Source of the DNA: Botrimarina sp. | GTDB taxonomy: Bacteria > Planctomycetota > Planctomycetia > Pirellulales > Lacipirellulaceae | Direction: 5' to 3' | Length of the DNA: 64,000 nt | NCBI GenBank assembly: GCA_965263145.1 | Contig: OZ253585.1 | Location: 261,668 to 325,667, forward strand | Part shown: positions 1 through 64,000 of the stretch, one piece after another | How the letters are laid out: each line of letters begins with the position of its first letter | How positions within the stretch are numbered: the first letter of the stretch is position 1 | Translations under genes and position numbers: made by a program | The notes under the pieces: generated by a model | What the model was told of the DNA's origin: nothing | What the model saw: only the letters and a program-made list of their open reading frames with translations | The model's database searches: none

Positions 1-1209
1 AAATTCCCCACTTCATCAAGCAGGTATATCACGCGTTGGTTGGTGCGATCTCGCACAAGAGCTTCCGCCGAAGCGGAGATAACCAGGTTCAGAAACTGAG
101 CCTGGCTCTTCAGCCGCTCAGGGGGAACCATGATGAAGACGACCATCGGTTCCTGCTTGAGTTCTGCCCAGCTAAAGTTATTCTCACTCACCAGCCGGCC
201 AACATGGCCGCCACTACTAAAGATTTTGACCGATCTAGTGGCCGTCGTGATCGCTCCAGAGAACTCTTCGGGACTACTCGCCATGAGGCTAAGTACGCTT
301 GAAGCGGATTCTGAGAGTGCGCCACCAAACGATTTACTCTCCGACGCCGCTTCCAGTAGCACGAGCATTTCATCACTACTACTCATCACACAGCGACGGA
401 GTCCAGGAAGAGTCACTTCGCCGTATTTGTCGAGTAGCCAAAGGATACAGGTGGTTAGCACCAGCCGAGCCAGATCATCAAAGTGCTGGGTTGTTCCGTT
501 TTGTTTGCTTGGCTCGACCCCTTGATGAAGAAGATGCGTAAACGTCTCGACATCTTCAATCAGGTTGGGGTCCGTCGGATCAAGATAGCCGGCAGGATTA
601 TGGTGAATGCTTTCGATCGGAATGCCAAGTTCTTCACTGAGCCGTTCCGCCTCACTGGCGATCACGACGACCCGATAGCCAAGTTCTCTTAGTCGTCTGG
701 CACAGACGCTATAGAGCTCACCTGAGACGTCAGTGACAATGTAAGACTGGAACCGATCCTTGGTAGGTCTGGGGGCTTCGAGTAAGTTTCGGATCACAAA
801 CGCGACCCCCTTCCAACTACCCGGACGTCCAGCTACGAGCACGGCAGCTTCTCCTGGGTAGCGAACGATCTTTTTGCCAATGCGGCCTAAAATAATCCCC
901 CACTCGCCTAGAAGGCCCGCCTTCTTAGCATCTTTCTGATCGCCTCGTTTAGCAGTCCCTTGGTTCTTTGCGTGGGAGGTGAGTTTTCTTTGTCGCCTGC
1001 GACGATCAGCTTGGTGATCAACCGCCCCAAGAAACCCAAAGAAGAAGAGTAGTGTCATCAACCCCGCAACCATCGCTCCTATCGCAGCTGGTTCTGAGCC
1101 TCCTTGGCTCTGATCGTAGAGGTAATAGGTGGCAGCTGCAGCTATGAGCAACATACATAGTTGACCAAGGACCGTCCGCGGAGCTTGGGTATTGCCTTGA
1201 GCACTCATG
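1..1209 (-). CDS. Type IV secretion coupling protein (VirD4/TraG/TraD-like). The N-terminus starts at 1209 and the C-terminus is cut by the window edge.
   Basis: Hand translation of the minus strand from the ATG at 1209 gives MSAQGNTQAPRTVLGQLCMLLIAAAATYY..., with two hydrophobic helices. Next comes a basic linker, then LVAGRPGSWKGVAFVIRNLL (Walker-A-like, matching the VirD4/TraG APTRSGKGVG-VIPNLL block), then YIVTDVSGE (TraG-family DPKGE-like). The ORF is absent from the track because there is no stop in the window. The small plus-strand ORFs at 36..692 are antisense to it. Confidence 0.7.
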
Positions 1210-1269
1210 AAAGTTCCTTTCTAAAGTTGTCGGTATCGATCTAGATAAAATGCTTGCGTAGCGTTATGA

Positions 1270-1668
1270 CTAGTTGGTGAGAGTTGTTTTGAAACTCACG
1301 ACACCATTTACTTCGTGATAGTCTTCTGTCGCCAAGAGTTCCCGTAGCCGGAGTGCTAAGCCCATCGCCGAGCACCCTTCTTCAGTAGCTAACTTCTCAG
1401 CAATAAGCCCTTCGATGTCAGCTTTTGGAAGCTGGCCATCGTTATCCGTAAGAAGCTTATCCATCGCTTGCTTTACCTGCCGCTTCTTAGGAGCCGGTTT
1501 ATTAGTTCCCTCTGCGGGAGTGCCAAGAGCTTTCAAGGCGGCGTTGACTTGACGCTTGGTCGATTTGGCATCGCTCAGGTCTTTTCTTAAGCTTTCAATG
1601 GTCACCTCAATTTCATTCAGCTGGGTTTGCAGCCCATCGCGTATCGCTTCTAAGGTTTTGTTTTTCAT
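1270..1668 (-). CDS. Hypothetical coiled-coil protein (132 aa)
   Basis: Intact ORF immediately downstream of the coupling-protein gene. Charged and alpha-helical, with no recognisable motif. Confidence 0.4.
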   Translation of the reverse strand: MKNKTLEAIRDGLQTQLNEIEVTIESLRKDLSDAKSTKRQVNAALKALGTPAEGTNKPAPKKRQVKQAMDKLLTDNDGQLPKADIEGLIAEKLATEEGCSAMGLALRLRELLATEDYHEVNGVVSFKTTLTN

Positions 1669-1716
1669 CGCTTCTGTTTCCTATTGAGAGAAAAGAGGAG
1701 GTTTCGTGAGATCCGT

Positions 1717-3177
1717 TTAGGATTTCTCTTGTTCGATCACGAAATACTCACCGCCCGTGATCCTTGCGATCTCCGCCAGAAACTGTCCTCCCGTCCAGTC
1801 GAAGTCTTCGTTCTCTGCTGAGAGTGTGCCGACGCCGATCGTGTTGATAACGGCCTTATGTTTTTTGAGCTTCTCGGAAAGCTCAAGAACCGCTTTCTGG
1901 CCACCTTTGCCAATCGTTGGGACCCCATCGGAGTAGAGAAGGCATGTCATCGGACCATCGAGCTTCAGAGCTTGCTCGATGGCTGCGCCGGTTGGCGTGG
2001 CGCCACCTGCTTTTAGATTATTTACGAATTGGATCGCCTTCTTCCGGTTAGCGGGCGTTGCTTCCACCCACTTAAAACCTGAGAAGACGGAGTTGGGATA
2101 CCTGGGCAGCCTTGGTTTAAAATCTTTCCAGCCACCAAATCCACAGATAGCGAACTGTTTGCAGTTCATCGTTTCGAGTTTCCTTACGACATCATCAATA
2201 ATCGAGCGGAAGAGATGGCTTTGATCATTGCCCTCATGATCTTCCATAACCGATCCAGAGACATCGATGAGGAAGAGAATGCTTTGCTTGTTACCAGCTA
2301 GTAAGTCTTCTTTCGGGTGCTGAACCTTAGCGACAAGTCCTGGCTTGAACTCGATTACCTTCGTTGTTCCATCGGGAGCATAGAGAATCGACTTGGGCTT
2401 ATCTTCTGCAACTTTCTTCGCTCCGTTGCAGTTATCAAGGGGTGATACCTCTGCGTCCCATTGGCTCTCTTTACCATGAAAGACAACGTGAGCTTCGGAT
2501 GAGAGCCGAACGAGAGGGCCCCCCTTCTTGTAAAGCAGGTATCGCAGGAAATGCTCTACTTGCTCGCGATGATTGGGACCATTTCCATAGTCGGCTCGTG
2601 GAGTTAGCCAGCTGACGGTCGTCCCTTGAGGGAAGCTCGCCATCTTACCATAGCTAGTACTCTCATCGGTCACGCAGCCATCACAAGGAATCGTCTCCTT
2701 TCCGATCGAATTGCCCTGCTCCCGATCTTCAATCAAGGGGGATCCAACAAGAATCACTCGTGGCTTAAGATCACTTCGCTTTCGGTACTTGCGGATCGTT
2801 GAAGGAATCGCCAGTAGATCAACCGATTGGGAGCCACCCGTCTTTTCCGGATCAAGTCGGTCAAAGACCTTGGCTAATCCACTCTTAACGATCTTACCAC
2901 GATACGCTTTTGAGCCCTCTGGGATCGTTACAGTACTAAGAAGCTCTTGGTCATCGGCAAGAAAGAACGTCAAAGTCGTGCCAGCGGGTGAACTCTCAAT
3001 GTACCGATTCACTTCGTGATGGATGGCTGGTCCACATCCGGTGGGTAACCCTTTTGGAATCGCAACAAAAAGCTCTTCCTTAGGTAGTGGTTTAACTGGT
3101 TCTTCAATGATTGCCTTGCTACAGCCAGTCAGCCAAATGCCCAACAAGAGGGGCGTAAAGTATTTAATGTTCATCAT
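1717..3177 (-). CDS. von Willebrand factor A (vWA) domain lipoprotein
   Basis: N-terminal signal peptide with lipobox (LLLGIWLTGCSK). MIDAS-type motif LFLIDVSGSV (DxSxS) in the C-terminal half. Confidence 0.6.
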   Translation of the reverse strand: MMNIKYFTPLLLGIWLTGCSKAIIEEPVKPLPKEELFVAIPKGLPTGCGPAIHHEVNRYIESSPAGTTLTFFLADDQELLSTVTIPEGSKAYRGKIVKSGLAKVFDRLDPEKTGGSQSVDLLAIPSTIRKYRKRSDLKPRVILVGSPLIEDREQGNSIGKETIPCDGCVTDESTSYGKMASFPQGTTVSWLTPRADYGNGPNHREQVEHFLRYLLYKKGGPLVRLSSEAHVVFHGKESQWDAEVSPLDNCNGAKKVAEDKPKSILYAPDGTTKVIEFKPGLVAKVQHPKEDLLAGNKQSILFLIDVSGSVMEDHEGNDQSHLFRSIIDDVVRKLETMNCKQFAICGFGGWKDFKPRLPRYPNSVFSGFKWVEATPANRKKAIQFVNNLKAGGATPTGAAIEQALKLDGPMTCLLYSDGVPTIGKGGQKAVLELSEKLKKHKAVINTIGVGTLSAENEDFDWTGGQFLAEIARITGGEYFVIEQEKS

Positions 3178-3224
3178 CTTCTCCCTAGTAATAAGATTGA
3201 TAATTGATGTTGATAGAAGGATTG

Positions 3225-4403
3225 TTAATTGAGGCCAGCAAGACGCTGCTGGGCTTGTTGAATCTTTAGCTGCTCTGCCCGGATCGCTTCCTGCTTGCGA
3301 TTCTCCTTACGAATTTCATCACGACGGCTGATCCACTTACGACTCTGTGACTGAACGTGCTTTTTCACACGTAGTTCGACTCGGTCGGCAAGCTCTTCGA
3401 TCTGCTCCAGCACTTGTCGTTGCTGCAGCAGAGGTTCAATGTCGGCATCCTTCTCTTTGACCTTCTCGTTCTCAACAAGCGTCCATTTATATGAAGACTT
3501 AAACATGCGGCAGACACCTGTCTCGATAGCGACACAGACAAGTCCTAGCGAGACTACGGAGAAGGTTGTAAGTACGCACCGGATACCAGGAAGGAGCCAG
3601 CCCTCGTCCCCTTCAAAAGAGTGCATAAGACCTAGCATGAAGCCAAAGAGAGTTAGACCAATCCAGGCAATCCAAAAGGCAAACCGGGCCATCTGCTTGT
3701 TAAGGGAACTACCCTTTAGATTCGTCTTAGCCTGGGAATGCCAGTAAGTCGCAATGACAACGGCCATCGTGAATCCCCAGGTAAAACCGAACGCTCCAAA
3801 GAAGCTTTGCACCAGACCCCAAGAAGATTCTCTTAATCCGGCTATCTGATAAGCAATTTCAGTCCAGATGGTGGCAAAGAGCACTGAAGCAAGTAGTCCC
3901 GCGGCAAGGCTACTCCAGTTCATAAAAATGATTGTTAGATTCTTTAGCCAACCTTGCTTATGGTTCGCTGACTTCGTGGCGGGGACTAAGAGATCATGAC
4001 CATCTTGAATCTTAAGTTCTCGAACAAGAGATCGCTCAATGCTCTTTTTATAGCCAGCACAAGCTCGGCGAATAACATTCACCACAACAAAGACTTGCGT
4101 GATAATTGAGTCGGCGTAGATAGTACTGCTGACATGCTCCTTGATATCCTCATCCGAGAGCTCATCAGCACTCGGCTCAAGGATCACATCATCTGGCTCG
4201 CAATCGGGCAATTCACAGGTGGTTGCCCCTTCGGTTTGATCAAACAAATGCTGAGATATCTCAACACAAGAACAGTCGATCAAAGGCTTTAAATAGGCTT
4301 CCCCTTTATGGCTGTTCTCACGTGAGCTGCCATTTTGACTAGCGGGTCGATCTGTTTCATATAACGTTGTCACAAGTTGGCTCCTTCTGTTTGGCAAGAT
4401 CAT
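3225..4403 (-). CDS. Hypothetical polytopic membrane protein with C-terminal coiled coil
   Basis: 392-aa ORF with several hydrophobic helices in the middle (WSSLAAGLLASVLFATIW, FTMAVVIATYW, WIAWIGLTLFGFMLGL). The charged, helical C-terminus is rich in E/K/Q/R. Confidence 0.45.
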   Translation of the reverse strand: MILPNRRSQLVTTLYETDRPASQNGSSRENSHKGEAYLKPLIDCSCVEISQHLFDQTEGATTCELPDCEPDDVILEPSADELSDEDIKEHVSSTIYADSIITQVFVVVNVIRRACAGYKKSIERSLVRELKIQDGHDLLVPATKSANHKQGWLKNLTIIFMNWSSLAAGLLASVLFATIWTEIAYQIAGLRESSWGLVQSFFGAFGFTWGFTMAVVIATYWHSQAKTNLKGSSLNKQMARFAFWIAWIGLTLFGFMLGLMHSFEGDEGWLLPGIRCVLTTFSVVSLGLVCVAIETGVCRMFKSSYKWTLVENEKVKEKDADIEPLLQQRQVLEQIEELADRVELRVKKHVQSQSRKWISRRDEIRKENRKQEAIRAEQLKIQQAQQRLAGLN

Positions 4404-4811
4404 TTGCTGATTTCCACGTTTTCCTTACTTAATTCCCTTCGCTCCCTAGTAAGCCCCCAGAGGCTTACTTCCTTGCGACGATGGCAGTCGCTTTTTGCTG
4501 CCATCTGTTAGGGTGTGTCAGCCAGAGGTGGCAATCTGACGGAAGAAGTGAAAAATGATTCAGCTTTTTTCAGAAATCGTTGAAGCCTAGGACTTGGGTG
4601 ATTTGACCCAATTTGGTTTTAAGATTTGCCAGATGTGATTCGTGTCCGGCTGGTAGTAGAAAACGAGCTAAAAGAATTAAATCGAATGCACCTACAGATG
4701 ACCCAAGGTAGGTTGATCAAAAACAATCCTGTGATATGAATTTTGTTAATTAAGAGTTGGTAGTTCCAACAGCGATCCTACGTCCGCGACTATAAAACAG
4801 ACCAAGACGGT

Positions 4812-5414
4812 TTGCTTATGACTTTCGAGATGACCTGTTCAAGTCCTTGTGATACACCTTCTGATGACTCTCTTGATACTGTCACCGATGAAGAACTAAT
4901 GCAATCTTGGCATTTACACCGATGCCAGCGTTGCTTTGAAGCGTGGGCTATGCGTGTATGGAAGGACCCAGGCTACAAAGCCGTTGCAAGTCGAGTTCAG
5001 GTGAACTGGGAGAAGATCGACGTCTCGGAGTTGCGTCAAAAGGCCATCTATGAGTTATGGGACAGACCGAGAGAAATTCGCTTCGTCAAATCTTACTTCC
5101 GGCAGATGTTATTGTGGGCTGCTTACCGGGAGAATGAAGTTAGAAAGAGGCATCAGTCAGCACTTGGAGAGGAGAATGACGAGATTCTAGCAAATGTACA
5201 GGAGGCTCCTCCGATTACAGAAGATCCTCGTACCGAAGATTTGAAAGAGTGCATTGATAAGCTAAGGCCTACTGACTTGCGGCTCACCAAAGCAAGATAT
5301 TACGACGCAGAGCCCCTCAGCAACCTTGCCAGAGACCTAAACAAGTCAATGGATGCCCTCTACCAGCAGCTCGCTCGCATTCGCAAGTTACTCATGCAAT
5401 GCCTGGAAGGATAA
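4812..5414 (+). CDS. Sigma-70/ECF-like regulatory protein (weak)
   Basis: The C-terminal LRLTKARYYDAEPLSNLARDLNKSMDALYQQLARIRKLLMQC resembles the sigma-70 region 4 HTH. FVKSYFRQMLLWAAYRENEVRKRH resembles region 2.3-2.4. First gene of a three-gene overlapping plus-strand operon. Confidence 0.4.
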   Translation: MLMTFEMTCSSPCDTPSDDSLDTVTDEELMQSWHLHRCQRCFEAWAMRVWKDPGYKAVASRVQVNWEKIDVSELRQKAIYELWDRPREIRFVKSYFRQMLLWAAYRENEVRKRHQSALGEENDEILANVQEAPPITEDPRTEDLKECIDKLRPTDLRLTKARYYDAEPLSNLARDLNKSMDALYQQLARIRKLLMQCLEG

Positions 5415-6055
5415 TTCAAATGGAAGAACCATCAGATGTACCTGAGTTGACTCCTGAGCAACAGATTCTCTTTGATATTGAAACGGATAAAATCCTTGAA
5501 AATGTCCCCGAGGATAAAGTGGAAATTAGTAATCAGGATGAGCAACAGTTAGAAGAGGTGCTTAATCTGTTGCGAAACAAGGCTGCTGCTCGGGAAGAGG
5601 AAGCAAAGGTCATCCCAAAGAACGATCGTAAACCTATTAAAACTTTATCAATCGATCCCATTCCAGCTCTTGCCGCTGCTGAGCTAGTGAAAGCAACCGT
5701 TGACTGGGAAGATGGTCAGATTCGCTTCTTGCAATCCCCCATGCGATCGGACTTGGCAATCGAAGTACTGGTGAATGAAGAGGCCGCCGGAAAATACCGT
5801 GAGGCTCTTTTTCTGCTCTCTCTCAGTCTATCCGAGTGGTCACTAATCGTTATACCGGATGAATCGGCAATTTTCTGTGGAGTAACTGCTGAAGCGTTCT
5901 CAGGGGGAGCAACCATTTCCTATGAGTTTGTCTCAAAGCAAGCTCTCAGCAAAGAGTACCTACCGGCGCTCCAATACTCAAAAGAGAATTTGCGTTCACC
6001 AAGGTCTCTCAAGCTATATCGTGAACTGATAAATAAGGTTGAATCGCAATCGTGA
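5399..6055 (+). CDS. Hypothetical acidic protein (218 aa)
   Basis: ORF overlaps the upstream gene end by 16 nt and the downstream gene by ATGA (6052-6055), so it is translationally coupled. Confidence 0.4.
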   Translation: MPGRIIQMEEPSDVPELTPEQQILFDIETDKILENVPEDKVEISNQDEQQLEEVLNLLRNKAAAREEEAKVIPKNDRKPIKTLSIDPIPALAAAELVKATVDWEDGQIRFLQSPMRSDLAIEVLVNEEAAGKYREALFLLSLSLSEWSLIVIPDESAIFCGVTAEAFSGGATISYEFVSKQALSKEYLPALQYSKENLRSPRSLKLYRELINKVESQS

Positions 6056-8187
6056 GCCACCCCTCCTTCGATCCGGTTGATTCTATCAAGTCAGCGATAG
6101 CCATTGGAAATAATGGTCTCATTACGAATCCATTCGATCTGATTGGTCTTATCGCTTCCGCTTCCGAAGTAGAATCACCTAGCCGAGAACTGCTCTGGAG
6201 AAGACTTTTTCTAGAAGCTCCGCTTCCCTACTGGAATGTCGTCAATTGGGCCAAGCAAGTCACCGAATCTCAACTTACAGAAATAGCTTCAAGCACGGTA
6301 TCTACTGGCTGGGAATCGCTCCAACCTTCAACAGGAACAATCGTTCTTAGGGAGGTTTTTACTGAGATAGCCAAGCGGTTTGATGAGTTTGATCCTGACC
6401 TCTATTCTTGGGAACGTCCCGACCCAAACAAGGTATCTCTTCATCGTTTGAAGTACCTCTTAGGACGTGACCTAGCAAGAAGCTACGTTCAAGAGCAAAT
6501 TCCCAATGGTCCTCGAACCAGTCGCAGTGAATTGCTAGCTAGCAATCGAGCGGCTTGGCAAGAGTGGATCGAAGTCAATGAGAAGGTCGGATATCACCTA
6601 GGTTCGGTTTGTGAGGCAACCTCGCTTGCTCTTGATCATGTGGTTTCTCGGCAAGTAACCCCAGGCATCAATGGAATCGGTCGTAGTCATATACTTCTCG
6701 AACAGCTCAACGTTAATCTCAACTCAACCTCCGCCATTATCACCGCGAACATCTTGCCGCTTACCGAGCAGCATCAGCATCTTGATGGAATCTTGGTGCC
6801 CGACCTCCGCGAAAATGGTCTCTTGGTTATTGCTCCTGATTTCTTGGAGGGGGTCTCAAAAGCTTGGCAATACGCAAGAAGAGCTACTCCCTCGCAAGGA
6901 CCTAGTATGCTTTGCTTCTCGGTCAGACCTAAGTTGGCGACTGTCATTCAAGATCTTTCGGGCAGATCGGCAGAGCTGGCTTCGCTTGCAGCTATTGAAT
7001 CAGCTCTGAAGGAGATCGTCTTACGACCTGATGCGGCAGCTTCAGCCACACTCGAATACTCTGAGCCAGAAGTAACAATTGAGGACCCAAAAACTGGTAG
7101 GGCAAGTTTCGAAAATAAGAAATTCTCAGCAGCGAAAGACTTTAATATCTCTACTGTTGTTGTAAATACTGAGGTTGCCAGAGAGTGGAAAACTATTGAG
7201 CAGCAAATTAGTGACACCAAACGTCCAAATGACCCTGATGTGCTGGCAAGTGAATTCTACCGGCGTGATGCCCTTCAAATACTCGAAACGAAATCCCTCT
7301 GGAAACTTTCTTACTACATTCCTGGCGCTATCACCTTGGCCTTTATTGTCATGGCGGTCTGCTTTTGGCAGTTCTATAAAATGAGTGCCAGTCCCGTTAA
7401 CGCTGATTATATTGTTCATGAGGCAAAGCTGCCTTTTGTGGTCACAGCCCTTGTCGTGAGTGAAATGCTGACTCTCGTTCTATGCCTCCTGATAGGACTA
7501 ACGTGTCATCGATCGATCCGACGTTCGCTTGATAGTGAACGATCCGCCTGGATCGCCTTGGCGGTTTCTTCGGTCATCGTTCTGCTTTCCCAATACCTCC
7601 CGATCGGTGTACGATATGAAGGGTTACTCGATACGCCCCTCTACTCGGTCCTCTTTGGTGAACCACAGATTACGCCACAGCTCGTCATTGCAGCCGGAGG
7701 ACTTGGATTCTTACTGATGCATACCACCTCACAAACAGCAGGGTTTATTGCCATTCTGTTTGGAGTTTCTGCTTTTACGATCCGCCTTATCCTAACACGT
7801 GCTCATAGCGAACCGATCTATGAAGATCGTTGTGAGCTGCTCAAAAAGGATTGGCGGTTTAGCGTCGCGCTGATGGTGATGCTGATGGCAGTCGTCATGA
7901 TGTTTTGTCTGACACGTAACGTTTTCTGGTACTACTATCTTACGACCCTTCCCAACGTTCCGATGATCGACAATGGTGGCTCACTACTGCTTGTGGTGGT
8001 TCCACTGCTTACGATTAGTCTCGTTATCATTCTGTCAGTAGGATTGGTTTGGATCTTCGTTATGCAAAAGTACTTAGCCAATGTGGTTCGCACAGCTCAA
8101 GGCCGATCAGGCTATACAACTGCTGACGTCGTAGCAACGATGCCACCTCTGGCAAGACTCCTCTATCACCTGAAGCCAATCGACTAA
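6052..8187 (+). CDS. Large membrane protein (711 aa), soluble N-terminal half and multi-TM C-terminal half
   Basis: Long ORF. Hydrophobic helices run from about residue 420 onward (YYIPGAITLAFIVMAVCFW, ALVVSEMLTLVLCLLIGL, LLLVVVPLLTISLVIILSVGLVWIF). Confidence 0.5.
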   Translation: MSHPSFDPVDSIKSAIAIGNNGLITNPFDLIGLIASASEVESPSRELLWRRLFLEAPLPYWNVVNWAKQVTESQLTEIASSTVSTGWESLQPSTGTIVLREVFTEIAKRFDEFDPDLYSWERPDPNKVSLHRLKYLLGRDLARSYVQEQIPNGPRTSRSELLASNRAAWQEWIEVNEKVGYHLGSVCEATSLALDHVVSRQVTPGINGIGRSHILLEQLNVNLNSTSAIITANILPLTEQHQHLDGILVPDLRENGLLVIAPDFLEGVSKAWQYARRATPSQGPSMLCFSVRPKLATVIQDLSGRSAELASLAAIESALKEIVLRPDAAASATLEYSEPEVTIEDPKTGRASFENKKFSAAKDFNISTVVVNTEVAREWKTIEQQISDTKRPNDPDVLASEFYRRDALQILETKSLWKLSYYIPGAITLAFIVMAVCFWQFYKMSASPVNADYIVHEAKLPFVVTALVVSEMLTLVLCLLIGLTCHRSIRRSLDSERSAWIALAVSSVIVLLSQYLPIGVRYEGLLDTPLYSVLFGEPQITPQLVIAAGGLGFLLMHTTSQTAGFIAILFGVSAFTIRLILTRAHSEPIYEDRCELLKKDWRFSVALMVMLMAVVMMFCLTRNVFWYYYLTTLPNVPMIDNGGSLLLVVVPLLTISLVIILSVGLVWIFVMQKYLANVVRTAQGRSGYTTADVVATMPPLARLLYHLKPID

Positions 8188-9184
8188 CGTTGAAGTGATG
8201 GAGTAGTCACTTTATTGGAGAGGCTCTCAGTAAGTACCTGATTCCAATCCGCTCCTCGCTTTACGGGCCGGTCACCGCGGAACTCAATATCCGACCTACC
8301 AGTTTCGGAAACGATATCCATAAGTTGATCCGTTAAGCGGTCACCCGCTTGATCATTATCAAAAGCGGCTACCACCTGCGAATCTTCTCGGAGTTTTTCT
8401 ATCGCGGAGCGAATAAGGGGTGGCTGGTGAGGGTTCATTTGACCGCTGATTGAAGCAACCCGAAGCCCTCCTCCCCGTTGACCGCCATGTAGGAGATTGC
8501 ATCGAGCCCACTCTCGGCTATTGCAAGTGTCCGATCATTCCTAAATCCGGCAGATATCCAAAGTCCTTTCTTACCGCCCTTACTAAAAAGATTTACTCCT
8601 TTTCCTTTGATTTCATAGCCGGTGAGAGATGGCTGGGCATCTCCCGTCTCAAGACGTCCCCAGTGAGGGAAGACAATCGATTTTCGTACCGGGCAATGAC
8701 GAATTCTGCCAGCGAGTCTCTCGCTCTGCAAAAGCTCAAACGGAACACCTCGGACTTTGCAGAGATAGTTACTCGCATCTTCGATCGGCTCAAACCTTGC
8801 GTATCGTGCAGCAACTCCCAGAAGGTCCGGTTCACTTGGTTCAATCTTCGCTTGGTACTGGTTCTGCTGTTTTCGCTCTAGTTCGCTGTGGTAGCTAGTT
8901 CCAAGAAAAGGCCTTAAAAGTTGTCGCACTCTACCGAGAGTGCAACCTGGCTCAATGACCCGCTGCGCGAAGTCAATTACGGTTCCTGCCGAACTAGGGT
9001 CGCTTGTGCTGCAATAGACATAATGATTACCTTGTTTGGCGATAATGATTTTATCACTTCCGTTGCGCATCAGAACCGAATGGCGAGTCGATTTCTTCCG
9101 GTCAATCTCGAATCCGTAGGCACTTGCTACCAAACTAAGATTGAGTTGCTTAAAAGCGTTAAGCTCACTACTTCTATCGAACAT
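8184..9184 (-). pseudogene. DUF3991-Toprim (TraC-primase-like) protein, interrupted by a frameshift into 8435..9184 (249 aa) and 8184..8438 (84 aa)
   Basis: The upstream part has a DUF3991-like N-terminus (LNLSLVASAYGFEI...NHYVYCSTSDPSSAGTVIDFAQ) and ends with the Toprim glutamate block TLAIAESGLDAIS. The downstream piece carries the Toprim DxD block VVAAFDNDQAGDRL. A single Toprim domain is therefore split over two frames, with the frame switch near 8435-8460 next to a GGGG run. Confidence 0.55.
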
Positions 9185-9227
9185 ATGATTTCTCTGCTTT
9201 CCCTACTTCCAGCTTTGTACTGTGGTT

Positions 9228-9770
9228 TTACTTTGAAAGTAACCTTTGCCAAAACGTTCTCTCACGCTCTTTCCTCAATGCGCGCTTGAGAACCAAGATC
9301 TCCTTCTGACGCTTATCGCGTTCCTGGTCGTAATCTTGCTTCAGGGCACTGATCTGCGACTCTGTCTGCTCGGTTACCTTAGTAATCGTTGCCTCTAAGG
9401 AGGCTTGCCAAGCATCTTCTTTGACTGATCGATCTTCCAGCAAAGGGGGAATATCAAGCGCCTTCTCCAAGGTGTTTTGAAGGTGCGAATTTGTTTTTTC
9501 TAAATGTTCGATCCGGTCTTCGTATTGAGCAATTAAACGATCCTGCATGATTTGGTTATTAGTAGGCTTTATGTTTGCTTCAATCTCATTCTCCGCCAGT
9601 TGGAAATCTGCTCCGTAGACACGCACGAGTTCGCCAGCATCCAAAACCTTACGGCCTTGTGAGTCTAGCTCATAAGACAATTTTCCATCCTTAATATGAC
9701 GCGATAAAGTGGCCCGGTTGCGATTCACTATTCGCGCTGCAGCAGAGATTGAAAATTTGGTTTGGGTCAT
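9228..9770 (-). CDS. HTH DNA-binding protein with long C-terminal coiled coil (KfrA-like architecture)
   Basis: The likely true start is the ATG at 9770 (MTQTKFSISAAARIVNRNRATLSRHIKDGKL = HTH). The rest is a heptad-rich coiled coil. The track ORF extends further upstream to 9953 without support. Confidence 0.45.
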   Translation of the reverse strand: MTQTKFSISAAARIVNRNRATLSRHIKDGKLSYELDSQGRKVLDAGELVRVYGADFQLAENEIEANIKPTNNQIMQDRLIAQYEDRIEHLEKTNSHLQNTLEKALDIPPLLEDRSVKEDAWQASLEATITKVTEQTESQISALKQDYDQERDKRQKEILVLKRALRKERERTFWQRLLSK

Positions 9771-10541
9771 CGGTACTCGTTTGGTAACTGTTGCATCTCT
9801 TGCCACCCTACTACACCTTAGGCACATTACGCAAACGATTTGTACCCGCGCACTCCGGCTGATATCTAACTGCCATGTAACTGAAATGCAACTTCCCATG
9901 CACCATCGGCTTGCTACACATGTCGCATCATGAAGCTGGGAGGAATGAGGCAAGAATCATGCTACCTCCTTACGACGCTAGATTGTCGCAGCGTGTGTCA
10001 CTAATACTTTTCTTTTTGTTTCAACGATTTAGACATTCCATGGTGCAAATGCACCGCGACATGATCTGATGCACCATGCTGCATATGCAGCAAGAAGTAG
10101 CACCGCTTTGTCTCAATGCCTGATGGCATGGCAGCAGGTGACAGCTTGGCATGCTACCTAGCTGATCAAATGTCTCAGCATGTAGCAGTACGTCGTATCT
10201 TCTGCTTTCCTTACTGTCAAAGCAGTTGTGGTCCCTACTCCGCGTTTTGCAGCAATAATGCGATGCTATCTAGCAACGCTACACAGCGTTGCATTTTTTG
10301 TCGATATCTGAGGAAAAAACAGGTAAGGTAGTTTTGTGGCTAGCCGAATCGTGGCCAGCTATTCTCATCGCTTTGGTTGTTCTGACTAAAGCAATCTTAT
10401 ATGTCAACTTTTCACCCAAGGAGGAGCGTCTACTGATCATCTTTGTAAAATGAAAAAGCCACCATGAAGGTGGCTTTGTAGGAATATCGAGCGAAGCTCT
10501 GTGATCATTAGCATCTTCACAGTACGATAGCTTGGTCTTCA
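9771..10541. promoter_or_regulatory. Palindrome-rich non-coding region between the divergent KfrA-like and Rep-like genes (candidate operator, iteron or origin)
   Basis: Perfect palindromes GGTGCAaaTGCACC (~10041-10054), TGCTGCATATGCAGCA (~10077-10092) and GCAACGCTacacAGCGTTGC (~10267-10286). Repeated CATGCTACCT (9967, 10150) and many GCATG/CATGC motifs. No convincing ORF. Confidence 0.35.
10452..10485 (-). terminator. Rho-independent terminator-like hairpin, minus orientation
   Basis: AAAGCCACC-atgaa-GGTGGCTTT stem-loop. Read on the minus strand it is followed by TTTTTCATTTTA. It sits about 60-130 nt upstream of the Rep-like gene start, which is compatible with a countertranscript. Confidence 0.35.
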
Positions 10542-11414
10542 TTGCAATTCTTTATTGAACTTGCAACGGTTTCTTGCACACTTTTTACGGGGAGGGGAAA
10601 GAGTCGCTTAGAAGATATGCAATCACCAAGACCAGCACCTACCAAAGCGCGGGAGTGTAGTAGGGGAGAGAGGCTCGCCAAAATACGTCAATTACAGCAA
10701 CAAGAAATAGAGAAACAGCTCATTGCTAAAACACTAAAGAAATCGGTGTCATTCCATGATAGCAAACCAATCGGCTACCAAAGGCCTTCTTACAATACTC
10801 CCACTTACTGGAGAGACAGTGCGCGTGGCTGGATAACAGAGACAGAACAGCAACAAGATCATGCTGAGTTTGAAGTAAGGCGGAAGAGGGGGCTTCGGTC
10901 CGTTGGAACCAAAGCTAAGCCAGCTTTGCGTCATAGTCGGCCTCCGCCTGGAAAGACGAAACAATTCGCCAAACCAATGTCAACCGAAGCGGCACGCGAC
11001 GATCGGCTTACGCCTCAATCAAAAGCTCTTTTGCAAATCATCACAGCTAGAACCGGGCAGGGACGTTCGACAGATACTACCAAGACTACGCTAGGTGCGA
11101 TAATGAGTCGGCATGCTCGTTCCATCCAGCGTTATATTCAAGAGCTAATTAAGTTTGGGTATATACGAACTCAAACCATCAAGAGTCGACGAACTGGCTA
11201 CTATATCGGTCTTAGGATATGGATTATGGATAAGGTGCTTCCATTTTATAAGGAGACTTCTGAGCATTATGATCCGACTCTCTGGCATCGCTTTGCCAGA
11301 AATGACGGAATGTCAGAGGAGACAAAAGAGTCCCTTACTAATAATAAAAATATAATAAAGAGACTTCTGGGGGCGGATAAACCACCTTGGTTTGATGAGT
11401 TGGCTTACAAATAA
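10542..11414 (+). CDS. Putative replication-initiator-like protein (winged-helix C-terminus). The start may be the ATG at 10617.
   Basis: The C-terminal LLQIITARTGQGRSTDTTKTTLGAIMSRHARSIQRYIQELIKFGYIRTQTIKSRRTGYYIGLRIWI resembles RepA-type winged-helix DNA-binding domains. A GGGAGGGGAAAG RBS-like stretch precedes the 10617 ATG. Confidence 0.35.
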   Translation: MQFFIELATVSCTLFTGRGKSRLEDMQSPRPAPTKARECSRGERLAKIRQLQQQEIEKQLIAKTLKKSVSFHDSKPIGYQRPSYNTPTYWRDSARGWITETEQQQDHAEFEVRRKRGLRSVGTKAKPALRHSRPPPGKTKQFAKPMSTEAARDDRLTPQSKALLQIITARTGQGRSTDTTKTTLGAIMSRHARSIQRYIQELIKFGYIRTQTIKSRRTGYYIGLRIWIMDKVLPFYKETSEHYDPTLWHRFARNDGMSEETKESLTNNKNIIKRLLGADKPPWFDELAYK

Positions 11415-11643
11415 CCTTGCCAGCCTTTCTCTAAATCAAAATCTCAAGAATCTGATATCAAACTGCCAAGCAGAGAGTAGTGCTGACCTAATCAATTGGG
11501 CAATAGGAATAATAATCTCTTCGCAACGTATGATACGCTGCTTTGGCAACCAAACCTTTCCGAATGCTTTCTCAACGTTAAGCTACTGCATCCAAGCACA
11601 AAAATGGGTCGATCAAAGTCGCAAGCTTTGGTAAGATGTCCAA

Positions 11644-13215
11644 ATGACCACTAGCCCACTAAAGATAGCCGAGCCGTTATCTCTTCTAGATACCCTGGAA
11701 GAATTACAACAAGCTTATCTTGCTGAAACTACCCCGGAGATACGCAAAGCGCGCGGTCAGTTTTTTACGCCATGGCCAATAGCCAACTTCATGGCTGAAG
11801 CTTTGGACTTATCGGAGGGTCCGCTAAGAATCCTTGACCCGGGAGCAGGGGCAGGGGCTCTTTCTGTGGCTGTCTGTGAAAGGTTACTTAAAGAACCAGC
11901 AGGTCGATTAGTTCATTTTGATCTATTCGATACCGATAAAGATGTCATTGCTTATCTTGATCAGGTAATGTCTGAATGTCAGTCAGCTATGTCATTAGCG
12001 GGGCATTCAATGACTTATAAGATTTGCTCAGAAGATTTCGTCCTAACGATGGCTCCATGCCTTGGGCTCTCTCAAGAAGAGACGCCAACCTACGATGCCG
12101 TTATCGCTAATCCACCGTACTTCAAGATCAATAAGGCCAGCCCTTATTCTTCCGCTATTCCTGAGATCATTCATGGGCAACCGAACATCTATGCCATCTT
12201 CCTTGCCGTTGCAACTTCTTGCTTAAAAGAGGGTGGTTCGCTAGTTTCAATCACTCCTCGCAGCTTCTGCAACGGTCTTTATTTTCGTGCATTTCGCAAG
12301 TGGTTTCTTGATCGGATGGCATTAGATCAAATCCATCTCTTCCGCTCGCGCACCAATACGTTTCGGGAAGCTAAAGTTCTGCAAGAAAGTGTTATTACGG
12401 TTGCCACCAAACAGTCTAAGCGAAACAAATCGATAACGGTTAGCCGTAGTGATGATCGTGAATTTCAATCTCTTCAAGAACAAAACTTGTCAGCTGAGCA
12501 AGTTGTTTCCAAATCTGATCCAGATCGATTCATCTATCTACCTGAGACAAATCAAGATGCTGAAATCGTAAAATATGCCCAGCAATGGAAATTCCCCTTT
12601 GAAGAACAAGGCTTACGGATTTCCACCGGACCCGTTGTAATGTTTCGAGCTAAAGAGTTTTTGCTTGAGGATGAGACAAAAGGAGTCCCGTTGCTCTCAG
12701 CTCACAACATTCGTCAGTTTCAAACTGTCTGGCCTATCACAAAAGCAAAATGGCCCGTCGCCTTCGCCGATACCGAAGACTCTCGGAAGCACCTCTTGCC
12801 AACCCGCAACTACGTACTTCTCAAACGCTTCAGTTCAAAAGAAGAGAGGAGGCGTCTTACTGCCGGATGCCTCTTTGCAAAAGACCAGAACTATGAACGC
12901 CTAGCGATTGAAAACCACCTAAATTACATTTATCACACGGAACGAGAACTAACCGATCAGGAAACCCGTGGTGTGGCTGCTATTTTCAATTCAGTATTCT
13001 TTGATAGGTACTTTCGAACCCTGAGTGGAAACACTCAGGTCAACGCGACTGAAATCAGAACCTTACATTTCCCCTCACTTGAGCTAATTGCCCGCATTGG
13101 GGAACGGATTTGCAATGCAGATGGGCTTGATCCAGTACAGTCAGAACATATCGTTCTAGAAGAACTTGGTGTCAACGGTTCTCTGAGAAGTTATTTAGAA
13201 AGTGTTGCTACATGA
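11644..13215 (+). CDS. Type II N6-adenine DNA methyltransferase, gamma class (Eco57I/TaqI/PstI-like)
   Basis: Motif I ILDPGAGAGALSVAV (FxGxG-like), then motif IV VIANPPYFKI (NPPY), then a long C-terminal TRD. This order is typical of gamma-class MTases. The size (523 aa) fits M.PstI/M.BsuBI. Confidence 0.85.
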   Translation: MTTSPLKIAEPLSLLDTLEELQQAYLAETTPEIRKARGQFFTPWPIANFMAEALDLSEGPLRILDPGAGAGALSVAVCERLLKEPAGRLVHFDLFDTDKDVIAYLDQVMSECQSAMSLAGHSMTYKICSEDFVLTMAPCLGLSQEETPTYDAVIANPPYFKINKASPYSSAIPEIIHGQPNIYAIFLAVATSCLKEGGSLVSITPRSFCNGLYFRAFRKWFLDRMALDQIHLFRSRTNTFREAKVLQESVITVATKQSKRNKSITVSRSDDREFQSLQEQNLSAEQVVSKSDPDRFIYLPETNQDAEIVKYAQQWKFPFEEQGLRISTGPVVMFRAKEFLLEDETKGVPLLSAHNIRQFQTVWPITKAKWPVAFADTEDSRKHLLPTRNYVLLKRFSSKEERRRLTAGCLFAKDQNYERLAIENHLNYIYHTERELTDQETRGVAAIFNSVFFDRYFRTLSGNTQVNATEIRTLHFPSLELIARIGERICNADGLDPVQSEHIVLEELGVNGSLRSYLESVAT

Positions 13216-14156
13216 GCCGCCTGAAAGAAGCACAAGTTCTACTCAAAGATTTAGGGATGCCATCTGCTCAATACAATGAGCGTTCAGCATTGACTCTGCT
13301 TGCATTGGCAGGACTTGGTCCCAAGGATAACTGGGAAGATGCTGCCCAGAATCTTCTAAGAACAGTTGATATCATGGAGTTCATCGCTGAGCATTACAAG
13401 AAAAGCTATGCGCCAAATAGCCGAGAGACTTTTCGTCGGCAGACTTTACATCAGTTTGTTCAAGCACGCATTGCCGATCACAATCCAGATGATCCATCAC
13501 GCCCAACAAACAGCGGTAACAATTGTTATGGTATCAGCGATGCAGCACTGATAGTCATTAAAACAGTGGGCACCGATGATTACAGCGAATCGGTGAAGAC
13601 ATTCCTTGCTGAACAAGGATCTCTCCAAGAGGCATATCGCAAAAAAAGAGAGCTATTGGAGGTCCCTTTGATTCTGCCTGATGGCACACAAGTAAAGTTT
13701 TCTCCAGGCAAGCATAATGAGCTTCAGGTTGCAATCATTGAAAAGATGGGGCCTCAATTTGTTCCAGGGTCACAAGTTCTGTATGTCGGTGATACAGCGA
13801 AGAAGTACGTTGTTTATGAAAAGGAATCGCTTGAAGGTCTCAATATCCCTATTACCAATCATGACAAACTCCCTGATGTCGTTCTCTATCAAGAAGAAAA
13901 TGATTGGCTGATTTTTGTTGAAGCGGTTACTTCGCATGGACCAGTCAGTCCCAAGCGATACATTGAACTTGAATCAATGTGCAAAGATTGCACCTCTGGG
14001 AGAGTTTATATTTCAGCTTTCCCCGATAGAGCTGAATTCCGCAAGTACGTTGCCGACATTGCCTGGGAAACGGAGGTCTGGATAGCCGATTCTCCAGGCC
14101 ACATGGTTCACTTCAATGGGCCAAAATTTGTTGGGCCATATGGAGAGGAGAATTGA
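13212..14156 (+). CDS. Type II restriction endonuclease partner (BsuBI/PstI-like candidate)
   Basis: Starts within ATGA overlapping the MTase stop, so it is translationally coupled. The 314-aa size and M-then-R order match PstI/BsuBI systems. No motif was confirmed by eye. Confidence 0.55.
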   Translation: MSRLKEAQVLLKDLGMPSAQYNERSALTLLALAGLGPKDNWEDAAQNLLRTVDIMEFIAEHYKKSYAPNSRETFRRQTLHQFVQARIADHNPDDPSRPTNSGNNCYGISDAALIVIKTVGTDDYSESVKTFLAEQGSLQEAYRKKRELLEVPLILPDGTQVKFSPGKHNELQVAIIEKMGPQFVPGSQVLYVGDTAKKYVVYEKESLEGLNIPITNHDKLPDVVLYQEENDWLIFVEAVTSHGPVSPKRYIELESMCKDCTSGRVYISAFPDRAEFRKYVADIAWETEVWIADSPGHMVHFNGPKFVGPYGEEN

Positions 14157-14229
14157 TTGAGTTAATCACAAGTTATTCAGAGTTGCTTTAGGTTGAGGAG
14201 CAGTCACTTACAGAAATACATGGGTACTA

Positions 14230-15207
14230 TTATGTGTAATGAGGTCTTTGTATGCACTCCAATATTTTTGAATCCAAATCTGGCAGTTCTATTTCTGTAG
14301 GAACCATAAGTTTAGGTTTTGATCCGCCTCTATGTTTCTTTAACTTCTTAAAGAGCGACTTACCTTCGACATTTATTAGCGATTCAAGGATTGCACCATA
14401 TGGCGATAAGTTTAATGTCTCGCAACCCCGTCCATTATTAGTTTCTTTGTCTACTATCTCCCACAGTTTTTCCTCAGTGAGTTCAAGTGATCTGCAAAGC
14501 TCTTGAATATTTTGTGCCAAGCGTTGTACATCGTCTGGCAAATTCTCATCTTGCCACCGCTTTTTTACAGCTTCTATCATCTTATGAAGCTTGTCGGTTC
14601 GCCAATCAGACTTAGCAATTGATTGAGAAGAGGAAAGGCTGCTTGCTTCGGCAATCGTTAATTCTGCGTTCTCTAACATAGCCTTTACTTGGTATGCGAT
14701 CCTACTACCCGGCCAATCCACGCTGTCTGATTTATAGACAACGTCATGCGTTGCGATTCCCCATGCATGCTGCAGGAAGGTCTTAATCTGCATTTCAAAA
14801 AGTAGTCCGTCGCATCCACTAGGTCTTGCTTGCCCATCACGCCAACGGACATATAAACGAAGTTCATCAAAGTCAAAATTACAAGGAAGATGCGGCGTTA
14901 TGTTTTGGGATTTTGGTTTACGAGATGCAATTTCGAACTCTTTACAAATCAGAGTTTCTGCCTTGGAAATCGAAGCCTGATTTTCAACTACCAAGCAACA
15001 AGCAAAAAGATCATCTGGTCGAGTACAATCGGTAACTCGACCTGTTTCAAGTTTTTGTGCAAAACTCTCAAGTTGCTTTAAGCGGGATTCGTAGTGCCAT
15101 CTTTTCTCTTTTATGGCTGACACTTTGGTGTCGACCATATTTTTAAGGTTATTATAGGTTGGCAAGAGTCCTGCGTGAAGGTCTCGAACAGACTTGGGCA
15201 CTTTCAT
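14230..15207 (-). CDS. RelA/SpoT-domain nucleotidyltransferase (small alarmone synthetase-like)
   Basis: LFEMQIKTFLQHAWGIATHDVVYK matches the RelA/SpoT synthetase signature (compare RelQ QIRTFAMNFWATIEHSLNYK). DLFACCLVVEN matches the D-x-GiRvi strand. It overlaps the upstream DUF262 gene by ATGA. Confidence 0.65.
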   Translation of the reverse strand: MKVPKSVRDLHAGLLPTYNNLKNMVDTKVSAIKEKRWHYESRLKQLESFAQKLETGRVTDCTRPDDLFACCLVVENQASISKAETLICKEFEIASRKPKSQNITPHLPCNFDFDELRLYVRWRDGQARPSGCDGLLFEMQIKTFLQHAWGIATHDVVYKSDSVDWPGSRIAYQVKAMLENAELTIAEASSLSSSQSIAKSDWRTDKLHKMIEAVKKRWQDENLPDDVQRLAQNIQELCRSLELTEEKLWEIVDKETNNGRGCETLNLSPYGAILESLINVEGKSLFKKLKKHRGGSKPKLMVPTEIELPDLDSKILECIQRPHYT

Positions 15208-16268
15208 GGATGCGTCTCAAAGAACTCACATAATGCCTCTAAACGTTTTTCGCGAGGTTTAAAGTCCGTACTCGCTCCACCAAACGAATCTAAGTATTTT
15301 AGAACTGGATCTTCGTCATGGTTTTGCGCATCTGAGGCTTGGTTACCTTCCTTCTTGGCAAGTGTGAATCTTGAAAGAAATTCTTCGTATATTTCAGCAA
15401 ATTGTTCTGCATCTGGTGAGTCGTCCCAATGAAGAGTCACAAAAGACCAAAGAGAATAAAAATGTGCAACCGATTTTGTACAAGCATCAATAGCTCTACC
15501 ATAATCAAACAAATCGATAATGAACTCTTTACTTCGATGAAAACACTCCTTGACAGAATCGGGATCAAACTCGTCATCTCTTTCGTCGACTAAGTCATAA
15601 TCTGAATAAAGATCATCGAGTGCATCCTGATCAAATCCTTGCTGTTCACCGTGAAGAACAACAGCTAGAAGTTCAGACATGAATTGAGCGTCCTTCATTC
15701 GTTTTGATCGTGTCTTAGTAACTAGCCCAATGTTCTCCCAATCGCTATCTTCACACTCATTCTCAATAAAATTAATCAGCCAACCATCCCACCTTGCATG
15801 CCTGAGCTCTTGTCGCTCAAGTTTTCTCATGTTTCGATTCAGCCTGTCAAACGCACGACTAACCTCTTGGGCCCCATCGTCTTCAAAAGTTAGGTGTTCG
15901 ACTGGTATAACGTAATCCCAGAATGTTGTGCGCTCATCATCTCCAAGCTCTTCCCATTTCTTGCCATTTAGACGCTGATCACCATACGCGTCATCAATAG
16001 CAATTTCACCATTTACGAACATAAAAAGGGTTTGCAGGCGCTGTTTACCGTCAACTACGGCATAGGTTGCCTTTTCTCCATCTACCATTGTCTTGTGTAA
16101 AAAAATTGGTGGACATGGATAACCTCGAAAAACAGTATCAAGGAAAAAACGCCTGTCCTTACGATTCCAAACACTTCGTCTTTGGTATGGAGGATCAAGC
16201 TCAAGCTGATCATTTCTTCGAGCATCAAGAAACCAACTAATATCTGCTGTTGAGGAACGGCGTTTCAT
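15204..16268 (-). CDS. DUF262 (ParB-like nuclease/NTPase) domain protein
   Basis: PPYQRRSVW, PPIFLH and AVVDGKQRLQTL are the hallmark DUF262 motifs (the usual DGQQRL block). At 354 aa there is no DUF1524 HNH partner domain. Confidence 0.75.
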   Translation of the reverse strand: MKRRSSTADISWFLDARRNDQLELDPPYQRRSVWNRKDRRFFLDTVFRGYPCPPIFLHKTMVDGEKATYAVVDGKQRLQTLFMFVNGEIAIDDAYGDQRLNGKKWEELGDDERTTFWDYVIPVEHLTFEDDGAQEVSRAFDRLNRNMRKLERQELRHARWDGWLINFIENECEDSDWENIGLVTKTRSKRMKDAQFMSELLAVVLHGEQQGFDQDALDDLYSDYDLVDERDDEFDPDSVKECFHRSKEFIIDLFDYGRAIDACTKSVAHFYSLWSFVTLHWDDSPDAEQFAEIYEEFLSRFTLAKKEGNQASDAQNHDEDPVLKYLDSFGGASTDFKPREKRLEALCEFFETHP

Positions 16269-16742
16269 GGCAATCTAATGAAGATAATGGATGTTGGATT
16301 AGGACATATTTGTTCTATCGTGCAATAAAATAGAACGGCTATTGTAGTATGATTCCATCAAATCTTATGGCAATAGGAGATAGGTAGAGCGTATCTCAAA
16401 ACACCGAATATTATCTCGTTCGTAGACAGGCCTGAAAGGAGACCGAAAGATTAGGAATCGATCCCGGGGCTTTAGACTACGAACCTTCATCGTCACAAAA
16501 TTGGGTGTTTTGTACTTATTGCAATCCAACACTGTCAGCTTAAAATCTCGAATGTTGTCCAAGGCGAAGGCTACCAGCTTAGGTTCACTCGGCTTGTCAA
16601 TCAGTGAACTTTATACAATAGCTGAAGTCGCTGCTACATAAAAAAACCCTGCCTGACTTGCGACCTACTGACATAAGAACTCTGCGGCAGGCTTAAAGCC
16701 TACTGGCCTACAGCGTGTCAAATTGTTCGACGAATTACTAAC

Positions 16743-17471
16743 TTGGTTGAACAGATGCGCACCAAAAACAATAAAATGAGCATACTAGAAAAGCTTGGAC
16801 TACCCGAATCTGCTGGTATTCTCTTTATTGCATTATCAATTGGACTTGCGTTGTCACCGTATGCATCTGGAGTAGAAGTTGGTGGTGTAAAGTTACCCTC
16901 AGTTACAGGGACTGTCGCAGTTCTTCTCGCGATCGCAGGACCATTGCTTGTCGCAGGATCGATCGCTTTGTTTTTTCCGTGGTTGACATTTCGCGCCCTA
17001 CCTGCACCGATTCAGCAGTCGAAACTACGATCAGGCATCACACACGGCTGGCAGCTAGGTCGCCTCGAGTTTATTGGTGGCAGCAACTTACAAGAAGCTC
17101 GATCAGTCGAAAAGGAAAGCAGAGAAGCCATTACCCTCTTATTGGCTGAAGACGGATTCAAGGATTCACTTACAGAACTCGATTGCAAGGGTATGATAAA
17201 TAAAATTTTGACTAGATACTCAGCAACTGATATCCAAAAGCACGCCGCAGTACTTAATGGGATAGGCGCTATGCGAGCTTCCCTGATCGGCGCATCAAGC
17301 GACCAGATTCACAACCAAGAGATGGAGACGCTATCTAGATCAACCTTTTTGGAGATTAATGAGGCAACTTTACCCGCTAAAGAACTGCTTGTTGAAGAAA
17401 TTGTCATGAAGAAACCGTCAAAGATTGTTGAATTAGTTGAGATAGTAAATTCTCACTGGTATTCTCTCTAG
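16743..17471 (+). CDS. Hypothetical membrane protein (likely start at the ATG at 16776, MSILEKLG)
   Basis: Two or three hydrophobic helices near the N-terminus (AGILFIALSIGLALSPY, VAVLLAIAGPLLVAGSIALFF). Divergent from the DUF262 operon. Confidence 0.4.
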   Translation: MVEQMRTKNNKMSILEKLGLPESAGILFIALSIGLALSPYASGVEVGGVKLPSVTGTVAVLLAIAGPLLVAGSIALFFPWLTFRALPAPIQQSKLRSGITHGWQLGRLEFIGGSNLQEARSVEKESREAITLLLAEDGFKDSLTELDCKGMINKILTRYSATDIQKHAAVLNGIGAMRASLIGASSDQIHNQEMETLSRSTFLEINEATLPAKELLVEEIVMKKPSKIVELVEIVNSHWYSL

Positions 17472-18037
17472 TAGGGCGAAGACCAGACTCCGAAGTTTGA
17501 ACAATACCAGAAAGTTTGCCACCCTGTAACTTGCGTAGGTGTCCAAAACTCTCGCAAGAACTTAACTAAAGATTTCCCAAGATTGTGAATAGTGAGTTAT
17601 CTCTAGCTTCCTGAAGGCGATGCTCGGCAGGTATTTCATGAGATTCACTCAGAAGCTATTACTAATTGCCTTTATTTATCTTCAAGTTGCTACTGCTGGT
17701 ACCAGTACACTTATATTTCAGGGTTTTGAAGAAGGAGAAGTTCGTAAGTTACACAAATGACCCAATTCAGTTCAATGAATTAGGTGGACCCAAGTTGGGG
17801 TGAAGGTCAAGGAAAGGTTGCTAAAACTTAAAAGATGGTTTCACTATTTGAGGGGGCATATCTTAAGCAAGGGTTACTGAAGCATATTACTAGTTCTCCC
17901 TATCAAATCGCTCGCATTTACAGAACCATGGAGAATACAACATCCAAAAAGCAATGGTATTTGGAGCGTTGCTGTTGAGGCTTTTTGCATTCACATGTTT
18001 GAAAAATCGAACTGTGACTAACTGAATTGGAAATATT

Positions 18038-18925
18038 ATGCCACAAAACAATCTACTTCTTATAGACGGACTTCATAATCATCAAATTTGGCCAAGTACT
18101 TCTGAGTGTTTTCGCCGTTTTCTAATAGAAGATGAATTGTTTAATGTTAAGTGCATTCGAGCCCAAATTGCTGCTAAAGAATTTACGGCAGATTTCTCTC
18201 AGTACGACGCAGTCATTTTTAATTACAACGCAAACCCTGGATCTGAAGTAGGAGATATCTGGCCGAATCACACAAGGCTAGCATTTGAGGAATATATGCG
18301 AGATGGTGGTGGCATGGTCGTTATCCATGCCGCGAATAACTCCTTTGCGCATTGGCCTGCATTCAATCAGATGACAGGGATAGGTGGTTGGGGGGGGCGT
18401 GATCGCAATTGGGGACCATATGTTTACTATGATCAGCAGAACAACTTGCGAATAGATCATTCTGATCTTGATAATCGTGCTGGCACTGATGGCCCACCTC
18501 ATGAATATATCGTTGATATACGTGACCCTAATCACCCAATTACTCAAGGACTGCCACAAAGATGGAAACACTGCATGGATGAAATATACGAGCGTCTTAG
18601 AGGCCCAGCAAATAATTTAAATGTATTGGCTACCGCATTCTCTGAAAACCGCGATTGGTATCAAGATGCGACCTATCGCCACGAGCCATTAGTGATGAAT
18701 CTTAGCTATGGACACGGACGAATCTTCCACTTGGCCATGGGGCACTGGACCTACTCAATTCAGTGTGAAGGGTTCATTACACTGTTAAAAAGAGGAACTG
18801 AATGGGCAGCAACGAATATGGTAACGCAAGCAGTGCCCTCCAATTTTCCTACAGAAACTGATGTGAGCTATCGAAAACTAGCATGGCCAGACCTTTCGAT
18901 CTCAGAGTGGACTCCATACCAATAA
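18038..18925 (+). CDS. ThuA-like (trehalose utilisation; class I glutamine-amidotransferase-like) protein
   Basis: YDAVIFNYNAN...MRDGGGMVVIHAANNSFAHWPAF matches the ThuA GGGxVxxH block. Confidence 0.6.
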   Translation: MPQNNLLLIDGLHNHQIWPSTSECFRRFLIEDELFNVKCIRAQIAAKEFTADFSQYDAVIFNYNANPGSEVGDIWPNHTRLAFEEYMRDGGGMVVIHAANNSFAHWPAFNQMTGIGGWGGRDRNWGPYVYYDQQNNLRIDHSDLDNRAGTDGPPHEYIVDIRDPNHPITQGLPQRWKHCMDEIYERLRGPANNLNVLATAFSENRDWYQDATYRHEPLVMNLSYGHGRIFHLAMGHWTYSIQCEGFITLLKRGTEWAATNMVTQAVPSNFPTETDVSYRKLAWPDLSISEWTPYQ

Positions 18926-18935
18926 TATTGAGAAA

Positions 18936-20720
18936 GTGGATGAGATGGCACTTATCTATCTTTGGACGGATCGTTATCGCCCAGATTTCATTGTAACTCT
19001 TCGAACGAGTTATGACTGGCAGAGGGATCTTCCTGGCCTATACGTTAAAGGTCGTTGGGAATTTGATGTCCCTTGGCAGGAATATCAGTCAGGATTTGAG
19101 TTTAAGTTTGTCCTTGAAAAGTCCCTATGGATGGAGGGCCAAAATCTAGTAGTTCCTCCATCACACACTGGTGCATTGGAGTTCACGGAAGGATCCGAAT
19201 ATGAAGACGGTATCGTATTCACTGAAAATATTTTTGATTCCAGGCAAGCCTCTCTTGTAGAGAACGGATACTTTGCACAAAAGTTTCTAGTTCCAAATCT
19301 CGACTCTCAAGTACATTACGATTTGATCGTAATTGGTTCAGGGTTTGGCGGAGGTATCGTTGCAGAACAGGCTGCTGATCGTGGACTTAAAGTATTGATT
19401 TTAGAAGCAGGTTCCTATCTCTTTCCGACGCACGTTGGCAACATTCCTAGGCGTCATTCTTTAAGTGGTAATTTCAATAAGAATATCTGGTCATTATGGG
19501 ATGACTTCAAAGTAAATGCATATCGAAACTCTCCAGAATCACAATATCAAGGTGGTTTTGGAATAAACCTTGGAGGTCGTTCGATTTTTTGGGGTGCTTA
19601 CATCCCCCGAATGGAAGATTTCGAGTTTTTTGGGTGGCCAGAAGATGTCAAGACCTACCTGTTTAGTAGTGGGTACGAAAACGCTGAAAATTTAGTAGGT
19701 CGCATAGAAAGCAAAGATGATTTTACAACCAATATGAGTAATCAAATTCGTGACTCATTAGTTAATTATCTTGTTAATCCACTTCCATTATCTGTTCGCA
19801 GGGCACCCAAAAACTGGGAGGCAGTTTCGAGTGGAGTCTTTTCAACAGCTGACCTTTTAATTGAAGCAAGTTTAACCGAAGGCCCACTGGGAAGACATAA
19901 CTTAACCATGAATCTTAATCACCGTGTAACTAAGATACTTAAGTCTGGCACGAGTGTAACCGGTGTTGAATGCCACGATCTTATTGCTGACATTAATCGG
20001 CGTTTCACGGCTGACCGAATTGTTTTGGCTGCTGGCTCAATCAATAGCCCAGTAATTGCCCTTAATAGTAACCTTGAAGATCCTTCTGGAAAAATAGGGA
20101 TAGGGTTGACAGATCACCCCATTTTTTACATCCACTTTTATGTTCCTGAGGGAAGCGATTTCTACAACTCTCGTGAAGCCGCAAAGTTGATGCTACATAA
20201 CATAAGGGCATCCACGCACACACACCGCTATGTTGCGTTCGTAGACTATGGTTCAGACCTCGGGCTTAGCCGCTTTCTAGATCCGGATACTTTTGCAGAA
20301 CATCAATCTCAGAAGCAAAAAAGAGCATTATGCGAAGTGGTCTTCCAATTCAGTTCTAGATTGGTAGATACCAACAAGGTGATTCTAGATGGTGTTTCTC
20401 CCACCGTCAGCATGGTCGATTGCCCGATCTCTTCTGCTGAACTCGATGAGATAAACAGCATAGCGGACCAGGTACGTGCAAGCCTTGGTGGTGAGTGGAT
20501 TGGGGAATGGACAACCGTCAGCAGGGCAGGTCTCGGCGGCGTTGCACATGAAGTTGGCACGCTTCGTATGGGAAATGATGGCGTCGTCGACTCCAACCTT
20601 AAATTCCATCACTACGACAATCTATTTGCATGTGACCTAAGCGTATTCCCAAGTTCTCCAGCTGCCAATCCATCACTAACCTTAGCCGCGCTTGCCTTGC
20701 GCCTTGCCAATAATCTTTAA
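18936..20720 (+). CDS. GMC-family FAD oxidoreductase
   Basis: N-terminal Rossmann YDLIVIGSGFGGGIVAEQAADRGLKVLILEAG. C-terminal GMC_oxred_C-like GTLRMGNDGVVDSNLKFHHYDNLFACDLSVFPSSPAANPSLTLAALALRLA. Confidence 0.8.
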   Translation: MDEMALIYLWTDRYRPDFIVTLRTSYDWQRDLPGLYVKGRWEFDVPWQEYQSGFEFKFVLEKSLWMEGQNLVVPPSHTGALEFTEGSEYEDGIVFTENIFDSRQASLVENGYFAQKFLVPNLDSQVHYDLIVIGSGFGGGIVAEQAADRGLKVLILEAGSYLFPTHVGNIPRRHSLSGNFNKNIWSLWDDFKVNAYRNSPESQYQGGFGINLGGRSIFWGAYIPRMEDFEFFGWPEDVKTYLFSSGYENAENLVGRIESKDDFTTNMSNQIRDSLVNYLVNPLPLSVRRAPKNWEAVSSGVFSTADLLIEASLTEGPLGRHNLTMNLNHRVTKILKSGTSVTGVECHDLIADINRRFTADRIVLAAGSINSPVIALNSNLEDPSGKIGIGLTDHPIFYIHFYVPEGSDFYNSREAAKLMLHNIRASTHTHRYVAFVDYGSDLGLSRFLDPDTFAEHQSQKQKRALCEVVFQFSSRLVDTNKVILDGVSPTVSMVDCPISSAELDEINSIADQVRASLGGEWIGEWTTVSRAGLGGVAHEVGTLRMGNDGVVDSNLKFHHYDNLFACDLSVFPSSPAANPSLTLAALALRLANNL

Positions 20721-20722
20721 TT

Positions 20723-22414
20723 ATGCCTCTAAATCAACTAAATGCGAATGAGAATGTCTCGGTCCCTATCCAAAATACAGACCTTTCCATCGATGTTCTT
20801 GGGCGTTTCGCTTGCAACACACTCCAAGAAGCACTTTCTAGTGGAACTTTTGACGTAATCATCGTAGGTTCAGGAATGTATGGCAGCTATACCGCTGCCA
20901 AAATCCGACACTATCACCCTGATTTACGGATACTTGTACTCGAAGCAGGACCTTTTTTAATCTCAGAACACGTTCAAAATCTATCTCGTATTGGGTATGG
21001 CATTTTCTCACCGGTTACTGGATTACCATACATATCACCAGCCTCACACCCTGTATCCGGCCATTATTATTGTGTTGGTGGTAAGTCTTTGGGATGGGGT
21101 AAATGGTCGCCACGATTGACAGAATCTGACATCAATCAGTGGCCTAGAGATATGGCTGACTACCTCCGTGCCAACTACGCACATGTTGAACAAGAGATGG
21201 GCGTTACGCCGCGTGAAGATTTTATTTATGGAGAGCTTGCTGACGCATTAAAATTACATATTGGCAATGTTCTGAAAAATAATTCTGATTTCGATGACTT
21301 ATCACACTCAATTGCACCGATAGCCGCACAATCTACTGCACCGAGCTCGGGTCTATACAGCTTTGATGCATACAGCAGTGTAATCGCCTTAATTGACGCT
21401 ATTCGTGGTGATATCAATGAAGCAATGGGGAATGACAGTAACCGAAAACTAATGCTAGTTCCTCGCTGTCGTGCACTAGGCATCAGATTTAATAATAATC
21501 AAGCGGTGGCAGTACAAGTTACCGAAGGTCGAGCTCAACGCTATCGTGAAGTACCGATAGCACATGATGGGAAAGTAATGCTTGCTCTTGGCTCTATGGA
21601 AACAACAAGGTTGGCTTTAAACTCCATACCTGAAGGGAGAACGCGAAACTTAGCTGGTCGTAATTTAATGGCTCATCTTCGTAGTAATTTCAACATACGC
21701 GTTCATCGATCTGAACTTGGACTTGCACTCAACAGTTCGCTTCAACCTGCTGCTTTTCACATTCAAGGAGAGATCGATGGCCGAAGATACCACTTCCAAG
21801 TTCTAGCCGCAGCTGATAATACTTATCGGGTTGAATCAATTCTGTACCGAATGGTACCTGATTTAGATAGCCTAAATGCTATCCTTGCAGCGCAAAAAAC
21901 AGACTGGGTTACGCTGAGAATCTTAACCGTTGGTGAGATACTTGGATTTCCCGATAAGGCTATCCATACCCCGAATACCTACTGGTGTGATCTTTCTCCT
22001 TTTGAGCATGACAACATCGCAGGACTTTCTATACCCAAACTATATTCTCATTGGGTCCTCCGTAATGAAGATAACCAATTTTGGAATTTGATGGACGGAC
22101 GGGCGATAGACTTTTCTAAATCACTTGTAGCAAAAGAGAGAAATATAGAGTTTCAACATGCAAATGATGATTGGAGATCTAGCCCTATAGATATCGGTGG
22201 CTTTAGGGATAGCCTTGGATCGACGTTTCATGAAGCTGGCACATTATGGATGGGCTCCTCCGCAGAAACCTCTATAACCAACACTAACGGGAGCTTCCAC
22301 GAATTCCCAAATCTTTATGTTTTGGATCAATCGTTATTTCCTACCGTCGGTTCGGCCAATCCCGTTCTAACAGGTCTAACTATTTGCAAGAAAATCGCGG
22401 AATCAATTGCTTGA
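20723..22414 (+). CDS. GMC-family FAD oxidoreductase (second paralog)
   Basis: FDVIIVGSGMYGSYTAAKI with the full sequence ILVLEAGPF is the N-terminal FAD fold. C-terminal GTLWMGSS...FPNLYVLDQSLFPTVGSANPVLTGLTICKKIAESI. Starts 3 nt after the previous gene. Confidence 0.75.
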   Translation: MPLNQLNANENVSVPIQNTDLSIDVLGRFACNTLQEALSSGTFDVIIVGSGMYGSYTAAKIRHYHPDLRILVLEAGPFLISEHVQNLSRIGYGIFSPVTGLPYISPASHPVSGHYYCVGGKSLGWGKWSPRLTESDINQWPRDMADYLRANYAHVEQEMGVTPREDFIYGELADALKLHIGNVLKNNSDFDDLSHSIAPIAAQSTAPSSGLYSFDAYSSVIALIDAIRGDINEAMGNDSNRKLMLVPRCRALGIRFNNNQAVAVQVTEGRAQRYREVPIAHDGKVMLALGSMETTRLALNSIPEGRTRNLAGRNLMAHLRSNFNIRVHRSELGLALNSSLQPAAFHIQGEIDGRRYHFQVLAAADNTYRVESILYRMVPDLDSLNAILAAQKTDWVTLRILTVGEILGFPDKAIHTPNTYWCDLSPFEHDNIAGLSIPKLYSHWVLRNEDNQFWNLMDGRAIDFSKSLVAKERNIEFQHANDDWRSSPIDIGGFRDSLGSTFHEAGTLWMGSSAETSITNTNGSFHEFPNLYVLDQSLFPTVGSANPVLTGLTICKKIAESIA

Positions 22415-22459
22415 CAAGCACTGCCTGACCTATGCAGCGAAATATTTACGCATCTGAAT

Positions 22460-23511
22460 GGCCTTGTCGAACAACCTTTGATTTCACTGCGTAGAAGAGC
22501 CGGTTGAGCGGAGCTCGACCTTCTTTTCTTTAGCAGACGGAGCGAAAACGATGGTTGCTAGCAAATCGAAGCAGACCAAGTCTTACCAGGTTCACAACTG
22601 GCGTGATTATAACCGATCTTTGGTCAATCGAGGTAACATCACCTTCTGGTTTAATGAAGAAGTGATCGATTCCTGGGAGCACGACAATGCTCAGAAGAAG
22701 AACGGCTGGCCGTTTACGTACAGCAATACTGCCATCGAAACGTTACTCACCTTGCGAGAACTCTTTCGGTTGCCGTATCGCCAGACCGAAGGTCTGGGCA
22801 TGGCAATAGCCAACTTAATGCACCTCAAGCTTCGGATTCCCAGTTATACGAATCTTCAGAAACGCGCAGCGAAGATGCAAGTTGATTCGAAGTCTCGACG
22901 CTCAAAGGACCGATCACGATTGTTGTCGATAGTACCGGCCTGAAAGTCTTTGGTGAGGGAGAGTGGAAGACGCGTCAACATGGCGTCGATAAGCGACGCA
23001 CTTGGCGTAAGCTCCATCTTGCCGTCGATCCCGATTCGCAAGCGATTGTTGCTCAGCTTCTAACCGGTAACGATACACACGATGGCGATGTGGTCGAGCC
23101 ACTCGTAAAACAGATTCAACCTGAAGTCGAAGGCTTTTATGGCGACGGCGCTTACGACCAACAGAAGGTCTATCAAACGCTAAGTGAGCAAGAAATCTGG
23201 ACGATCATTCCGCCTCGTAAGAATGCCAAGATTCAGCAGCATCGCAATTCGAGCAGCGATCCGCTGGATCGTGACGAATGCCTTCGGCAGATTCGTCGCG
23301 AAGGAAAGCGTGCATGGAAAGAATCAATCGGTTATCATCGACGTAGCTTAGCCGAGACGGCCATGAGCCGATTAAAAACTAACTTTGGCGGTCGGCTAAA
23401 GAATCGAAAATTGGTAAACCAAGTTACCGAGGCGGCCCTCAGGTGCAAACTGCTCAACTGGTTCGTTACCCTTGGGATGCCGCTTTCTACTTGGTGTTAG
23501 GAAACAAGGCC
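22460..23511 (+). mobile_element. IS5-family insertion sequence, IS903-like (~1052 bp)
   Basis: Imperfect terminal inverted repeats GGCCTTGTCGAACAACC (22460-) and GGCCTTGTTTCCTAACA (reverse complement, ending 23511). These resemble the IS903 IR GGCTTTGTTGAATAAATCG. The length is close to the 1057 bp of IS903. The internal DDE transposase has IS5-family similarity. No clean target-site duplication was found. Confidence 0.7.
22551..23500 (+). pseudogene. IS5/IS903-family DDE transposase split by a -1 frameshift (22551..22943 frame 0; about 22914..23500 frame 2)
   Basis: N-terminal part: MVASKSKQTKSYQVHNWRDYNRSLVNRGNITFWFNEEVIDSWEH... C-terminal part: IVVDSTGLKVFGEGEWKTRQHGVDKRRTWRKLHLAVDPDSQAIVAQLLTGNDTHDGDV...YGDGAYD. 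The combined ~316 aa approximates the single-ORF IS903 transposase (307 aa). Confidence 0.7.
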
Positions 23512-23626
23512 GAATAAAGACAATAATTATTATTATCATTCCATACTAGAGAGCCAGTCGTCACCCATTAGGAGGACTAAGGTAACAGGTATTAAAGCAG
23601 CGGATATTATTTATTTAAGGTCAGAT

Positions 23627-26095
23627 TTGGTTGGTGACGGCAGGGAGTATAAGGATTTTTCGGTGACTCCTGTTTTAGCAGAAGGAGAGACCTTGCCGGG
23701 CGAGATTCAAAAACTTGATGATGGTCATTTTCGTTTTGTTCCAGATGAAAGTTTTACCGGCGGTGTTCTTGCCTTTGATTATAGTTTCAAGTACAAGGCA
23801 TTTCATACCCACTATGGAAGTCCAAGTGTGTATACTTATGACTATGAAACATTAACCAAAAGAAGATATTTGGACTATGGTTCACATGTTTCGATCAATG
23901 TTACTCCATTGGACGAAGAGCATGAAGAGTCAAGCATCTACAGGATCAATGGTAATTGGGATGATGACAACAGCAATGGAATTGTAGATAGCTTAGAATT
24001 TAACGTTGGTGATTCAGAAGATGACTTATTCGGATTAAAGGTGGATTTGAAGGCGCTCAGTTTTATAAATACAGATCTTGTGCCAGTGTCGCTGCAATTG
24101 CATAGGTCAGATGGCTTGTCTCCACATTTGCGTCTATGGAAAGATAGCAGTAAGAGTGAGCCTGTTTTGACGGGAATGTATAAATACGATGAATTTCCTA
24201 GAGTTATATATGTTGAGGTTCTCTCGCGTCATTTGACCGACCCTACTTCGGTGGTAATTCAAACGCACCCTAGTAGAGGTTCAGTTAAGGGTGAATATTC
24301 AGCCCTGTTATCCGTAGCTGATTCGGAAAGTAGTTTTACAAGATTCGAAACAGACTGGATGAACTATGGAATACCTCATCAGAAGCTCATAGATCTAGAC
24401 ATTGACAGTGATAATGATGGCCAGATCGGTGTTACTGAAGAAGAGAGAGAGTGGGAGGAGGAGCTTGAAGATAGTGAGTATGCCTTCGGCAAAATATTGT
24501 ATCCGACCTACACACCAGCGTATGATGGTGAAACTACTCAAACCCCACTACCTGTTCTCACACAGTTCACGCCAATGAATTTAAATCTACCTGCTGGATT
24601 AAGTGATGATTACAGAATAAAGTTTGATTACGCCATGGATGCAACAAGTGCGGGTCAAATAAAGCTATGGACTAAAATGCCTCTGACGCAAACTTACAAC
24701 CCTAACAACCCCAGTGCCTCGGGGCGTGATGGCTTGCTTGTCAGTGACTCTATTACTTCTGGTGTTAGCTATTCCCTTGATGATATCGGCTATAATGCTA
24801 CATCTGGTGCTGCCATGGTATACATAGACGGCATTAGTCCAACAAATATAAATACACTTAAACAGCTTGACGAGAATGGTAGCCCAAGCAAAAAAATCAC
24901 TGCGACTCTTACGAACCAAGATACAGGGATCTCTAGCAAAGATAGTGTTAAATACCTAGTTGTAAGGACGGACTCCCAGGTACCAAACCACCCTAAGAAT
25001 ATTTTGCATCAAATAGAATTCCGTGAAGACTTAAGTGCTGCACTATCTTCAAACGGTGTTTATGGGCGTGGGGAAGACCAATTCAAAAGCGTGCCTGAAG
25101 ACTTACCGAATTACGGCCTTAGGTTAGTTTCACGTGAAGAACTGCAAGAGTGGGGGCTTAATGCTGCTCAAGTGCAAGCGTTTAATTCTAGTAACGGAGG
25201 TGGTTCAGGGCTAAAGATGGCTCTTTATCAGGATTACACACGTGGGCCACGAGATTATATTCTTGCATTCGCTGGCACTGACTTCGAAACACCAAAGGAT
25301 TGGGTAAGCAATATATTGAATGGTATTAGGCAGCTATCTCCTCAATACGTGTATGCGGTGGGAGCTGCTAACAAACTATTTAAGGTGAATACACCCTCCG
25401 AGGGGGTAATAGGTAAGTACTTTGATTCAATCCAGTTTGCAGGGCATTCACTTGGAGGTGGATTGGCAAGCGCAGCGTCAGTATGGACAGGCGGTAAAGC
25501 ATACACCTTCAATGCGGCTGGTCTGCATATACAAACCATTAAGAACTTGCAGTACCACTACAAGTTTATGGAGACAGGCAGCTTTGACGAATATGAAAAT
25601 CAGCTATCGAGATATGCTCAAGCAGGCGATTACATCACCGCATATTATAATGAGAGCGACATCCTTTCGACATTACAAGATGGTATTACTATATTACCAT
25701 CTGCAATTGGTACGCGAGAAATATTAGCAGACCCATATTCTGGTGATGTAACCAACTCGCTTGACAATGATTTAGACATTCGATTGGCAAAGGGACTATT
25801 GATTAGTAAGCTAAACCAATCGCTGTTAAGAATAGACCCCGATAGAATATTCATTATTGATGTTGAAAGACTTTATGAAGAAAGCAAGTCATATGCTGCA
25901 TTTTACATCATGAATTATCTTATCAATGAGTTCGAAAATAATATATTCGATGTAGGGCATCCAGATGAATATGCTGGATTTGTAAAGATGATAGAGAACC
26001 ACGGAATGTACCTGTATGGCCTGCTAGATCCACAGTATTTTGGCGTTGGTAATGAAAATATATGGGGTTATGGCTTTGGTGAGGATGATGAGTAA
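23627..26095 (+). CDS. Large class-3-lipase (alpha/beta hydrolase) domain protein with an unknown ~550-aa N-terminal region. Candidate lipase/phospholipase toxin.
   Basis: DYILAFAGTDFETPKDWVSNILNGIRQ followed by FAGHSLGGGLASAASV (GHSLGG nucleophile elbow) is typical of the Lipase_3 family. The ORF begins with TTG, not ATG. It has no signal peptide, and the frame stays open back to 23519, right at the IS right end. Confidence 0.6.
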   Translation: MVGDGREYKDFSVTPVLAEGETLPGEIQKLDDGHFRFVPDESFTGGVLAFDYSFKYKAFHTHYGSPSVYTYDYETLTKRRYLDYGSHVSINVTPLDEEHEESSIYRINGNWDDDNSNGIVDSLEFNVGDSEDDLFGLKVDLKALSFINTDLVPVSLQLHRSDGLSPHLRLWKDSSKSEPVLTGMYKYDEFPRVIYVEVLSRHLTDPTSVVIQTHPSRGSVKGEYSALLSVADSESSFTRFETDWMNYGIPHQKLIDLDIDSDNDGQIGVTEEEREWEEELEDSEYAFGKILYPTYTPAYDGETTQTPLPVLTQFTPMNLNLPAGLSDDYRIKFDYAMDATSAGQIKLWTKMPLTQTYNPNNPSASGRDGLLVSDSITSGVSYSLDDIGYNATSGAAMVYIDGISPTNINTLKQLDENGSPSKKITATLTNQDTGISSKDSVKYLVVRTDSQVPNHPKNILHQIEFREDLSAALSSNGVYGRGEDQFKSVPEDLPNYGLRLVSREELQEWGLNAAQVQAFNSSNGGGSGLKMALYQDYTRGPRDYILAFAGTDFETPKDWVSNILNGIRQLSPQYVYAVGAANKLFKVNTPSEGVIGKYFDSIQFAGHSLGGGLASAASVWTGGKAYTFNAAGLHIQTIKNLQYHYKFMETGSFDEYENQLSRYAQAGDYITAYYNESDILSTLQDGITILPSAIGTREILADPYSGDVTNSLDNDLDIRLAKGLLISKLNQSLLRIDPDRIFIIDVERLYEESKSYAAFYIMNYLINEFENNIFDVGHPDEYAGFVKMIENHGMYLYGLLDPQYFGVGNENIWGYGFGEDDE

Positions 26096-27120
26096 TGAGA
26101 ATTAAGCCTAAATTCGCATTGAGTAAGTTTGTACCTGGAATCAAAATAGCCATGCTAGAGATAGCAGTTGTTCTGTCAGGAATATTGCTCAGCGGTATAT
26201 CACTTGGCCAAACTTCACAGTATCTCAGCTCTAGCAAGTGGCAGGTTACCTACCCGATTGACCTACGTAAGCACTCAGGTTTGAAAGAATCGCATAAATC
26301 TGTCACGCAAGGTGGAGCTATTATTGCTGAATCGATTTTATCAAAGCACTGGCATGACAGGACAATTATTACTCTAAAGCAACGAGTTGATATTACTAAA
26401 GCATGGGATGTTGACTATTTTTTTACGTCTAAAAAAGAAGCGATGCTATGTAGAGCAGTGAGTCGGAGAGATGTAACTGAAATGGAACGTCTCATTGCTC
26501 AGGGAGCAGACGTCAATTTCATTGGCAAAGAGGGGATGACTTTACTTTACTGGTCATTTTTTATAACCGATGATCCAAGACCTTTTCATTGTCTTCTAAA
26601 ACATGGAGCAAATCCAAATGTCATCTGTAGGTTGGATAGAGATAGATGGTTATCAAATACATATGCAAATGAAGCAGTAGTGCACTTGGTTTCACTGGGA
26701 GTTTACAATCGGTTGTTTAAGGAAGTTTTCCAGTCCGGCGGAGATCCAAATCTACCATGTGAGAATGAATTCGAATATAAGAAGAATTCCCCATTATTTT
26801 TAATCAATCCACTGACTCCAGATTGTGCTGAGAGGCTAGAAGTGCTGTTGGCTGCAGGTGCAGACCTAAAGCAAAAAAACAAGCAGAATAATTTAGGTTT
26901 TTGCTATCGCATGCTTGTAAGCAGGAATGAGATTGGATATAAGACCGCTCTGCTTGCTTACAAGAATGGTGCAGATACTGATGAACTATTGCCTTACAAG
27001 AAACAAAAGATGAAGGCATTCGATATTCTTACATCGCCAGGATTTGAGAATGACCCAGAATCCATGGCCGAAGAAAGCTATTATCACCAGCTGATGGAAT
27101 ATCTTGACAGTCGCTACTAG
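26095..27120 (+). CDS. Ankyrin-repeat protein with N-terminal signal/TM anchor. Candidate periplasmic immunity protein.
   Basis: ATGA overlap with the lipase gene stop. N-terminal hydrophobic IAMLEIAVVLSGILLSGISLG. Ankyrin consensus blocks: ERLIAQGADVNFIGKEGMTLLYWS, LLKHGANPNV, LLAAGADLKQKN and LAYKNGADTD. Confidence 0.7.
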   Translation: MRIKPKFALSKFVPGIKIAMLEIAVVLSGILLSGISLGQTSQYLSSSKWQVTYPIDLRKHSGLKESHKSVTQGGAIIAESILSKHWHDRTIITLKQRVDITKAWDVDYFFTSKKEAMLCRAVSRRDVTEMERLIAQGADVNFIGKEGMTLLYWSFFITDDPRPFHCLLKHGANPNVICRLDRDRWLSNTYANEAVVHLVSLGVYNRLFKEVFQSGGDPNLPCENEFEYKKNSPLFLINPLTPDCAERLEVLLAAGADLKQKNKQNNLGFCYRMLVSRNEIGYKTALLAYKNGADTDELLPYKKQKMKAFDILTSPGFENDPESMAEESYYHQLMEYLDSRY

Positions 27121-27357
27121 AGGTTTAATAGCAGCCACATAACCAAAAAATTAGAGTGGTATCGCCACAGACTTAACACTCTGAGGGTGGACTCGGTTGA
27201 AGGAGGTTGACCAGCACCATGGTAGGCCTGCTAGTCTGACTTTGACTTATTGATTATATTTTCAGGGTGACCATATAGGTGACCGGCTAGCAAGAGAAGC
27301 TGGCGAGACTGTTAGCTGGGGGTCGTTAAGTCACAGCTAAGAAAGACTTTAAGGAAG

Positions 27358-27430
<73 letters not shown>

Positions 27431-27638
27431 TATTGAGAAGTACGACATTGTATCGTTATGCCTAGGTTCACTTCTAGCCCTTATCTTTCGCCGTTTTTGT
27501 GGTTAGGCCGTAGTGTGATTGCTTGATCTTTGGTCCTGCACAAGCACTTCATCAAAGCCCTTTCTATTTGTCTACTGGCAAGGCTGGTAGGGTATACTGC
27601 TGCTTGTTTCGATTTGCCTTTAGCACATGGTCAGATAG

Positions 27639-29363
27639 ATGAGATTTCTATTCACCCCCGCCCTGTTCTTGTTGTTGATTTTGGTTTCGGTTGCCAACGC
27701 ACAAGCTGTTGCGAGCGGTTCTAAGTATGCTGTTGCAACGGTCCACCCTGCTGCCACTCAGGCTGCCGAAGAGGTTTTCAAAGAAGGGGGCAATGCAATT
27801 GATGCCGCAGTGGCTGCGGCTTTAACGCTTAGTGTTGTCGATAATCAAAATTCAGGTATCGGTGGTGGGTGTCTTGCTTTGGTTCGTAAGTCGAGCGGTG
27901 AGTTGCTCGCTATCGATGGTCGTGAGATGGCCCCAGCCGCAGCGCATCGTGATATGTATCTTGTAGACGGTAAGGCTGATCCGCAGCTTAGCCAAACGGG
28001 CCCTCTTGCTGTTGGGGTGCCAGGAGCATTGGCGGCCTATCAAGAGTTGCTAAATCAAGCGGGTACAATGCCAATGGCTCGTTTGCTTGCTCCAGGTGAG
28101 AAGCTTGCTCGTCATGGTAGTCGTATCAATTGGGAGTATGCTCAAAGGCTTCAAGGAGTGCAAAGCAAGGTAGCGAAGTTCCCTGCAACAAAGGCGGTTC
28201 TTTTCAATTCGAATGGAAAACCAAAGCAGGAAGGTGACCTTCTTGTTCAAGCGGATCTTGCCGAGACGCATAAAGCGATTGCAGAGAATGGAATCGATTG
28301 GTTTTATCGAGGACCGTTTGCGGAGAAGGTAGGCAATTGGATGCAAGAGAATGGTGGTATTCTTACTGCCAGCGACTTTGCAAATTACCAGGTTAAAATG
28401 CGACAGCCGATCCGTACAACTTATCGTGGCTACCAAATCGTAGGATTCCCGCCGCCAAGTTCCGGTGGTATTCATGTCGCTCAAGTTCTCAATTTGCTAG
28501 AACCATATGATCTAGAAAAGATACTCAAGGATGATGCTGTGCTCGGGTATCACCTCATTGCCGAGGCAATGAAAATTGCTTTCGCAGACCGGGCACACTG
28601 GCTTGGCGACACTGATTACGTGAAGGTACCTCGTGGTTTGATCAGTAAAGCCTATGCCAACAAGCTAAGGGAACAACTAGATCCCGATGCCGCATCGAAA
28701 GTCGCTTCGTACTCCACTCCAGATAACTGGTCGGGTGATTGTTTTGGACAACATACGACCCATATTGCGACGTCCGATGCGGAGGGTAACTGGGTTGCTA
28801 TCACAGCCACGGTAAACACCACATTCGGATCGTGCGTTATTGTTCCAGGGACCGGCGTTGTGTTGAACAACGAGATGGATGACTTTTCCATTCAACCTGG
28901 AACACCAAACGCCTTTGGCTTAGTTGGCGCAGAGAACAACGCGATTGAGCCGGGCAAGCGTCCCCTCTCTAGCATGAGTCCAACGATCATTCTTGATCCA
29001 GACGGCAAGCCAATTATGACAGTTGGCGCGGCAGGCGGCCCTAAGATTATCACCCAAGTGATACTTGCAATCATTCGCCACCTCGATCAAAAGATGTCCA
29101 TTGAACAAGCGGTCGCAGCACCACGCATCCACCATCAATGGCGCCCTGCTCGTCTTGGTGTTGAGATCGCAAAGTCATCAGCAAGAGAAGATCGACATGC
29201 GGTTTCAATCGATGGCATAATTCGCCAAGGGCTACTTGAACGTGGACATGCAATCTACCGTTTACCTGCCGCCGGGGTGACTCAAGCAATTGTCGTTGAC
29301 GGGGCGGGCAAGCTAAGAGCAGCCCATGACCCAAGAGTCCCAGGTAAAGCTTGGGCTGAGTAA
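27639..29363 (+). CDS. ggt: Gamma-glutamyltranspeptidase
   Basis: Signal peptide. The autocatalytic Thr block GQHTTHIATSDAEGNWVAITATVNTTFGS and the C-terminal GGxxGG region are typical of the GGT family. Size is 574 aa. Confidence 0.9.
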   Translation: MRFLFTPALFLLLILVSVANAQAVASGSKYAVATVHPAATQAAEEVFKEGGNAIDAAVAAALTLSVVDNQNSGIGGGCLALVRKSSGELLAIDGREMAPAAAHRDMYLVDGKADPQLSQTGPLAVGVPGALAAYQELLNQAGTMPMARLLAPGEKLARHGSRINWEYAQRLQGVQSKVAKFPATKAVLFNSNGKPKQEGDLLVQADLAETHKAIAENGIDWFYRGPFAEKVGNWMQENGGILTASDFANYQVKMRQPIRTTYRGYQIVGFPPPSSGGIHVAQVLNLLEPYDLEKILKDDAVLGYHLIAEAMKIAFADRAHWLGDTDYVKVPRGLISKAYANKLREQLDPDAASKVASYSTPDNWSGDCFGQHTTHIATSDAEGNWVAITATVNTTFGSCVIVPGTGVVLNNEMDDFSIQPGTPNAFGLVGAENNAIEPGKRPLSSMSPTIILDPDGKPIMTVGAAGGPKIITQVILAIIRHLDQKMSIEQAVAAPRIHHQWRPARLGVEIAKSSAREDRHAVSIDGIIRQGLLERGHAIYRLPAAGVTQAIVVDGAGKLRAAHDPRVPGKAWAE

Positions 29364-29365
29364 GG

Positions 29366-29581
29366 TCATATTCCCTTCTGGAGGTTCTTGAGTACTTCTT
29401 GTTCAAATTCTTTACCCTTGTGCATCGCTTCCATTGCCTCTGAGGATAGCGGAATTCGGTACTTTCTTGCGACTGCAAAGAATTTGTCTGGGTTTGCGTA
29501 TATATAGAAAGCTACTTGGCCATCACTTTGGAGTCCGATGAAACGTTTCTTTAAGCCGGTGATTTTTAGAAGTGAATTCAT
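29366..29581 (-). CDS. Small hypothetical ORF (71 aa). The frame stays open upstream to 29731 without an ATG.
   Basis: From the ORF track only. It lies in the same frame as the upstream 29732..31291 gene, separated only by its TAG stop (see findings). Confidence 0.25.
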   Translation of the reverse strand: MNSLLKITGLKKRFIGLQSDGQVAFYIYANPDKFFAVARKYRIPLSSEAMEAMHKGKEFEQEVLKNLQKGI

Positions 29582-29731
29582 AGCTTGTACAACGGCCTCG
29601 ACATCATACCAATCTCCATAGTTTTTAGCTTCAAAGCGATATAAAGTTTCGTTGTGAATAAACTGTACGGTGTAGGGGGCCTCGAAGTCTTCGTCATGTT
29701 TTTGGCGCCAGATTTCGCTCGGTGATTCTAT

Positions 29732-31291
29732 CTATAAGTCCCCAAGGGTCGTGTGCGCAAAATCCAAAAACAGGCGATCATGATTGCATGGCAGCATGCC
29801 TGTTTCTACGTCGAATGCAATCAGCTGTTTAGTGTATCCTAGTAAAGCGACAAGCTCAGAAGGGTCTGTGATATCTACTTCAGGCATCTCATCTTTCTTG
29901 CGAATTGCGTTCATACCGAGTAGAGTCTCTTCAAATGATTTGCTATTGACGATCACCTCTTTTAGGTCATTGAAAGCCGTTTCTAGGTTTAACCCTTCAA
30001 GTTTCCATGCTACCCACATTTCTGCTTGAGGAGATAGCCGTTGGCGATTTGCTTGAATGTGCTCTCTGCCTTTTTCACCAAGCTGATCAAACATTAATTT
30101 AGTTGTTTCAATCGAGATAGATTCAGAACCTTTGTCGATGATTGGGATAATTGTATTTGCATCTTCTTCACTGGCATGTTCGGTTAAAATTTCAATTGCC
30201 ATTCTGGAGGATCGATCCGATTCTATATGCTGAACAATGCGTTCAACGGCTGTCTCTGGTTGTAATCTTGCTATCGCTTTTAGAGCGTAAAGGCGACTTG
30301 TGAGATCTCTAGCGTTGATATGTATGTCTTCAAGTATATCTAGCGAATCCTCGTCTGCTGTCCTCGTAAGGGCGTGTGCCAGTGATTGCTCGTAGCGCTC
30401 ATTGGGATAATTTAGCGTGTGGGCATGCAGTGCTTTTCCGATGGGAACTGATACTTTAGGATCCGGGTTCTCTAGTAGTACCTTTAATGGGAAAGTTAGC
30501 CATGCGCTGTGTGATTCTTGTGTTGGATCGAACAGGAAAGGCAGCATAACTTCCACGGATTTTGGTTTCGTGGCTACTTTTAGGAGTTGCTCACAGACTG
30601 TAGAAGGATCGTCAAAGTAGTCATCTTCAATAAGCTTGATCAACTTTTCTTCAGTACCTGATAACTGTTTATTTGTTGCTAATTTTATTGCTTCTAATCG
30701 GACAGATTTATCGGAGTCTACGAGCATATTTAGGATGGTTTCAGTACGTCCATCGTTGTTGAAGTCAATCTCTATAAACCAGTCACCTAACATCTTAAGA
30801 GATTGGAGTCTTGTTTCACTGTCTTTTGATTCTAGGGCAGTGAATAGGTACTCTTCCCCCGAAGTGTCGCCGAGCTGAATTAGTGCATGGGCAGCCCTGG
30901 CCTTAGCTGTGATGGTGCGTTTCTTATCTCGAAGAATGGCTTGAAGAGTTTCTTTACTTCTCTGTTTTTGTTGTTCCAAAGCCCAGAGGTGCTCCAGGTA
31001 TATGTCTTCACCATTATTGATAGTAATAAGTGCTTGCCTCTGCAGAGTAGCAACCTCTTCTTCATAAAGAGCTATTGCTTTGGTAATTTCTTTCGGATCT
31101 TTTATTGCAGTTAGATTACTAAAGTTATCACTCGTGTCGCTCCGATTGGCAGTATCTAATGCACCTGAAGTTTCATTGATAGAGTTTGACTCTGATTCAT
31201 TTGAGAGTACATCTGTTGGATCGCTTTGGGGGAAACATCCGATAGCGAAAATTAGAGTGATCAAGATGATGAATGAAGGATATATCGCCAT
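29732..31291 (-). CDS. Secreted helical-repeat (HEAT/ARM-like) protein, hypothetical
   Basis: N-terminal signal peptide (MAIYPSFIILITLIFAIGCF). Repeated leucine-rich helical segments. Confidence 0.45.
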   Translation of the reverse strand: MAIYPSFIILITLIFAIGCFPQSDPTDVLSNESESNSINETSGALDTANRSDTSDNFSNLTAIKDPKEITKAIALYEEEVATLQRQALITINNGEDIYLEHLWALEQQKQRSKETLQAILRDKKRTITAKARAAHALIQLGDTSGEEYLFTALESKDSETRLQSLKMLGDWFIEIDFNNDGRTETILNMLVDSDKSVRLEAIKLATNKQLSGTEEKLIKLIEDDYFDDPSTVCEQLLKVATKPKSVEVMLPFLFDPTQESHSAWLTFPLKVLLENPDPKVSVPIGKALHAHTLNYPNERYEQSLAHALTRTADEDSLDILEDIHINARDLTSRLYALKAIARLQPETAVERIVQHIESDRSSRMAIEILTEHASEEDANTIIPIIDKGSESISIETTKLMFDQLGEKGREHIQANRQRLSPQAEMWVAWKLEGLNLETAFNDLKEVIVNSKSFEETLLGMNAIRKKDEMPEVDITDPSELVALLGYTKQLIAFDVETGMLPCNHDRLFLDFAHTTLGDL

Positions 31292-31448
31292 ATTAATGAC
31301 TCTGTGGTAAAGTTTGCTGTATAAGAATACTTAAAGAGAAATATAGCTTTGGAAGCCAAGAAGGTCGACCATTGAATGGTGAGGAGCGAGAAGCTTAACT
31401 GCTATTAAACCGCAGGCCGAGATTGCTCTCGGCCTGCGTCGTCAGTTT

Positions 31449-32552
31449 CTACAAGAGGTTAACAACCCGGTCGGCTAGGCCTTTTTCGCCTAGCACGACG
31501 TTTAGGTTGCTGGTCGTTGCAACCTTCTCCAGAACTTCCAGTTCTCGGAGACGCATAAGCGTTGGGTTGTCAGCAAGCAACTTTGCCGTGTTAGCTTGGC
31601 TACGCATCGCAGCGGTCTCTTTACGACGTGCAATCAAGTTAGCCTCGGCTGCTTTCTTTGCCTCAGTAACCTTGTTCATCAAGTCCTTCATATCGCCAGG
31701 CAGGATGACATCACGTACACCTACCGTTACGATTTCAAGACCTAATGAACCAGCACGCTTGCGCACTTGCTCTTCGAATTCATCGGTCACGACATCCTTG
31801 TCTGACAGAAACGAATCTAAGTCTCGCGTGCCGACAATAGCACGCAATGCAAGTTGAGTTTCACGATACAGCGATTGGCGTGCACCGTCGGAGACCGTAA
31901 TCGCTTTGTGAGCGTCAACGATTCGATAAGTTACCATTGCGTTCATACGTAGAGTTACCTTGTCAGCGGTCATGATGTCTTGACCAGAGACGTCCAAAGT
32001 TTGCTCACGCATGTCGACTTCAACGACCTTCGAATCGGCAACATTCTTCCAGAAGGCGTACTGGCCAGAAGCCAGCGTCTCGACATAGTCACCATCTTGG
32101 AACGAAACTCCTAAGTGGTTGCGTTCAACCGAGCAGACGTCAAGCAGTTGCGAAGCGTACGGCGAAGCAACAATCGCTTTGATGTCCTCGTGCTGGAATC
32201 GAACCTCGCTGGTATCGATTACCTCGATTTGAACCTCCTTGAATCCGGTCCAGTAAGCGTAAAGACCCGGTGGCAAGGCATGGCTAAAACGTCCTTCGAT
32301 CCATACGAGCGCACGTTGGTTGTCCTTCAGGTCAACAACCTTTGCTTTACCGGTGAGAGCTCCACTTTTGACGATGATGTCAAGCTGCTCATGCTTGATC
32401 CATGGATCACGCATCGAGACAACCTCAACATGCATTTTCCAGAGAGGATCAAAGATACAATGCTTTCCAGCGGTTAGCAATCTCTTGAATTCACCATCTC
32501 GGAAGCAGAGTCCGATTTCATAGCTACGAATTTTTACACGTTTGAACAACAC
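31449..32552 (-). CDS. SPFH/band-7 (stomatin/HflC-like) domain protein
   Basis: The C-terminal half (LRMNAMVTYRIVDAHKA...YRETQLALRAIVGTRDLDSFLSDKDVV...GLEIVTVGVRDVILPGDMKDLMNKVTEAKKAAEANLI) matches the SPFH fold with a coiled-coil tail. Confidence 0.7.
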   Translation of the reverse strand: MLFKRVKIRSYEIGLCFRDGEFKRLLTAGKHCIFDPLWKMHVEVVSMRDPWIKHEQLDIIVKSGALTGKAKVVDLKDNQRALVWIEGRFSHALPPGLYAYWTGFKEVQIEVIDTSEVRFQHEDIKAIVASPYASQLLDVCSVERNHLGVSFQDGDYVETLASGQYAFWKNVADSKVVEVDMREQTLDVSGQDIMTADKVTLRMNAMVTYRIVDAHKAITVSDGARQSLYRETQLALRAIVGTRDLDSFLSDKDVVTDEFEEQVRKRAGSLGLEIVTVGVRDVILPGDMKDLMNKVTEAKKAAEANLIARRKETAAMRSQANTAKLLADNPTLMRLRELEVLEKVATTSNLNVVLGEKGLADRVVNLL

Positions 32553-33002
32553 GAAGCTGTCTCTCCTTTCTGGCCGAATTAGGTTGCGGTCGGCTCACCA
32601 CGTTCATCAAGTAATAGATAATCCCAAGCTTCTGTCTTGGGCTTTGGTTATGGAATGTTAAAAACCCGCAGGTAGCGAAGTCGGCCATCGGATCACACCT
32701 CCGTTCGCGGAGTGCTGTTTGAGCGGTCATGTTCGCTGACTCTTCCAGTTGCTTGCTTCGCATAAGGCCTCACGAGCAATGCTCATATGACGATATACGA
32801 TATCGACAACCATCAGAGTCCGCGTGCGTGAGGCGGTATCCACGCACTGCATAGCGTCGGTAAATGTTACTACAGCGAGTTTGGTACTTGCCGAAGCTTG
32901 TGCCAACTTGCGTAGTAGATCAAACGGACGTTCACTAACTTTGGGGCTCATCGAGACGCTTTTCGCGCCAGTCCCTCTCTGGGACACAGGTTCTTGGCCT
33001 GC

Positions 33003-33075
33003 GTTGTGGTACGGGAATCGAACCCGTGGCTGCTAGATCAATAGTCTAGTGCTCTACCTACTGAGCTAACCAATG
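33003..33075 (-). pseudogene. tRNA-like sequence with non-pairing acceptor stem and non-standard anticodon (ATT). Possible tRNA pseudogene or att remnant.
   Basis: The reverse complement has canonical D arm (TA-GCTC-AGTAGGTA-GAGC), anticodon stem (CTAGA/TCTAG) and T arm (ACGGG-TTCGATT-CCCGT). The 5' acceptor CATTGGT cannot pair with the 3' ACCACAA. The anticodon loop is CTATTGA. Confidence 0.35.
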
Positions 33076-33294
33076 GTGATCTGTCTTCACTTTCGTTAGA
33101 GTCCATGCACGGAACACACTACGCCAACTGCCTGGGGCAGGACGCAGGGCGCCGCTGGCCCAGCGATTTCAAATCTTGCTTGTAGTTCGTCATAAATCCG
33201 CCGGCTAGGAGTTGAATCTACCCTGCTCGTTGGAGCGGTTGGTTCAAAGCCACTTGGGCGCGCCAATGTCCAGTCGATGCGTCGATTTCTTTAG

Positions 33295-33368
33295 TAGCAC
33301 GAAAGGGATTCGAACCCCTATCCACCAAGGTTTGAGCTTGGTCGCTCTGCCTGTTGGCGTACCGTGCC
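33295..33368 (-). tRNA. tRNA, anticodon CAA, class I (short variable loop). Identity uncertain.
   Basis: GGCACGG-TA-CGCC-AACAGGCAG-AGCG-A-CCAAG-CTCAAAC-CTTGG-TGGAT-AGGGG-TTCGAAT-CCCTT-TCGTGCT-A. All stems pair, with G-U at 1-72 and 7-66 and a 3-bp D stem. Anticodon loop CTCAAAC. Confidence 0.55.
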
Positions 33369-33386
33369 AATAAATTATTTCATAAG

Positions 33387-33461
33387 CGTCCCTGATGGGA
33401 TTTGAACCCACGATCTCCTGCGTGACAGGCAGGCGAGCACTCCAGGCTGCTCCACAAGGAC
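33387..33461 (-). tRNA. tRNA-Asp (anticodon GTC)
   Basis: GTCCTTG-TG-GAGC-AGCCTGGAGT-GCTC-G-CCTGC-CTGTCAC-GCAGG-AGATC-GTGGG-TTCAAAT-CCCAT-CAGGGAC-G. The anticodon arm is identical to the E. coli tRNA-Asp arm. Confidence 0.85.
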
Positions 33462-33474
33462 TAAGTTCTACTAG

Positions 33475-33548
33475 TACCCAGGGCAGGATTCGAACCTGCA
33501 AACACCTGATTCTAAGTCAGGTCGCTCAGCCAGTTGGCGTACCTGGGC
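33475..33548 (-). tRNA. tRNA, anticodon TAG, class I. Identity uncertain.
   Basis: GCCCAGG-TA-CGCC-AACTGGCTG-AGCG-A-CCTGA-CTTAGAA-TCAGG-TGTTT-GCAGG-TTCGAAT-CCTGC-CCTGGGT-A. Shares the D-arm sequence with the CAA tRNA. Confidence 0.55.
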
Positions 33549-33667
33549 GTGATGGAATTTGTATTGAGTTAGGGTGGCTGGATTCGAACGATCGAGATCT
33601 CCCGATTCCAAAGCATAAGCTCTATTATTAGTGTTAGGGGGTCCAAGCTATCCTACGCTCTGTTTAG

Positions 33668-33738
33668 TGCGCCCAGCCGGAATCGAACCGACACACCCTG
33701 CATGGCAAGCAGGGAGGCTGCCACTACATCATGAGCGC
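33668..33738 (-). tRNA. tRNA-Gly (anticodon GCC)-like, with irregular D arm
   Basis: Acceptor GCGCTCA/TGGGCGC pairs. Anticodon arm CCTGC-TTGCCAT-GCAGG matches the Gly-GCC loop. T arm GTCGG-TTCGATT-CCGGC. The D-arm region ATGTAGTGGCAGCCTC does not pair cleanly. Confidence 0.5.
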
Positions 33739-34122
33739 CAAGTTTTACTGTGAAGTGCTAAGGCAACAAAAAAGGCCCCGTGTCTTTATGACACAGGGCC
33801 TTGCTATCTCTTAAAGAGTCAGGCCAAGTGTCATGATGCCCTGCCATCACTGCCGAGCGCGCAGCCGGGGTAGAGATATCCTAATATCGCTAGCAGATTA
33901 TCAATCGAGCCACCGTTATTAGGCTGAAGGTTCGTATAGTTTGGTCTTGAATACAACATGGTAGGAATTGCCGTTAATGGCTTTGAGTTGGTGTGTCTGT
34001 GGGCTAAGAGGCAGATCGACAATTTAGGTTCGCAACAAAATAAAAAACCTTCCCAGCTACGAAGCGGAGAAGGTTTATAAGTGAATTGCATCATGCTCTC
34101 TAATCGAAAAGACAAAGAGCCA

Positions 34123-37100
34123 CTATCGCAGATTACCTGCCAAGCAGGCCAATGCGGTAACAAGCATAAGAGCACTCGTTGGTTCAGGTATAGCAACCGA
34201 GGCGGAGGCTTGAATCTGGGTTCCATAATTGGCGGACCATAGATTGTAGTCATCTTGATCTACAACTCCATCAAGGTTGGCATCAGCAGCCAAAGTGATT
34301 CCCGTTTGACCTAGTTCATCTCGCCAGATGGTATAGTCAGCAGCATCAACACTACCATCGTTGTTGAAGTCGCCCATAAGGGTGACCGAGATTTCACCTG
34401 TTGTTAATAACTCGGAAGTGTTCCAAGTTAGCCCAGCTGACAGAGCAGGTAACTGAACTGAATCAAAACTACCTGTAACCGTCGCGAAATCGAGAAGATC
34501 GAAGCTATCACCTGCCTCTGGGGTAAACGATTGGCTTAAGCTAATTGTCAGAGAACCCCCGTCGAGAGTGACATCGCCTTGTACTTCGAGCTTGTCACTG
34601 TTGGCATCGCTGTAGATGTCTAGCTCAAGTGCTGCACCTACCTCGTGCAAGTAGTCTCCTGCGACAAGAATGAAAGCGGGGGACACTAATTGCTCCGTAA
34701 CAACGCTCCCATCAAAAGTAATTCTGGTAGTTACATCCAAGAAGCCATCCGCTTCGTCGCTAAGTACGAGATTATCGATGTGTCCACCCGAATAAACATG
34801 TAATGACCAAAGCTGAATGCCTGCCGTGCCATCATCTTCATCAAAGTCACGGTCATTTAGTAGGTAACTCATATCGGCGCTAGATGACAGACCAGCTTCT
34901 CCAAGACTGACATCCGGGTTAACCCACCATTCGAGTGTATCGTTACCTGTTGCTAAGCTTAATTTACCAACGATAAGCTGAACATCATTGGTGCTTGCAG
35001 TGCTTGGTGAAAAATTACTTAGGTCGTTTGGATTACCGTCAACGAAGAAATCGAGCGTTGCTCCTTGATCTCTTAGCAAAAAGCGATTGTCAAAAATGTT
35101 GCCGTGACCATCAATGTTGATTCCAGCACGACCGCCAGCATCTACTTGTGCCAAGAAGGAAAACCAAACATCTCCATTCAAATCGGTTTGGATAGAACGT
35201 TCGACAGAAGATGCGCCACCAGAAAGTCGTGCCAAATGCTGGCCGTCGCCATCCTGAGTCAGGCCGTAGTTTGTACTTGCTGGGGCAACAAGATCGCCAC
35301 TTACGACATTGATTGTGCCGCCTGAACCGGCGTTCTCCTCTGTATAGGAACTTGACCAGCCAGTACCACCATCCTGTCCCGTAACAACGCCAAGATCGAG
35401 ATCATTGAAGTTTGCAACAACAGGGCCTGATACAGATACAAATTCAGAAGCGACATTAATGGTAGATCCTGAACGAGCAGTTAAGTTACCAAGGATGACG
35501 CCGACACCTTCAACTTTTGAGCCTGTCTGAGATTCGATATCAGCTGCAATAATTTGAGGAAGGGTTTGATTAGCAATAGCTGTTGGTGTGTTAGGCATAC
35601 TTCTCAACTGGAAGGTTTCGCCATTGGCAACAGTCTTTAGGGCGTGAGAGGCAATTCCAAGGTTATTGACTCGGTGTGCTTGGATGTCTTGGTGCACAGC
35701 CCGAAAAGCTTGATAAGCATTACGGTCTTGTCCAACGGTTGCAGCGAGGTTGTTTAATTCCCAAATGTCATTCTGAGTGTCGTAAATCTCGACATAGGCA
35801 GGCAACTCGTCCGATTCATCATCGTAAGTATAGAAAACCTCATAGCGTCCATCGTAACCAGCTAGGATTGGCTTGTTGCCTGCGAAGGTTGATTCCCAGA
35901 TTTCGACGATGTTCGTATTGCGTACCCCAGCACCGTTGCCATTGTCGCTAAACAAGTTCTTGATGCTACTGCCTTGCATGGCTTGAGGGATTTGCGCTCC
36001 AGCGATATCTAAGATTGTGGGTGCAATGTCGACGTTTGAAACTTGACGATCATCCGTACGGCCGGTGTCAACACCAGGACCCATCACCATGAAAGGTACT
36101 CGGGCTGCTTGGTCAAACGGTAGCGACTTACTTGTCATGCCGTGGTCACCAATCATCCATCCGTTATCCGACATGAAGAAGACGTAAGTGTTGTCGATAA
36201 GCATGTGCCCTGGATTACGCGGGTCAGCGGTTGTATTGAGCTTGTCAATTAAGGGAGTTAGCATGTCGTCAAGCTCAGTGATGACGGCATAGTATTCACT
36301 TGTGTGGTCAGCTAGTTCATTGGGATCACCATAGAGATACCGGTTGTCGTTCTGAGCCAGCGTTCGGTTACGAATGTTCTCGTAGTAAGCAGGTTTGTTC
36401 TCTAGGTTGTCGTCCCAGTTACCTGGCAAGTTGTTTACATTGTTGGGAGCATCATAGAAATCAGTCGCATCGTACTTCGCCAAGTTTTCAGGCAACGCAT
36501 CCCAAGCCAAGTTGCCATTTAGGTGAGGTGTTTGGGTGTTGTGCCAGAGAAAGAAAGGCTTGTCAGCGGAGAGAGATTGATCGATGAAGTCAGCCGAGCG
36601 ATCAGCCGCATAGGCATCAATATGTTGGTTGCCAGGTTTAGCTGGGGCATTCGGATCGGAAATGTCTCGATAGTTGCGATAGTAGCTACCATTGCTGTTG
36701 TAAGTTGCGTAGTAATCGAACCCTAAGGCTTGTTGATCAAGTGCATTTCCTAAGTGCCATTTGCCTGTTACGCCGGTCGCGTAGCCTGCGTTTTGAAGTT
36801 CGACACCCAACCGTGGCGAATTGGCGTTAACGCTGTCGCCAAGATTCTCAACACCATTGGTTTGATTGAATTGACCGGTAGTAATTGTCGCACGGGATGG
36901 ACTACAAACAGGTAAGGCAGCACGTGCTTGAGTAAAGCGAACCCCTTGCTGCGCAATCATATCCATGGTTGATGTTTGGATAATGGAATTGCCGTTGGCA
37001 GCCAGTGCGTTGTACTGCTGGTCGTCAGTAAAGATGAAAACAATATTAGGCTGTTGGGCTAATGCCGACTGAGCACATACGAATAACAAGCCTGTGATTA

Positions 37101-37134
37101 AACAACGTAACATGGGATGCCTTTTCAATATCAA
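34123..37134 (-). CDS. Sulfatase (N-terminal) fused to a long beta-rich region with dockerin-like repeat and C-terminal PEP-CTERM anchor
   Basis: Signal peptide. Sulfatase signature PVCSPSRATITTGQ (C-x-P-x-R) and GKWHLG. Near the C-terminus DFNNDGSVDAADYTIWRDELGQ...DANLDGVVDQDDYNLW (dockerin-like). Terminal IPEPTSALMLVTALACLAGNLR is a PEP-CTERM. Confidence 0.8.
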   Translation of the reverse strand: MILKRHPMLRCLITGLLFVCAQSALAQQPNIVFIFTDDQQYNALAANGNSIIQTSTMDMIAQQGVRFTQARAALPVCSPSRATITTGQFNQTNGVENLGDSVNANSPRLGVELQNAGYATGVTGKWHLGNALDQQALGFDYYATYNSNGSYYRNYRDISDPNAPAKPGNQHIDAYAADRSADFIDQSLSADKPFFLWHNTQTPHLNGNLAWDALPENLAKYDATDFYDAPNNVNNLPGNWDDNLENKPAYYENIRNRTLAQNDNRYLYGDPNELADHTSEYYAVITELDDMLTPLIDKLNTTADPRNPGHMLIDNTYVFFMSDNGWMIGDHGMTSKSLPFDQAARVPFMVMGPGVDTGRTDDRQVSNVDIAPTILDIAGAQIPQAMQGSSIKNLFSDNGNGAGVRNTNIVEIWESTFAGNKPILAGYDGRYEVFYTYDDESDELPAYVEIYDTQNDIWELNNLAATVGQDRNAYQAFRAVHQDIQAHRVNNLGIASHALKTVANGETFQLRSMPNTPTAIANQTLPQIIAADIESQTGSKVEGVGVILGNLTARSGSTINVASEFVSVSGPVVANFNDLDLGVVTGQDGGTGWSSSYTEENAGSGGTINVVSGDLVAPASTNYGLTQDGDGQHLARLSGGASSVERSIQTDLNGDVWFSFLAQVDAGGRAGINIDGHGNIFDNRFLLRDQGATLDFFVDGNPNDLSNFSPSTASTNDVQLIVGKLSLATGNDTLEWWVNPDVSLGEAGLSSSADMSYLLNDRDFDEDDGTAGIQLWSLHVYSGGHIDNLVLSDEADGFLDVTTRITFDGSVVTEQLVSPAFILVAGDYLHEVGAALELDIYSDANSDKLEVQGDVTLDGGSLTISLSQSFTPEAGDSFDLLDFATVTGSFDSVQLPALSAGLTWNTSELLTTGEISVTLMGDFNNDGSVDAADYTIWRDELGQTGITLAADANLDGVVDQDDYNLWSANYGTQIQASASVAIPEPTSALMLVTALACLAGNLR

Positions 37135-37242
37135 AACAGTTGTTCGATAGGTAGAATTGGTTTTTATATAGGTATTTTAAAAGAAACCACCATCAATCTC
37201 TAACGATTGATGGTGGTTTTAAATTCTTTCAGCAAAAAATAT

Positions 37243-38010
37243 TTAACGACGACGATAAGCGAATGCAGCAGCACCCATAAATGCAATCATAAGAGTTGAT
37301 GGCTCAGGGATAGCCGTTAGCGACACGTTATCAAAAGTCGCTGAACCATGGGAACTCCCACGATTAAACCGGACGGTACTGACAGTCTCTCCCGCTGTAT
37401 CTGGAGTATTTTGGTAAATTGCCAAACCGGTGAAAGTCTCATTCACAGAACCACCTACCACGCTCAAGTCGTAAGTGGGGGTTGCGGTGCCGAAGCCTGA
37501 ACCCGTAATAGTAAAGGTATAAGCTGTCTCGGTAGCGAGGATTAATTCGGTTGCAGGGCCAGATGGATCTAGGTTCTGCCAGCTACCACCACCAAACAAC
37601 TGGAAGGCACCGCCAATATCTTCATTTCCGCTAACTCGCATGTTAATGAATGGAGTGGCATTACCTTGGCGGACGTGTGTGTTCATCATCCGTTGGGTTG
37701 GAATAGTGCTGAACGGACGCAACCAATCAAAAGAGAATACGAAGTCGGATAGGGAATCGCCAACCGTTTGCTGTACATTTCCAGATGAACCTGCCACGCG
37801 TAGACTTTCGCTACCGCTGATGACTTGATTCTGAGCGGTGCCCGATTCTTGGCTAGCTACACCGCCAGAAACGGTCCATCCGTTTGGGAATGTGCCTGTT
37901 GTGTCTTCAAAATCACCATTTGTGATAAGACTCGCATGAGCAGCAGAGCAGCTCACGAAAACTGCAACAGCCGCACAGGCTGTGAGTAGATTGAGAAATT
38001 TACGATGCAT
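37243..38010 (-). CDS. Secreted PEP-CTERM protein (255 aa)
   Basis: Signal peptide MHRKFLNLLTACAAVAVFVSCSAAHA. C-terminal TAIPEPSTLMIAFMGAAAFAYRRR. Confidence 0.6.
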   Translation of the reverse strand: MHRKFLNLLTACAAVAVFVSCSAAHASLITNGDFEDTTGTFPNGWTVSGGVASQESGTAQNQVISGSESLRVAGSSGNVQQTVGDSLSDFVFSFDWLRPFSTIPTQRMMNTHVRQGNATPFINMRVSGNEDIGGAFQLFGGGSWQNLDPSGPATELILATETAYTFTITGSGFGTATPTYDLSVVGGSVNETFTGLAIYQNTPDTAGETVSTVRFNRGSSHGSATFDNVSLTAIPEPSTLMIAFMGAAAFAYRRR

Positions 38011-38151
38011 TAGTACTTCTCCAAGGTGTCAAGTAAAGAGGATGGATGAGATTCACCGTGGTTAATGCATTGGGGAAAAAGGCATTAGCAAAACCACTAA
38101 CTGTTAAGCACTCAAATGAAGTGGCTCTGAGTGAAAAAATATATTTTTTTA

Positions 38152-41100
38152 TTACTTTCTGGGGCTTAGGGTTGCAAAGCTTGCCCCAAGGGCGAGCAAT
38201 GCAAGGCTTGTGGGTTCAGGAATGGCATTGATTAAGGCAATCGCTGATGAAGCGGACTGTGATGCGGCCAGGGCATCTCGCCAGATCGTGAAGTCAGCGG
38301 CATTTACCACACCATCCGCATTGCCATCAGCACTCAAATCTTGGGTTGAGCCATAAATATTGCTCCAGACTTGGTAGTCCGCTTGGTCAACATCACCATC
38401 GAGATCGTAGTCGCCCAGTAGCGGAATAAATTCACTGTAAGTAAAGGTAGCAGTAGCGTTTGTTGACGTATCCGAGACAAGTCGAACCCAATGAGCTGAG
38501 TAACCACGCTCAAACGTATGGAGCAAAGTTTCTCCTGGTGCCACCGTGAATGTGTCATAGATATGCCATTCATTGGTACCAAGGAAATCTACTTCGACAG
38601 TAAATTCAACAGGGCTAACGTTGTCGTGTAAAATCTCTAATTGTTTGTGATCGTAACCCGCCATGAGGTAAGGGTCCGATTCATCGTTTGCTGTAACAGC
38701 GGTATCGCTCCAAGGACCACCAACTCCCACCGGAGCACCGAAGGTCCATAGGTCGTCAACATTGCCAAACCAAAGTCCAACTTCTCCATCGTCAGATTGG
38801 ACGTAGTGGCCATCTTCGGTCGATCCCTCTTCGACGCCGGATAGTACCATCATGCCACGCCAAGACATGAAGTCGAAGATGTCGCGATTATGGGTTGTAA
38901 TAGGAACCAATCGACGAATTCCACCGCCCGTAAAGCTGTGTGGTACTTCATAGATTGTGCCGTGGACATTTAATAGGTCACGCTCTGTCACAACTTCACG
39001 TTCACCGCGGCGCCATCCAGAGGCGGTAGCCGTATCAAAAGCAGAATGACCCTTTGGTAGACGGAAGCGTGTGCCCCCTTCTTCGACATAGGCAGAAGCA
39101 TTGTCGACTCCGTAGTCTTGAGTCGTTGCCGCACTACTGCGGACAGCTGCCTCAGCCGATGGATCGTTTACTGCGATTAGTTCAAGTGCGGCTGTCGTTG
39201 GATTCAGTTGAGCAACGTAATAACCTGTGCCAACGATGTTTCCAGCCGCATCTAGTCGGTCAGCAGCGAATTCTAGTTCGAAACTAGTACTGCCGGTTGA
39301 TCGCAAAATTCCTTGTGAGCGAGCTGTTGGAGAGCTCGGATCAGCAAGGCTAGCCATTTGTGTTGTGTTAGCAGCTTTTGCACCATTGCCCATGTGGAGG
39401 TAGGCAGATGCTGAGCTGACGTTGCTGTCGGATTTGAATCGAACCCATTCAGCGCTAAGATCCGCAGGCAAGAGATAGTGATCGTAACCATTGCCATTCA
39501 AGGTGCCATCAACGGAAATCACCGTGTGTGTAGTCCAGTTGCCAGTGCCATTCTGGTCTACTTCAATCGTGAAGTTAACGGAATTCGCATTGCTATTTTT
39601 GAAGTGAACTACCCGGTCGCGGAAGCCGTCAATTAGGAAAGCATCTGAGGCTTCGTTTGCGGTTACGCTGTCGTTAACCCACACTCCACCGTAGCCCTTT
39701 GGGTTGCCGCCGTAGTTGGGGACCTCAGTCTTATCGAGAAACATGATGTTTGAGTTAGCACGTGGCAGAATGTTATTGCCAAGTTGCTTTGACGAATCAT
39801 TGCCAGCAAAGATGATTTGGTCACCATCTTCAATATAGTCGACAATCATTTTGTGATGTGAAGCGATTGGCTTCAGTCCACCATAGTTGCCTGTTTCGAA
39901 ACCTTCTGGGACTAAGAACATCATGCCGTGATGACTCATAAGGTAACCGCCTTCAAGACCAACGTCACGAATGCGTGGCCATTCGGTATACCATCCATTC
40001 GGATGACCGTGAGTGTAGCTACTTTTGGGCAAGCGGTACTTCGTCCACTGGCCAGTCGAAGCATCTCGGGTGTTGATGAAGAGTGATTCGTCATCCCAAC
40101 CGGTTGCCCAGATGGCATCGGTGCTGGAAGGATCCATGTCGACAGGGCCTTGGCGGCTAGTGACTTCAGTGTACTGAGCGGTATCATCCGCAATGGTCCA
40201 CGAGGCGAGGTCCTCAGGGTCACCATTTCCGTCCCATTCAACGAGTCCCCCCCCTGCTCCGCCGCCAGCTCCATTGTTAGTGAAGAAGATACGCCCTTGG
40301 CCTGTGAATAGACCTTTACCATGAATGCCAGGAAGATTCTTTTGAATTCCCCCCTGAGAATCATGATTGCCATCAGCACGTAGCGTCGTGATTACAGGGT
40401 TATCGAGGTCGGAGAAATCAACTTCGTAGAGCGCTTCCTCCATTGTCATGTAGTAAAGCTTGTTAGGATCAGTGAGGTGAGCTGAGGTGCCCGTTATACG
40501 ACCAACAAGATCACCACTGTTGGGACTTGTTACTGGAAGATATCGAATTGTCCCGGTGGAGTGCTCAATGTAAGCAGCACCGATGACATCAATCCCCAAA
40601 TGATTGTCGGTATAACGATTGGCGTCAGTATTTCCGGGGTATTCTTTGTAGGTAGTATGCGTGAGGTTGTTTAGATCAACCGAATAAAGTTCATCTGATC
40701 CACCAGCAGTAACGTGAGGTCCGTACGTGACGTACCAAACCTTGCCGTCTCGTTTTATAAGCGCTCCCACCGCAGCTTCATTGTGAGTGTTTGTAACTGC
40801 CGTGTGAGGATAGATGCCTGAATATGCTACCGGGTTGATTGGGGTGATAACTTCTGTAGTTGAGATAGGAGGAGCTGGAGACGCCATGATTGAGACATTA
40901 TCAAGGTCGTACCCTGGGTTACTCCCGAAAGTGTCATTGAAGTTAAGCGATAACGCCCCACCAGTATCAACATTTTCAGATTGGAATATTTGAATTCCTG
41001 TTTGAGTCGAGTTGGAAGACAAGTGGTCAGTAAGCGATAAATCATAGGTCGCCGTTCCAACACCACCTGACCCCCAATTGCTACCTGAGATGCTTAAGGT

Positions 41101-41580
41101 GTTCCACTCACCTGGAAGGATCGGAGATAAGCCGCCAATCACTTGCCAGGACGAGCCATTGAAGGCTGCCCATTCAGAGTCTTGATACCGAAGGTTTAAG
41201 GAAGCCGAAGTGGTACTTGGGTTGGAAGATCTGCCAGATAACTGCAGATTGAATAGACGGTCGGTGGTTGAGTCGACACGGAAATCAAACGTTGCATTGA
41301 AGTCCGTTGCAAAAGGGCTGTTTGTATCCAGTCCTGAAAGACTTACTCCCAGTCCACCCTGACCACTGCCGACTCCTTCAATCCTTGCATAGTAATCTGT
41401 CCCGCCAGAACCATCGCCGGGAGTATTGATGATGGATAGACCTGTGCCTTCAATGGCATCCCAGTCGGCACTAAAGATACCCGATTCAAAATCATCCGTA
41501 ACAACTGAAACTTGAGCACTAAGTTGACCATGAAAGCATATACCTGCAATGGCAACAAAAAATGCAATTCGATAATTCAT
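38152..41580 (-). CDS. Large secreted protein (1142 aa) with dockerin-like repeats and PEP-CTERM anchor
   Basis: Signal peptide. DYDLDGDVDQADYQVWSNIYG...DGNADGVVNAADFTIWRDAL near the C-terminus. Terminal IPEPTSLALLALGASFATLSPRK. Confidence 0.6.
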   Translation of the reverse strand: MNYRIAFFVAIAGICFHGQLSAQVSVVTDDFESGIFSADWDAIEGTGLSIINTPGDGSGGTDYYARIEGVGSGQGGLGVSLSGLDTNSPFATDFNATFDFRVDSTTDRLFNLQLSGRSSNPSTTSASLNLRYQDSEWAAFNGSSWQVIGGLSPILPGEWNTLSISGSNWGSGGVGTATYDLSLTDHLSSNSTQTGIQIFQSENVDTGGALSLNFNDTFGSNPGYDLDNVSIMASPAPPISTTEVITPINPVAYSGIYPHTAVTNTHNEAAVGALIKRDGKVWYVTYGPHVTAGGSDELYSVDLNNLTHTTYKEYPGNTDANRYTDNHLGIDVIGAAYIEHSTGTIRYLPVTSPNSGDLVGRITGTSAHLTDPNKLYYMTMEEALYEVDFSDLDNPVITTLRADGNHDSQGGIQKNLPGIHGKGLFTGQGRIFFTNNGAGGGAGGGLVEWDGNGDPEDLASWTIADDTAQYTEVTSRQGPVDMDPSSTDAIWATGWDDESLFINTRDASTGQWTKYRLPKSSYTHGHPNGWYTEWPRIRDVGLEGGYLMSHHGMMFLVPEGFETGNYGGLKPIASHHKMIVDYIEDGDQIIFAGNDSSKQLGNNILPRANSNIMFLDKTEVPNYGGNPKGYGGVWVNDSVTANEASDAFLIDGFRDRVVHFKNSNANSVNFTIEVDQNGTGNWTTHTVISVDGTLNGNGYDHYLLPADLSAEWVRFKSDSNVSSASAYLHMGNGAKAANTTQMASLADPSSPTARSQGILRSTGSTSFELEFAADRLDAAGNIVGTGYYVAQLNPTTAALELIAVNDPSAEAAVRSSAATTQDYGVDNASAYVEEGGTRFRLPKGHSAFDTATASGWRRGEREVVTERDLLNVHGTIYEVPHSFTGGGIRRLVPITTHNRDIFDFMSWRGMMVLSGVEEGSTEDGHYVQSDDGEVGLWFGNVDDLWTFGAPVGVGGPWSDTAVTANDESDPYLMAGYDHKQLEILHDNVSPVEFTVEVDFLGTNEWHIYDTFTVAPGETLLHTFERGYSAHWVRLVSDTSTNATATFTYSEFIPLLGDYDLDGDVDQADYQVWSNIYGSTQDLSADGNADGVVNAADFTIWRDALAASQSASSAIALINAIPEPTSLALLALGASFATLSPRK

Positions 41581-41651
41581 TCTAGTTAGTCAATCAGTGG
41601 ATGGTTTAGCTGCTTGCAGGCGGCCTCTTCCCTGCGTGCAACGAAAATAGG

Positions 41652-42719
41652 TTAAGTGTCGTTGCGACCTCCTCCGCCGCCACCTCCCCCTAGGACTTCA
41701 CTTTCTTCTACGTCAAGATCCTTAGGCTCTTCTCCATTAATGGTTGCTAGATTCCGAAGAAGATTAAAGCTCATGTTCTCTTGCAGAAAGTGCACACTTC
41801 CATCGGCATAAACAAAGTGAGAACCTACAGGATGCTTGCTACCAAATGGGAGGTGATTGAATGGCATGTTAACTACACCTGGTCCATCGGGATTATCTTG
41901 ATCACCGTAATAACGAAGCTTCTTGCTTGTAGGGTTGTTGACAATGCTGAGTTGGATTTTGTTTATCTTTACAATCGCTTTGCATTGTGACATGCATGGG
42001 AAGTTACTGCTAATGCCTCCTGCACCTTGTTGTACTCCACGCATCCATGCGCGAATTTCGTATGTGCGTTCACCAACTGCTAGAGATTGTGAGGTCCCAT
42101 CAATGATATGTTTGAATTTCTTAGCTTTTGTCAGTTCCATGAAGCCATTATTCAGAGTGTAACCACATTTGTCGTCTATGGGGGGAATCACAGCTCCTGG
42201 TGAGTTGCCGGAAAATTTAACGTCATTATTGAATCCATCGGTACCACCATTTACCGCTGCATAGTTTGAGCAAGTTGCTTTTCCGTCAATCCATGGGTCA
42301 TCCTGGGGACCGTCACTTGGGCAAATCAGAGTTTGAAGTTCAATGTCCAGTAGCTGATTGTTAGGCGCCTGGCCTATTTTTCCATTCCGATCAATGGCTT
42401 CAGCAAGTGTGTTCTCTTCAAAGAAAGGCATCAAGTCGACAAACCAGCCAGGAGTTGAGTTGGCTAGATTGTTGCCAATTTCAGCTAAAGCTAGGCTTCC
42501 ACGCGGGAATTCTTTATTCGTGTCGTGATAATTATGCAAAGCCAGCCCGATCTGCTTCATGTTGTTACCACATGAATTTCTACGTGCTGCCTCACGTGCT
42601 GCCTGCACGGCAGGCAAAAGTAACGCAACGAGAATTCCTATAATTGCAATTACTACCAGTAGCTCGACAAGGGTAAAAGCATGGCGGCTGTATTGAAAAA
42701 TCCTTCGATAATTCATCAT
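41652..42719 (-). CDS. DUF1559 / prepilin-type N-terminal cleavage-methylation domain protein (planctomycete H-X9-DG family)
   Basis: [53 protein letters not shown] is the canonical N-terminus of this family. Confidence 0.8.
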   Translation of the reverse strand: MMNYRRIFQYSRHAFTLVELLVVIAIIGILVALLLPAVQAAREAARRNSCGNNMKQIGLALHNYHDTNKEFPRGSLALAEIGNNLANSTPGWFVDLMPFFEENTLAEAIDRNGKIGQAPNNQLLDIELQTLICPSDGPQDDPWIDGKATCSNYAAVNGGTDGFNNDVKFSGNSPGAVIPPIDDKCGYTLNNGFMELTKAKKFKHIIDGTSQSLAVGERTYEIRAWMRGVQQGAGGISSNFPCMSQCKAIVKINKIQLSIVNNPTSKKLRYYGDQDNPDGPGVVNMPFNHLPFGSKHPVGSHFVYADGSVHFLQENMSFNLLRNLATINGEEPKDLDVEESEVLGGGGGGGGRNDT

Positions 42720-44360
42720 TCAATCCTTATTGGTTGCTATCTCTGGTGTTTTGCTAGGCATCTCATCAAACCAGAGTTCTAGTGTAGGGGCAGGTAGCGT
42801 CGGGTGTTCACGGGAGGCAAACCCATGAACAACGCGGTCTTCAGATGGATCAGAAGAAAGTCCGCTAACGCGGTTGATGCTAAGAGTGATCCAGCCATCA
42901 TTGTCGTAAGTAAGATAGTCGAGCAGGTCGGAGCTCTCAACAAAAACTTGATTACCTTTGATTCCTTTGCCTTGAATTACAAATGACCCAAGCGAGCTTG
43001 CCCCCCAGGGCCCTTTGGGTCTTCCGTGACTGTCAAAATGTTTGGCACCAGGAGCAGTCTCCCAGTTAACTTTTTTTGAATTCCATTTGGGAGTGTTATC
43101 GTCCCAGACGCCATAGACACGAAACTTCCAATCAGTGTCAGTGCTGACATTGGAAGGTTCTATTTCGCTTGCGTAATCGTTTGGTACGACGGTCATTACC
43201 AGACGCGCTCCCGCTAAACGATCTAACGGTAAGTGAGAGAGATCGAAGCCAAGCAATCCTCGGCGGCAATAATGACTATCAACAAGATCAAGCTTAACCC
43301 AGAAGTCTTCCTTGTTAGATCGTATTACTTGACTATGCTTACCGCCAATGACATAGGTGTCTTCTGAGCAGACAATTGATTCATGTGGGAAAGCGAGAGA
43401 ATCAAGGGGGCGGAATATCTCAGTCTCAATGTCTATATAAGGTTTAAGGCTGTTTTTGGAGGTGACCTTAACGGCATTCCCTTCGAAGAACCGACGTTTT
43501 TCGGCATTGTCCGTAGTTGGCTGAACTTCAACTTCTCCCGAGTGGACGTTCAATGTAGCGTTGCCATTAGAATCAGCGTTTACAGCAAAAGAGGTTCCGA
43601 GATCAGTGAATACCGCTTCTTTGGTGATTAGTTGAAAACCTTCAAATCCTTTGTCTACGGTCGCAGTAACCTTGCCAAAGTCGAGACGTACTTCATCTTT
43701 AGAAACAAGATGAAATCTGGCAGGTCCTTGAGCTACAAGAGTTACACCTTCATTGATCCGTAATTCAACAAGGCCACGAGCGAACTCAAAAAAACTGCCA
43801 GCACGGAACTTTGAATCTTTGAGGATTTCATTTCCAAGATCATGTCCAACAGCCGAAGTAACAACTGCAATCGCTGGGCCAGTAGTAGACGATGTAGGCG
43901 AGTTAGACGATTGCATCGCTCTATCAACATCAGGTTGCTGAGGGAAAGCGATCATAATCAAAACACCAGCTGCTAACGCAAGTAAACCAATCAGGTACCT
44001 TGAAGCGTTGACTGCTGTGGGCTGGTGTGTGCGGTCTGAGCTGTCTACTATCTCAAGTTCGTCTTGTGCTAAGCTCTGTTCAATTATTGTCTCTTCAACA
44101 CGCAGTAGTTCATTCGGACTGAATTGTCTTGGTGGATTTATTAAGTACCCAAGGTCAGCATGAGTTTCCAAGTTTTGCTGCCATTTTGCCTGTGCCTCCT
44201 CGGATGAAGAGACAATACTCATGAGTTCATCCAACTCACTCTGAGTACAGCTCTCATCCAACAGCTTGGAGATAAGCAGCTGAAATCGTTCTTTAGGATA
44301 TTTGTCGTTACTGTCCATAGGACTACCTAAGTGGATATTCGCAACCGTCGCTGTATGCAC
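42720..44360 (-). CDS. FecR-like anti-sigma factor with single TM and large periplasmic C-terminal region
   Basis: It lies immediately downstream of, and overlaps, the ECF sigma gene. Mid-protein TM YLIGLLALAAGVLIMIAF. The FecR-like block GFEGFQLITKEAVFTDLGTSFAVN follows. Confidence 0.55.
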   Translation of the reverse strand: MHTATVANIHLGSPMDSNDKYPKERFQLLISKLLDESCTQSELDELMSIVSSSEEAQAKWQQNLETHADLGYLINPPRQFSPNELLRVEETIIEQSLAQDELEIVDSSDRTHQPTAVNASRYLIGLLALAAGVLIMIAFPQQPDVDRAMQSSNSPTSSTTGPAIAVVTSAVGHDLGNEILKDSKFRAGSFFEFARGLVELRINEGVTLVAQGPARFHLVSKDEVRLDFGKVTATVDKGFEGFQLITKEAVFTDLGTSFAVNADSNGNATLNVHSGEVEVQPTTDNAEKRRFFEGNAVKVTSKNSLKPYIDIETEIFRPLDSLAFPHESIVCSEDTYVIGGKHSQVIRSNKEDFWVKLDLVDSHYCRRGLLGFDLSHLPLDRLAGARLVMTVVPNDYASEIEPSNVSTDTDWKFRVYGVWDDNTPKWNSKKVNWETAPGAKHFDSHGRPKGPWGASSLGSFVIQGKGIKGNQVFVESSDLLDYLTYDNDGWITLSINRVSGLSSDPSEDRVVHGFASREHPTLPAPTLELWFDEMPSKTPEIATNKD

Positions 44361-44872
44361 TCGGCAAGTTGGCGACGGATGCGTCTAAGGGCTTGTGAAA
44401 GAGCGTTTTCACTTCTGCCTAATCGATGTGACAGCTTTCTCAATGTGCAGTCAGGTTCGTATCTGCCTCGGACAATTATCTGATCCTTCTCGGGAAGTTT
44501 GTCGAGGCAGTTCTTGAGCGCATCAAGACGGCTCTTTTGTTGCTCCTCAGATCGGTCTGCTACTTTCGTAGCCAAGGATTCAACAAGGGTCTCATCATAA
44601 ATATGGAAGCGATTGGCTCTCTTCTGACGAAATCTTAGAGCTCGATATTTTGCAATCTCTGAAGCCCAGGCATAGAAATTCGTCCCGCTCGTGTAGTCAT
44701 CAAACTTTTGCCATAGTGCAAGATTAGTGTCTTGAAGCACATCGTAGGCATCGGTCGGGTTAAACACCAAAGAGACTATGTAGACATACAGCTTCTGTTG
44801 GTGTTGTGAGAAGAGCTCTAGGAACTCTTCTATGCGGTCTGATTTCTTTCCCTGAGATTCTGATTCTTGCAT
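44327..44872 (-). CDS. ECF-subfamily RNA polymerase sigma-70 factor
   Basis: Region 2 (YVYIVSLVFNPTDAYDVLQDTNLALWQKFDDY...FYAWASEIAKYRALRFRQK) and region 4 HTH (LRKLSHRLGRSENALSQALRRIRRQLAECI). Confidence 0.8.
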   Translation of the reverse strand: MQESESQGKKSDRIEEFLELFSQHQQKLYVYIVSLVFNPTDAYDVLQDTNLALWQKFDDYTSGTNFYAWASEIAKYRALRFRQKRANRFHIYDETLVESLATKVADRSEEQQKSRLDALKNCLDKLPEKDQIIVRGRYEPDCTLRKLSHRLGRSENALSQALRRIRRQLAECIQRRLRIST

Positions 44873-44921
44873 AGTGACTTACTCTAACTTATCCGCCTGC
44901 CTTTCTCCTCTCATTTAATTA

Positions 44922-47900
44922 TTATTTGCGGGCTCCACGCGATGCTCCAACAGCAACTAGCGAGCAAAGCATCAAGAACGAAGACGTTGGCTCAGGCACA
45001 GGAGCAAATACTGCTGCAAGACCCGATGTCGAAACACTTGCATTGATAAGAGCTGATTGCATCAGCAAAGCATCATCAAAATCTGTGTCACCGTCTAAAT
45101 CTAGGTCACCCATGGGGAAAGTTGAGATATCTCCAACTAGACTACCGCCAGTGGTTCCATCTAGGAAGCCAAGGCTACTCTCATTCAGCCAGCCAGCGAC
45201 AAAATCGTCAACGTCCGATTGATTCAAGAATCCATCACTGTTGATATCACCCGCCACACCAGTGAATAGACCCGCTGAGCGAGCAAACCCGTTGTCACGA
45301 ACAAAGTTGTAATCACCATGGTCTTCAATTGGTTCCGCACCAGGGCCTTCTTCCGATACACCCCATGTGAAAACCTCCACTTGGTCAAGCGTACCGGTAA
45401 AGAAATCTTGGGTGCCGCCACTGAACGTGGTTTCATCTCCAGCTGTGTTAGCTCCTAGTACTAAATCAGCGGTGTCTTGTGGTACTTGAGGATCATCACC
45501 CGTTTTGTAGGTACTGCTGGTACGCCCAATCCCAATGCCGTTAAGGTGCATAACCGTACCGACACCCCTTTCACGAACAACCGAAACGTGTGACCAAGCG
45601 TCAAAGTTAACGGCTATCTCGGTGTCGTACTCAACATCGTTAGATTGAAGGATCCATGTATTATCTTCGCTAATCAGGATGCCAAACTGATTCGTGTCAT
45701 GCATAACCGACTGACGTGTTCCCGAAGCGGATGAGTTTGGATTTATCCAAAGCTGCATACCACGATTACGAAGTCCCGTGTAGTTTTTCGAGAATCCGTC
45801 AGGCTGGTTATTTATAGGGCTGATTGAACCAGCTGAGTTTTCGGGATTGCCAAAGCGGCGTTGGTGTAGGTAGTCACCATTCCCGTCAAAGGTGATTCCG
45901 ATTGTGCTGCTATCGGCCCCTGCACCGGGGCGTGCAGAAACATCAGCATAGACTGGATTACCTGCGACGGCGCCCAGGGGATTGGTTACAGCCCCATCGA
46001 AGTCAACGTAGTATCTGCTCGAGTCAAACGATTGTGTCACCGTTGCACCAACCGAACCGCTTTCTTCTTCACCTAGTTGAAGATCACGGTCGAAGATGAT
46101 CGCTTGGGCAGGAGTCGCGGTGGCAGCAACCATCGCGACTGCGGCAACCACAGGAAGGACTCGACGAGTACGACGACGAACAAACATTGCAATACCTCCT
46201 AGTAAGCAAATGCCTAGTGAACCTGGCTCAGGAACTGCTGATGCAGCTGATGAGGATGACGAGCTACTCGCTCCGTAGTTGCCTGACCACAAGGTATAGT
46301 CGCCAGCATCAACCGTGCCGTCGCCATCGCCATTGCCATTCAAGACCGAATCGCTTTGGCCAAGGTTGTCACGCCAAACGGTGTAGTCCGCCGCGTCGAC
46401 CGAGCCATCGTTGTTGAAGTCTCCAGCCAAGCCAACTGGTGGCTCGACGTTGACGAATTCGACTAGGCCTTCAACCAAATTGCCCTCAGGCGTTCGGTAG
46501 CTGAATGAGATATTTTCCGACTGGGTTACGTTATCGATAACAGCTTCGCCAAGATAAACAGACTCGCCAAAGGCCAAGCTAGAGTTGCCAAGTAGGAAAG
46601 CTTCACCAAGCGTGTCGCTATCGGATAAACCTCCCTCTTCCCAACCATTACCGGTTCCATCACCAGCGGGGAAGGCGGCAAGATTTTGGTCTTCTAGGCT
46701 ATTCCATCCAACCGTATCTAGTTCGCCAAGAGCACTGTCAACTTGATAAAAAGCAAAATCGATGCTGCCAGCAACATCCGTGTTAGCAATTCTTATATCC
46801 CCATCTACTGGGTCAACTTGCAATGTTAGCGGTAGGGTGGGAATCGGTGCTACCGATGCTGAATCGATGTTGGCGTAGATTTCATAGAGGTCAGCGCTGC
46901 CTTCATCACCAACTAGAATCCCGCGAATTGCTGTACCATTTGTAAGGGCAGCCCCAGTTTCGTCCAGCAGATCGGTGAAGTCAAAAGCGACACCAGTAAC
47001 GGTGCGATTACCACCACCGCCCAATGGTGTTGCATCAGATCCGTATAAGTCACCTAAAGAGGAAACCGAGTTCCAAGTACTCAATGCGACTGATTCACCG
47101 ACTGTTCCGTTGCCAAGAATTGCACGAACTTCGACGCTATCGTTTCCAAGATCTTCAAAGATGAAGAAGTCCGGGTCTGCATCGTTGTCAGTTAGTCCGG
47201 TTGTATTGTTGTCGCCCCAATAGAGTGCCATTGCACCGCCGTTCTGTTCCGGGTTACCAGTTGACCCTGCAACCCCAGTCAAAACATTGTTGTCGAAAGC
47301 AAATCCTTGATTGGCATCCATAGGATCAACAACAGTACCGGTCAAAACCGAATCGCCTGTTGCAACACCTAGAAGACCGCCAGCACCACGATTGTCTTGG
47401 GCAATGTCAGCGATTGTGAAAGGACCATTGTAATTGGTTGAATTGATCTCAACTCCCGTGAGGGCGTTGTTTACATCGAGTGTGACTGAATCAATTCCAA
47501 CGACCAAAGCTTCTGCTTTATGTGCTGAGAAAGAGAACGTAACAACAAAGAGGATTGCTGGGACAATTGCATTTCGGCTAAATGTACGCATGCGACGTGA
47601 TCCTGCTAGTGAACCGGTTAATGCAAAGAGAATAAGAAGGCTTGCTGATCCTGGTTCAGGAACCGCAGCGATAAGAGCCTCGAAGGAACCAACTCCATTT
47701 GCTGTTTCGAAAGCGGTACGGAACTGCTGGTAGTCAAATCCATTGACAATTCCATTGCCACTGATGTCACCATTAAAGTAGGACTGCGCTGTAGGCAGGG
47801 ATGAGAAATCCCCAAACAGATTTGATCGCAATATGCCCCAATCAAGGGCATCAATCACGCCATCACTATTGAAGTCCCCACTTTCAATGGTAGCTCCATT

Positions 47901-49016
47901 CACGAAATCCACTTGGGCTGACACCGTTGATCCATCGGGAAGCGAATATTCCAGTTGGACATCCTCAAAAGGATTCGCAGTCCAAGCCCCAACGCCGAGT
48001 GAAATCGATTGACCTGGGTTCAAAGTTGCCCCAGCCAAAGACTCGAAATCGATTTCACTTAGGTCACCAGTAGCCGTTGGACTAGAAAGTTCCGTCCAAT
48101 CGTCGCCGGAAATGGTTGGTGACCCTGATCCATTAACATCGTAAGTGTCGCTAATGGATGTCCAGTTGCTTGCATCAAGGCCCCCTGCCGCTGATGTAAA
48201 GCTATAACCCGTAAATGTGACAGCCCCTGCAACGGCGTCATTCGGGTTCGTAAGGGTGATTTCTCCTGTCAATCGATCTATAGTTGCAGTCAAAGATGAT
48301 GGGACTACCGTTCCAGCTACCAAGCTGACATCATCGATATTGTAGTCGTCCCAGTTGGATCGACTGGCGAACTGAATTCGGTCGGCCGTGCCACCAGAAA
48401 TCTGTCCATTGTTTTGAAAAAGAGAAACTACGCCACTGGTATTTGATGTGGTAGCAGAGCCTGGGTTTGGATTTGACCAGTTAACGGAATAACTGGCGTC
48501 ATTAATATCGCCCGTTCCGAAGCCGTCAAAGTCAATCTCGAAGTAGTAGATTGAGCTCTCATCGAATGCGCCTACGGTTGAAAGAGTATTCCAGCTGCCA
48601 CCTGAGAAGGCTTCTAGCGTAGCATTCATACCATCAAGTTGTGCCAAACGGAGGTTAATACCTGCCGTCCCTGCGTCAGTTCCAAACACAAGATTGAAAG
48701 CACGTTCAGTCGTGTCGAAGGTTGTCGTTTGCAACCACCATGACAGAACGCCATCACTAGCTCCTGAAGCGGTGTCTTGGAAGAAGTCGTCGCCTGCACC
48801 AGTTGTGCCTGTGCCTGAAAGAATGGCATGTTGGGTTGAGCCAGGGGCAAAACCAGTACCAGCAGTAGCATTGCCATCGGAATTGTCCCAACCAGTGGCA
48901 AATGGGTTTGTCTCAAAGTCACCGTTCACTACAGTTTGGCCCAGTGCGGTTGAGCAGCTTACAAAAGCCGCCAAAGCCGTACATGCGGCTAGATGAATAA
49001 TGAAATTACGTTGCAT
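44922..49016 (-). CDS. 1364-aa ORF made of three tandem secreted PEP-CTERM paralog modules fused in-frame
   Basis: Three PEP-CTERM termini inside one ORF: VPEPGSASLLILFALTGSLAGSRR (~aa 452-475), VPEPGSLGICLLGGIAMFVRRRTRR (~aa 928-952) and the final VPEPTSSFLMLCSLVAVGASRGARK. Each internal one is directly followed by a new signal-peptide-like segment (MRTFSRNAIVPAILFVVTFSFSAHKA; MFVRRRTRRVLPVVAAVAMVAATATPAQA). Each module also carries a DFNxDG dockerin-like repeat. Confidence 0.6.
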   Translation of the reverse strand: MQRNFIIHLAACTALAAFVSCSTALGQTVVNGDFETNPFATGWDNSDGNATAGTGFAPGSTQHAILSGTGTTGAGDDFFQDTASGASDGVLSWWLQTTTFDTTERAFNLVFGTDAGTAGINLRLAQLDGMNATLEAFSGGSWNTLSTVGAFDESSIYYFEIDFDGFGTGDINDASYSVNWSNPNPGSATTSNTSGVVSLFQNNGQISGGTADRIQFASRSNWDDYNIDDVSLVAGTVVPSSLTATIDRLTGEITLTNPNDAVAGAVTFTGYSFTSAAGGLDASNWTSISDTYDVNGSGSPTISGDDWTELSSPTATGDLSEIDFESLAGATLNPGQSISLGVGAWTANPFEDVQLEYSLPDGSTVSAQVDFVNGATIESGDFNSDGVIDALDWGILRSNLFGDFSSLPTAQSYFNGDISGNGIVNGFDYQQFRTAFETANGVGSFEALIAAVPEPGSASLLILFALTGSLAGSRRMRTFSRNAIVPAILFVVTFSFSAHKAEALVVGIDSVTLDVNNALTGVEINSTNYNGPFTIADIAQDNRGAGGLLGVATGDSVLTGTVVDPMDANQGFAFDNNVLTGVAGSTGNPEQNGGAMALYWGDNNTTGLTDNDADPDFFIFEDLGNDSVEVRAILGNGTVGESVALSTWNSVSSLGDLYGSDATPLGGGGNRTVTGVAFDFTDLLDETGAALTNGTAIRGILVGDEGSADLYEIYANIDSASVAPIPTLPLTLQVDPVDGDIRIANTDVAGSIDFAFYQVDSALGELDTVGWNSLEDQNLAAFPAGDGTGNGWEEGGLSDSDTLGEAFLLGNSSLAFGESVYLGEAVIDNVTQSENISFSYRTPEGNLVEGLVEFVNVEPPVGLAGDFNNDGSVDAADYTVWRDNLGQSDSVLNGNGDGDGTVDAGDYTLWSGNYGASSSSSSSAASAVPEPGSLGICLLGGIAMFVRRRTRRVLPVVAAVAMVAATATPAQAIIFDRDLQLGEEESGSVGATVTQSFDSSRYYVDFDGAVTNPLGAVAGNPVYADVSARPGAGADSSTIGITFDGNGDYLHQRRFGNPENSAGSISPINNQPDGFSKNYTGLRNRGMQLWINPNSSASGTRQSVMHDTNQFGILISEDNTWILQSNDVEYDTEIAVNFDAWSHVSVVRERGVGTVMHLNGIGIGRTSSTYKTGDDPQVPQDTADLVLGANTAGDETTFSGGTQDFFTGTLDQVEVFTWGVSEEGPGAEPIEDHGDYNFVRDNGFARSAGLFTGVAGDINSDGFLNQSDVDDFVAGWLNESSLGFLDGTTGGSLVGDISTFPMGDLDLDGDTDFDDALLMQSALINASVSTSGLAAVFAPVPEPTSSFLMLCSLVAVGASRGARK

Positions 49017-49461
49017 AAGATCCTAAGGCTCCGTGTTCATAAGGTGCATTCAGCCCCTGAAAAGTCAAAATCCGGTAGGTTGTTTTCTCTAAATGGTCAT
49101 GAGATAAGGAGTTAGCCATTTTGTGCAGTCAGCACATGTAGGGGTATGTACTACCCCCCAACGATCTATAAGCAGAATTCTTACAAGTATCTGAGGGAAG
49201 AATTTCAAGAAAGAGCATTGTTCAGGCAGGTCGACCGCATGCAAGGCTAATCGTGACAGCCGTATGCTTAGGCTTATTGTTTAGATTTTCTGGGGCCGGA
49301 GATGTTGAGAATCAAGCTTTGAGATGATCCTGGAGGCTAGATAGGCTAGTAGGTTACATAAAATAGCTATGACAAACTTCTCTTAGCTGTACATGGTAGA
49401 TTGATCTAAGGATTGCCTTGCCAAAAAGCTTTGTTTCTCACTGCAAGCATTTATTTGAGAG

Positions 49462-50349
49462 TTGATGACCACCATTCATAAACCCCATCTCGGATCTATG
49501 CTTTGTCTGCAGATAGCTCTCCTCATGAGCTGCGCTACGTTGTTAGCTGAGGGGAAATACTCGGAGTTAGCCCCAGGCATCTCCATTCTTAGCACTACTC
49601 GATCAGAACCACGACCTTTGAATATCTACGTTGCCAAGATTAACCTGGCGACCAAAGGACTGAGATTTAAAGTGACTCCAGGGAATGGAGATCCCAATGG
49701 CGATGAACCAGGAGATCCGAATCACGAAACTACTCGGCAAACTACTTTACAGTATCTGAAAGAGAAAAACGCTTTGCTTGCTGTGAACGCCTCTTTCTTT
49801 GGAACCAAAGAAGCAAATGCAGACAATGTGGGCCTCGTCGTCTCGCAGGGAGAGAGGATTTCTCCTTTTTACCAAGAGTGGCCTGCATTCAATTTAGATT
49901 CCAAGAACAACGTCAGCTTGATTCGTGGTAAGCATGATACGTTTGAGACTCTTAAACCCAATCAACATGTCGAATTGCACAATGCCATCTCTGGCAGCGA
50001 TCAGATTGTGACTGATGCAAAGGTAACCATCCAGAAGAGGGAATTCAGCACATCACTCCATCCGAGGACTGCGATCGGGTTTACGCGCGAACGGTGGCTA
50101 ATCATCGTGATTGTTGATGGCAGACAACCCTGCATTTCAGAGGGCATGAATCTAGCCGAACTTGCGAAGCTAATGCTTGAACTCGGTTGTATCCAAGCGA
50201 TCAACCTTGATGGGGGGGGATCTTCAACCATGGCGATAGCAAATCCCCAACCTCATGTTGTGAATGTTCCAAGTAGCAAAAATAGCAAGGGTGAGTACGG
50301 AGAGCTAAGAAAGAACGGTACGAATCTTGCCGTTTTCGTTGCTGAGTGA
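49462..50349 (+). CDS. Phosphodiester glycosidase family protein (DUF2233/NAGPA-like)
   Basis: Signal peptide. C-terminal IGFTRERWLIIVIVDGRQP...NLAELAKLMLELGCIQAINLDGGGSSTMAI matches the NAGPA-like domain. Confidence 0.55.
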   Translation: MMTTIHKPHLGSMLCLQIALLMSCATLLAEGKYSELAPGISILSTTRSEPRPLNIYVAKINLATKGLRFKVTPGNGDPNGDEPGDPNHETTRQTTLQYLKEKNALLAVNASFFGTKEANADNVGLVVSQGERISPFYQEWPAFNLDSKNNVSLIRGKHDTFETLKPNQHVELHNAISGSDQIVTDAKVTIQKREFSTSLHPRTAIGFTRERWLIIVIVDGRQPCISEGMNLAELAKLMLELGCIQAINLDGGGSSTMAIANPQPHVVNVPSSKNSKGEYGELRKNGTNLAVFVAE

Positions 50350-50472
50350 GGGCTAGTTCAATTGGTCATATAGGGCTAAGGCAACCAGCTACTCAATCAA
50401 AATATTGAATCTGCTAATGAAGCAGTGTGTGTGTCGCCACCCTCTGCGAATTGCTGGCAACTAAAACAAAAA

Positions 50473-50507
50473 CGGCTGCTGTACTACATTGTACAGCAGC
50501 CGTTAGG
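50473..50507 (-). terminator. Rho-independent terminator for the minus-strand gene ending at 50604
   Basis: Perfect 14-bp inverted repeat AACGGCTGCTGTAC-tacatt-GTACAGCAGCCGTT. Read on the minus strand it is followed by TTTTGTTTTAG. Confidence 0.5.
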
Positions 50508-50603
50508 ATTTCATGAGAGTCAATAAAGCTAAGCAGATTACACCTGCCTTTGACCTTCTACCAACTTCAAGCCAAACGTAAGGCCTGCAAATGCTTGCAT
50601 CGG

Positions 50604-51965
50604 CTAATTGCGTCGCGCACTTCGCTTGATGCCTAGCAACGAAACTAACATGCAGGAAATAAGTCCAGAGGTGCTGGGCTCTGGTACTGCCGTTGCTGAT
50701 GCCGTTGCTGATGAGGTGCCGTAGTTAGAAACCCAGAAGTTGTAGTCCTCTTGGTCAACCACACCTGGCGTGCTGGCTGCGGGGTTCTCATTTGGTAGTG
50801 TTACATTCTGATTTAGATTGTCTCGCCATACCGTATAGTCGGCTGCGTCAACTTCTCCATCATTGTTGTAGTCACCTGGTACGCCAGCAGTTGTCACGAC
50901 TTCGATAAGTGCTTCGCGGATTTCCCCATCAGGACGGCGGTACTCAAACGTGAGTGAGTCCGTATCACCACCCGGTTTGAAGGCTGTCCCCAGATCGACG
51001 GTTCTGTTTTGTCCAAAGATAGAGGTGCTAAGCAAGAAAGCCTCCGAGAGGACATCATCACTTGAACCTCCAGCTTCGTCCCACGTCTCACCAATACCGT
51101 TTCCGACAGTTGAGTCAGGATCGAGGCCATCAATAGCATCGATTTCTTGATCACTAAGACTATTCCAACCAGCAAAATTGAGATCGCTAGTTGAGCTTGA
51201 AAGGCGGTACCAATCAAATTCAAAATCGGTGCCCGATTCGTTGAATAACTCAACCTGACCAGTAACGGAATTGACTTGCAACTTCAGAGCATCGAAGTCC
51301 GAGTAACGGACGTCGTCGAACGAGTTGAATGCAGAGAAACCAGCACCGACGTTGGGGTCGCCTGTAAAGGAAAACGAAGTGATTTCTGCCCCGGGATCGG
51401 TATCGAGGACTCCAAAGAACCCTGTGAAGTTGTTTGAGGAATCAAATGCTGTGACAATTTCCCCGTTAGTCCCTTCAAAGCTGAGGAAAGTTCCGTCGTC
51501 ATCGTTGTCGTAGTTTTTGTACTCAAATGCAAAGGCCTCGACCCCGGGCGGTAGGGAAACGGTCACTGTCTCTTGAGAGTTTGCACCGGTTCCTTTGTCG
51601 AGGAATCGTAGACTGACGACGGCATTTCCATTGATGACGGCGCCTGAGCTGACATAGCCGGAGCCATCGCCAACATCATCAACGTCGATAATCGCGTTGT
51701 CACTGAAGTTTGCGTTGGCGGAAAGTCCCAGAATGCCGTTTGGGCTACGTGTTGAGTTTGAAGCCGTGCCAAAAAAATCGTCACTCACCTGTCCTTCAAA
51801 GTCTTCTAGATGCGTAATCCCTCCCACTGCGGCTTGCCATGATGCCAAATCAGTAAAGGTTTGAATCTCGGCAGTAGCGACGCTTGAGACGCAAATTGCG
51901 GCGACAAAAGTAAACAGGCCTATCTGGCGTTTACTGGTAATAGCTCTCAGGGTGTTGGTAAACAT
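50604..51965 (-). CDS. Secreted PEP-CTERM protein with dockerin-like repeat (453 aa)
   Basis: Signal peptide. GDYNNDGEVDAADYTVWRDNL. Terminal AVPEPSTSGLISCMLVSLLGIKRSARRN. Confidence 0.6.
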   Translation of the reverse strand: MFTNTLRAITSKRQIGLFTFVAAICVSSVATAEIQTFTDLASWQAAVGGITHLEDFEGQVSDDFFGTASNSTRSPNGILGLSANANFSDNAIIDVDDVGDGSGYVSSGAVINGNAVVSLRFLDKGTGANSQETVTVSLPPGVEAFAFEYKNYDNDDDGTFLSFEGTNGEIVTAFDSSNNFTGFFGVLDTDPGAEITSFSFTGDPNVGAGFSAFNSFDDVRYSDFDALKLQVNSVTGQVELFNESGTDFEFDWYRLSSSTSDLNFAGWNSLSDQEIDAIDGLDPDSTVGNGIGETWDEAGGSSDDVLSEAFLLSTSIFGQNRTVDLGTAFKPGGDTDSLTFEYRRPDGEIREALIEVVTTAGVPGDYNNDGEVDAADYTVWRDNLNQNVTLPNENPAASTPGVVDQEDYNFWVSNYGTSSATASATAVPEPSTSGLISCMLVSLLGIKRSARRN

Positions 51966-52041
51966 GAGTATATCCTTGCTTCAGATTGTGTTTGTCGGTG
52001 CACTTTTATATTGATAGGTTGAGTCGGTTTTGTCGTTAGAT

Positions 52042-53526
52042 TCAAGAACCTTTACGTCGGACTGAAAGCATGCTCCCAAAGAATACCGAGACCAGCATTA
52101 AGCTGGTTGGCTCTGGCACCGAAGTAGCCAGCATGACAGCAAACGATCCAGTGCCATTGGCTTCTTCGAAGAGTTCTTTAAAGAGGCTAAAATCGGCAAC
52201 GCTCGTGATGCCTCCGTAATTGAGGTCCCCAGCTTGATATGCTTCTGCGAGGGAAAGTGCTGATAGATCAGCTTCTAGACCGCTAACCAGAGCGTTCCAG
52301 TCATCGACGGTGATTGAGCCATCGAAATTTAAGTCGCCTACTTCAAATGGGTTTCCACTATTGCCGACAAATTCGACAGTGGCACTGCGCACTACATTAC
52401 CAGCAAAAAGCAACTGTGCTTGCAGGTCTTCTCGTGGATTCTTAATCCAGCTTCCGCCGGGGCCACTCAAGATGACTTCCTGGCCAATGCCAAGGACCCC
52501 ACCGTCGCCCGAGTCGAATGATTCACTTACTTCAGTTGTCGTTGATGTAACAATGCTCCAATCATCATCCACATCAACGGATCCATCACCGGGGCCTGAG
52601 GCATTGTCATAGTTATCCGTGATTGGCATCCAGCCACCAGTGTCGAATGCGCCGACTGCAGAAGTTAACGAGTAAGACTCCAAGCCGGAAAGAACTTGTC
52701 CCGTTGTGTTGATCAGTTTCATAACGCCAGTGTCGCGATTCACTTCGAGCGTCATTAAGTCAGTCAATGGATTAACGTCGGTCAAAGCAATTCGGTCGAT
52801 GGTGAAGTTCTCATCAAGATCAGTACCAAAGTTGTTGTTGGCCACAAATCGGATCGAATTACCATTACGCGATGGAGCTACGCTACCCGAGCCGAGTGAC
52901 TGGGAAGGCCCTGAACCATCCTTGTAAAAGATTTCATATCTTTCATTGGCCTTATCAAGCTCTAGTACCATGGTGAATGGATTGGTCTGAACCGTGGAGA
53001 GTTGAGCGGTCGAAGAGAGGTTTGACGCTCCACTTCCCAGGGCACTTCCTTCAAGTTGTATGTTCCCCGTGGTAACATCACGTGTTATCTGTACCTGGGC
53101 AGTAATTGCTGATCCATCGGTGCCGGTATCGTCATCAAGAAACGCGAAGCGAATTTGTTCTGGATCAATCGACTCGCCAATAAGATCCGGTCCACGGAAA
53201 TCCCATCCTGCGACATCGACAATAATATACCGGCTTCCTGAAGTCGAAGAATCAATGTTGTCAATTTGCAGATAGCTTGGGGCAAAGACATCACTGAATT
53301 TAGAAACACGGTAACCGCCATCAAACACGAACGAATCGGTTAGTAGGTTGGTGTTGGTGGACCAATTATTTGCAGGATTTATTGAGTTGGCCGTGTTTCC
53401 AAGCTCCGTAAAGTTTGAATCGTTAAATTCAAATGCTTCAAAATCGATTCCCTTTGCGATCGTTGCGGATAAGCATATCGCAACCATAGCTAGATAGAGG
53501 AATTTACTTTCATTGCTACTGTTCAT
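52042..53526 (-). CDS. Secreted PEP-CTERM protein (494 aa)
   Basis: Signal peptide. VGDLNFDGSITVDDWNAL. Terminal SVPEPTSLMLVSVFFGSMLSVRRKGS. Same architecture as its neighbours. Confidence 0.6.
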   Translation of the reverse strand: MNSSNESKFLYLAMVAICLSATIAKGIDFEAFEFNDSNFTELGNTANSINPANNWSTNTNLLTDSFVFDGGYRVSKFSDVFAPSYLQIDNIDSSTSGSRYIIVDVAGWDFRGPDLIGESIDPEQIRFAFLDDDTGTDGSAITAQVQITRDVTTGNIQLEGSALGSGASNLSSTAQLSTVQTNPFTMVLELDKANERYEIFYKDGSGPSQSLGSGSVAPSRNGNSIRFVANNNFGTDLDENFTIDRIALTDVNPLTDLMTLEVNRDTGVMKLINTTGQVLSGLESYSLTSAVGAFDTGGWMPITDNYDNASGPGDGSVDVDDDWSIVTSTTTEVSESFDSGDGGVLGIGQEVILSGPGGSWIKNPREDLQAQLLFAGNVVRSATVEFVGNSGNPFEVGDLNFDGSITVDDWNALVSGLEADLSALSLAEAYQAGDLNYGGITSVADFSLFKELFEEANGTGSFAVMLATSVPEPTSLMLVSVFFGSMLSVRRKGS

Positions 53527-55012
53527 TGGATTCCCTATTCAAAGTGTGCAGTAAGCGTTTAGTTCTTAGTGAGAATATTGGTGTAAATAAAGCAGCAGCG
53601 ATAAGCATGCTGGTCGAGGGTTCTGGTACAGCGAATAGTGCCGCAAAAGCTGTTGTTCCATTTTCCGCTATGAATGAATCCTTAAACAATCCAAAGTCTT
53701 TGCCGCTATTAAATCCATCGCCATCAAGGTCTCCCAGGTAATAGGCGTCTTCGCTACTAAGCCCACTGAGGTCGGTTTCAGCGTTGGCAATGAACAATTC
53801 CCAATCGAGCAAGTCTAAAAATCCGTCGGTATTGAGGTCACCAAGTAGAGGAATCGAAATTTCCATTTGGTAGAAGCCAACGCTTCCGTAGTCGGAGTAC
53901 CGACCAGGATTGTCGACCCCGTCCACATAGAAAGTGTAGGAGCCTGATTCGAGGAAGATATCAAAGTCAATATTTGGTGTGACCGAAGGATCAAACTCAG
54001 CAACAACGGCACCCGAGTCGTTATAGAGGACGACCCCCACATCAAGATTAGGATCCTGAGCAAAGCCACTCACTTCGATTCCAACTTCACCTCGTCCTGT
54101 TGTAAATCGAAAGTAGTCTCGGTCGTTGCGATCTTCAATAATGCCCCATTCCTCCATCACTCTTCCGTTGGGGGTGAGATCGTGAGGGGTGCTTAGATCG
54201 TTTAGATAGTCGTCTGATCGGAAACCGAATCCTCGGCTGGTAATAAAAGAGTAATCGTCAGCGAAGTTAGTGGCTCCGGCATAGTCGCCATTGCTCCACT
54301 GAGAGATTGTCGCATCGAAGGGAGCCCCCATGATTGGCCCCCAGCTTGTGCGACCAAAGCCTCCAGTGCCTGGGTGATATTCAAGGCTATTTAGACCATC
54401 GTGAGTAAGGCCAAAAGAATGCCCCGCTTCGTGCGTTGCCGTTTGTCCCCCTTTGCGAGCTCCCTTGTTGAAGACAAAGACCGGGTTGTCGACCGGATCA
54501 TCGAAGCCGGTAGGGCCGGCGTTGCCACCGATCCCGTCCCCAAAGCCAGCGGTCGCTTGGGTCATTACTACACGAACTCCCCAGTGAACATCAAAATCGC
54601 CTCGCCGACGCAGAGCTGCAACCCCTGGGTTTCTCGTGGTCACGTTGACGTTGAAAGGGATGTAGTCTTCAGCAACATTTTGGAAGATCTTCTGGATCTC
54701 AATCCTTTCAGTTTCGCTGAAGATGCTGGGATCTCCATCCAAATCGTAATTTGGAAAAACGATGTTGTGACCCCAGGAATTGTTCACACTGTGGTGACCT
54801 GTGAAATCAAGGAAGATCGTTTTAGTAGCAGAAGGGTTGCTGGAAAGATTGAAGGTTTGGTCCAAAGGATAGGGAGCCGTGGTATTCGGATCACCAAACG
54901 TAAATGTCCCATCGATATATGCCGGGTATATTGCTGCGTTTGCGTGGGTTGCTGTGATCGCAACCACCACAATCAACGCAATGCGGAAGCAATATGACGG
55001 ATTGGCAAACAA
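53516..55012 (-). CDS. Secreted zinc metalloprotease (reprolysin/M12B-like HExxHxxGxxHD) with dockerin-like repeat and PEP-CTERM anchor
   Basis: HEAGHSFGLTHDG zinc-binding motif. Signal peptide. C-terminal GDLNTDGFLDLLDWELF and AVPEPSTSMLIAAALFTPIFSLRTKR. Confidence 0.65.
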   Translation of the reverse strand: MFANPSYCFRIALIVVVAITATHANAAIYPAYIDGTFTFGDPNTTAPYPLDQTFNLSSNPSATKTIFLDFTGHHSVNNSWGHNIVFPNYDLDGDPSIFSETERIEIQKIFQNVAEDYIPFNVNVTTRNPGVAALRRRGDFDVHWGVRVVMTQATAGFGDGIGGNAGPTGFDDPVDNPVFVFNKGARKGGQTATHEAGHSFGLTHDGLNSLEYHPGTGGFGRTSWGPIMGAPFDATISQWSNGDYAGATNFADDYSFITSRGFGFRSDDYLNDLSTPHDLTPNGRVMEEWGIIEDRNDRDYFRFTTGRGEVGIEVSGFAQDPNLDVGVVLYNDSGAVVAEFDPSVTPNIDFDIFLESGSYTFYVDGVDNPGRYSDYGSVGFYQMEISIPLLGDLNTDGFLDLLDWELFIANAETDLSGLSSEDAYYLGDLDGDGFNSGKDFGLFKDSFIAENGTTAFAALFAVPEPSTSMLIAAALFTPIFSLRTKRLLHTLNRESNEQ

Positions 55013-55407
55013 ATTGATGTACTCCTATTCTCTTGTCCCAGATTCCCGTGTCCTTGTCTGTGCATGGGCAACTTGTGACCAGTAGGGTCAACGCAGCACC
55101 CAGTCCTCTTTCAATTCCTTAGTCTGATCAGTTTGACCCCTTAGGGGGCAACTCTTGTCTACACACAGGAAATCAAGCAAAAAACGAACTCTGATCAGGT
55201 TATAAGTTCCTGCTTGATTGAACTCTTCCGATAATAACCAGATCACATGGTATTGACAAACCATATTTCTGTGGGCATACTGTAATCCATCATTTGGCGG
55301 GTGATTTGAATACAGTCTTAGAATTGCTAAGTATCACCTTAGATGGTCTTTTCTACGAACTGTATGCGTTGTGCTGATAAACGCTCATTTCAATAAGGGA
55401 TACCGAT

Positions 55408-56565
55408 ATGCCTCATTACTTCTATCTAATTGGCAAAAATGCTAAGCCATGCGTGGGAAGTTCTCCCCGCCGAGTTGGTTTATTCAATCGATTGGGCTTT
55501 ACGCTTGTTGAGTTGCTTGTCGTCATTGCGATCATCGGAATCCTTGTTGCCATGTTGCTTCCCGCGGTCCAGTCGGCTCGCGAAGCGGCACGTCGTGCAC
55601 AGTGCACCAACAACCTGCATAACATCGGATTAGCAATTCATAACTATGCTAGCGCGAATAACACACTTCCGCCTGGTGAAGTTCGTGAAGGTGACTGGGA
55701 CAAGAATCAAGAAGTCCACTCTCTCTTCAGCTGGGTAACCATCATCCTGCCTTATGTCGAAGAAGCAAATGCTCATGGTGAGACCAATTGGTTGGTTCGC
55801 TTTGAAGATAGGTTTGCCAATGGTGATACGGCCCATCATAGAACCTTTGACTTCATGACCTGCCCGAGCGAGCCTAACCCACCTGAAGTGATTGGTATTG
55901 TTAATGATTTCTATGGAGCACGCGGCAACTACGTCGCTAATGCTGGTCTTGGTTACTACTGGGCTGATGATGCTACCCCTAAACAAGCAGTAGAAGGCTA
56001 CCAGGACTCCCCACCTTCAAACCAATTTGCTTATCGTCCCGCCGAAAACGGTGTCCACATGACCGCACTCGGTACCTTTATCGTTACCAACTCTTTACGT
56101 GCGACAGGTACAGCTGTTGGTAATGCTGGCGTGAGTGGACCATTCAAAGGACGACGGTTTGCAGAAATTTCCGATGGCACCTCAAAAACAGCTGCCATAT
56201 CTGAATTGAGGCTAGTAGCAGGTCGAGACACTCGAGGTGCAATGCACTTTGGTCCCGCCGCCCTTTACATGCATGACTGGGGACCAAACACGCCAATTGG
56301 TAGTCGTAATCCCGCCAGCCCAGTATTGCAGCTTGAAGACTGGACTAGATATTGTGATCGAACGAATGCCATGGAGATTTCGCCCTGCCGACCATCAAAT
56401 GCTGGCTGGAAAGGTTTTTGGCAACAGCTTGCCAGAAGTTATCACCCTTCCGGCGTGAATGTTGTCATGGTTGATGCTTCAACACGCTTTGTTTCTGATA
56501 ACATCGAGTTAGACGCCTGGCGTGCCATGAGTACCCCTGACGGCGAAGAGATTTACTCTCTCTGA
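55408..56565 (+). CDS. DUF1559 / prepilin-type N-terminal domain protein
   Basis: [51 protein letters not shown]. The true start is likely downstream of the listed one. Confidence 0.8.
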
Positions 56566-56587
56566 TTAATACCGCCTCATCCAGGAT

Positions 56588-57049
56588 ATGAAACTTAGCC
56601 ACGGTAATTTTTACTCAGGTTGTTGCATGCTTAGAACCGTTTTCATGTTAGTTGCCGTTGCGATGTGCGGATGTGGGACAGAAGAGGTAGGTGTTTTTCT
56701 AAGTGGTGCTGTCACCTACGGTGGCGATCCGGTCGAGATGGGAGAAATCGGTTTTATTCCTGTTGATGTTCATGGGGGCAAAGGGGCACGGGGTACGGTT
56801 GTCGCGGGCAAATATTCCATTGCACCCAGTGAAGGTTTGGTTGCTGGGGAGTACTTCGTGACTATTTATGCTGAAAAAAGAACAGGGAAGCTCATTTCAG
56901 CTGATGAAGCTGGCAATGAAAAAGTAGAAGAAGTGGTTCAATACTTGCCAGCCATCTACAACGACCAAACCACTTTAAAGGAAACCATCGATGGGGATCG
57001 TGGCGATCTTGATTTCAATCTCAAAAAGGGAAACAGACGCCAACGATAA
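56588..57049 (+). CDS. Small membrane-anchored or lipoprotein-like hypothetical protein (153 aa)
   Basis: N-terminal hydrophobic segment with Cys (VFMLVAVAMCGCG). It immediately follows a DUF1559 gene, a gene pair common in planctomycete genomes. Confidence 0.4.
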   Translation: MKLSHGNFYSGCCMLRTVFMLVAVAMCGCGTEEVGVFLSGAVTYGGDPVEMGEIGFIPVDVHGGKGARGTVVAGKYSIAPSEGLVAGEYFVTIYAEKRTGKLISADEAGNEKVEEVVQYLPAIYNDQTTLKETIDGDRGDLDFNLKKGNRRQR

Positions 57050-57079
57050 TTGATTTTGACGTTTCCCCTTCAATTGCAG

Positions 57080-59077
57080 TCATTCCTGTTGCTCACGAAC
57101 AAGACGAAATCCAACGTTAGGTAATGCGACATCGGGGTTAACTCCCAGGCGGAAAGATGGAGTTGCGGTTTGTCGTTCAGTATCCCAACCGCCACCACGG
57201 ACTGATTTCATGGTCCCTGAATCAGGTCCTATTGGGTTGATGACAGGCTCCTGCGATTGCTTGTAGCCAGCTTGCCAGTCAAGCGTCCACTCCCAGACAT
57301 TGCCTGACATGTCGAGGCATCCAACCGGAGATCGACTTGCTTTGTATGATCCAACGGGCGTGGTTGATGGAGTGATCACATTCTCTGATTCATTATTGCT
57401 GTTCATGAAAGTCGCATTTGCTAAGGGAGCAAACCGATCGCGAGAAATTCCAGTGCGGTAGGCTCTGCCGTTATTGGAATCCCACCCTGCAGCTTTCTCC
57501 CACTGGGCTTCTGTGGGCAAGCTGGCGTTGTTAGCTTCTGCCATCGCTTTTGCACCGTGCCATGTGACATAATTTACCGGGTGGTCCGCTCGTCGGTCGC
57601 GATATACCACTTGTCCCTTGTCGAGCGTAAGCAGCGCTAAGGGAGCATGCGGCCAAAGTGAACACCAATCTTTGCCGGAGGAAGTGCTGCGTACTGTCTT
57701 GTCGTCAATTACCGCGTTCCCTTCTGCAATTTGCTTGTTGAGGAAATCGGCATACTGACGACATGTCACTTCAGTCGCGCTAATCTCATACGCATCAAGC
57801 TGAACCCAGTGGCGTGGCCATTCAATGCTCCATCCTTCGCCTTGGGGTGCACCCATTAAGAATGCACCGGCAGGGACTTTACACCATCTTGTCTCTTTTG
57901 TGATTGATCCATCGACGATAGCGGGCTCAAGGCTCTGGCGTTTTATGCTGGTAGGTACGATTTCTTCTTGGATCTTTTTTAAGTAGGCCGCCAGCACGCG
58001 AGATGTCTTTGGGCGGTTCTGAGGATCGATGCGCATTGAATCGGGAGATTCAATATGTATCGCCCGGCGAGAGACTTCGCTATTCAGCACCCCATAGACT
58101 CGTCCTCCCAACCCAGAGTAATAGAAGTCTGTTTGAACTCCCATGTATTCGTATTTGCGATCTTCGATCAGATTCCCCCAATAGCTCTTTGGCGATTGGT
58201 CCCCATATTCTGCTTGCACACATGAATCGAAGGCTACCTTAAGTTGCTGAATCTCTGCGGTAGTAAAACCGCGGGTCATGCATTCAAAGACATTGCGATA
58301 GTGATTCTTTCCCTCGGCATCGGTAACCGAAAGATCGTGCCCATGAAAGTCCAGATAAAGGTCTAGCGGCGGGCTGCCTGGTTCGTAACTGGGAGGCGTT
58401 CCAATACGATGGGTCTTGTCCTTGAATGTAGTGTAAATAGCAGTCGCTTCATCGGTCCAATCACGATAGGGAAGAATCCCATAGTTGGATGGTCGAGGGC
58501 GTCGCTGAAGCGGTCGATTCACATCGATCCAGCGGCCCAAGTAAGTGATCCGAGATCCATACGCACAGACTGAGGGGACTTTGCATAACTCGGTTGTACC
58601 AACAACGATTTCGCCGGTGTACATATCACAGTCACCATGTGGTGCGCCAAGCACAACGCCAGGCCATTGTGATTGATCTCCTTGCTGTGATTCGATGCGA
58701 ATTGGCGAATCGATTCTCTCAAGCGTTGTCTCACTGGCATTCAGGAGTCTCATCTTGACGATTGCTGTACCTGGCTGAACGTCAAGTTTATCTCGCAGTG
58801 ACTTCTTGATCGAAACCGTTTGTGGATGCCGAGTAATCGGATAAAGTAAGACTTCAAGTTGATTCTCTCCGCTTGATAGCATCGCTGCACATCCGGGCGA
58901 AGCATCGAGCTGTTTAAATAGTTTGGGGGATACCAGCGCGACATCGCCTAGCTGCACCGCACTGAGCGGAGTCATCTCTACCTGATTGAATTCCCAAGTC
59001 CCAGCAGCTGATACTGGCAATGCCATCAGCAGCAGTGCCCAGGCTAATATGAGTTGGTATTGATTACAGTTTGTCAT
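57080..59077 (-). CDS. FGE-sulfatase (SUMF1/formylglycine-generating enzyme-like) domain protein with ~370-aa N-terminal extension
   Basis: Signal peptide. The C-terminal half has DMSGNVWEWTLDW and RGGGWDTE, hallmarks of the FGE/DUF323 fold. Confidence 0.7.
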   Translation of the reverse strand: MTNCNQYQLILAWALLLMALPVSAAGTWEFNQVEMTPLSAVQLGDVALVSPKLFKQLDASPGCAAMLSSGENQLEVLLYPITRHPQTVSIKKSLRDKLDVQPGTAIVKMRLLNASETTLERIDSPIRIESQQGDQSQWPGVVLGAPHGDCDMYTGEIVVGTTELCKVPSVCAYGSRITYLGRWIDVNRPLQRRPRPSNYGILPYRDWTDEATAIYTTFKDKTHRIGTPPSYEPGSPPLDLYLDFHGHDLSVTDAEGKNHYRNVFECMTRGFTTAEIQQLKVAFDSCVQAEYGDQSPKSYWGNLIEDRKYEYMGVQTDFYYSGLGGRVYGVLNSEVSRRAIHIESPDSMRIDPQNRPKTSRVLAAYLKKIQEEIVPTSIKRQSLEPAIVDGSITKETRWCKVPAGAFLMGAPQGEGWSIEWPRHWVQLDAYEISATEVTCRQYADFLNKQIAEGNAVIDDKTVRSTSSGKDWCSLWPHAPLALLTLDKGQVVYRDRRADHPVNYVTWHGAKAMAEANNASLPTEAQWEKAAGWDSNNGRAYRTGISRDRFAPLANATFMNSNNESENVITPSTTPVGSYKASRSPVGCLDMSGNVWEWTLDWQAGYKQSQEPVINPIGPDSGTMKSVRGGGWDTERQTATPSFRLGVNPDVALPNVGFRLVREQQE

Positions 59078-59096
59078 CTGTCTTAAGCCCTTGTGT

Positions 59097-59657
59097 CTAT
59101 CGCTCAGTCACTTGCGTAGAGTTGTTTATTCCTGGACATTCGAGGCAAAATGCCATCGCCTCATTTGCTCTAGTGAGGCTAGTCCGTGCTTCTTCTAGGG
59201 CACCGTCAGCTGCTGCACTAATTGTTCGATTAATGAGCCTCTCGACTGTTGCAAAACGGATCATGAGGTTGGCAAATTTCTCGATCCCCAAGCCATCACG
59301 AAGCCTTTGGTAATGGCTTAAGAAATCCCGAATGGGGAGGGCTGTTGCTTCAGCCAATTCTGAATCGAGAAAATGCAAGTCGTCTTGATTTGAATACTTC
59401 TCGCAGACCGACTCAATTGCCTCTGAAAGAGGAGCAAGTAGAGGGATGGGATCGAGAGTTCCCCCCTCCCCTGCTCCTGTGGATAACCCGTTATCGCTTT
59501 TCGTTTGGCGCAGGATTGCTCCAGCCACGATGCATGCGATGGCAATAATGTAGGTGACCAATAGGCTATTGGATTCCTTGAGAGGTCCTGAAGCAGCCAC
59601 CAAAGCTGTAACTGAGCCAAGCGACATCAAGCTAATGGCAAGTGCTTGCTTTATCAT
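59097..59657 (-). CDS. Hypothetical secreted or membrane protein (~186 aa from the ATGA-coupled start at 59657)
   Basis: ATG at 59657 overlaps the OPT transporter stop (ATGA). N-terminal MIKQALAISLMSLGSVTALVAASG is signal-peptide-like. Confidence 0.4.
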   Translation of the reverse strand: MIKQALAISLMSLGSVTALVAASGPLKESNSLLVTYIIAIACIVAGAILRQTKSDNGLSTGAGEGGTLDPIPLLAPLSEAIESVCEKYSNQDDLHFLDSELAEATALPIRDFLSHYQRLRDGLGIEKFANLMIRFATVERLINRTISAAADGALEEARTSLTRANEAMAFCLECPGINNSTQVTER

Positions 59658-61444
59658 TGAAGCACTCCAAGCACAGTCAGAATGGCAAAGAGAAGAGTGC
59701 AAAGTCCATCACCTACGATAAGTCCAACCGCAACAGGAACTCCGGTCGATTCACACCAGGTAACTCCCTTGCTATATGAAGCAACCTCACGGGTGATCGC
59801 ACCAAAACCATATGGAAGCACAATTCCGATTCCGAGGTACATCGAAATACCAACAATCACTCCGAGTCCTGGAATGCCACTAAACGAGAGACAAGCTCCT
59901 ACCAAAGCGCCTGTTCCATAGCGTGTCCAATCAATTGATCCCTGCTGTACCTGTTCTATGACGGCTCGCAGGGCGTCAGCTTGTGGAGCAGCAATTTCGG
60001 TACCAGGGCCAAAACCGTTTTGACCCTCAGGCCCTGATTGCCAAAGCAAAGTGACTACTGCTAGGGCTATGATTGGGCCCAGTCCACAAAAACAAAGTTG
60101 AACCCACTGTTGGCTTGATGGTCGACTTCCGACAAGTTGCCCTGTACGGAGATCTTGCATCATGTCGGCACTAAGCGAACAGGCAACACTTACCGCTGCG
60201 CCTAACAGAATTGCTGCGGAGATGGCTCCACCCGAAAGTTTCATTAGGACAACCACCGATAAGAGTGCCATGCCGGACAAGGGGGTCCAATCGGTCATGC
60301 CAGTAGCTTGCGCAATAATAATTGACGAAAACCAGACCCAAAGTGCCCCGAGAGTTGCCACAACGACACCACGGATAATGGCTTCTATGGGGGTGGTTGT
60401 TGAACTGATTCCATAAACCGTAATGACAAAAAGTGTCACCACGGCAAGACCCGCAGAACCGTACAACCAACCAGCCGAAAGTTCATCACTGCGCGCTCTG
60501 GGCCCGTCGCTTTTAGTTGTATGTTGAGAAGCGTTAAGCACCCCTTTGAAGGCCGCACGAACGGCAGGCAGTGTTAGCACAATCCCACCAAGTGCTCCTC
60601 CAAGTAGCATGCCTATACCAAGAGGGCGGGTTATTAGCGAATGAATATCTGCCCCGATGGTTTCAGGATCAATATCTCCTCCGAAGGCAGGTCCCCACTC
60701 GTACTCGACGACCAAGGGAGCAATTAACCAATAACTAACCGCACTTCCAGCCAGTACAAAGAGACCATTACGCCCAGCAATGAAACCAATTCCAATGGCA
60801 AACAACGAAAGTGATGCGGTCGCTTCGACATAAGGAGGGAGATTCAGCAAGGAAGCAAAGTCGATTGACCCGGGAAAAGTATAATCAACACCAGGAAGGT
60901 GCTTCAGGTTCTTTAGTAGAAAGAACACCGACGAGACACACGCACCAGCAAGCATTAATCGTGTTTTTGCAATCCCTTGCGAAGGAGATCGAAGTATCGT
61001 CGCGACCGCAGTTCCACTGGGAAAGGGAAGGCGTTCGATCTCAATCATCTGTTTACGAATGGGGATGACGAACCCGACTCCAAGCAAGGCGCCCGCTACA
61101 CATGCAGCCGCGACTTCCCAAAAATGAAATTCAACACCGGGTAAAAGAAACAAGACGGGTACCGTAAACACCACACCTCCCGCCGTTGTATTCAGGCTTG
61201 AGGCTATGGTTTGGACGATATTGTTTTCAACAATCGTGCCTCGTCGCAAGGCACCTCGCAAAGCACCCCACCCAAGTATCGCCGCTACAGTCGAACCCGA
61301 TGTGGAAAAGCCAAGCGTCATTCCCGCGTAGGTGAACGTGGCAGTCATTGCTGCCCCAATTAAAAGTCCCAAGACGACGGCTACAAATGTCACTTCGGCA
61401 TATGGCTTCTTCGGCGAACTTAAATGGGGTCGCGAGTTTGACAT
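59654..61444 (-). CDS. OPT-family oligopeptide transporter (polytopic membrane protein)
   Basis: 596 aa with more than 12 hydrophobic helices and glycine-rich TM segments typical of OPT transporters. Confidence 0.65.
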   Translation of the reverse strand: MSNSRPHLSSPKKPYAEVTFVAVVLGLLIGAAMTATFTYAGMTLGFSTSGSTVAAILGWGALRGALRRGTIVENNIVQTIASSLNTTAGGVVFTVPVLFLLPGVEFHFWEVAAACVAGALLGVGFVIPIRKQMIEIERLPFPSGTAVATILRSPSQGIAKTRLMLAGACVSSVFFLLKNLKHLPGVDYTFPGSIDFASLLNLPPYVEATASLSLFAIGIGFIAGRNGLFVLAGSAVSYWLIAPLVVEYEWGPAFGGDIDPETIGADIHSLITRPLGIGMLLGGALGGIVLTLPAVRAAFKGVLNASQHTTKSDGPRARSDELSAGWLYGSAGLAVVTLFVITVYGISSTTTPIEAIIRGVVVATLGALWVWFSSIIIAQATGMTDWTPLSGMALLSVVVLMKLSGGAISAAILLGAAVSVACSLSADMMQDLRTGQLVGSRPSSQQWVQLCFCGLGPIIALAVVTLLWQSGPEGQNGFGPGTEIAAPQADALRAVIEQVQQGSIDWTRYGTGALVGACLSFSGIPGLGVIVGISMYLGIGIVLPYGFGAITREVASYSKGVTWCESTGVPVAVGLIVGDGLCTLLFAILTVLGVLQ

Positions 61445-61456
61445 GTTGACCTGCAG

Positions 61457-62737
61457 TTACGTTCCCTTGCTGAAACGCTGGTTGCTGGCCTCGACTTCAG
61501 GACGATGAGGCACCCCTAGATCCAATTCTTTTTCTGCGGGATCGATACGTAACTTTTGATCTGATTCGTGATCGACTTCGCTTTGGAGCAGATATTCGCA
61601 AAGCGTTTCGTAAAGAGGCTGAAGCGATGCAATATCAAGCCATTCATTATCGGTATGAGCACCATCGCCCGGAACTCGAAGGATCAGAATCGGTATTCCG
61701 AGTGGTGCAAACCATTTTGCATCACTCGATCCGTTGTCTGCCCGTATGCCGATTGGGCGCTCTAAGCGTCTTTCCCATATTTCACGAAGGTTGAGTAACT
61801 CGGGATCTTCCGGAGATAGATAGACGCGTTCCCCTTCGATTAAACCTGTGACATTCAAAGGAGCAAAAGCTTCCCTTGCAAGCTGAATAACTTCTTCGCC
61901 CGATTGCTCACCAGCCCAGTAGATTCTCACCGAAGCTTGTGCCCAGCAAGGTGGCCCTACGCCGTCTGATTTTGATTGCAAATCCAAAACACAGGCAGTC
62001 GATCCCCAGTTGGTATCGGCGTCAAGTTCGTATTGACGAGGACAAAGCTGATCTAGCCCACGTGTCACGTTTCTCATTAAAAGCTCAGCTGCGCTCTCGC
62101 CATTCCAGGGTGCATTGCGTGCCCCGGGATTATTCTGAGCTTCGATCTCTAACTGGATAATGCCTTTCTGCGCAAAGGTAACGGCATGGCCATAGCCACC
62201 ATCACCATTTAATAGCTTCTTCGGGTGCCATCCTTCTTCAACAAGAATTTTCGCTCCGCTGCGTCCGCCGATTTCTTCGTCGGTATTGATCATCAAACCA
62301 ATATTTGGCGGGTTTGGCAAAAAGGCTAAGTCTCGGATGACGTGCATCGCCACCGCGACAAACCCTTTCATGTCGACTGCTCCACGGCCAAACAATTGGC
62401 CATTGATGACTCGTGGCTGGTACTGATTCGGATTTCCTGGAACCACGTCCACATGCCCATGAAGCATGCAGTTAGGGGATTTTGTCTTCTCGGTTGTAAT
62501 TACAATGGATGGATAGCCGTTGCGTTCAACCTGTTCAACTATCACAGGAGCACCATCAAAAAAGCGACGAATCCTATCGATAATCTCACGCAATGCAGAG
62601 TAGTCGTCATCAACCGAAGGTACTTCGATCAGAGAGCAACAGGAATCGACAAGTTGTTGGACCTTGGGGGCCATATTGTTGTGATTAGCTAGTAATAAGG
62701 ATAATGTCGATGTGATTAGCTGTTTGTCAAAGGACAT
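61457..62737 (-). CDS. M20-family metallopeptidase (ArgE/DapE/ACY1-like deacylase)
   Basis: MLHGHVDVVP (M20 metal-binding His/Asp block), NTDEEIGG and the downstream DNGSSD/H block. Size is 426 aa. Confidence 0.7.
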   Translation of the reverse strand: MSFDKQLITSTLSLLLANHNNMAPKVQQLVDSCCSLIEVPSVDDDYSALREIIDRIRRFFDGAPVIVEQVERNGYPSIVITTEKTKSPNCMLHGHVDVVPGNPNQYQPRVINGQLFGRGAVDMKGFVAVAMHVIRDLAFLPNPPNIGLMINTDEEIGGRSGAKILVEEGWHPKKLLNGDGGYGHAVTFAQKGIIQLEIEAQNNPGARNAPWNGESAAELLMRNVTRGLDQLCPRQYELDADTNWGSTACVLDLQSKSDGVGPPCWAQASVRIYWAGEQSGEEVIQLAREAFAPLNVTGLIEGERVYLSPEDPELLNLREIWERRLERPIGIRADNGSSDAKWFAPLGIPILILRVPGDGAHTDNEWLDIASLQPLYETLCEYLLQSEVDHESDQKLRIDPAEKELDLGVPHRPEVEASNQRFSKGT

Positions 62738-62776
62738 GTCTCAAACACAGCAAGACTTTCACGTAGCGTTACCAAA

Positions 62777-63748
62777 CTATTGTTCTGGACTCGCTATATT
62801 GGTCGTGGCAAGTTGCTTGTCATTAATTGCCGCAGAGCGTTCAAGCGTCGTTTTCAGCCAGCTCGTAACTTCAGTACGATCTACCACTGACTCAGGGTGC
62901 TTTTGATACTCGGCGATTTGACGAATGAAATGATCAACAAGATTTCGATGGCTTTGTCGCATGAAGACTTGTCCGAGGTCGAAAACGATAATTTCTCGGT
63001 TGAGTATCTCGTAATTAACGACAAATAGTTGCCGAGGTATAAAGATCACTTCATATCCAAGAAGATCGTTGTGGAGTCGATCCAAGATCGAGTCCACAAA
63101 TTCTTTTACGGGTGCAAAGTCGAGGCGATCCCATGGAGGACGCCTAAGAATGAAATCTTCAACTTCACTCTGTACAACGACTTCCAATCGTCTTCGTTCG
63201 TGTTTGTTGATCACTTCGACACGATGTAAGAAAGATTCAATTGAGACATCGATCTGCTTCTGAGGTAGGGCGTAAACGCGTTTCAAAACCTGTTTACGTA
63301 GCTCAAGTGGTTGATGAACAATCGAGAATCCACGAGAAATGCTCAGCCGCTCACCACTTCCCTGGCTGAGCCAGAATTCCTCGAGATCCGCATAGCTACG
63401 ACTTTCATGCCCAATTTGAGGCCGTAGGTAAAACGAATCACTTTCCATGTCTAGCAACCAATCGATCGATAAGTTCAAGACACGGCAGAGCTTCTGAAGC
63501 TTCTCGAGTGATGGTAATTGATGCCCGTTGAGGATGGAGTAGACCGTGCTAACTCCAATTCCTGATCGTGCTGCGAGCCATTTAGGGGTTTCGCCTTGCT
63601 GGTAAAGAGCAGCACGCATCTTTTTACCTAGCTTTTCAGCATCAACGGATTGGGCCTCGGATTTGGCCATAACAGATGGGGGGGCTGAAGATTGTGGTGT
63701 CATAATAATTTTGGCGTGAAGTATGTAACAAGACGTAGATAATCGCAA
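62777..63748 (-). CDS. XRE-family HTH transcriptional regulator with C-terminal domain of unknown function
   Basis: KKMRAALYQQGETPKWLAARSGIGVSTVYSILNGHQLPSLEKLQKLCRVLNLSIDWLL is a Cro/C1-type HTH. Confidence 0.6.
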   Translation of the reverse strand: MRLSTSCYILHAKIIMTPQSSAPPSVMAKSEAQSVDAEKLGKKMRAALYQQGETPKWLAARSGIGVSTVYSILNGHQLPSLEKLQKLCRVLNLSIDWLLDMESDSFYLRPQIGHESRSYADLEEFWLSQGSGERLSISRGFSIVHQPLELRKQVLKRVYALPQKQIDVSIESFLHRVEVINKHERRRLEVVVQSEVEDFILRRPPWDRLDFAPVKEFVDSILDRLHNDLLGYEVIFIPRQLFVVNYEILNREIIVFDLGQVFMRQSHRNLVDHFIRQIAEYQKHPESVVDRTEVTSWLKTTLERSAAINDKQLATTNIASPEQ

Positions 63749-64000
63749 TCTGACTCTTGTTTCTCTAAGGCTCTCAGGGATTTTTTGCCGTGTTTGGGCA
63801 AGCCGAATCCCACCACAACCACCCCCAAAGTGGGAGACCTAGTGATTATCCGCATCGACCAGGTCGTGGTACTACCATAAGATTATAGCTTGACGGCAAT
63901 GGCGCGCCAAGCTTAAGATCGATTTCTGATGACATTACTGTTTGTTTATTTTGCCGCCTGGCTATCCGACCTACTTGATGCGAATTGGAGTTGACCTCAT

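Follow-up and report, generated by a model that had tools for sequence, protein, structure and literature searches.

Countertranscript RNAs (ctRNAs) control copy number through the rep gene in several well-described plasmid systems, including pMV158/pLS1 (RNAII with CopG), pIP501 (RNAIII with CopR), pT181 (RNAI), R1 (CopA with CopB), and the repABC plasmids of the Alphaproteobacteria. These plasmid ctRNAs are about 50-150 nt long, are encoded opposite to the initiator gene, inside its leader, possess one or two stem-loops and an intrinsic terminator, and are often accompanied by a neighbouring DNA-binding repressor. Replication origins, too, usually adjoin rep genes. Antisense-RNA control of rep genes is textbook knowledge, and as a kind of mechanism it is not new. 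For planctomycetes, HTH_36 'putative replication initiation proteins' have been listed for three plasmids, the plasmid origins usually lie next to rep genes, and MOBF relaxases have been noted in chromosomes (bioRxiv 10.1101/2024.01.22.576637). The present analysis adds a putative RNA family that has no Rfam match and is conserved across at least 17 mobile-element loci of the Planctomycetota. A full-text literature search combining "countertranscript" with "Planctomycetes" found no paper.

In the window, the 64-kb stretch of DNA analysed here, a gap of 846 bp (9771-10616) is bounded by the ATG of a left gene (first base 9770, minus strand) and that of a right gene (10617) (Table 1). The locus sits in a 3.8-Mb chromosome contig and therefore belongs to an integrated, probably decaying mobile element rather than to a free plasmid. 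Decay of the window copy is suggested by the adjacent Toprim/DUF3991 gene, which is split. A distant blastn search with 9000-11500 gave no match among the plasmids of PLSDB. The neighbouring genes in related loci are those of mobile elements and include TrwC relaxase, DUF3991-Toprim, ArdC, integrase, and toxin-antitoxin genes. The central idea of an earlier note on this DNA was that the gap has a control function and no coding one, that its repeats are operator-like, and that a countertranscript on the minus strand ends at 10455-10477; the comparison of these loci supports it. We regard it as probable, though well short of certain, that the gap is the ctRNA-type control region of a replicon-type module carried on integrated planctomycete elements.

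Table 1. Features of the gap and its flanking genes (positions in the window; strand given where one applies)
Feature	Position	Strand	Description
Divergent HTH/coiled-coil gene ('KfrA-like')	9228-9770	-	180 aa; N-terminal HTH followed by a long coiled coil
Variable half, ATGCWNC array	9771-10296		11 copies, on both strands
Palindrome 1	10042-10055		GGTGCA-aa-TGCACC; inverted pair of motif copies in the TGCACC form
Palindrome 2	10077-10092		TGCTGCAT/ATGCAGCA; perfect 16-mer, inverted ATGCAGC pair
Palindrome 3 and T6	10273-10299	+	Terminator-like hairpin directly 5' of the plus-strand promoter candidate
Candidate Rep-like mRNA promoter	10301-10329	+	-35 TCGATA (10301-10306), 17-nt spacer, -10 TAAGGT (10324-10329); predicted start ~10336
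H1 hairpin/palindrome	10337-10361	+	TGGCTAGCC-GAATCGT-GGCCAGCTA; invariant 7-nt loop
H2 hairpin	10370-10392	+	GCTTTGGT-TGTTCTG-ACTAAAGC; conserved GTTCTG loop
Near-invariant AAGGAGG	10418-10424	+	No conserved start codon after it
Predicted countertranscript, ~61 nt	10452-10512	-	5' tail, SL1, linker, terminator hairpin, U-tract
Intrinsic terminator hairpin	10455-10477	-	U-tract 10447-10457
SL1	10489-10499	-	GAGC-loop-GCUC; small 5' hairpin of the predicted countertranscript
Putative countertranscript promoter	10519-10547	-	-35 TTGCAA (10547-10542), 17-nt spacer, -10 TACTGT (10524-10519); predicted start ~10512
H6 inverted repeat	10542-10566		TTGCAATTC-N6-GAACTTGCAA; overlaps the countertranscript -35
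DnaA-box-like site	10572-10580	+	TCTTGCACA; relatives have TTWTGCACR; position conserved, 40-90 nt 5' of the ATG
Rep-like gene	10617-11414	+	265 aa; winged-helix (HTH_36) protein

The gene to the right of the gap encodes a protein that matches HTH_36 with 24.2 bits, just under the cutoff of 25. Matches to PHROG initiator and DnaD-like families have E values of about 2e-3, the fold matches are those of a generic winged helix, and a PDB sequence search with the family profile gave no match. A distant homologue on the Aureimonas plasmid pAU20e lies beside a separate RepA. The label 'Rep-like', which the earlier note had introduced, draws on the marginal HTH_36 match and on genomic context and is provisional; the protein may initiate replication. 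The divergent gene to the left occurs at the same position in 14 of the 16 related loci searched by tblastn. Its product has no Pfam match at all, KfrA_N included, but aligns over its full length with NCBIfam NF038291 (rep_pAB02_ORF2, 'plasmid replication DNA-binding protein') with an E value of 7e-14 and 52.5 bits, below the 85-bit cutoff. Judged by this alignment, the protein is related to NF038291 but not assignable as a member. As for its description as 'KfrA-like', the architecture agrees while a Pfam match to KfrA is absent.

The two halves of the gap differ in their conservation. The left half (9771-10296) is not conserved among the 16 related loci, and every locus instead carries a short motif of its own there, in many copies and on both strands. 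For ATGCWNC, the motif of the window, which was picked after seeing the data, the count in Table 1 compares with 1.8 +/- 1.3 copies in 1000 shuffles and with a window-wide mean of 0.6 per 530 nt. The relatives possess TGACCA, CTGACA, AACATG, CGTGCA, TGATCA or GCTGCA at the same place, and the motif class tracks the type of recognition helix in the divergent HTH protein (L085), not the Rep/leader subgroup. It is most likely, we infer, that the adjacent HTH protein binds at these motif copies. Direct repeats of about 17-22 bp arranged in tandem in at least three copies, the criterion for iterons, were not found in the gap, and Tandem Repeats Finder reported nothing for it. The best direct-repeat family in the gap is a 12-mer with three copies and 83% identity. 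By k-mer autocorrelation the left half has no strict period, and spacings of about 100 or about 190 bp recur in some loci. Of the operators or iterons that had been proposed for this region, operator-like motif repeats are present and nothing fits the definition of a classical iteron.

Direct reading of the sequence located the palindromes GGTGCAaaTGCACC (10042-10055) and TGCTGCATATGCAGCA (10077-10092), the inverted repeat GCAACGCT-acac-AGCGTTGC (10273-10292), which is followed by ATTTTTT, and the hairpin AAAGCCACC-atgaa-GGTGGCTTT (10455-10477), whose T-run on the minus strand, GGTGGCTTTTTCATTTT, extends to 10447. All four inverted repeats lie where they had been described or within one base, and the repeated motif CATGCTACCT was likewise confirmed in two copies (9958 and 10150). 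In 9771-10620 three inverted repeats are perfect over arms of 8 nt or more and have loops no longer than 6 nt, compared with 0.09 +/- 0.29 in dinucleotide shuffles, none of 500 of which reached three, and with 0.20 per 850 bp in the whole window. When the arm threshold is lowered to 6 nt, the excess is no more than borderline (4 vs 1.39, P ~0.06). The palindromes themselves are not conserved in the relatives; the first two are local pairs of the element-specific short motif. Palindrome 3, whose hairpin is also not kept in relatives, is a plus-strand terminator-like hairpin and not an operator of the type of palindromes 1 and 2.

In contrast to the left half, the right half (10297-10616, about 320 nt) is conserved in the window and in all 16 relatives (17/17 loci). 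The element was found in these 16 further loci upstream of the Rep-like gene with nhmmer E values of 1e-46 to 1e-85, and their Rep-like proteins share 53-62% identity with that of the window in a protein alignment. This conservation does not reflect coding. The longest ORFs in the gap are of 87 aa (minus) and 74 aa (plus), and no reading frame is conserved across the gap in the relatives, so that the region does not appear to be translated. The conserved half is crossed by two ORFs (10289-10453, plus; 10279-10542, minus). Neither keeps its frame in relatives, almost every indel in the alignments having a length not divisible by three, and these frameshifts rule both out as coding. The former is 54 aa long, has a hydrophobic stretch, WPAILIALVVLTKAILYV, and gives weak tblastn matches in four relatives, as might be expected of a type I toxin with the antisense RNA as its antitoxin. 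These matches merely mirror the conservation of the DNA: the ORF suffers one to eight indel runs against every relative, almost all of them frameshifting, an in-frame stop interrupts it in L005, and the spurious-ORF frames of L003 and L004 are unlike those of L005 and L008. Moreover, the conserved AAGGAGG has no start codon at a sensible distance. It is thus highly improbable that the gap encodes a small protein such as this one.

The pattern of conservation supports reading the minus strand of the right half as a complete gene for a putative countertranscript of 60-70 nt, with the same predicted two-hairpin shape in 17/17 loci. A predicted sigma-70-type promoter lies about 60 nt upstream of the terminator hairpin in every locus; it was called, like its plus-strand counterpart, from consensus and conservation, and little is known of the rules for promoters in this phylum. 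The -35 is TTGCA(A/T), TTGACA, TTGCGT or ATGCAT, and its spacer to TAnnnT is 17 nt in all loci except L089 (18). Three columns of the promoter block are invariant, and they coincide exactly with T1, A2 and T6 of the -10. The terminator hairpin is paired in 99.3% of cells on the minus strand, and its stem switches among loci between CCACC/GGTGG, CCGCC/GGCGG and CGCGC/GCGCG. Two-sided changes comprise GC to AU (5) and AU to GC (7), and the 13 double-change cells compare with 5.2 +/- 2.1 in shuffles, none of 500 of which reached 13. When the partners were slid as a control, pairing collapsed to 32-57%. The stem is followed on the minus strand by U5-U7 in 16 of the 17 loci and by UUUCU in L008; the A-run that encodes this tract is invariant, whereas the plus-strand T-run after the hairpin is 2-5 nt long, often interrupted, and broken in several loci.

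The window RNA folds with -18.8 kcal/mol (z = -3.6), and the covariance model R1 scores 81.3 bits on the window (E 4e-18, 10447-10552, minus). The small hairpin SL1 is predicted in group-A and most group-B loci, with L089 and L084 folding otherwise. Its stem is almost invariant and so shows almost no covariation, the model alignment offsets it by one column between the two subgroups, and its loop of 3-5 nt is small for a kissing loop.

No match at gathering threshold was found in 9700-10700 among all 4227 Rfam 15 models, and at E <= 10 only chance-level matches appeared (MicA with 21 bits vs 41, sR14, sroH, and others). A plasmid-like Mesorhizobium contig of 15.9 kb has a weak counterpart of the planctomycete layout, in the same place and on the same strand upstream of an HTH_36 gene (covariance model 19.9 bits, E 0.002, filters off). 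This contig also carries parA, relaxase and resolvase genes, and the HTH_36 gene is the only Rep candidate among its 10 largest ORFs scanned. The predicted Mesorhizobium RNA is probably a relative of the planctomycete family. The conserved element was not detected upstream of the homologues in Aurantimonadaceae or at two 'Cytophagales' MAG loci. Viral contigs containing the 14-mer GCCGAATCGTGGCC amounted to at least 120 loci, all of them chance matches, and none holds the element by nhmmer.

The plus strand of the right half also has conserved features. A candidate promoter with TAnnGT at the aligned position lies upstream of the leader hairpins in 17/17 loci, its -35 hexamer matching in 3-4 of 6 positions at a distance of 17-19 nt. 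Inspection of the sequence and alignment revealed no conserved promoter between 10548 and 10616. H1 is present in 13 of the 17 loci, its stem having changed in a compensatory way in L091 (GGTC/GACC) and L061 (AGGCC/GGCCT), and H2 folds in 13/13 loci and covaries. These observations raise the question of whether the element acts only as a sense-strand regulatory RNA, either a long cis-acting leader or an sRNA of about 140 nt (10336-10480), with the hairpin at 10455-10477 serving as its attenuator or terminator, bidirectional by accident, and with no functional antisense RNA. Some pairs in H1 and H2 are G.U on the plus strand (in the inner seven positions of H1, 8 G.U vs 4 A.C), the alifold energies are slightly better there (-131 vs -118.5 and -89 vs -78.6), and a run of T3-T5 follows the hairpin in most loci. 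The summed energies of H2, however, scarcely separate the strands (-155.8 plus vs -151.8 minus), and the ratio of G.U to A.C over helices predicted on both strands is not decisive (21:15, 18:8, 41:36). Only the terminator gives a clear strand signal, for the minus strand, while that of H1 and H2 is weak, for the plus strand. A sense RNA would leave unexplained the invariant minus-strand TTGCA(A/T)-17-TAnnnT, whose distance from the hairpin is constant over 17/17 loci, the invariance of the A-run as against a degenerating plus-strand T-run (GGCTCTGTGG, GGCTTGGTAA, GGTCTTTGG), and the 8 minus-strand G.U cells in the extended terminator stem. As a sole explanation we consider it unlikely. A sense-strand RNA is nevertheless compatible with the antisense model as an added layer of control, not as its replacement.

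The conserved features might also act as DNA, either as a replication origin with a DnaA-box-like site, inverted repeats and initiator sites, or as a TrwC-type transfer origin, with hairpins extruded from single-stranded or supercoiled DNA. The site TCTTGCACA resembles the DnaA-box consensus TTWTNCACA, and TTWTGCACR recurs at a conserved position. H1 and H6 are perfect DNA palindromes as well, with sequence and not pairing alone conserved, and at H1 an RNA hairpin and a DNA operator cannot be told apart. H6 has covarying pairs (AU to UA in 7 sequences) and is also the direct repeat D3. A TrwC relaxase gene lies two genes away in L003-L005, L084, L089 and L093, and a place beside a rep gene is the usual one for an origin. 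However, the element goes with the Rep-like gene regardless of which neighbour is present, a relaxase or a DUF3991-Toprim gene, and the window, whose scanned ORFs yielded no relaxase, contains it as well. An R388-type nic core was not found within three mismatches, and the GC-rich relatives have no AT-rich unwinding block. Moreover, covariation that tolerates G.U pairs, a U-tract and promoter geometry characterise transcription units. A function as DNA in place of RNA is decidedly unlikely, while an origin that overlaps the control region is possible.

Under the favoured ctRNA-type model, the module would consist of the HTH/coiled-coil DNA-binding gene and the HTH_36 winged-helix Rep-like gene, transcribed away from each other across the gap, on conjugative or mobilisable integrated elements of the Planctomycetota. 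The Rep-like mRNA most likely starts at about 10336 from the conserved TAnnGT promoter and would have a structured leader of about 280 nt. Inside this leader, on the opposite strand, the conserved promoter (TTGCAA, 17 nt, TACTGT) would produce a countertranscript of about 61 nt (~10512 to ~10452) in which a linker joins a single small stem-loop to a strong intrinsic terminator. Starting from the candidate at 10324-10329, the Rep-like mRNA would overlap the countertranscript by about 61 nt. By analogy with plasmid ctRNA systems, the countertranscript would pair with leader nt ~117-177 and lower Rep-like expression, and its dose would limit the copy number of the element. The promoters converge and their predicted starts are separated by about 175 bp, so the control may also involve transcriptional interference.

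The step after pairing may be attenuation, translation or stability. Direct occlusion of the ribosome-binding site is impossible because the target lies 105-170 nt upstream of the ATG, and in MFE folding of eight leaders, blocking the target region had no consistent effect at that site. Neither a conserved downstream attenuator nor a conserved pseudoknot partner was found, and a T-run before the ATG occurs only in the subgroup of the window. The HTH protein on the left-half motifs might provide a second, protein-based layer of control through autoregulation, a partition-like function or an origin function. A bolder version would make the region a self-contained two-RNA switch, in which the 61-nt antisense RNA and the conserved 5' part of the leader would decide whether the integrated conjugative element enters plasmid-like autonomous replication. 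This leader part would comprise H1 (invariant loop GAAUCGU), H2, the orphan AAGGAGG and the hairpin that works in both directions. It might be released as a separate sense sRNA (~140 nt) or serve as an attenuator that senses a ligand or protein, in a cassette common to these elements and alphaproteobacterial plasmids. This version is distinctly doubtful.

If the ctRNA-type model is correct, integrated conjugative or mobilisable elements retain a replication-control circuit of the plasmid type. A compact module that combines a candidate initiator, a DNA-binding partner, repeats and a copy-control RNA is also a concrete candidate for a minimal replicon and for the tuning of copy number, and native replication modules have been suggested as parts for shuttle vectors.

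The repeats described here differ from iteron origins (F, pSC101, RK2, pPS10) in having cores of 6-9 bp in both orientations and at irregular spacing rather than in tandem arrays of 17-22 bp, but resemble them in being numerous, element-specific, and close to a winged-helix gene and a DnaA-box-like site. Unlike the MOBF (TrwC) oriT, in which an inverted repeat precedes a conserved nic sequence beside the relaxase operon, the element lacks a nic core of the R388 type within three mismatches and follows the Rep-like gene and not a relaxase. The divergent protein differs from KfrA of IncP plasmids in giving no Pfam KfrA_N match and from NF038291 in scoring 52.5 vs 85 bits, and its DNA binding and targets are putative. 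Like them, it is a small protein with an N-terminal HTH and a long coiled coil, lies beside a replication gene, here a putative one, and has repeated or palindromic sites in its own upstream region. For the HTH_36 genes, the available part of the planctomycete survey mentions neither a control region nor an antisense RNA nor repeats. These genes have the same family label and belong to the same phylum as the gene described here, and the survey's chromosomal relaxase-bearing elements fit the context of the relaxase-bearing loci L003-L005, L084, L089 and L093 (bioRxiv 10.1101/2024.01.22.576637). The predicted RNA, known from sequence alone, differs from plasmid ctRNA systems in the absence of an Rfam match even at E <= 10, in an initiator candidate of the HTH_36 winged-helix family, in an unusually long leader with the target 105-170 nt before the ATG, in having no conserved attenuator or pseudoknot partner identified, and in its hosts, which are integrated elements of the Planctomycetota. 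In its overall design it resembles them: a predicted short RNA on the strand opposite a putative leader of the Rep-like gene, with stem-loops, a terminator, and the gene of a DNA-binding protein next door.

The gap between the divergent HTH/coiled-coil and Rep-like genes extends from 9771 to 10616. The left-hand gene starts at a minus-strand ATG with its first base at 9770 (aligned with relatives beginning MTxTKF), and the right-hand gene at an ATG at 10617. Comparison with the upstream regions of 16 related loci divides it into two halves. The sequence from 10297 to 10616 is homologous to the Rep-like upstream region in all 16 relatives (nhmmer profile E values of 1e-46 to 1e-85; multiple alignments), whereas that from 9771 to 10296, adjoining the HTH gene, is not alignable among loci. 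No conserved half was detected ahead of the Aurantimonadaceae homologues, and none in two 'Cytophagales' MAG loci or at least 120 chance viral matches.

Direct reading and a repeat search located every sequence feature that an earlier note had listed for this gap. In 850 bp there are three perfect inverted repeats whose arms measure 8 nt or more. Dinucleotide shuffles gave 0.09 +/- 0.29, with none of the 500 reaching three, and the window-wide background is 0.2 per 850 bp. That background is set by long perfect inverted repeats (arms of 12-15 nt) at 31411-31438, 37184-37219 and 50471-50504, which are probably intergenic terminators. The same note had taken the gap to be non-coding, and this also held. 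Two ORFs crossing the conserved half have weak tblastn matches in relatives, which simply mirror DNA conservation. Their alignments with every relative contain 1-12 indel runs, nearly all not multiples of three, and the relatives' spurious ORFs lie in other frames or have stops inside. Because of these frame-breaking indels and differing frames, no ORF is conserved across homologues; a coding role for the two ORFs was rejected, and the region is less well explained by a type I toxin or other small protein.

On the minus strand, the conserved half appears to encode a countertranscript RNA (ctRNA) opposite the Rep-like leader. A -35 element is found in 17 of 17 loci as TTGCAT or TTGCAA, with TTGACA, TTGCGT and ATGCAT once each. 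It is separated by 17 nt (18 nt in locus L089) from a -10 of the form TAnnnT, also present in every locus. Invariance in this promoter block is limited to four columns, the C of TTGCA in the -35 and T1, A2 and T6 in the -10; the last three are the most critical positions of sigma-70 promoters. About 12 nt past the -10 lies a small hairpin (SL1), GAGC-loop-GCUC, followed by a linker of 10-14 nt and then by a GC-rich hairpin and U-tract (17 loci; alignment A4). A covariance model from A4 recovers all 17 copies with 56-106 bits. The predicted ctRNA is about 61 nt long in the window (fold -18.8 kcal/mol, z = -3.6) and 60-70 nt among the loci.

The terminator helix is 99.3% paired in the covariance-model alignment, and two of its pairs switch, GC<->AU and AU<->GC, in 5 and 7 sequences. 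Double-change cells number 13, against 5.2 +/- 2.1 in shuffles, and sliding the partners by 1-3 columns lowers the pairing to 32-57%. In the extended stem, eight cells that are G.U on the minus strand would be A.C on the plus strand. Moreover, the A-run encoding the minus-strand U-tract is invariant, while the plus-strand T-run decays in several loci to CTCTG, CTTGG or TCTTT. This asymmetry points to the minus strand, so the 'minus-oriented hairpin plus T-tract' of the earlier note would terminate a small-RNA gene that is complete and conserved; a leader or attenuator on the sense strand only is a weaker explanation. Together, the conserved promoter, covarying terminator and strand asymmetry lend support to the note's reading of a plasmid-type control region with an antisense RNA. 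No Rfam model matches the ctRNA region, and a full-text literature search found no paper joining countertranscripts and Planctomycetes. Judged from sequence, the feature would be an uncatalogued ctRNA family with a structured leader and a repeat array.

Features of the control region (window positions unless a locus, L001-L093 or the Mesorhizobium contig L011, is named)
Feature	Position	Strand	Remarks
Repeat CATGCTACCT	9958 and 10150
Palindrome 1	10042-10055		GGTGCAaaTGCACC; inverted pair of window motif
Palindrome 2	10077-10092		TGCTGCATATGCAGCA; inverted pair of window motif
Palindrome 3	10273-10292		GCAACGCT-acac-AGCGTTGC, then ATTTTTT
Candidate sense -10	10324-10329	plus	TAAGGT
H1	10337-10361		invariant GAATCGT loop; compensatory changes in L091, L061
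H2	10370-10392		GTTCTG loop
AAGGAGG	10418-10424		almost invariant in 17 loci
Long-range helix enclosing GTGA...TCAC hairpin			conserved in leader
ctRNA U-tract	ends near 10450	minus
Terminator hairpin	10455-10477		AAAGCCACC-atgaa-GGTGGCTTT; on minus strand then TTTTTCATTTT
SL1	10489-10499	minus
ctRNA predicted start	near 10512	minus
ctRNA -10	10524..10519	minus	consensus and conservation
ctRNA -35	10547..10542	minus	consensus and conservation
H6	10542-10566
DnaA-box-like TTWTGCACR	10572-10580		conserved at aligned positions in 16 loci, 40-90 nt before ATG
GTGATTCGGC/GCCGAATC pair	L003 5547-5555 and about 5754-5763
L011 ctRNA layout			TTGCAA, 17 nt, GAGAAT; SL1 GGCC-CUC-GGCC; terminator GCCCGCC/GGCGGGU + U6
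Array motif TGACCA/GGTGGTCA			L003, L004, L005, L008, L085, L089
Array motif CTGACA			L001, L060, L084, L093
Array motif AACATG/CATGTTGCA			L086, L092, L061
Array motif CGTGCA			L091
Array motif TGATCA			L002
Array motif GCTGCA			L090

On the plus strand, a -10 of the form TAnnGT stands at the aligned position in 17 of 17 loci, with a candidate -35 (3-4 of 6 matches) 17-19 nt 5' of it, and nothing like a conserved promoter is seen from the ctRNA gene to the ATG. Thus the Rep-like mRNA would start near 10336 and would include the complement of the ctRNA at about nucleotides 117-177. Within this leader, H1 has eight plus-strand G.U cells versus four A.C, the energies of H2 hardly distinguish the strands, and global G.U versus A.C counts do not decide the strand. 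Since both hairpins are also DNA palindromes, it is only likely that they act as RNA. Across the 17 loci, no start codon is conserved at a sensible distance 3' of AAGGAGG. In group-B loci this element can pair with a conserved downstream CGCUCUUC (alifold). In a second subgroup (L003, L004, L005, L002, L008 and L093), though not in the window's, GTGATTCGGC is the exact reverse complement of H1's GCCGAATC, about 240 nt away. GTGATTCGGC lies about 12 nt 5' of the ctRNA -35, which puts it at roughly -47 to -56 relative to the predicted start. The two sites either pair over a long range in the leader or are both copies of a single protein site. The TTWTGCACR motif is a possible origin component, and an origin may overlap the conserved control region; a DNA-level oriV or oriT as the explanation of the region is weaker.

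The left half of each locus has a short motif of its own, repeated many times in both orientations. The window motif, ATGCWNC, occurs 11 times; shuffles gave 1.8 +/- 1.3, and the window as a whole averages 0.6 per 530 nt. It was chosen after data inspection, so its P value is inflated. Tandem Repeats Finder reported nothing in the gap, and classical iterons were ruled out by the repeat, spacing and Tandem Repeats Finder analyses of the left half. Palindrome 3 and its T6 form a plus-strand terminator-like hairpin just 5' of the sense promoter candidate; this hairpin is not conserved. The adjoining gene encodes 180 aa with an HTH and a coiled coil; it has no Pfam match but matches NCBIfam NF038291, 'plasmid replication DNA-binding protein', over its full length below cutoff, and of the 16 related loci searched with tblastn, 14 have it at the same position. 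The motif class tracks the recognition helix of this protein. Locus L085, for example, falls in the window's subgroup by its Rep-like protein and leader, yet has the TGACCA motif and the ...TIKRH... helix of the TGACCA class. This correspondence suggests that the HTH/coiled-coil protein binds the array, with shared ancestry as a confounder.

The Rep-like protein (265 aa) matches HTH_36 marginally, scoring 24.2 bits where the cutoff is 25, and has 108 homologues. The closest, with 53-62% identity in the alignment, are from Planctomycetota (Aeoliella, Pirellulales and Planctomycetaceae MAGs), and remoter ones are from Hyphomicrobiales (Mesorhizobium, Brucella, Aureimonas, Fulvimarina and Jiella). 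Passages of a planctomycete plasmid survey name HTH_36 proteins of three plasmids as putative initiators, note MOBF relaxases in chromosomes and describe no control region of HTH_36 genes (bioRxiv 10.1101/2024.01.22.576637). A 15.9-kb contig of Mesorhizobium sp. PUT5 (L011) gave a full-length model match (19.9 bits, E 0.002, filters off) at the expected place and strand upstream of an HTH_36 gene, the only Rep candidate among 10 ORFs scanned. This contig looks like a small plasmid because it also has genes for a MobA relaxase, a resolvase and a restriction-modification system and, divergent from the HTH_36 gene, a parA of the VirC1 type. At 5469-5980, repeated TAGAGTACCGTAC motifs adjoin parA and the ctRNA layout adjoins the HTH_36 gene. 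The shared layout suggests that the module crosses phyla.

The window copy sits on a 3.8-Mb contig, and the remainder of the window, with sulfatases, PEP-CTERM, dockerin, ThuA and a Rhodopirellula-type ECF sigma factor, looks like planctomycete chromosome. The genes that flank the module in relatives (TrwC relaxase or DUF3991-Toprim, ArdC, tyrosine recombinases and toxin-antitoxin pairs) place it in integrated conjugative or mobilisable elements; N6_Mtase genes also lie nearby. The minus-strand Toprim/DUF3991 gene of the window, which adjoins the HTH gene, is split into overlapping ORFs at 8184-8438 (84 aa, Toprim_2) and 8435-9184 (249 aa, DUF3991), where L085, L086 and L092 have one 337-aa ORF. 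It is probably a frameshifted pseudogene, which suggests that this copy of the element is probably decaying. No relaxase or integrase was found among 27 window ORFs scanned (up to 41.6 kb).

Directly 3' of the Rep-like gene, 11644-16268 includes a BsuBI/PstI-type methylase and endonuclease pair and, beyond it on the opposite strand, RelA_SpoT-like and GmrSD_N genes, giving a defence-island flavour. An apparent operon on the plus strand at 4812-8187 ends beside the split Toprim gene; it comprises the ECF sigma factor, a 218-aa protein and a multi-pass membrane protein of 711 aa that matched no family. A DDE_Tnp_1 transposase in two ORFs (130 and 136 aa; 22551-23500) is either an IS remnant or a programmed frameshift. 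None of the tRNA genes, a cluster of five (33007-33738) and an isolated one (27358-27430, minus strand), is obviously an attachment site for the element.

Overall, two-layer control is the best-supported reading. A constitutive, short-lived ctRNA would pair with the Rep-like leader and lower expression of the gene, possibly with transcriptional interference between the convergent promoters, whose predicted starts are about 175 bp apart. In the second layer, the repeat array would provide binding sites for the HTH protein encoded next to it. Direct occlusion of the ribosome-binding site by the ctRNA is ruled out, the target being too far from the ATG. A T-run before the ATG occurs only in the window's subgroup, and MFE modelling of the step after pairing gave no consistent answer. 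While ctRNA control is unsurprising in principle, the system is well defined and testable, and it is a potential replicon part for Planctomycetota, a phylum where broad-host-range replicons failed. The proposed pair of a ctRNA and a DNA-binding protein parallels CopG/RNAII of pMV158, CopR/RNAIII of pIP501 and CopB/CopA of R1.

Follow-up and report, generated by a model that had tools for sequence, protein, structure and literature searches.

Organization of the locus

The two genes examined here, designated A and B, lie on the minus strand of a 64,000-nt stretch of the Botrimarina sp. contig OZ253585.1 (the window), and B converges with a type II restriction-modification (R-M) gene pair encoded on the opposite strand (Table 1). 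The methyltransferase and endonuclease of this pair are referred to below as M and R.

Table 1. Features of the cassette and their positions in the window
Feature	Position	Strand	Description
M, N6-adenine DNA methyltransferase	11644..13215	+	523 aa; Eco57I/gamma type, NPPY; conserved third component
R, BsuBI/PstI-family type II restriction endonuclease	13212..14156	+	314 aa; optional fourth component
Gap between the convergent 3' ends of R and B	14157..14229		73 nt
Gene B	14230..15207	-	325 aa; RelA/SpoT-fold pyrophosphokinase at residues ~1-195; proposed effector
C-terminal domain of B	residues ~200-325	-	helical, family-specific
ATGA overlap of the A stop and B start codons	15204..15207	-	translational coupling; seen in the sequence
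Gene A	15204..16268	-	354 aa; DUF262/ParB-fold NTPase, then a helical NsnA/BrxU/SspE-like domain; proposed sensor or switch
Non-coding region upstream of A	16269..16742	-	474 nt; presumed A-B promoter region

The region upstream of A contains one ORF of 65 aa and one weak sigma-70-like match (16373-16346, minus strand); in a pattern scan of 14050-16800, promoter and terminator counts were not above those in shuffled sequence, and no terminator was predicted in the gap between B and R. In the layout of the window, the A-B operon is presumed to be transcribed independently of M and R. The neighbours of A are B and a 242-aa ORF belonging to no family.

The first-pass annotation had placed the pair in a defence island within a mobile element. 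Mobile remnants are indeed present, with a split IS transposase and a split DUF3991/Toprim gene near the cassette, as is an HTH_36 protein. The description was thus borne out in part only, since no other recognisable defence genes were found near the cassette and metabolic genes lie at 18-22.4 kb of the window. A search for repeats of the tRNA-Lys region (27341-27450) with a length of 14 nt or more found none, and no island boundary could be set.

Gene A encodes a DUF262/ParB-fold protein without a nuclease domain

A DUF262 domain (PF03235, GmrSD_N) was recognized by Pfam at residues 24-159 of A (6.3e-22, 79 bits against a cut-off of 33), with no match to DUF1524/HNH at E<=0.1. This agrees with the earlier description of a 354-aa DUF262 protein lacking that partner domain; the ORF is exact, and the motifs then named (YQRRSVW, PPIFLH and DGKQRLQTL) are all present in the translation. 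Residues Q29, R30 and W34 (QRxxxW) and D73, G74, K75, Q76 and R77 (DGKQR) are invariant across the A family, for which 2940 homologues were collected at E<=1e-3.

The predicted model of A (pLDDT 88.7) has an all-helical C-terminal half, and Foldseek matched it to BrxU (7p9k), which was the top structural match, to ParB/Noc CTPases and to SspE (6jiv). These relatives were obtained by fold comparison alone; a search of PDB sequences with the A family profile gave no match at E<=0.1. Three PADLOC models also matched A: i) NsnA (5.8e-32, 109 bits), with residues 4-255 aligned to model positions 47-293 of 385, ii) PD-T4-2_A (68 bits, a partial match), and iii) PDLC03418 ("Type II restriction enzyme", 372 positions), which matched the N-terminal domain (1.2e-11).

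Gene B encodes a divergent RelA/SpoT-fold protein

The match of B to RelA_SpoT (PF04607) at residues 41-161 is marginal by sequence (4.9e-7, 30.5 bits against a cut-off of 27) and firm by fold. The same domain is precomputed on most of the 120 B homologues listed, and the family combines the synthetase fold with conserved catalytic Arg/Lys, Asp and Glu-x-Gln motifs. Both motifs previously noted, EMQIKTFLQHAWGIATHDVVYK and DLFACCLVVEN, occur in the translation. At E<=1e-3, B has 1325 homologues, and full-length relatives are ~50% identical, with E values of 1e-100 or better; with so many homologues and such strong full-length relatives, A and B are real genes.

When all PDB sequences were searched with the B family profile, the nearest solved relative was CapRel, at a weak E value of 0.034, and beyond it no toxSAS was found at E<=1; the identity of B to CapRel and toxSAS proteins is 18-22%. 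The fold of B is closest to those of RelP and RelQ, and its identity to housekeeping small alarmone synthetase (SAS) enzymes is 12-18%. No solved relative of the C-terminal domain was found by fold comparison. B is a structurally distinct new branch of the RelA/SpoT enzymes. The 325-aa protein with a RelA/SpoT synthetase core reported in the first-pass annotation is thus supported by its ORF, its PF04607 score and its fold, but "small alarmone synthetase", as it was also called there, is better read as a name of the predicted fold than of an activity. For both genes, the domain assignments were borne out by Pfam scores above cut-off and by structure prediction.

PADLOC holds a single-gene candidate, PDC-S33, that matches B (34.7 bits; residues 8-152 aligned to model positions 41-177 of 349) and also a B protein of the M2 type described below (27.9 bits); this homology is confined to the catalytic domain and does not extend over the full length. 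Neither Pfam nor PADLOC gave a HEPN match for B. Resolvase and GIT1_C, which appeared as candidate domains of B, were rejected because their Pfam scores were under threshold.

A and B form an invariant, co-evolving pair

At the A-B junction, which reads ...CAT CCA TGA AAG..., the ATG of B overlaps the TGA of A by 4 nt, confirming the translational coupling claimed earlier. The census of related loci was seeded from B, and its pairing counts refer to loci that carry B; among these, all 54 distinct loci with enough upstream sequence have A immediately 5' of B in the same orientation. The junction is tight in 70 of 70 related loci, the distance from the A stop to the B start having a median of 2 nt, a commonest value of -4 and a range of -23 to +24. 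Pairwise distances among A proteins correlate with those among B proteins (r=0.86). A and B thus co-evolve, and the synteny of the pair, proposed as a check at first annotation, extends to its relatives. DUF262-RelA/SpoT fusions, which were sought as a sign of physical interaction, were not found among the best 150 representatives.

An N6-adenine methylase is the near-obligate third component

The methylase of the window was identified by PF07669 (2.3e-15), PF02384 (6.3e-9) and the PADLOC model MTase_II (5e-131, 436 bits). In the endonuclease both domains of the family were recognized (PF06616, 7.7e-63, and PF17728, 4.8e-48; 211 and 163 bits for the two domains), together with the PADLOC model REase_II (381 bits). 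The methylase beside A-B belongs to one of two classes, the Eco57I type or a second N6_Mtase class (M2). Metagenome loci were regarded as informative when they had at least 1.5 kb upstream of A, and in 37 of the 39 distinct loci of this kind an N6-MTase with intact NPPY or NPPF adjoins A-B (15 with M+R, 11 with M2, 6 with M only, 2 with M+ATPase, 2 with M and a weak R, and 1 with M2+R). All 9 long contigs whose gene calls carry Pfam annotation likewise have an Eco57I-type methylase within 3 kb of A-B. In two loci (L061 and L026), the available flanks of A-B contain no methylase.

The endonuclease is found in 16 of the 39 informative loci, and roughly half of the loci carry a methylase without it. 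It is absent from L003, L010, L052, L068 and all M2-type loci, and is fused to the methylase in L087; in L002/L074 its place is taken by a fusion of a BsuBI-N HTH with a PDC-M31A-like ABC ATPase, accompanied by a partner protein. The cassette of the window contains no ATPase gene. A conjugative plasmid of Rhizobium carries A and B with a convergent N-6 methylase and no endonuclease. The N6-adenine methylase is therefore a near-obligate third component and the endonuclease a dispensable part.

Gene order varies across the loci while the genes stay adjacent. The convergent layout of the window recurs in L094, L095, L006 and L076, and the Rhizobium plasmid has it too, with a methylase and no endonuclease; other loci include tight M-A-B and M2-A-B operons, and same-strand upstream M or R genes end a median of 27 nt before A. 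In the A+B tree, the M2 clade includes a few M+R loci, which means that A-B lineages can exchange one methylase for another. The conservation of the methylase beside A-B also indicates that the R-M pair of the window belongs to the same conserved cassette. The first-pass annotation was right that M and R directly adjoin B, across the 73-nt gap, but in treating the R-M pair as a neighbour of a two-gene module it drew the unit too small (37/39 and 9/9). CTGCAG, the specificity assumed from the BsuBI/PstI family, occurs 11 times in the window against 18.6 +/- 3.9 expected; this depletion is not significant and is thus uninformative about R-M activity or specificity.

Distribution

B is represented by more than 1,300 proteins in at least seven phyla, the named sources being Planctomycetota, Acidobacteriota, Bacteroidota, Verrucomicrobiota, Thermodesulfobacteriota/Desulfobulbaceae, Clostridiales and Alphaproteobacteria. 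The distribution is patchy across phyla, decayed or IS-disrupted copies of the pair occur, and some loci adjoin other defence genes, e.g. CBASS in L087. Viral collections contain hardly any copies of the pair, which fits a role in host defence without proving one.

Proposed function of the cassette

These data suggest that the cassette is an undescribed methylation-linked immune or toxin system with a non-nuclease effector. Its components are an N6-adenine methyltransferase, an optional BsuBI/PstI endonuclease, A (an NTPase without nuclease) and B (a pyrophosphokinase). We consider it about an even chance (a probability of roughly 0.5) that A-B is the invariant core of such a three- to four-gene cassette, in which A would be a sensor gating B as a growth-arrest effector. 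We infer a defence function, the roles of sensor and effector, gating by methylation and the substrate of B.

The cassette may work as follows. The methylase would mark host DNA with m6A. A would be an NTP-dependent DNA-binding switch, akin to the sensor modules of SspE, BrxU/GmrSD and NsnA; DUF262 is a DNA-modification sensor in SspE and GmrSD and a proposed sensor in Menshen (PMC12065111, PMC10952713). It could report unmethylated or foreign DNA either directly or through target recognition by the methylase, in the way Mod serves Res in type III systems. Translational coupling would keep A and B stoichiometric, with A holding B inactive until the trigger. Freed B would then use its intact active site to move pyrophosphate from ATP to an acceptor, which may be the tRNA 3' end (cf. 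CapRel, FaRel2 and PhRel2) or adenine/guanine nucleotides (cf. Tas1, FaRel and RelQ). The resulting halt of translation and growth would amount to abortive infection, as a back-up to DNA cleavage or, where the endonuclease is absent, a substitute for it; M-A-B and M2-A-B would then be the minimal form of the system, and the M-R-A-B set of the window a two-layer form.

Put in this specific way, i.e. as immunity resembling restriction-modification but with a non-cutting arm, in which absence of the m6A mark is read by A and unleashes B (methylation-gated abortive infection), the proposal is tentative. Sensing of unmodified DNA lacks direct precedent, because GmrSD and BrxU recognise modified DNA. 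In addition, a swappable methylase is awkward if A reads a sequence-specific mark and easier to explain if A works via the methylase protein.

If true, the proposal would join methylation-based self/non-self discrimination with growth arrest by the RelA/SpoT family, two things not linked before, in a widespread system where a methylation mark gates an abortive-infection effector instead of a nuclease. It would also offer a tractable three-gene model for how nuclease-less DUF262/ParB NTPases, such as those of Menshen, PD-T4-2 and Dazbog, transfer a signal to their partner.

Alternative explanations

The pair could instead be a toxin-antitoxin or addiction module, with B as a toxSAS-type toxin, A as its antitoxin, and the methylase as a hitch-hiker, the module serving to stabilise the mobile element or the R-M genes. 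An overlapping bicistronic layout is the hallmark by which toxSAS pairs, whose RelA/SpoT-fold toxins arrest growth, were found (PMC7229694), and the co-evolution of A and B, the mobile remnants in the window, the conjugative plasmid and the decayed or IS-disrupted copies would all suit such a module. We nevertheless regard it as unlikely: the methylase link (37/39 and 9/9) holds across phyla, in two methylase classes and several gene orders, far above what co-location in an island would give; the methylase is kept where the endonuclease is lost or replaced; and A, with 354 aa and invariant NTPase motifs, is unlike the small antitoxins or hydrolases of toxSAS.

Another reading, also unlikely, is that A-B is a PrrC-like guard that watches the integrity of the methylase or R-M complex and fires when a phage anti-restriction factor inactivates it. 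Like prrC, the effector gene is embedded in an R-M locus, and a protein-protein interface would make both the swapping of methylases between A-B lineages and the constant adjacency in variable gene order easier to understand. However, around half of the loci have no endonuclease, and guarding an orphan methylase brings no obvious benefit; moreover, A retains the DNA- and NTP-binding ParB architecture of known DNA sensors.

It is improbable that the roles are reversed, A being a DNA-targeting effector and B a regulator that makes a pyrophosphorylated nucleotide for the NTP pocket of A. The conserved pocket of A, the nucleotide-making fold of B and the PDLC03418 match to the A N-terminal domain would allow it, and nicking or DNase activity has been documented for some ParB-like domains, one example being a ParB-methylase fusion of B. 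cereus (PMC5512222). Yet A has no recognisable nuclease domain or motif, the characterised DUF262 systems use a separate DUF1524 domain or partner as nuclease (PMC12065111, PMC10952713), and RelA/SpoT-fold proteins of conflict systems are effectors wherever tested (PMC5512222, PMC7229694).

A role in which A would detect foreign DNA carrying modifications, for instance hypermodified phage bases, and the pair would complement R-M as BrxU does BREX, we hold to be very improbable, even though BrxU is the closest solved fold to A and its association with BREX is a documented complementary pairing (PMC10952713). A type IV-like complement of this kind predicts any type of R-M system with complete pairs, whereas a single broad group of N6-adenine methylases with a dispensable endonuclease was seen, and a type IV sensor acting on its own would have no reason to be encoded in tight M-A-B and M2-A-B operons. 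Finally, a housekeeping role, with B making (p)ppGpp for ordinary stress signalling, is scarcely credible despite the fold being closest to RelP and RelQ, given the strict association with both a DUF262 protein and a DNA methylase, the patchy, plasmid-borne and partly decayed distribution, the 12-18% identity to housekeeping SAS and the extra conserved C-terminal domain.

Comparison with known systems

The first-pass annotation recognised no named system in this pairing, and neither did we: PADLOC gave only the partial matches described above (NsnA and PD-T4-2_A for A, PDC-S33 for B), and no paper in the searchable literature joins DUF262, GmrSD or ParB with RelA/SpoT, alarmone, pyrophosphokinase or toxSAS in this sense. 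Matches to "SpoT" in that literature were phage spot assays, which are unrelated; an H. pylori pan-genome paper and one on a phage course were likewise set aside as unrelated on the basis of title and term counts. The cassette has been invisible to defence annotation because B is labelled "hypothetical protein" in RefSeq and PADLOC 2.0 has no model for it. M and R of the window are typical members of the BsuBI/PstI-family type II R-M systems, and for M-R fusions such as that of L087 a PADLOC/REBASE-derived model (PDLC03359) exists; BsuBI/PstI-type systems with a conserved DUF262 and RelA/SpoT-like pair were not found described in the searchable literature.

CapRel acts in antiphage defence and is titled a RelA/SpoT-fold tRNA pyrophosphokinase in the PDB. 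It is a single polypeptide in which a toxSAS domain is followed by a C-terminal antitoxin/sensor domain, a fused one-gene form that B does not match. The likeness of B to CapRel, the toxSAS toxins (FaRel, FaRel2, PhRel and PhRel2) and the T6SS effector Tas1 is marginal by sequence (best PDB match CapRel, E=0.034; 18-22% identity), and B falls in none of the validated toxSAS subfamilies by sequence. The partner of a toxSAS is a small antitoxin or hydrolase, whereas that of B is a 354-aa ParB-fold NTPase, and the conserved third gene of the cassette is a DNA methylase, unlike in toxSAS; in the toxSAS paper there is no mention of a partner of the DUF262, ParB, methyltransferase or restriction kind (PMC7229694).

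On the side of A, GmrSD and BrxU have in common with it an N-terminal DUF262 NTPase (DGxQR) and a following helical domain, but carry a DUF1524/HNH nuclease that A lacks and act against modified DNA, whereas A is linked to a methylase. Menshen (NsnABC) and PD-T4-2 resemble A in combining a DUF262 protein lacking DUF1524 with a separate effector gene, and A fits the "ParB-DUF262 + ParBDB sensor" architecture given for NsnA (PMC12065111). However, Menshen needs the ABC-ATPase NsnB (DUF3696) and the inPIN-nuclease NsnC, neither of which is in the window cassette; in PD-T4-2 the partner of the DUF262 protein is a HEPN (PF18735) protein (PMC10952713), whereas B is RelA/SpoT-like; and both systems are without a RelA/SpoT effector and an obligate methylase.

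In PrrC-EcoprrI, an effector that targets translation and does not cleave DNA is encoded within an R-M locus, where it provides a further layer of defence; A-B would do likewise. EcoprrI, a type Ic enzyme, keeps the PrrC anticodon nuclease silent, and T4 Stp activates it. PrrC is an ABC-ATPase fused to the anticodon nuclease, of families unrelated to A and B, and is tied to the type Ic R-M complex, whereas the A-B loci can do without the endonuclease but not without the methylase. The SspABCD-SspE and Dnd-type systems differ in using phosphorothioation, where the A-B cassette presumably uses m6A from a single methylase, and SspE, whose fold (6jiv) is matched by A, has a DUF1524 nickase in place of which the A-B cassette has a separate RelA/SpoT-fold enzyme as putative effector. 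What they would have in common with the A-B cassette is the logic of linking a DNA-modifying activity to a DUF262/ParB-fold NTPase that reads the state of modification (PMC12065111, PMC10952713).

A conserved pair of overlapping genes

In the window, the ORFs of A (DUF262/ParB fold) and B (RelA/SpoT fold) lie on the minus strand. Translation gave the coordinates and product lengths claimed in the first-pass annotation (see the table), with every peptide string it had quoted present in the two products. The ATGA overlap it described was also found, the junction being ...CAT CCA TGA AAG TGC..., so that the ATG of B shares four bases with the TGA of A. Database searches (E≤1e-3) returned 1325 relatives of B and 2940 of A; among the matches listed, nearly all are full length, with approximately 45–58% identity. 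When 1.84 billion cluster representatives were searched exhaustively, 166 representatives of the B family were obtained at E≤1e-30, almost all of them 320–330 aa long and aligned from end to end, and no protein of sufficient length for a DUF262-B fusion was found among the best 150 of the 166. Judged from sequence, A and B are real genes.

Related loci were collected from metagenomes (80), genomes (2), contig look-ups (10), a plasmid (1) and viral contigs (3). The first-pass annotation had made its proposal depend on synteny of the two genes in relatives, and this was observed throughout: of the distinct loci in which 1.1 kb or more precedes the B homologue, all 54 encode a full-length A homologue directly upstream of B on the same strand. 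The distance between the A stop and the B start, measured in 70 loci, has a median of 2 nt (range -23 to +24), the commonest junction being a 4-nt overlap, and the pairwise distances of A and B are correlated (r=0.86). The A-B pair is an obligate unit.

Domains, folds and conserved residues of A and B

B passes the RelA_SpoT profile narrowly (30.5 bits; gathering threshold, 27). Its model (pLDDT 91.5) matches RelP and RelQ, which are small alarmone synthetases (Foldseek E about 1e-8, target TM up to 0.77), and the predicted fold is unambiguously that of RelA/SpoT despite the narrow profile pass. With a catalytic set (R42-x-K44, K52, D66, E138-x-Q140, H147 and H154...K159) invariant in 52 sequences, B is very probably an active enzyme. 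Residues ~200–325 form a helical domain conserved in the family (invariant W218, G259, G261, S268, P269 and E305), for which structure comparison revealed no solved relative. When solved structures were searched by sequence, the CapRel entries, labelled tRNA pyrophosphokinase in PDB, were the sole relatives within reach (E=0.034). The acceptor in the predicted reaction may be the 3' end of tRNA or else a guanine or adenine nucleotide.

A matches Pfam GmrSD_N/DUF262 at residues 24–159 (6.3e-22), with no match to DUF1524 or HNH in the Pfam profile search. The motifs QRxxxW (Q29-R30...W34) and DGKQR (D73-G74-K75-Q76-R77) are invariant in 53 family members. In the confident model of A (pLDDT 88.7), the N-terminal domain is alpha/beta and the C-terminal half consists entirely of helices; among solved structures, its fold is best matched by BrxU (of the GmrSD family), the ParB/Noc CTPases and SspE. 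In PADLOC, A scores best against Menshen NsnA (109 bits, residues 4–255) and PD-T4-2_A (68 bits). A "ParB-DUF262 plus helical DNA-binding domain" is the architecture given to the sensor subunits of DUF262 systems in a 2025 analysis (PMC12065111); from its domain, motifs, fold and PADLOC matches, A has this sensor-subunit architecture and no nuclease.

A methylase as the third component

An Eco57I-type N6-adenine methylase (M) and a BsuBI/PstI-related gene are located just upstream of A in two distant loci, one in an Acidobacteria MAG and the other in Pedobacter, and M is also upstream of A at the Fimbriiglobus locus and on a 473-kb metagenome contig. Using the window proteins as queries, M was detected in 9 of the 10 loci flanked by 3 kb or more on each side, and independent gene calls with Pfam annotation placed it within 3 kb in 9/9 long contigs. 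The apparent exceptions hold, immediately upstream of A, a second and shorter class of methylase (M2; 429–481 aa, N6_Mtase PF02384, NPPF motif). With both classes counted, an N6-adenine methylase was found in 37 of the 39 distinct loci having at least 1.5 kb upstream of A. These 39 loci contain M and the BsuBI/PstI endonuclease (R; 15 loci), M2 only (11), M only (6), M and an ATPase variant (2), M and a weak endonuclease-like match (2), M2 and R (1), or no methylase (2; L026 and L061). L048 is an example of the M2-A-B arrangement. A conjugative plasmid of Rhizobium sp. 007 (NZ_CP064190, 8.7–11.3 kb) carries A, B (a hypothetical protein in RefSeq) and a convergent "N-6 DNA methylase", without the endonuclease.

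Where M or R is on the strand of A, its gene stops a median of 27 nt ahead of A, and such loci are single operons. The layout of the window, with M-R converging on A-B, was seen again in L094, L095, L006 and L076. A tree of A and B broadly tracks the methylase class, with a few swaps. Since the methylase is kept and the endonuclease slot varies, the conserved core is the methylase, A and B. The restriction-modification (R-M) pair, previously taken as context, thus belongs to the same cassette, as indicated by both methylase counts (37/39 and 9/9).

At L061 (4860-6716), the sole well-flanked locus without a methylase, the genes directly upstream of A instead encode a DUF4238 protein of 302 aa and a 267-aa protein that is weakly HEPN-like.

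Variation in the endonuclease slot and neighbouring genes

The endonuclease is missing from all M-only and M2-only loci. In a Planctomycetaceae MAG (L087:3424-5931), it is fused to the methylase in an 835-aa protein encoded directly upstream of A-B. In two Bacteroidota-like loci (L002:2633-4925 and L074:4671-6951), only its N-terminal HTH domain remains, fused to an ABC ATPase (AAA_21/AAA_15; PADLOC candidate PDC-M31A, 289 bits) and followed by a PDC-M31B-like protein of 218–231 aa with no Pfam match. The R-M recognition domain appears to have been re-used here with a different effector module.

Other genes were observed near the cassette. L087 has a CBASS-like operon (10677-14282; AAA, Cap8, bacterial HORMA and SMODS) ~2.7 kb from A-B. 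In the Acidobacteria MAG (L001:7845-8462, minus strand), a second, unrelated RelA/SpoT-like ORF (205 aa, with a 23-residue motif) lies ~0.9 kb downstream of the cassette, with two small ORFs between. In Fimbriiglobus ruber (L003:9070-11447), the gene after B encodes a 414-aa protein that matches neither Pfam nor PADLOC, and an N6_N4 methylase comes next; at L096:7061-9353, the genes after B encode a methylase of N6_N4 type and a GIY-YIG protein. Second R-M-like modules therefore sometimes adjoin the cassette.

Distribution and damaged copies

Named sources include Planctomycetota, Acidobacteriota, Bacteroidota, Verrucomicrobiota, Thermodesulfobacteriota/Desulfobulbaceae, Clostridiales and Alphaproteobacteria. 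The A-B pair was found in none of 50,697 phage records and in 3 of 2.9 million viral contigs, 2 of the 3 copies being decayed. Decayed or IS-interrupted copies are also present on cellular contigs (L089 and L093). In L089 an IS element (HTH_Tnp_1 and rve) separates B from the methylase, and in L090 an insertion separates A from B. L092 combines a frameshifted A with a truncated B, and frameshifts affect both B and the endonuclease in L093, which has the closest relative of the window A (58% identity). These four damaged copies may be pseudogenes or assembly errors.

Surroundings of the cassette in the window

The first-pass annotation placed the genes in a defence island within a mobile element. 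Around the cassette are a DUF3991/Toprim gene and an IS transposase, both split, together with an HTH_36 protein and metabolic genes; these bear out a mobile-element remnant, not a rich defence island. An integrated mobile element appears to have left the DUF3991/Toprim pieces and the HTH_36 gene, and the transposase probably belongs to an IS copy that is frameshifted or inactivated. GC content is 0.40–0.46 over ~10000-27000, compared with ~0.47–0.53 in most flanking sequence; this low GC, ending near a tRNA-Lys gene, is suggestive of a genomic island. When the rest of the window was searched for repeats of the tRNA-Lys region (14 nt or longer), none was found. The 242-aa ORF divergent from A is conserved beside A-B in no related locus.

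Features of the window
Feature	Position	Strand	Remarks
711-aa ORF	6052-8187	+	long hydrophobic stretches; no Pfam match
DUF3991/Toprim gene	8184-9184	-	conjugative-element primase type; apparently split (249-aa and 84-aa ORFs, 4-nt overlap)
HTH_36 protein	10542-11414
B	14230-15207	-	ORF, 325 aa
A	15204-16268	-	ORF, 354 aa
242-aa ORF	16743-17471	+	no Pfam, PADLOC or NCBIfam match
IS-type DDE transposase (DDE_Tnp_1_5)	22551-23500	+	split (130-aa and 136-aa ORFs)
822-aa ORF	23627-26095	+	GHSLGG lipase/esterase-like serine motif; no Pfam match
tRNA-Lys	27357-27430	-	near end of low-GC stretch
tRNA genes Leu-CAA, Asp-GTC, Leu-TAG, Gly-GCC	33294-33738	-	cluster within ~450 nt

Possible function

A retained methylase, an optional nuclease and an intact ParB-type NTPase translationally coupled to an intact RelA/SpoT-fold enzyme are explained most simply by a methylation-linked system with A as sensor or switch and B as effector. 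We infer every functional step of the following proposal, to which we assign a probability of about 0.5: the methylase would mark self DNA; unmarked DNA would be detected by A, directly or via the methylase; A would then release or activate B; and B would pyrophosphorylate tRNA or nucleotides, halting growth. At loci that have the endonuclease, it would form a first layer relying on the same mark. As precedents, DNA modification is sensed by DUF262 modules in SspE and GmrSD/BrxU (PMC12065111, PMC10952713), and RelA/SpoT-fold toxins cause growth arrest in toxSAS systems (PMC7229694). The methylase swaps in the tree of A and B make it more likely that targets are recognised via the methylase protein than that A reads specific sequences directly. 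That the cassette is an R-M-like system with a translation-arresting pyrophosphokinase as its restriction arm is a more radical and tentative proposal.

Among the alternatives, a plain toxin-antitoxin (TA) or addiction module is unlikely, and a PrrC-like guard of the R-M proteins is equally so. We consider it less probable still that the roles are reversed, A being a nickase and B the maker of a nucleotide signal, and a type IV-like role complementing R-M is improbable. A housekeeping alarmone synthetase is very improbable.

Comparison with known systems

The combination of A, B and a methylase was not found in open-access papers or bioRxiv preprints, and no partner of DUF262, ParB, methyltransferase or restriction type is mentioned in the paper reporting the discovery of toxSAS (PMC7229694). 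In this literature and a 2023 copy of PADLOC, we could not find a description of this architecture, which is built of known module types. As to the first-pass reading of a two-gene module, the pairing of A and B stands, but the extent does not, the cassette having three to four genes. This cassette has parts in common with several known systems and fails a defining feature of each. It lacks the DUF1524 nuclease of GmrSD, BrxU and SspE, the NsnB and NsnC of Menshen, and the HEPN partner of PD-T4-2 (composition from PMC10952713). B has no significant sequence membership in the validated toxSAS subfamilies and gives only a partial 35-bit match to PDC-S33. CapRel is a single-gene fused TA, whereas the cassette is not, and the C-terminal domain of B is unrelated to that of CapRel.

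Follow-up and report, generated by a model that had tools for sequence, protein, structure and literature searches.

The locus described here is very probably a decayed planctomycete polymorphic toxin/immunity cassette of Tle6-like type, whose intact form is an exported protein of 2,495 amino acids (aa) and whose copy in the window (the whole 64-kb stretch of DNA analyzed) has been truncated by an insertion sequence (IS). The IS, the lipase gene remnant, and the ankyrin gene follow one another as listed:

22460..23511, + strand: IS5-family insertion sequence, about 1,052 bp, ends ±1 nt (transposase hits and comparison with the sister-strain contig L087)
22551..23500, + strand: transposase split over two overlapping frames (orfA 22551-22943; orfB in a frame without stops between about 22885 and the TAG at 23498-23500)
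23512..26095, + strand: 3' remnant of a giant lipase toxin gene, 860 codons plus stop (tblastn against the L087 protein)
26095..27120, + strand: intact, putative ankyrin-repeat immunity gene, 341 aa (ORF, Ank hits, and AF2 model)

Read by itself, the window encodes a lipase ORF of 822 aa on the + strand, from TTG 23627 to the stop TAA at 26093-26095, with GHSLGG at residues 606-611 (nt 25442-25459), as the initial annotation had reported. The frame is open back to 23501, immediately after the TAG that closes the IS transposase in this same frame, and contains no ATG, GTG, or TTG between 23501 and 23627; a Kyte-Doolittle scan found no hydrophobic 19-mer or signal peptide in the ORF, and the earlier description of a frame lacking an ATG and a signal peptide and running open to the IS was thereby borne out. 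The first possible start inside the remnant is TTG 23627 and the next is GTG 23663. The database protein P0001 is 100% identical to the window protein, and more than 160 homologues are known, which places the feature far beyond chance.

The toxin gene is truncated at its 5' end at about codon 1635-1636, a truncation that had previously been raised only as a possibility. Window positions 23511-29363 match L087 positions 7360-13213 with 98.7% nucleotide identity, and the L087 gene (2457-9944; product 2,495 aa) reads straight through the site of the IS in the window (...EKIISNKDNNYYYHSILES...). In tblastn, residues 1636-2495 of the L087 protein match window 23513-26092 with 99.5% identity, and residues 1-1635 have no match anywhere in the window. 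The IS is located exactly at the truncation point, with its right end where similarity to the intact toxin gene begins (23511); the feature start of 23519 given initially lies just inside the open frame, the IS ending at 23510/23511. At the left end, window 22459-22494 matches the end of another IS copy in L087 with 100% identity (positions 36-1, opposite orientation). The transposase ORFs (listed as 22551-22943 and 23090-23500) match DDE_Tnp_1_5 with 94 bits and DDE_Tnp_1 with 53 bits, and their frames are likely joined by a -1 frameshift, which may be a programmed one. The terminal inverted repeat consists of GGCCTTGT (8/8 perfect bp) and otherwise of scattered matches only, and GAAT stands on both flanks of the IS in the manner of a target-site duplication, the left flank being DNA other than that of the toxin gene. 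From the GGCCTTGT repeats and the GAAT, a simple insertion of the IS into intergenic DNA beside an untruncated lipase gene, with the open frame upstream of that gene arising by chance, had been considered, and it was refuted by the comparison with L087. The flanking GAAT would fit a simple insertion, but the left flank does not.

The intact allele in L087 is arranged in the order LEPR-XLL secretion motif, lectin-like jelly-roll domain, RTX repeats, Ig-like domains, two PAD-like beta-sandwiches, and lipase. Its domain matches include HemolysinCabind (42 bits) and Toxin_R_bind_N (32 bits), and NCBIfam LEPR-8K scores above its cutoff at residues 37-53 (18.2 bits vs. 17 bits); LE[PA]R-type motifs also occur at the N-termini of six further planctomycete relatives. 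In the L087 protein, an export signal and repeats stand at the N-terminus and the toxin domain comes last, an arrangement lost in the window copy, where the N-terminal 1,635 residues (about 1,635 codons) and with them every export or delivery domain are missing. In L087, a tyrosine-integrase gene lies at the end of the toxin gene that faces away from the tRNA gene, and 5' of the IS in the window strain, unrelated DNA replaces the integrase and all of the export and delivery domains.

For annotation of the genome, the "810/822-aa lipase" is a gene fragment and not a complete protein. It is unlikely that the 822-aa (or 810-aa) ORF is instead a functional gene, read from an internal TTG or GTG start, perhaps with an outward IS promoter, and producing a PAD-like-plus-lipase protein that stays in the cytoplasm or is exported in some other way. 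The frame is undamaged and carries only four amino-acid changes relative to the full-length allele, P0001 is annotated from a GTG as an 810-aa protein, and some relatives of similar length (P0004, 852 aa; P0007, 841 aa) are without a recognizable N-terminal signal, but this ORF begins midway in a longer gene, has neither a signal peptide nor a hydrophobic segment, and its first ∼100 residues are predicted to be disordered (AF2 pLDDT <50), which fits a severed domain. A Big_9 or cadherin-like domain at this extreme N-terminus was considered and rejected, with no Pfam match even at E values up to 10 and the same low pLDDT. The low divergence equally fits a recent truncation: the remnant differs from L087 by 12 nt, of which eight are synonymous and four non-synonymous, with no stops or frameshifts, and in the absence of disabling mutations the truncation appears to be recent. 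Since the frame of the remnant is intact, translation starting at TTG 23627 or GTG 23663 would still be possible.

Within the remnant, a lipase domain with a predicted catalytic triad follows a tandem beta-sandwich module:

23933..24976, + strand: tandem beta-sandwich module, residues ∼103-450 of the 822-aa ORF (acidic motifs)
24989..26092, + strand: Tle6-type (PF26363) alpha/beta-hydrolase lipase domain, residues ∼455-822
25448..25450, + strand: predicted nucleophile Ser608 (TCA) in AGHSLGGG, aligned to Ser341 of Enterobacter cloacae Tle (PMC11470151)
25658..25660, + strand: predicted acid Asp678, invariant in eight close relatives, equivalent to Tle Glu393 by motif spacing
26000..26002, + strand: predicted catalytic His792, in an HGM motif common with Tle His448, nearly invariant in 90 homologues

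The sole significant sequence relative of the lipase domain in the PDB is the E. cloacae type VI secretion system (T6SS) lipase effector Tle (7UBZ_B/9CYS), detected by phmmer with a single sequence (E 8.8e-9) and by a profile search (E 7.2e-24). The class-3 lipase core of the initial annotation holds at the level of the fold, an alpha/beta-hydrolase that resembles fungal class-3 lipases and plant PLA1, but not at the level of the family: Pfam Lipase_3 is below its cutoff (18.4 bits vs. 22 bits), and PF26363 ("Phospholipase-like") is the precomputed annotation on all homologues, including the 100%-identical P0001. NCBIfam yields only sub-threshold matches for the lipase (SA1320 family, 36 vs. 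230 bits). The predicted Ser-Asp-His triad is invariant or nearly so in sequence alignments, with G-H-S-L-G-G invariant among 90 aligned homologues. Around Asp678, the pattern A-Y-x4-[D/E]-x-L-x3-Q is spaced as it is at the catalytic Glu in L063, an enterobacterial homologue of Tle, and the equivalence of the two acids comes from a manual spacing-based alignment, the BLASTP alignment of L063 placing this stretch differently. At the catalytic His, L063 has DKHGMSQV (His 448) vs. ENHGMYLY in the window protein. The residues Glu458 and Lys461 (His+10 and His+13) are present in L063, which is from Phytobacter, and are Pro and Phe in the window protein, the Arg180 side falling outside the alignment. 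By homology, the lipase would have phospholipase activity and an antibacterial role.

The beta-sandwich module carries acidic Ca-binding-like motifs (NWDDDNSNG, starting at 23957, and DLDIDSDNDG, starting at 24392) and is kept only in planctomycete relatives. It was identified in the ∼550-aa region before the lipase, for which structure prediction had been suggested in a search for delivery or RHS/PAAR-like domains; a tandem beta-sandwich was found there, and the full-length allele contains no PAAR or Rhs parts. Compared with the N-terminal Ig-like domains of protein arginine deiminases (PAD2/3/6), the two PAD-like beta-sandwiches have an identity of only 10-15% and are unaccompanied by a deiminase catalytic domain; a spacer, Ca-dependent folding, and translocation are candidate roles.

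The lipase and ankyrin genes join at ...GAG TAA TG AGA, a TAATG junction with a 1-nt overlap and not the ATGA overlap first reported. The ankyrin protein is 98% identical to P0009, which is encoded after the full-length toxin in L087. Its signal-anchored character, as initially proposed, is consistent with a hydrophobic helix at residues 17-33, or 17-36 when delimited more widely (top 19-mer residues 18-36, mean Kyte-Doolittle 2.1), which is a putative signal anchor or signal peptide with no lipobox Cys; residues ∼34-100 form a low-confidence linker, and residues ∼105-341 form an ankyrin solenoid, with AF2 pLDDT >90 over residues 105-341. Pfam Ank matches are weak, and NCBIfam matches are only sub-threshold. 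Among the PDB sequence matches is 7UBZ_A (the E. cloacae immunity protein Tli; E 3e-6), and Foldseek places 7UBZ_A/9CYS_I (E 8e-6) among generic ankyrin proteins, 7UBZ_A being seventh amid RNase L and DARPins. Since the ankyrin fold is generic, similarity to Tli alone is no proof of immunity function, and Foldseek, which does not discriminate here, was set aside as proof of Tli identity and kept as consistent evidence only.

Linkage of the two genes was surveyed in those homologous loci that had 400 nt or more of downstream sequence (n = 78). An adjacent ankyrin gene is present in 67 of these loci, from many phyla, and absent in 11; in 55 loci, the ankyrin ORF starts at most 400 nt past the lipase stop, and in a further 12, it overlaps the lipase end or lies immediately upstream. 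Several loci have arrays of two to four ankyrin genes. The linkage, together with the matches to Tle and Tli, supports the original proposal of a lipase toxin/immunity pair, in which the ankyrin protein would neutralize its cognate lipase. A very unlikely alternative is that the lipase is a secreted nutritional or surface enzyme and the ankyrin protein a dedicated chaperone or activator, like lipase-specific foldases, with no weapon or antidote involved. There is a precedent for a helper ankyrin in E. cloacae Tli, which is itself needed to activate Tle (PMC11470151), and planctomycetes secrete many large hydrolases, the window itself holding dockerin- and PEP-CTERM-bearing sulfatases. Against a chaperone, members of other phyla have this lipase domain joined to the delivery domains of toxin carriers (PAAR, Tox-PAAR-like, DUF4280, Hcp (TssD), and XVIPCD), the ankyrin arrays at several loci resemble poly-immunity, the toxin-tail and ankyrin cassette is hypervariable among otherwise near-identical strains, and the ankyrin gene has been kept in this strain after loss of a deliverable lipase.

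This variability is seen at the same chromosomal site in a third strain (L088), where the lipase remnant is 47% and the ankyrin protein 56% identical to those of the window at the amino-acid level, whereas the shared downstream chromosomal DNA is about 96% identical at the nucleotide level. The toxin-tail/ankyrin cassette varies between close strains while its flanks are conserved, which is typical of polymorphic toxin systems. The pair is AT-rich (GC of 41% in the lipase ORF and 40% in the ankyrin ORF vs. 47% in the whole window) and lies beside the IS and near a tRNA gene, all as first annotated, the tRNA gene having the same arrangement in L087:

27357..27430, - strand: tRNA-Lys(CTT) bordering the cassette, with its 3' end facing the immunity gene

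An att-like repeat of the tRNA-Lys end, sought to delimit an integrated island, was found neither in the window nor in L087.

A T6SS, T7SS, or contact-dependent inhibition (CDI) locus had been suggested as the context of the pair, and no ties to one were seen. It is highly improbable that the pair is a classical effector and immunity protein of a T6SS (or of T7SS/CDI): the nearest characterized relative is a T6SS effector and many family members carry T6SS adaptor domains, but the full-length L087 allele has LEPR-XLL and RTX instead, with no PAAR, VgrG, Hcp, LXG, Rhs, or filamentous-haemagglutinin parts, and no T6SS or other secretion-system gene is present among the large ORFs of the window or beside the planctomycete homologues. 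The carrier of the Tle6-like lipase is apparently new and T6SS-independent.

In the preferred reading of a decayed toxin/immunity cassette, the intact LEPR-XLL ("planctomycete extracellular") protein would be exported, with its C-terminal Tle6-type phospholipase acting as the toxin. By analogy with E. cloacae Tli, the downstream ankyrin protein, membrane-anchored or periplasmic, would wrap the lipase and keep it off membranes, so shielding both the producer and its kin. The leftover in the window strain would be a promoterless 860-codon 3' fragment with no secretion signal, presumably not expressed or not exported, and an intact immunity gene; with this combination, the strain most likely withstands the toxin made by its relatives but cannot deliver it, an "orphan" module. 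A broader and rather doubtful proposal is that planctomycetes deploy a Tle6-class phospholipase without a T6SS, as a warhead at the C-terminus of giant LEPR-XLL/RTX surface proteins, that the ∼350-aa PAD-like Ca-binding double beta-sandwich (NxDDDNxNG ... DLDIDSDNDG ... EWEEELE) is a previously undescribed pre-toxin or translocation module into the periplasm of a neighbor, and that remnants are kept as immunity-only ("cheater") loci or recombination stock. Three sister strains present one locus in three states (the 2,495-aa toxin is intact in one, a remnant truncated by the IS is left in another, and the third has a divergent allele reduced to a shorter remnant), and this series is natural material for testing the evolution of toxin loss with immunity retention.

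CDI and Rhs loci contain "orphan" toxin-tail/immunity modules, in which 5'-truncated toxin remnants are kept with intact immunity genes; the truncation here differs in being due to an IS at the break, with no new toxin tail displacing the old one. As in polymorphic toxin systems (PMC3482391), a big N-terminal export and repeat region precedes a variable C-terminal toxin with an adjacent immunity gene, and toxin tail and immunity gene are swapped between strains as a cassette. In the survey of Zhang et al. (2012), Imm-Ank is paired with the nuclease toxin Tox-AHH and not with a lipase, and a PAD-like pre-toxin module is not included (PMC3482391). The Tle2-type comparison of the initial annotation gave way to the proposed "Tle6" group (PMC11470151) on the sub-cutoff Lipase_3 score: like the Tle2/Lipase_3 T6SS effectors, the protein is a membrane-directed GxSxG serine lipase whose immunity partner is periplasmic, but it belongs to PF26363 and has E. 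cloacae Tle as its only PDB sequence relative. E. cloacae Tle-Tli (PDB 7UBZ and 9CYS) is the proposed "Tle6" phospholipase effector and ankyrin immunity protein, placed by its authors outside Tle1-5, with Serratia marcescens Slp named as a homologue; the family is reportedly always encoded with ankyrin immunity proteins, and an Arg180-Lys461 glycation crosslink is required for Tle activity (PMC11470151). The locus described here has in common with Tle-Tli a homologous lipase core (AGHSLGGGLASA...TFNAAGLH; HGM at the catalytic His) of class-3-lipase-like fold, a Ser/acid/His triad (predicted here), and an ankyrin-repeat gene with an N-terminal export signal immediately downstream. Unlike Tle, which travels as T6SS cargo and has 472 aa, the lipase here ends a LEPR-XLL/RTX protein of 2,495 aa and comes after two PAD-like beta-sandwiches, the predicted acid is Asp instead of Glu, and the crosslink positions Glu458/Lys461 are Pro/Phe; unlike Tli, the ankyrin protein has no lipobox cysteine and has a ∼70-residue linker, and the window copy of the system is truncated. 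The locus is related to a known lipase/immunity pair and is informative without being a new kind of system. The newly defined Tle6 lipase/ankyrin pairing, so far one of proteobacterial T6SS cargo, is extended by it to giant proteins secreted by the Planctomycetes, whose interbacterial weapons are essentially unstudied.

The lipase and ankyrin reading frames lie between an IS5-family insertion sequence (IS) and a tRNA gene, and the features of this part of the window are as follows.

22459/60: left end of the IS, 100% identical to the end of a further copy present in L087, a sister-strain contig
22551-23500: IS transposase ORFs with DDE_Tnp_1_5 and DDE_Tnp_1 domains
23510/11: right end of the IS and onset of toxin-gene homology
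23627 (TTG) to 26093-26095 (TAA), plus strand: lipase ORF, 822 aa
26095-27120: ankyrin ORF, 341 aa, downstream of the lipase ORF
27357-27430, minus strand: tRNA-Lys(CTT)

The IS neighbor, the nearby tRNA gene, and the AT-richness of the pair (GC 40-41% vs. 47% for the window) had been noted in the initial annotation and are all borne out, and a database protein (P0001; 810 aa, on a 3.8-Mb contig, with an annotated start at GTG 23663) is 100% identical to the window lipase; the described ORFs, IS, tRNA, and GC contrast are therefore real. The junction of the two ORFs reads GAG-TAA-TG-AGA, which replaces the proposed ATGA overlap with a TAATG overlap of one base common to both frames. Upstream, the lipase frame stays open as far as 23501, which immediately follows the in-frame TAG stop of the IS transposase gene, and it contains no ATG, GTG, or TTG start codon 5' of 23627. 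The 822-aa ORF carries GHSLGG at residues 606-611 and no strongly hydrophobic segment, and the ankyrin protein has a single such segment at residues 18-36. The same low-GC stretch also holds a defense-like gene cluster (10542-16268), which includes an HTH protein and an Eco57I/N6 methylase with a BsuBI/PstI-type restriction endonuclease and, on the minus strand, a RelA/SpoT-like protein overlapping a GmrSD_N protein. Elsewhere in the window, four tRNA genes (Leu-CAA, Asp-GTC, Leu-TAG, and Gly-GCC) are clustered on the minus strand at 33294-33738.

The initial reading as a toxin/immunity locus is upheld, with its Tle2-type family assignment corrected to Tle6-type, Tle6 being the name proposed for the group of the Enterobacter cloacae T6SS effector Tle (PMC11470151). 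The Pfam Lipase_3 match of the lipase ORF (18.4 bits) falls below the 22-bit threshold, all homologues carry PF26363 ("Phospholipase-like"), and Tle (7UBZ_B/9CYS) is the only significant match of the lipase among all PDB sequences, with an E-value of 8.8e-9 that improves to 7.2e-24 when a profile of eight relatives replaces the single sequence as query; the match centers on AGHSLGGGLASA...TFNAAGLH. Ser608, Asp678, and His792 of the window lipase are kept among relatives and by motif spacing correspond to Ser341, Glu393, and His448 of Tle, where the Asp678/Glu393 equivalence is our own reading because BLASTP places the acid region differently.

In the model of the ankyrin protein, a hydrophobic helix at the N-terminus is followed by a linker of low confidence and, at residues 105-341, by an ankyrin solenoid; the protein matches the Tle immunity protein Tli (7UBZ_A) with E-values of 3e-6 by sequence and 8e-6 by fold. 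Generic ankyrin proteins match alongside Tli in both searches, so that this similarity alone is weak evidence. Genetic linkage was followed in a census of 86 loci encoding lipase relatives in Planctomycetota, Proteobacteria, Bacteroidota, Myxococcota, Actinomycetota, and others, 78 of which extend 400 nt or more beyond the 3' end of the lipase gene and were counted for pairing. In 55 of these 78 loci, the start of an ankyrin ORF is no more than 400 nt from the lipase stop; in a further 12, such an ORF runs across the end of the lipase gene or directly precedes that gene, and only three ankyrin ORFs in ∼0.9 Mb are clearly away from the lipase gene; at several loci, two to four ankyrin genes form an array. 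This linkage and the Tle/Tli homology together support the proposed pair. Other phyla have the lipase domain attached to a delivery domain of the PAAR, Tox-PAAR-like, DUF4280, Hcp (TssD), or XVIPCD type, and it is therefore a mobile toxin domain serving several secretion routes.

The suspected 5' truncation of the toxin gene is demonstrated by L087 (ENA ERZ26696107 contig_37, 284 kb), which encodes P0009, a protein 98% identical to the window ankyrin protein, and shares 98.7% nucleotide identity with window 23511-29363. Upstream of its ankyrin gene lies a 7.5-kb gene encoding 2,495 aa, uninterrupted across the position of the window's IS (...GAEKIISNKDNNYYYHSILESQSSPIRRTKVTG...) and preceded by a tyrosine integrase gene. 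In tblastn, only residues 1636-2495 of this protein match the window (23513-26092, 99.5% identity), and residues 1-1635 are absent throughout the 64 kb. The missing part includes a LEPR-XLL/"planctomycete extracellular" motif at residues 37-53 (NCBIfam LEPR-8K, 18.2 bits, cutoff 17), a Toxin_R_bind_N lectin-like domain, and RTX repeats; similar LE[PA]R motifs are found at the N-termini of six other planctomycete relatives. No T6SS parts were found in the full-length protein or in the window. Disorder is predicted for the N-terminal ∼100 residues of the 822-aa ORF, which is what a severed domain would show. The remnant differs from L087 at 12 of 2,583 nt (8 synonymous and 4 non-synonymous) with zero stops or frameshifts, and the loss is therefore recent. 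Residues 545-595 of the full-length toxin are weakly matched by dockerin-like repeats of proteins from window 34123-49016, a region of typical planctomycete surface/secretome genes including a sulfatase with a dockerin-like tail, PEP-CTERM proteins, a DUF1559/N-methyl pseudopilin-like protein, and a 1,364-aa dockerin/PEP-CTERM protein.

The window DNA left of the IS (GGCCTTGTCGAACAACC...), with two genes for GMC oxidoreductases and one for ThuA, lacks a counterpart in L087. GAAT occurs at 22456-59 and 23512-15, flanking the IS like a 4-bp target-site duplication, although the two sides derive from loci unrelated to each other, with no toxin-gene DNA on the left. The corresponding end of the other IS copy, in L087, has TGTT. 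The two GAAT copies could be explained by recombination between two IS copies or by chance. In this part of L087 (1-36 and 1117-2241), that other copy precedes the intact toxin gene by ∼2.4 kb in opposite orientation, and two small ORFs and the integrase gene lie in between.

A third strain (L088) carries at the same site a shorter remnant, equivalent to residues ∼2150-2487. This remnant stems from a divergent allele (47% amino acid identity), and the ankyrin protein is divergent as well (56%), while the chromosomal DNA that the strains share downstream of the cassette is ∼96% identical. Such cassette polymorphism, with immunity genes retained beside toxin stumps, is a signature of polymorphic toxin systems (PMC3482391). 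At L088 8986-11041, the remnant directly adjoins an opposite-strand RHS-repeat gene, with an rve_3 transposase nearby. Nucleotide divergence from L087 is 0.46% for the remnant, 1.46% for the immunity gene, and 2.38% for the housekeeping gamma-glutamyltranspeptidase gene (window 23512-27120 vs. 27639-29363), and the lower values of the cassette hint at recent exchange between strains. Just past the gamma-glutamyltranspeptidase gene lies a second variable cassette, where window 29363-31407 (HEAT-repeat ORF 29732-31291, minus strand) is replaced in L087 by a PcfJ-domain gene between flanks 98.7-99.4% identical.

Most likely, the intact toxin would be exported via its N-terminal signal for display or release. 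Once in the periplasm of neighboring cells, its C-terminal lipase would hydrolyze membrane phospholipids, and this enzyme would be bound and blocked by the anchored, periplasmic ankyrin protein; we infer the enzymatic activity, target, neutralization, and expression state of the locus. The window stump has neither an export signal nor an evident promoter of its own and probably yields nothing deliverable, while the immunity gene would continue to guard against sister strains still armed with the toxin.

The locus is thus of a known toxin/immunity kind, recently inactivated to a remnant here, and its carrier architecture and phylum are new. Tle is T6SS cargo, whereas the lipase here is borne on a giant LEPR-XLL/RTX protein. 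The catalytic acid is Glu in Tle and Asp in the window lipase, if paired by motif spacing as in our reading. At the Glu458/Lys461 sites of the activating glycation crosslink of Tle, an enterobacterial homologue has the same residues, whereas Pro/Phe occupy these positions in the window lipase, and the window ankyrin protein, unlike Tli, has no lipobox.
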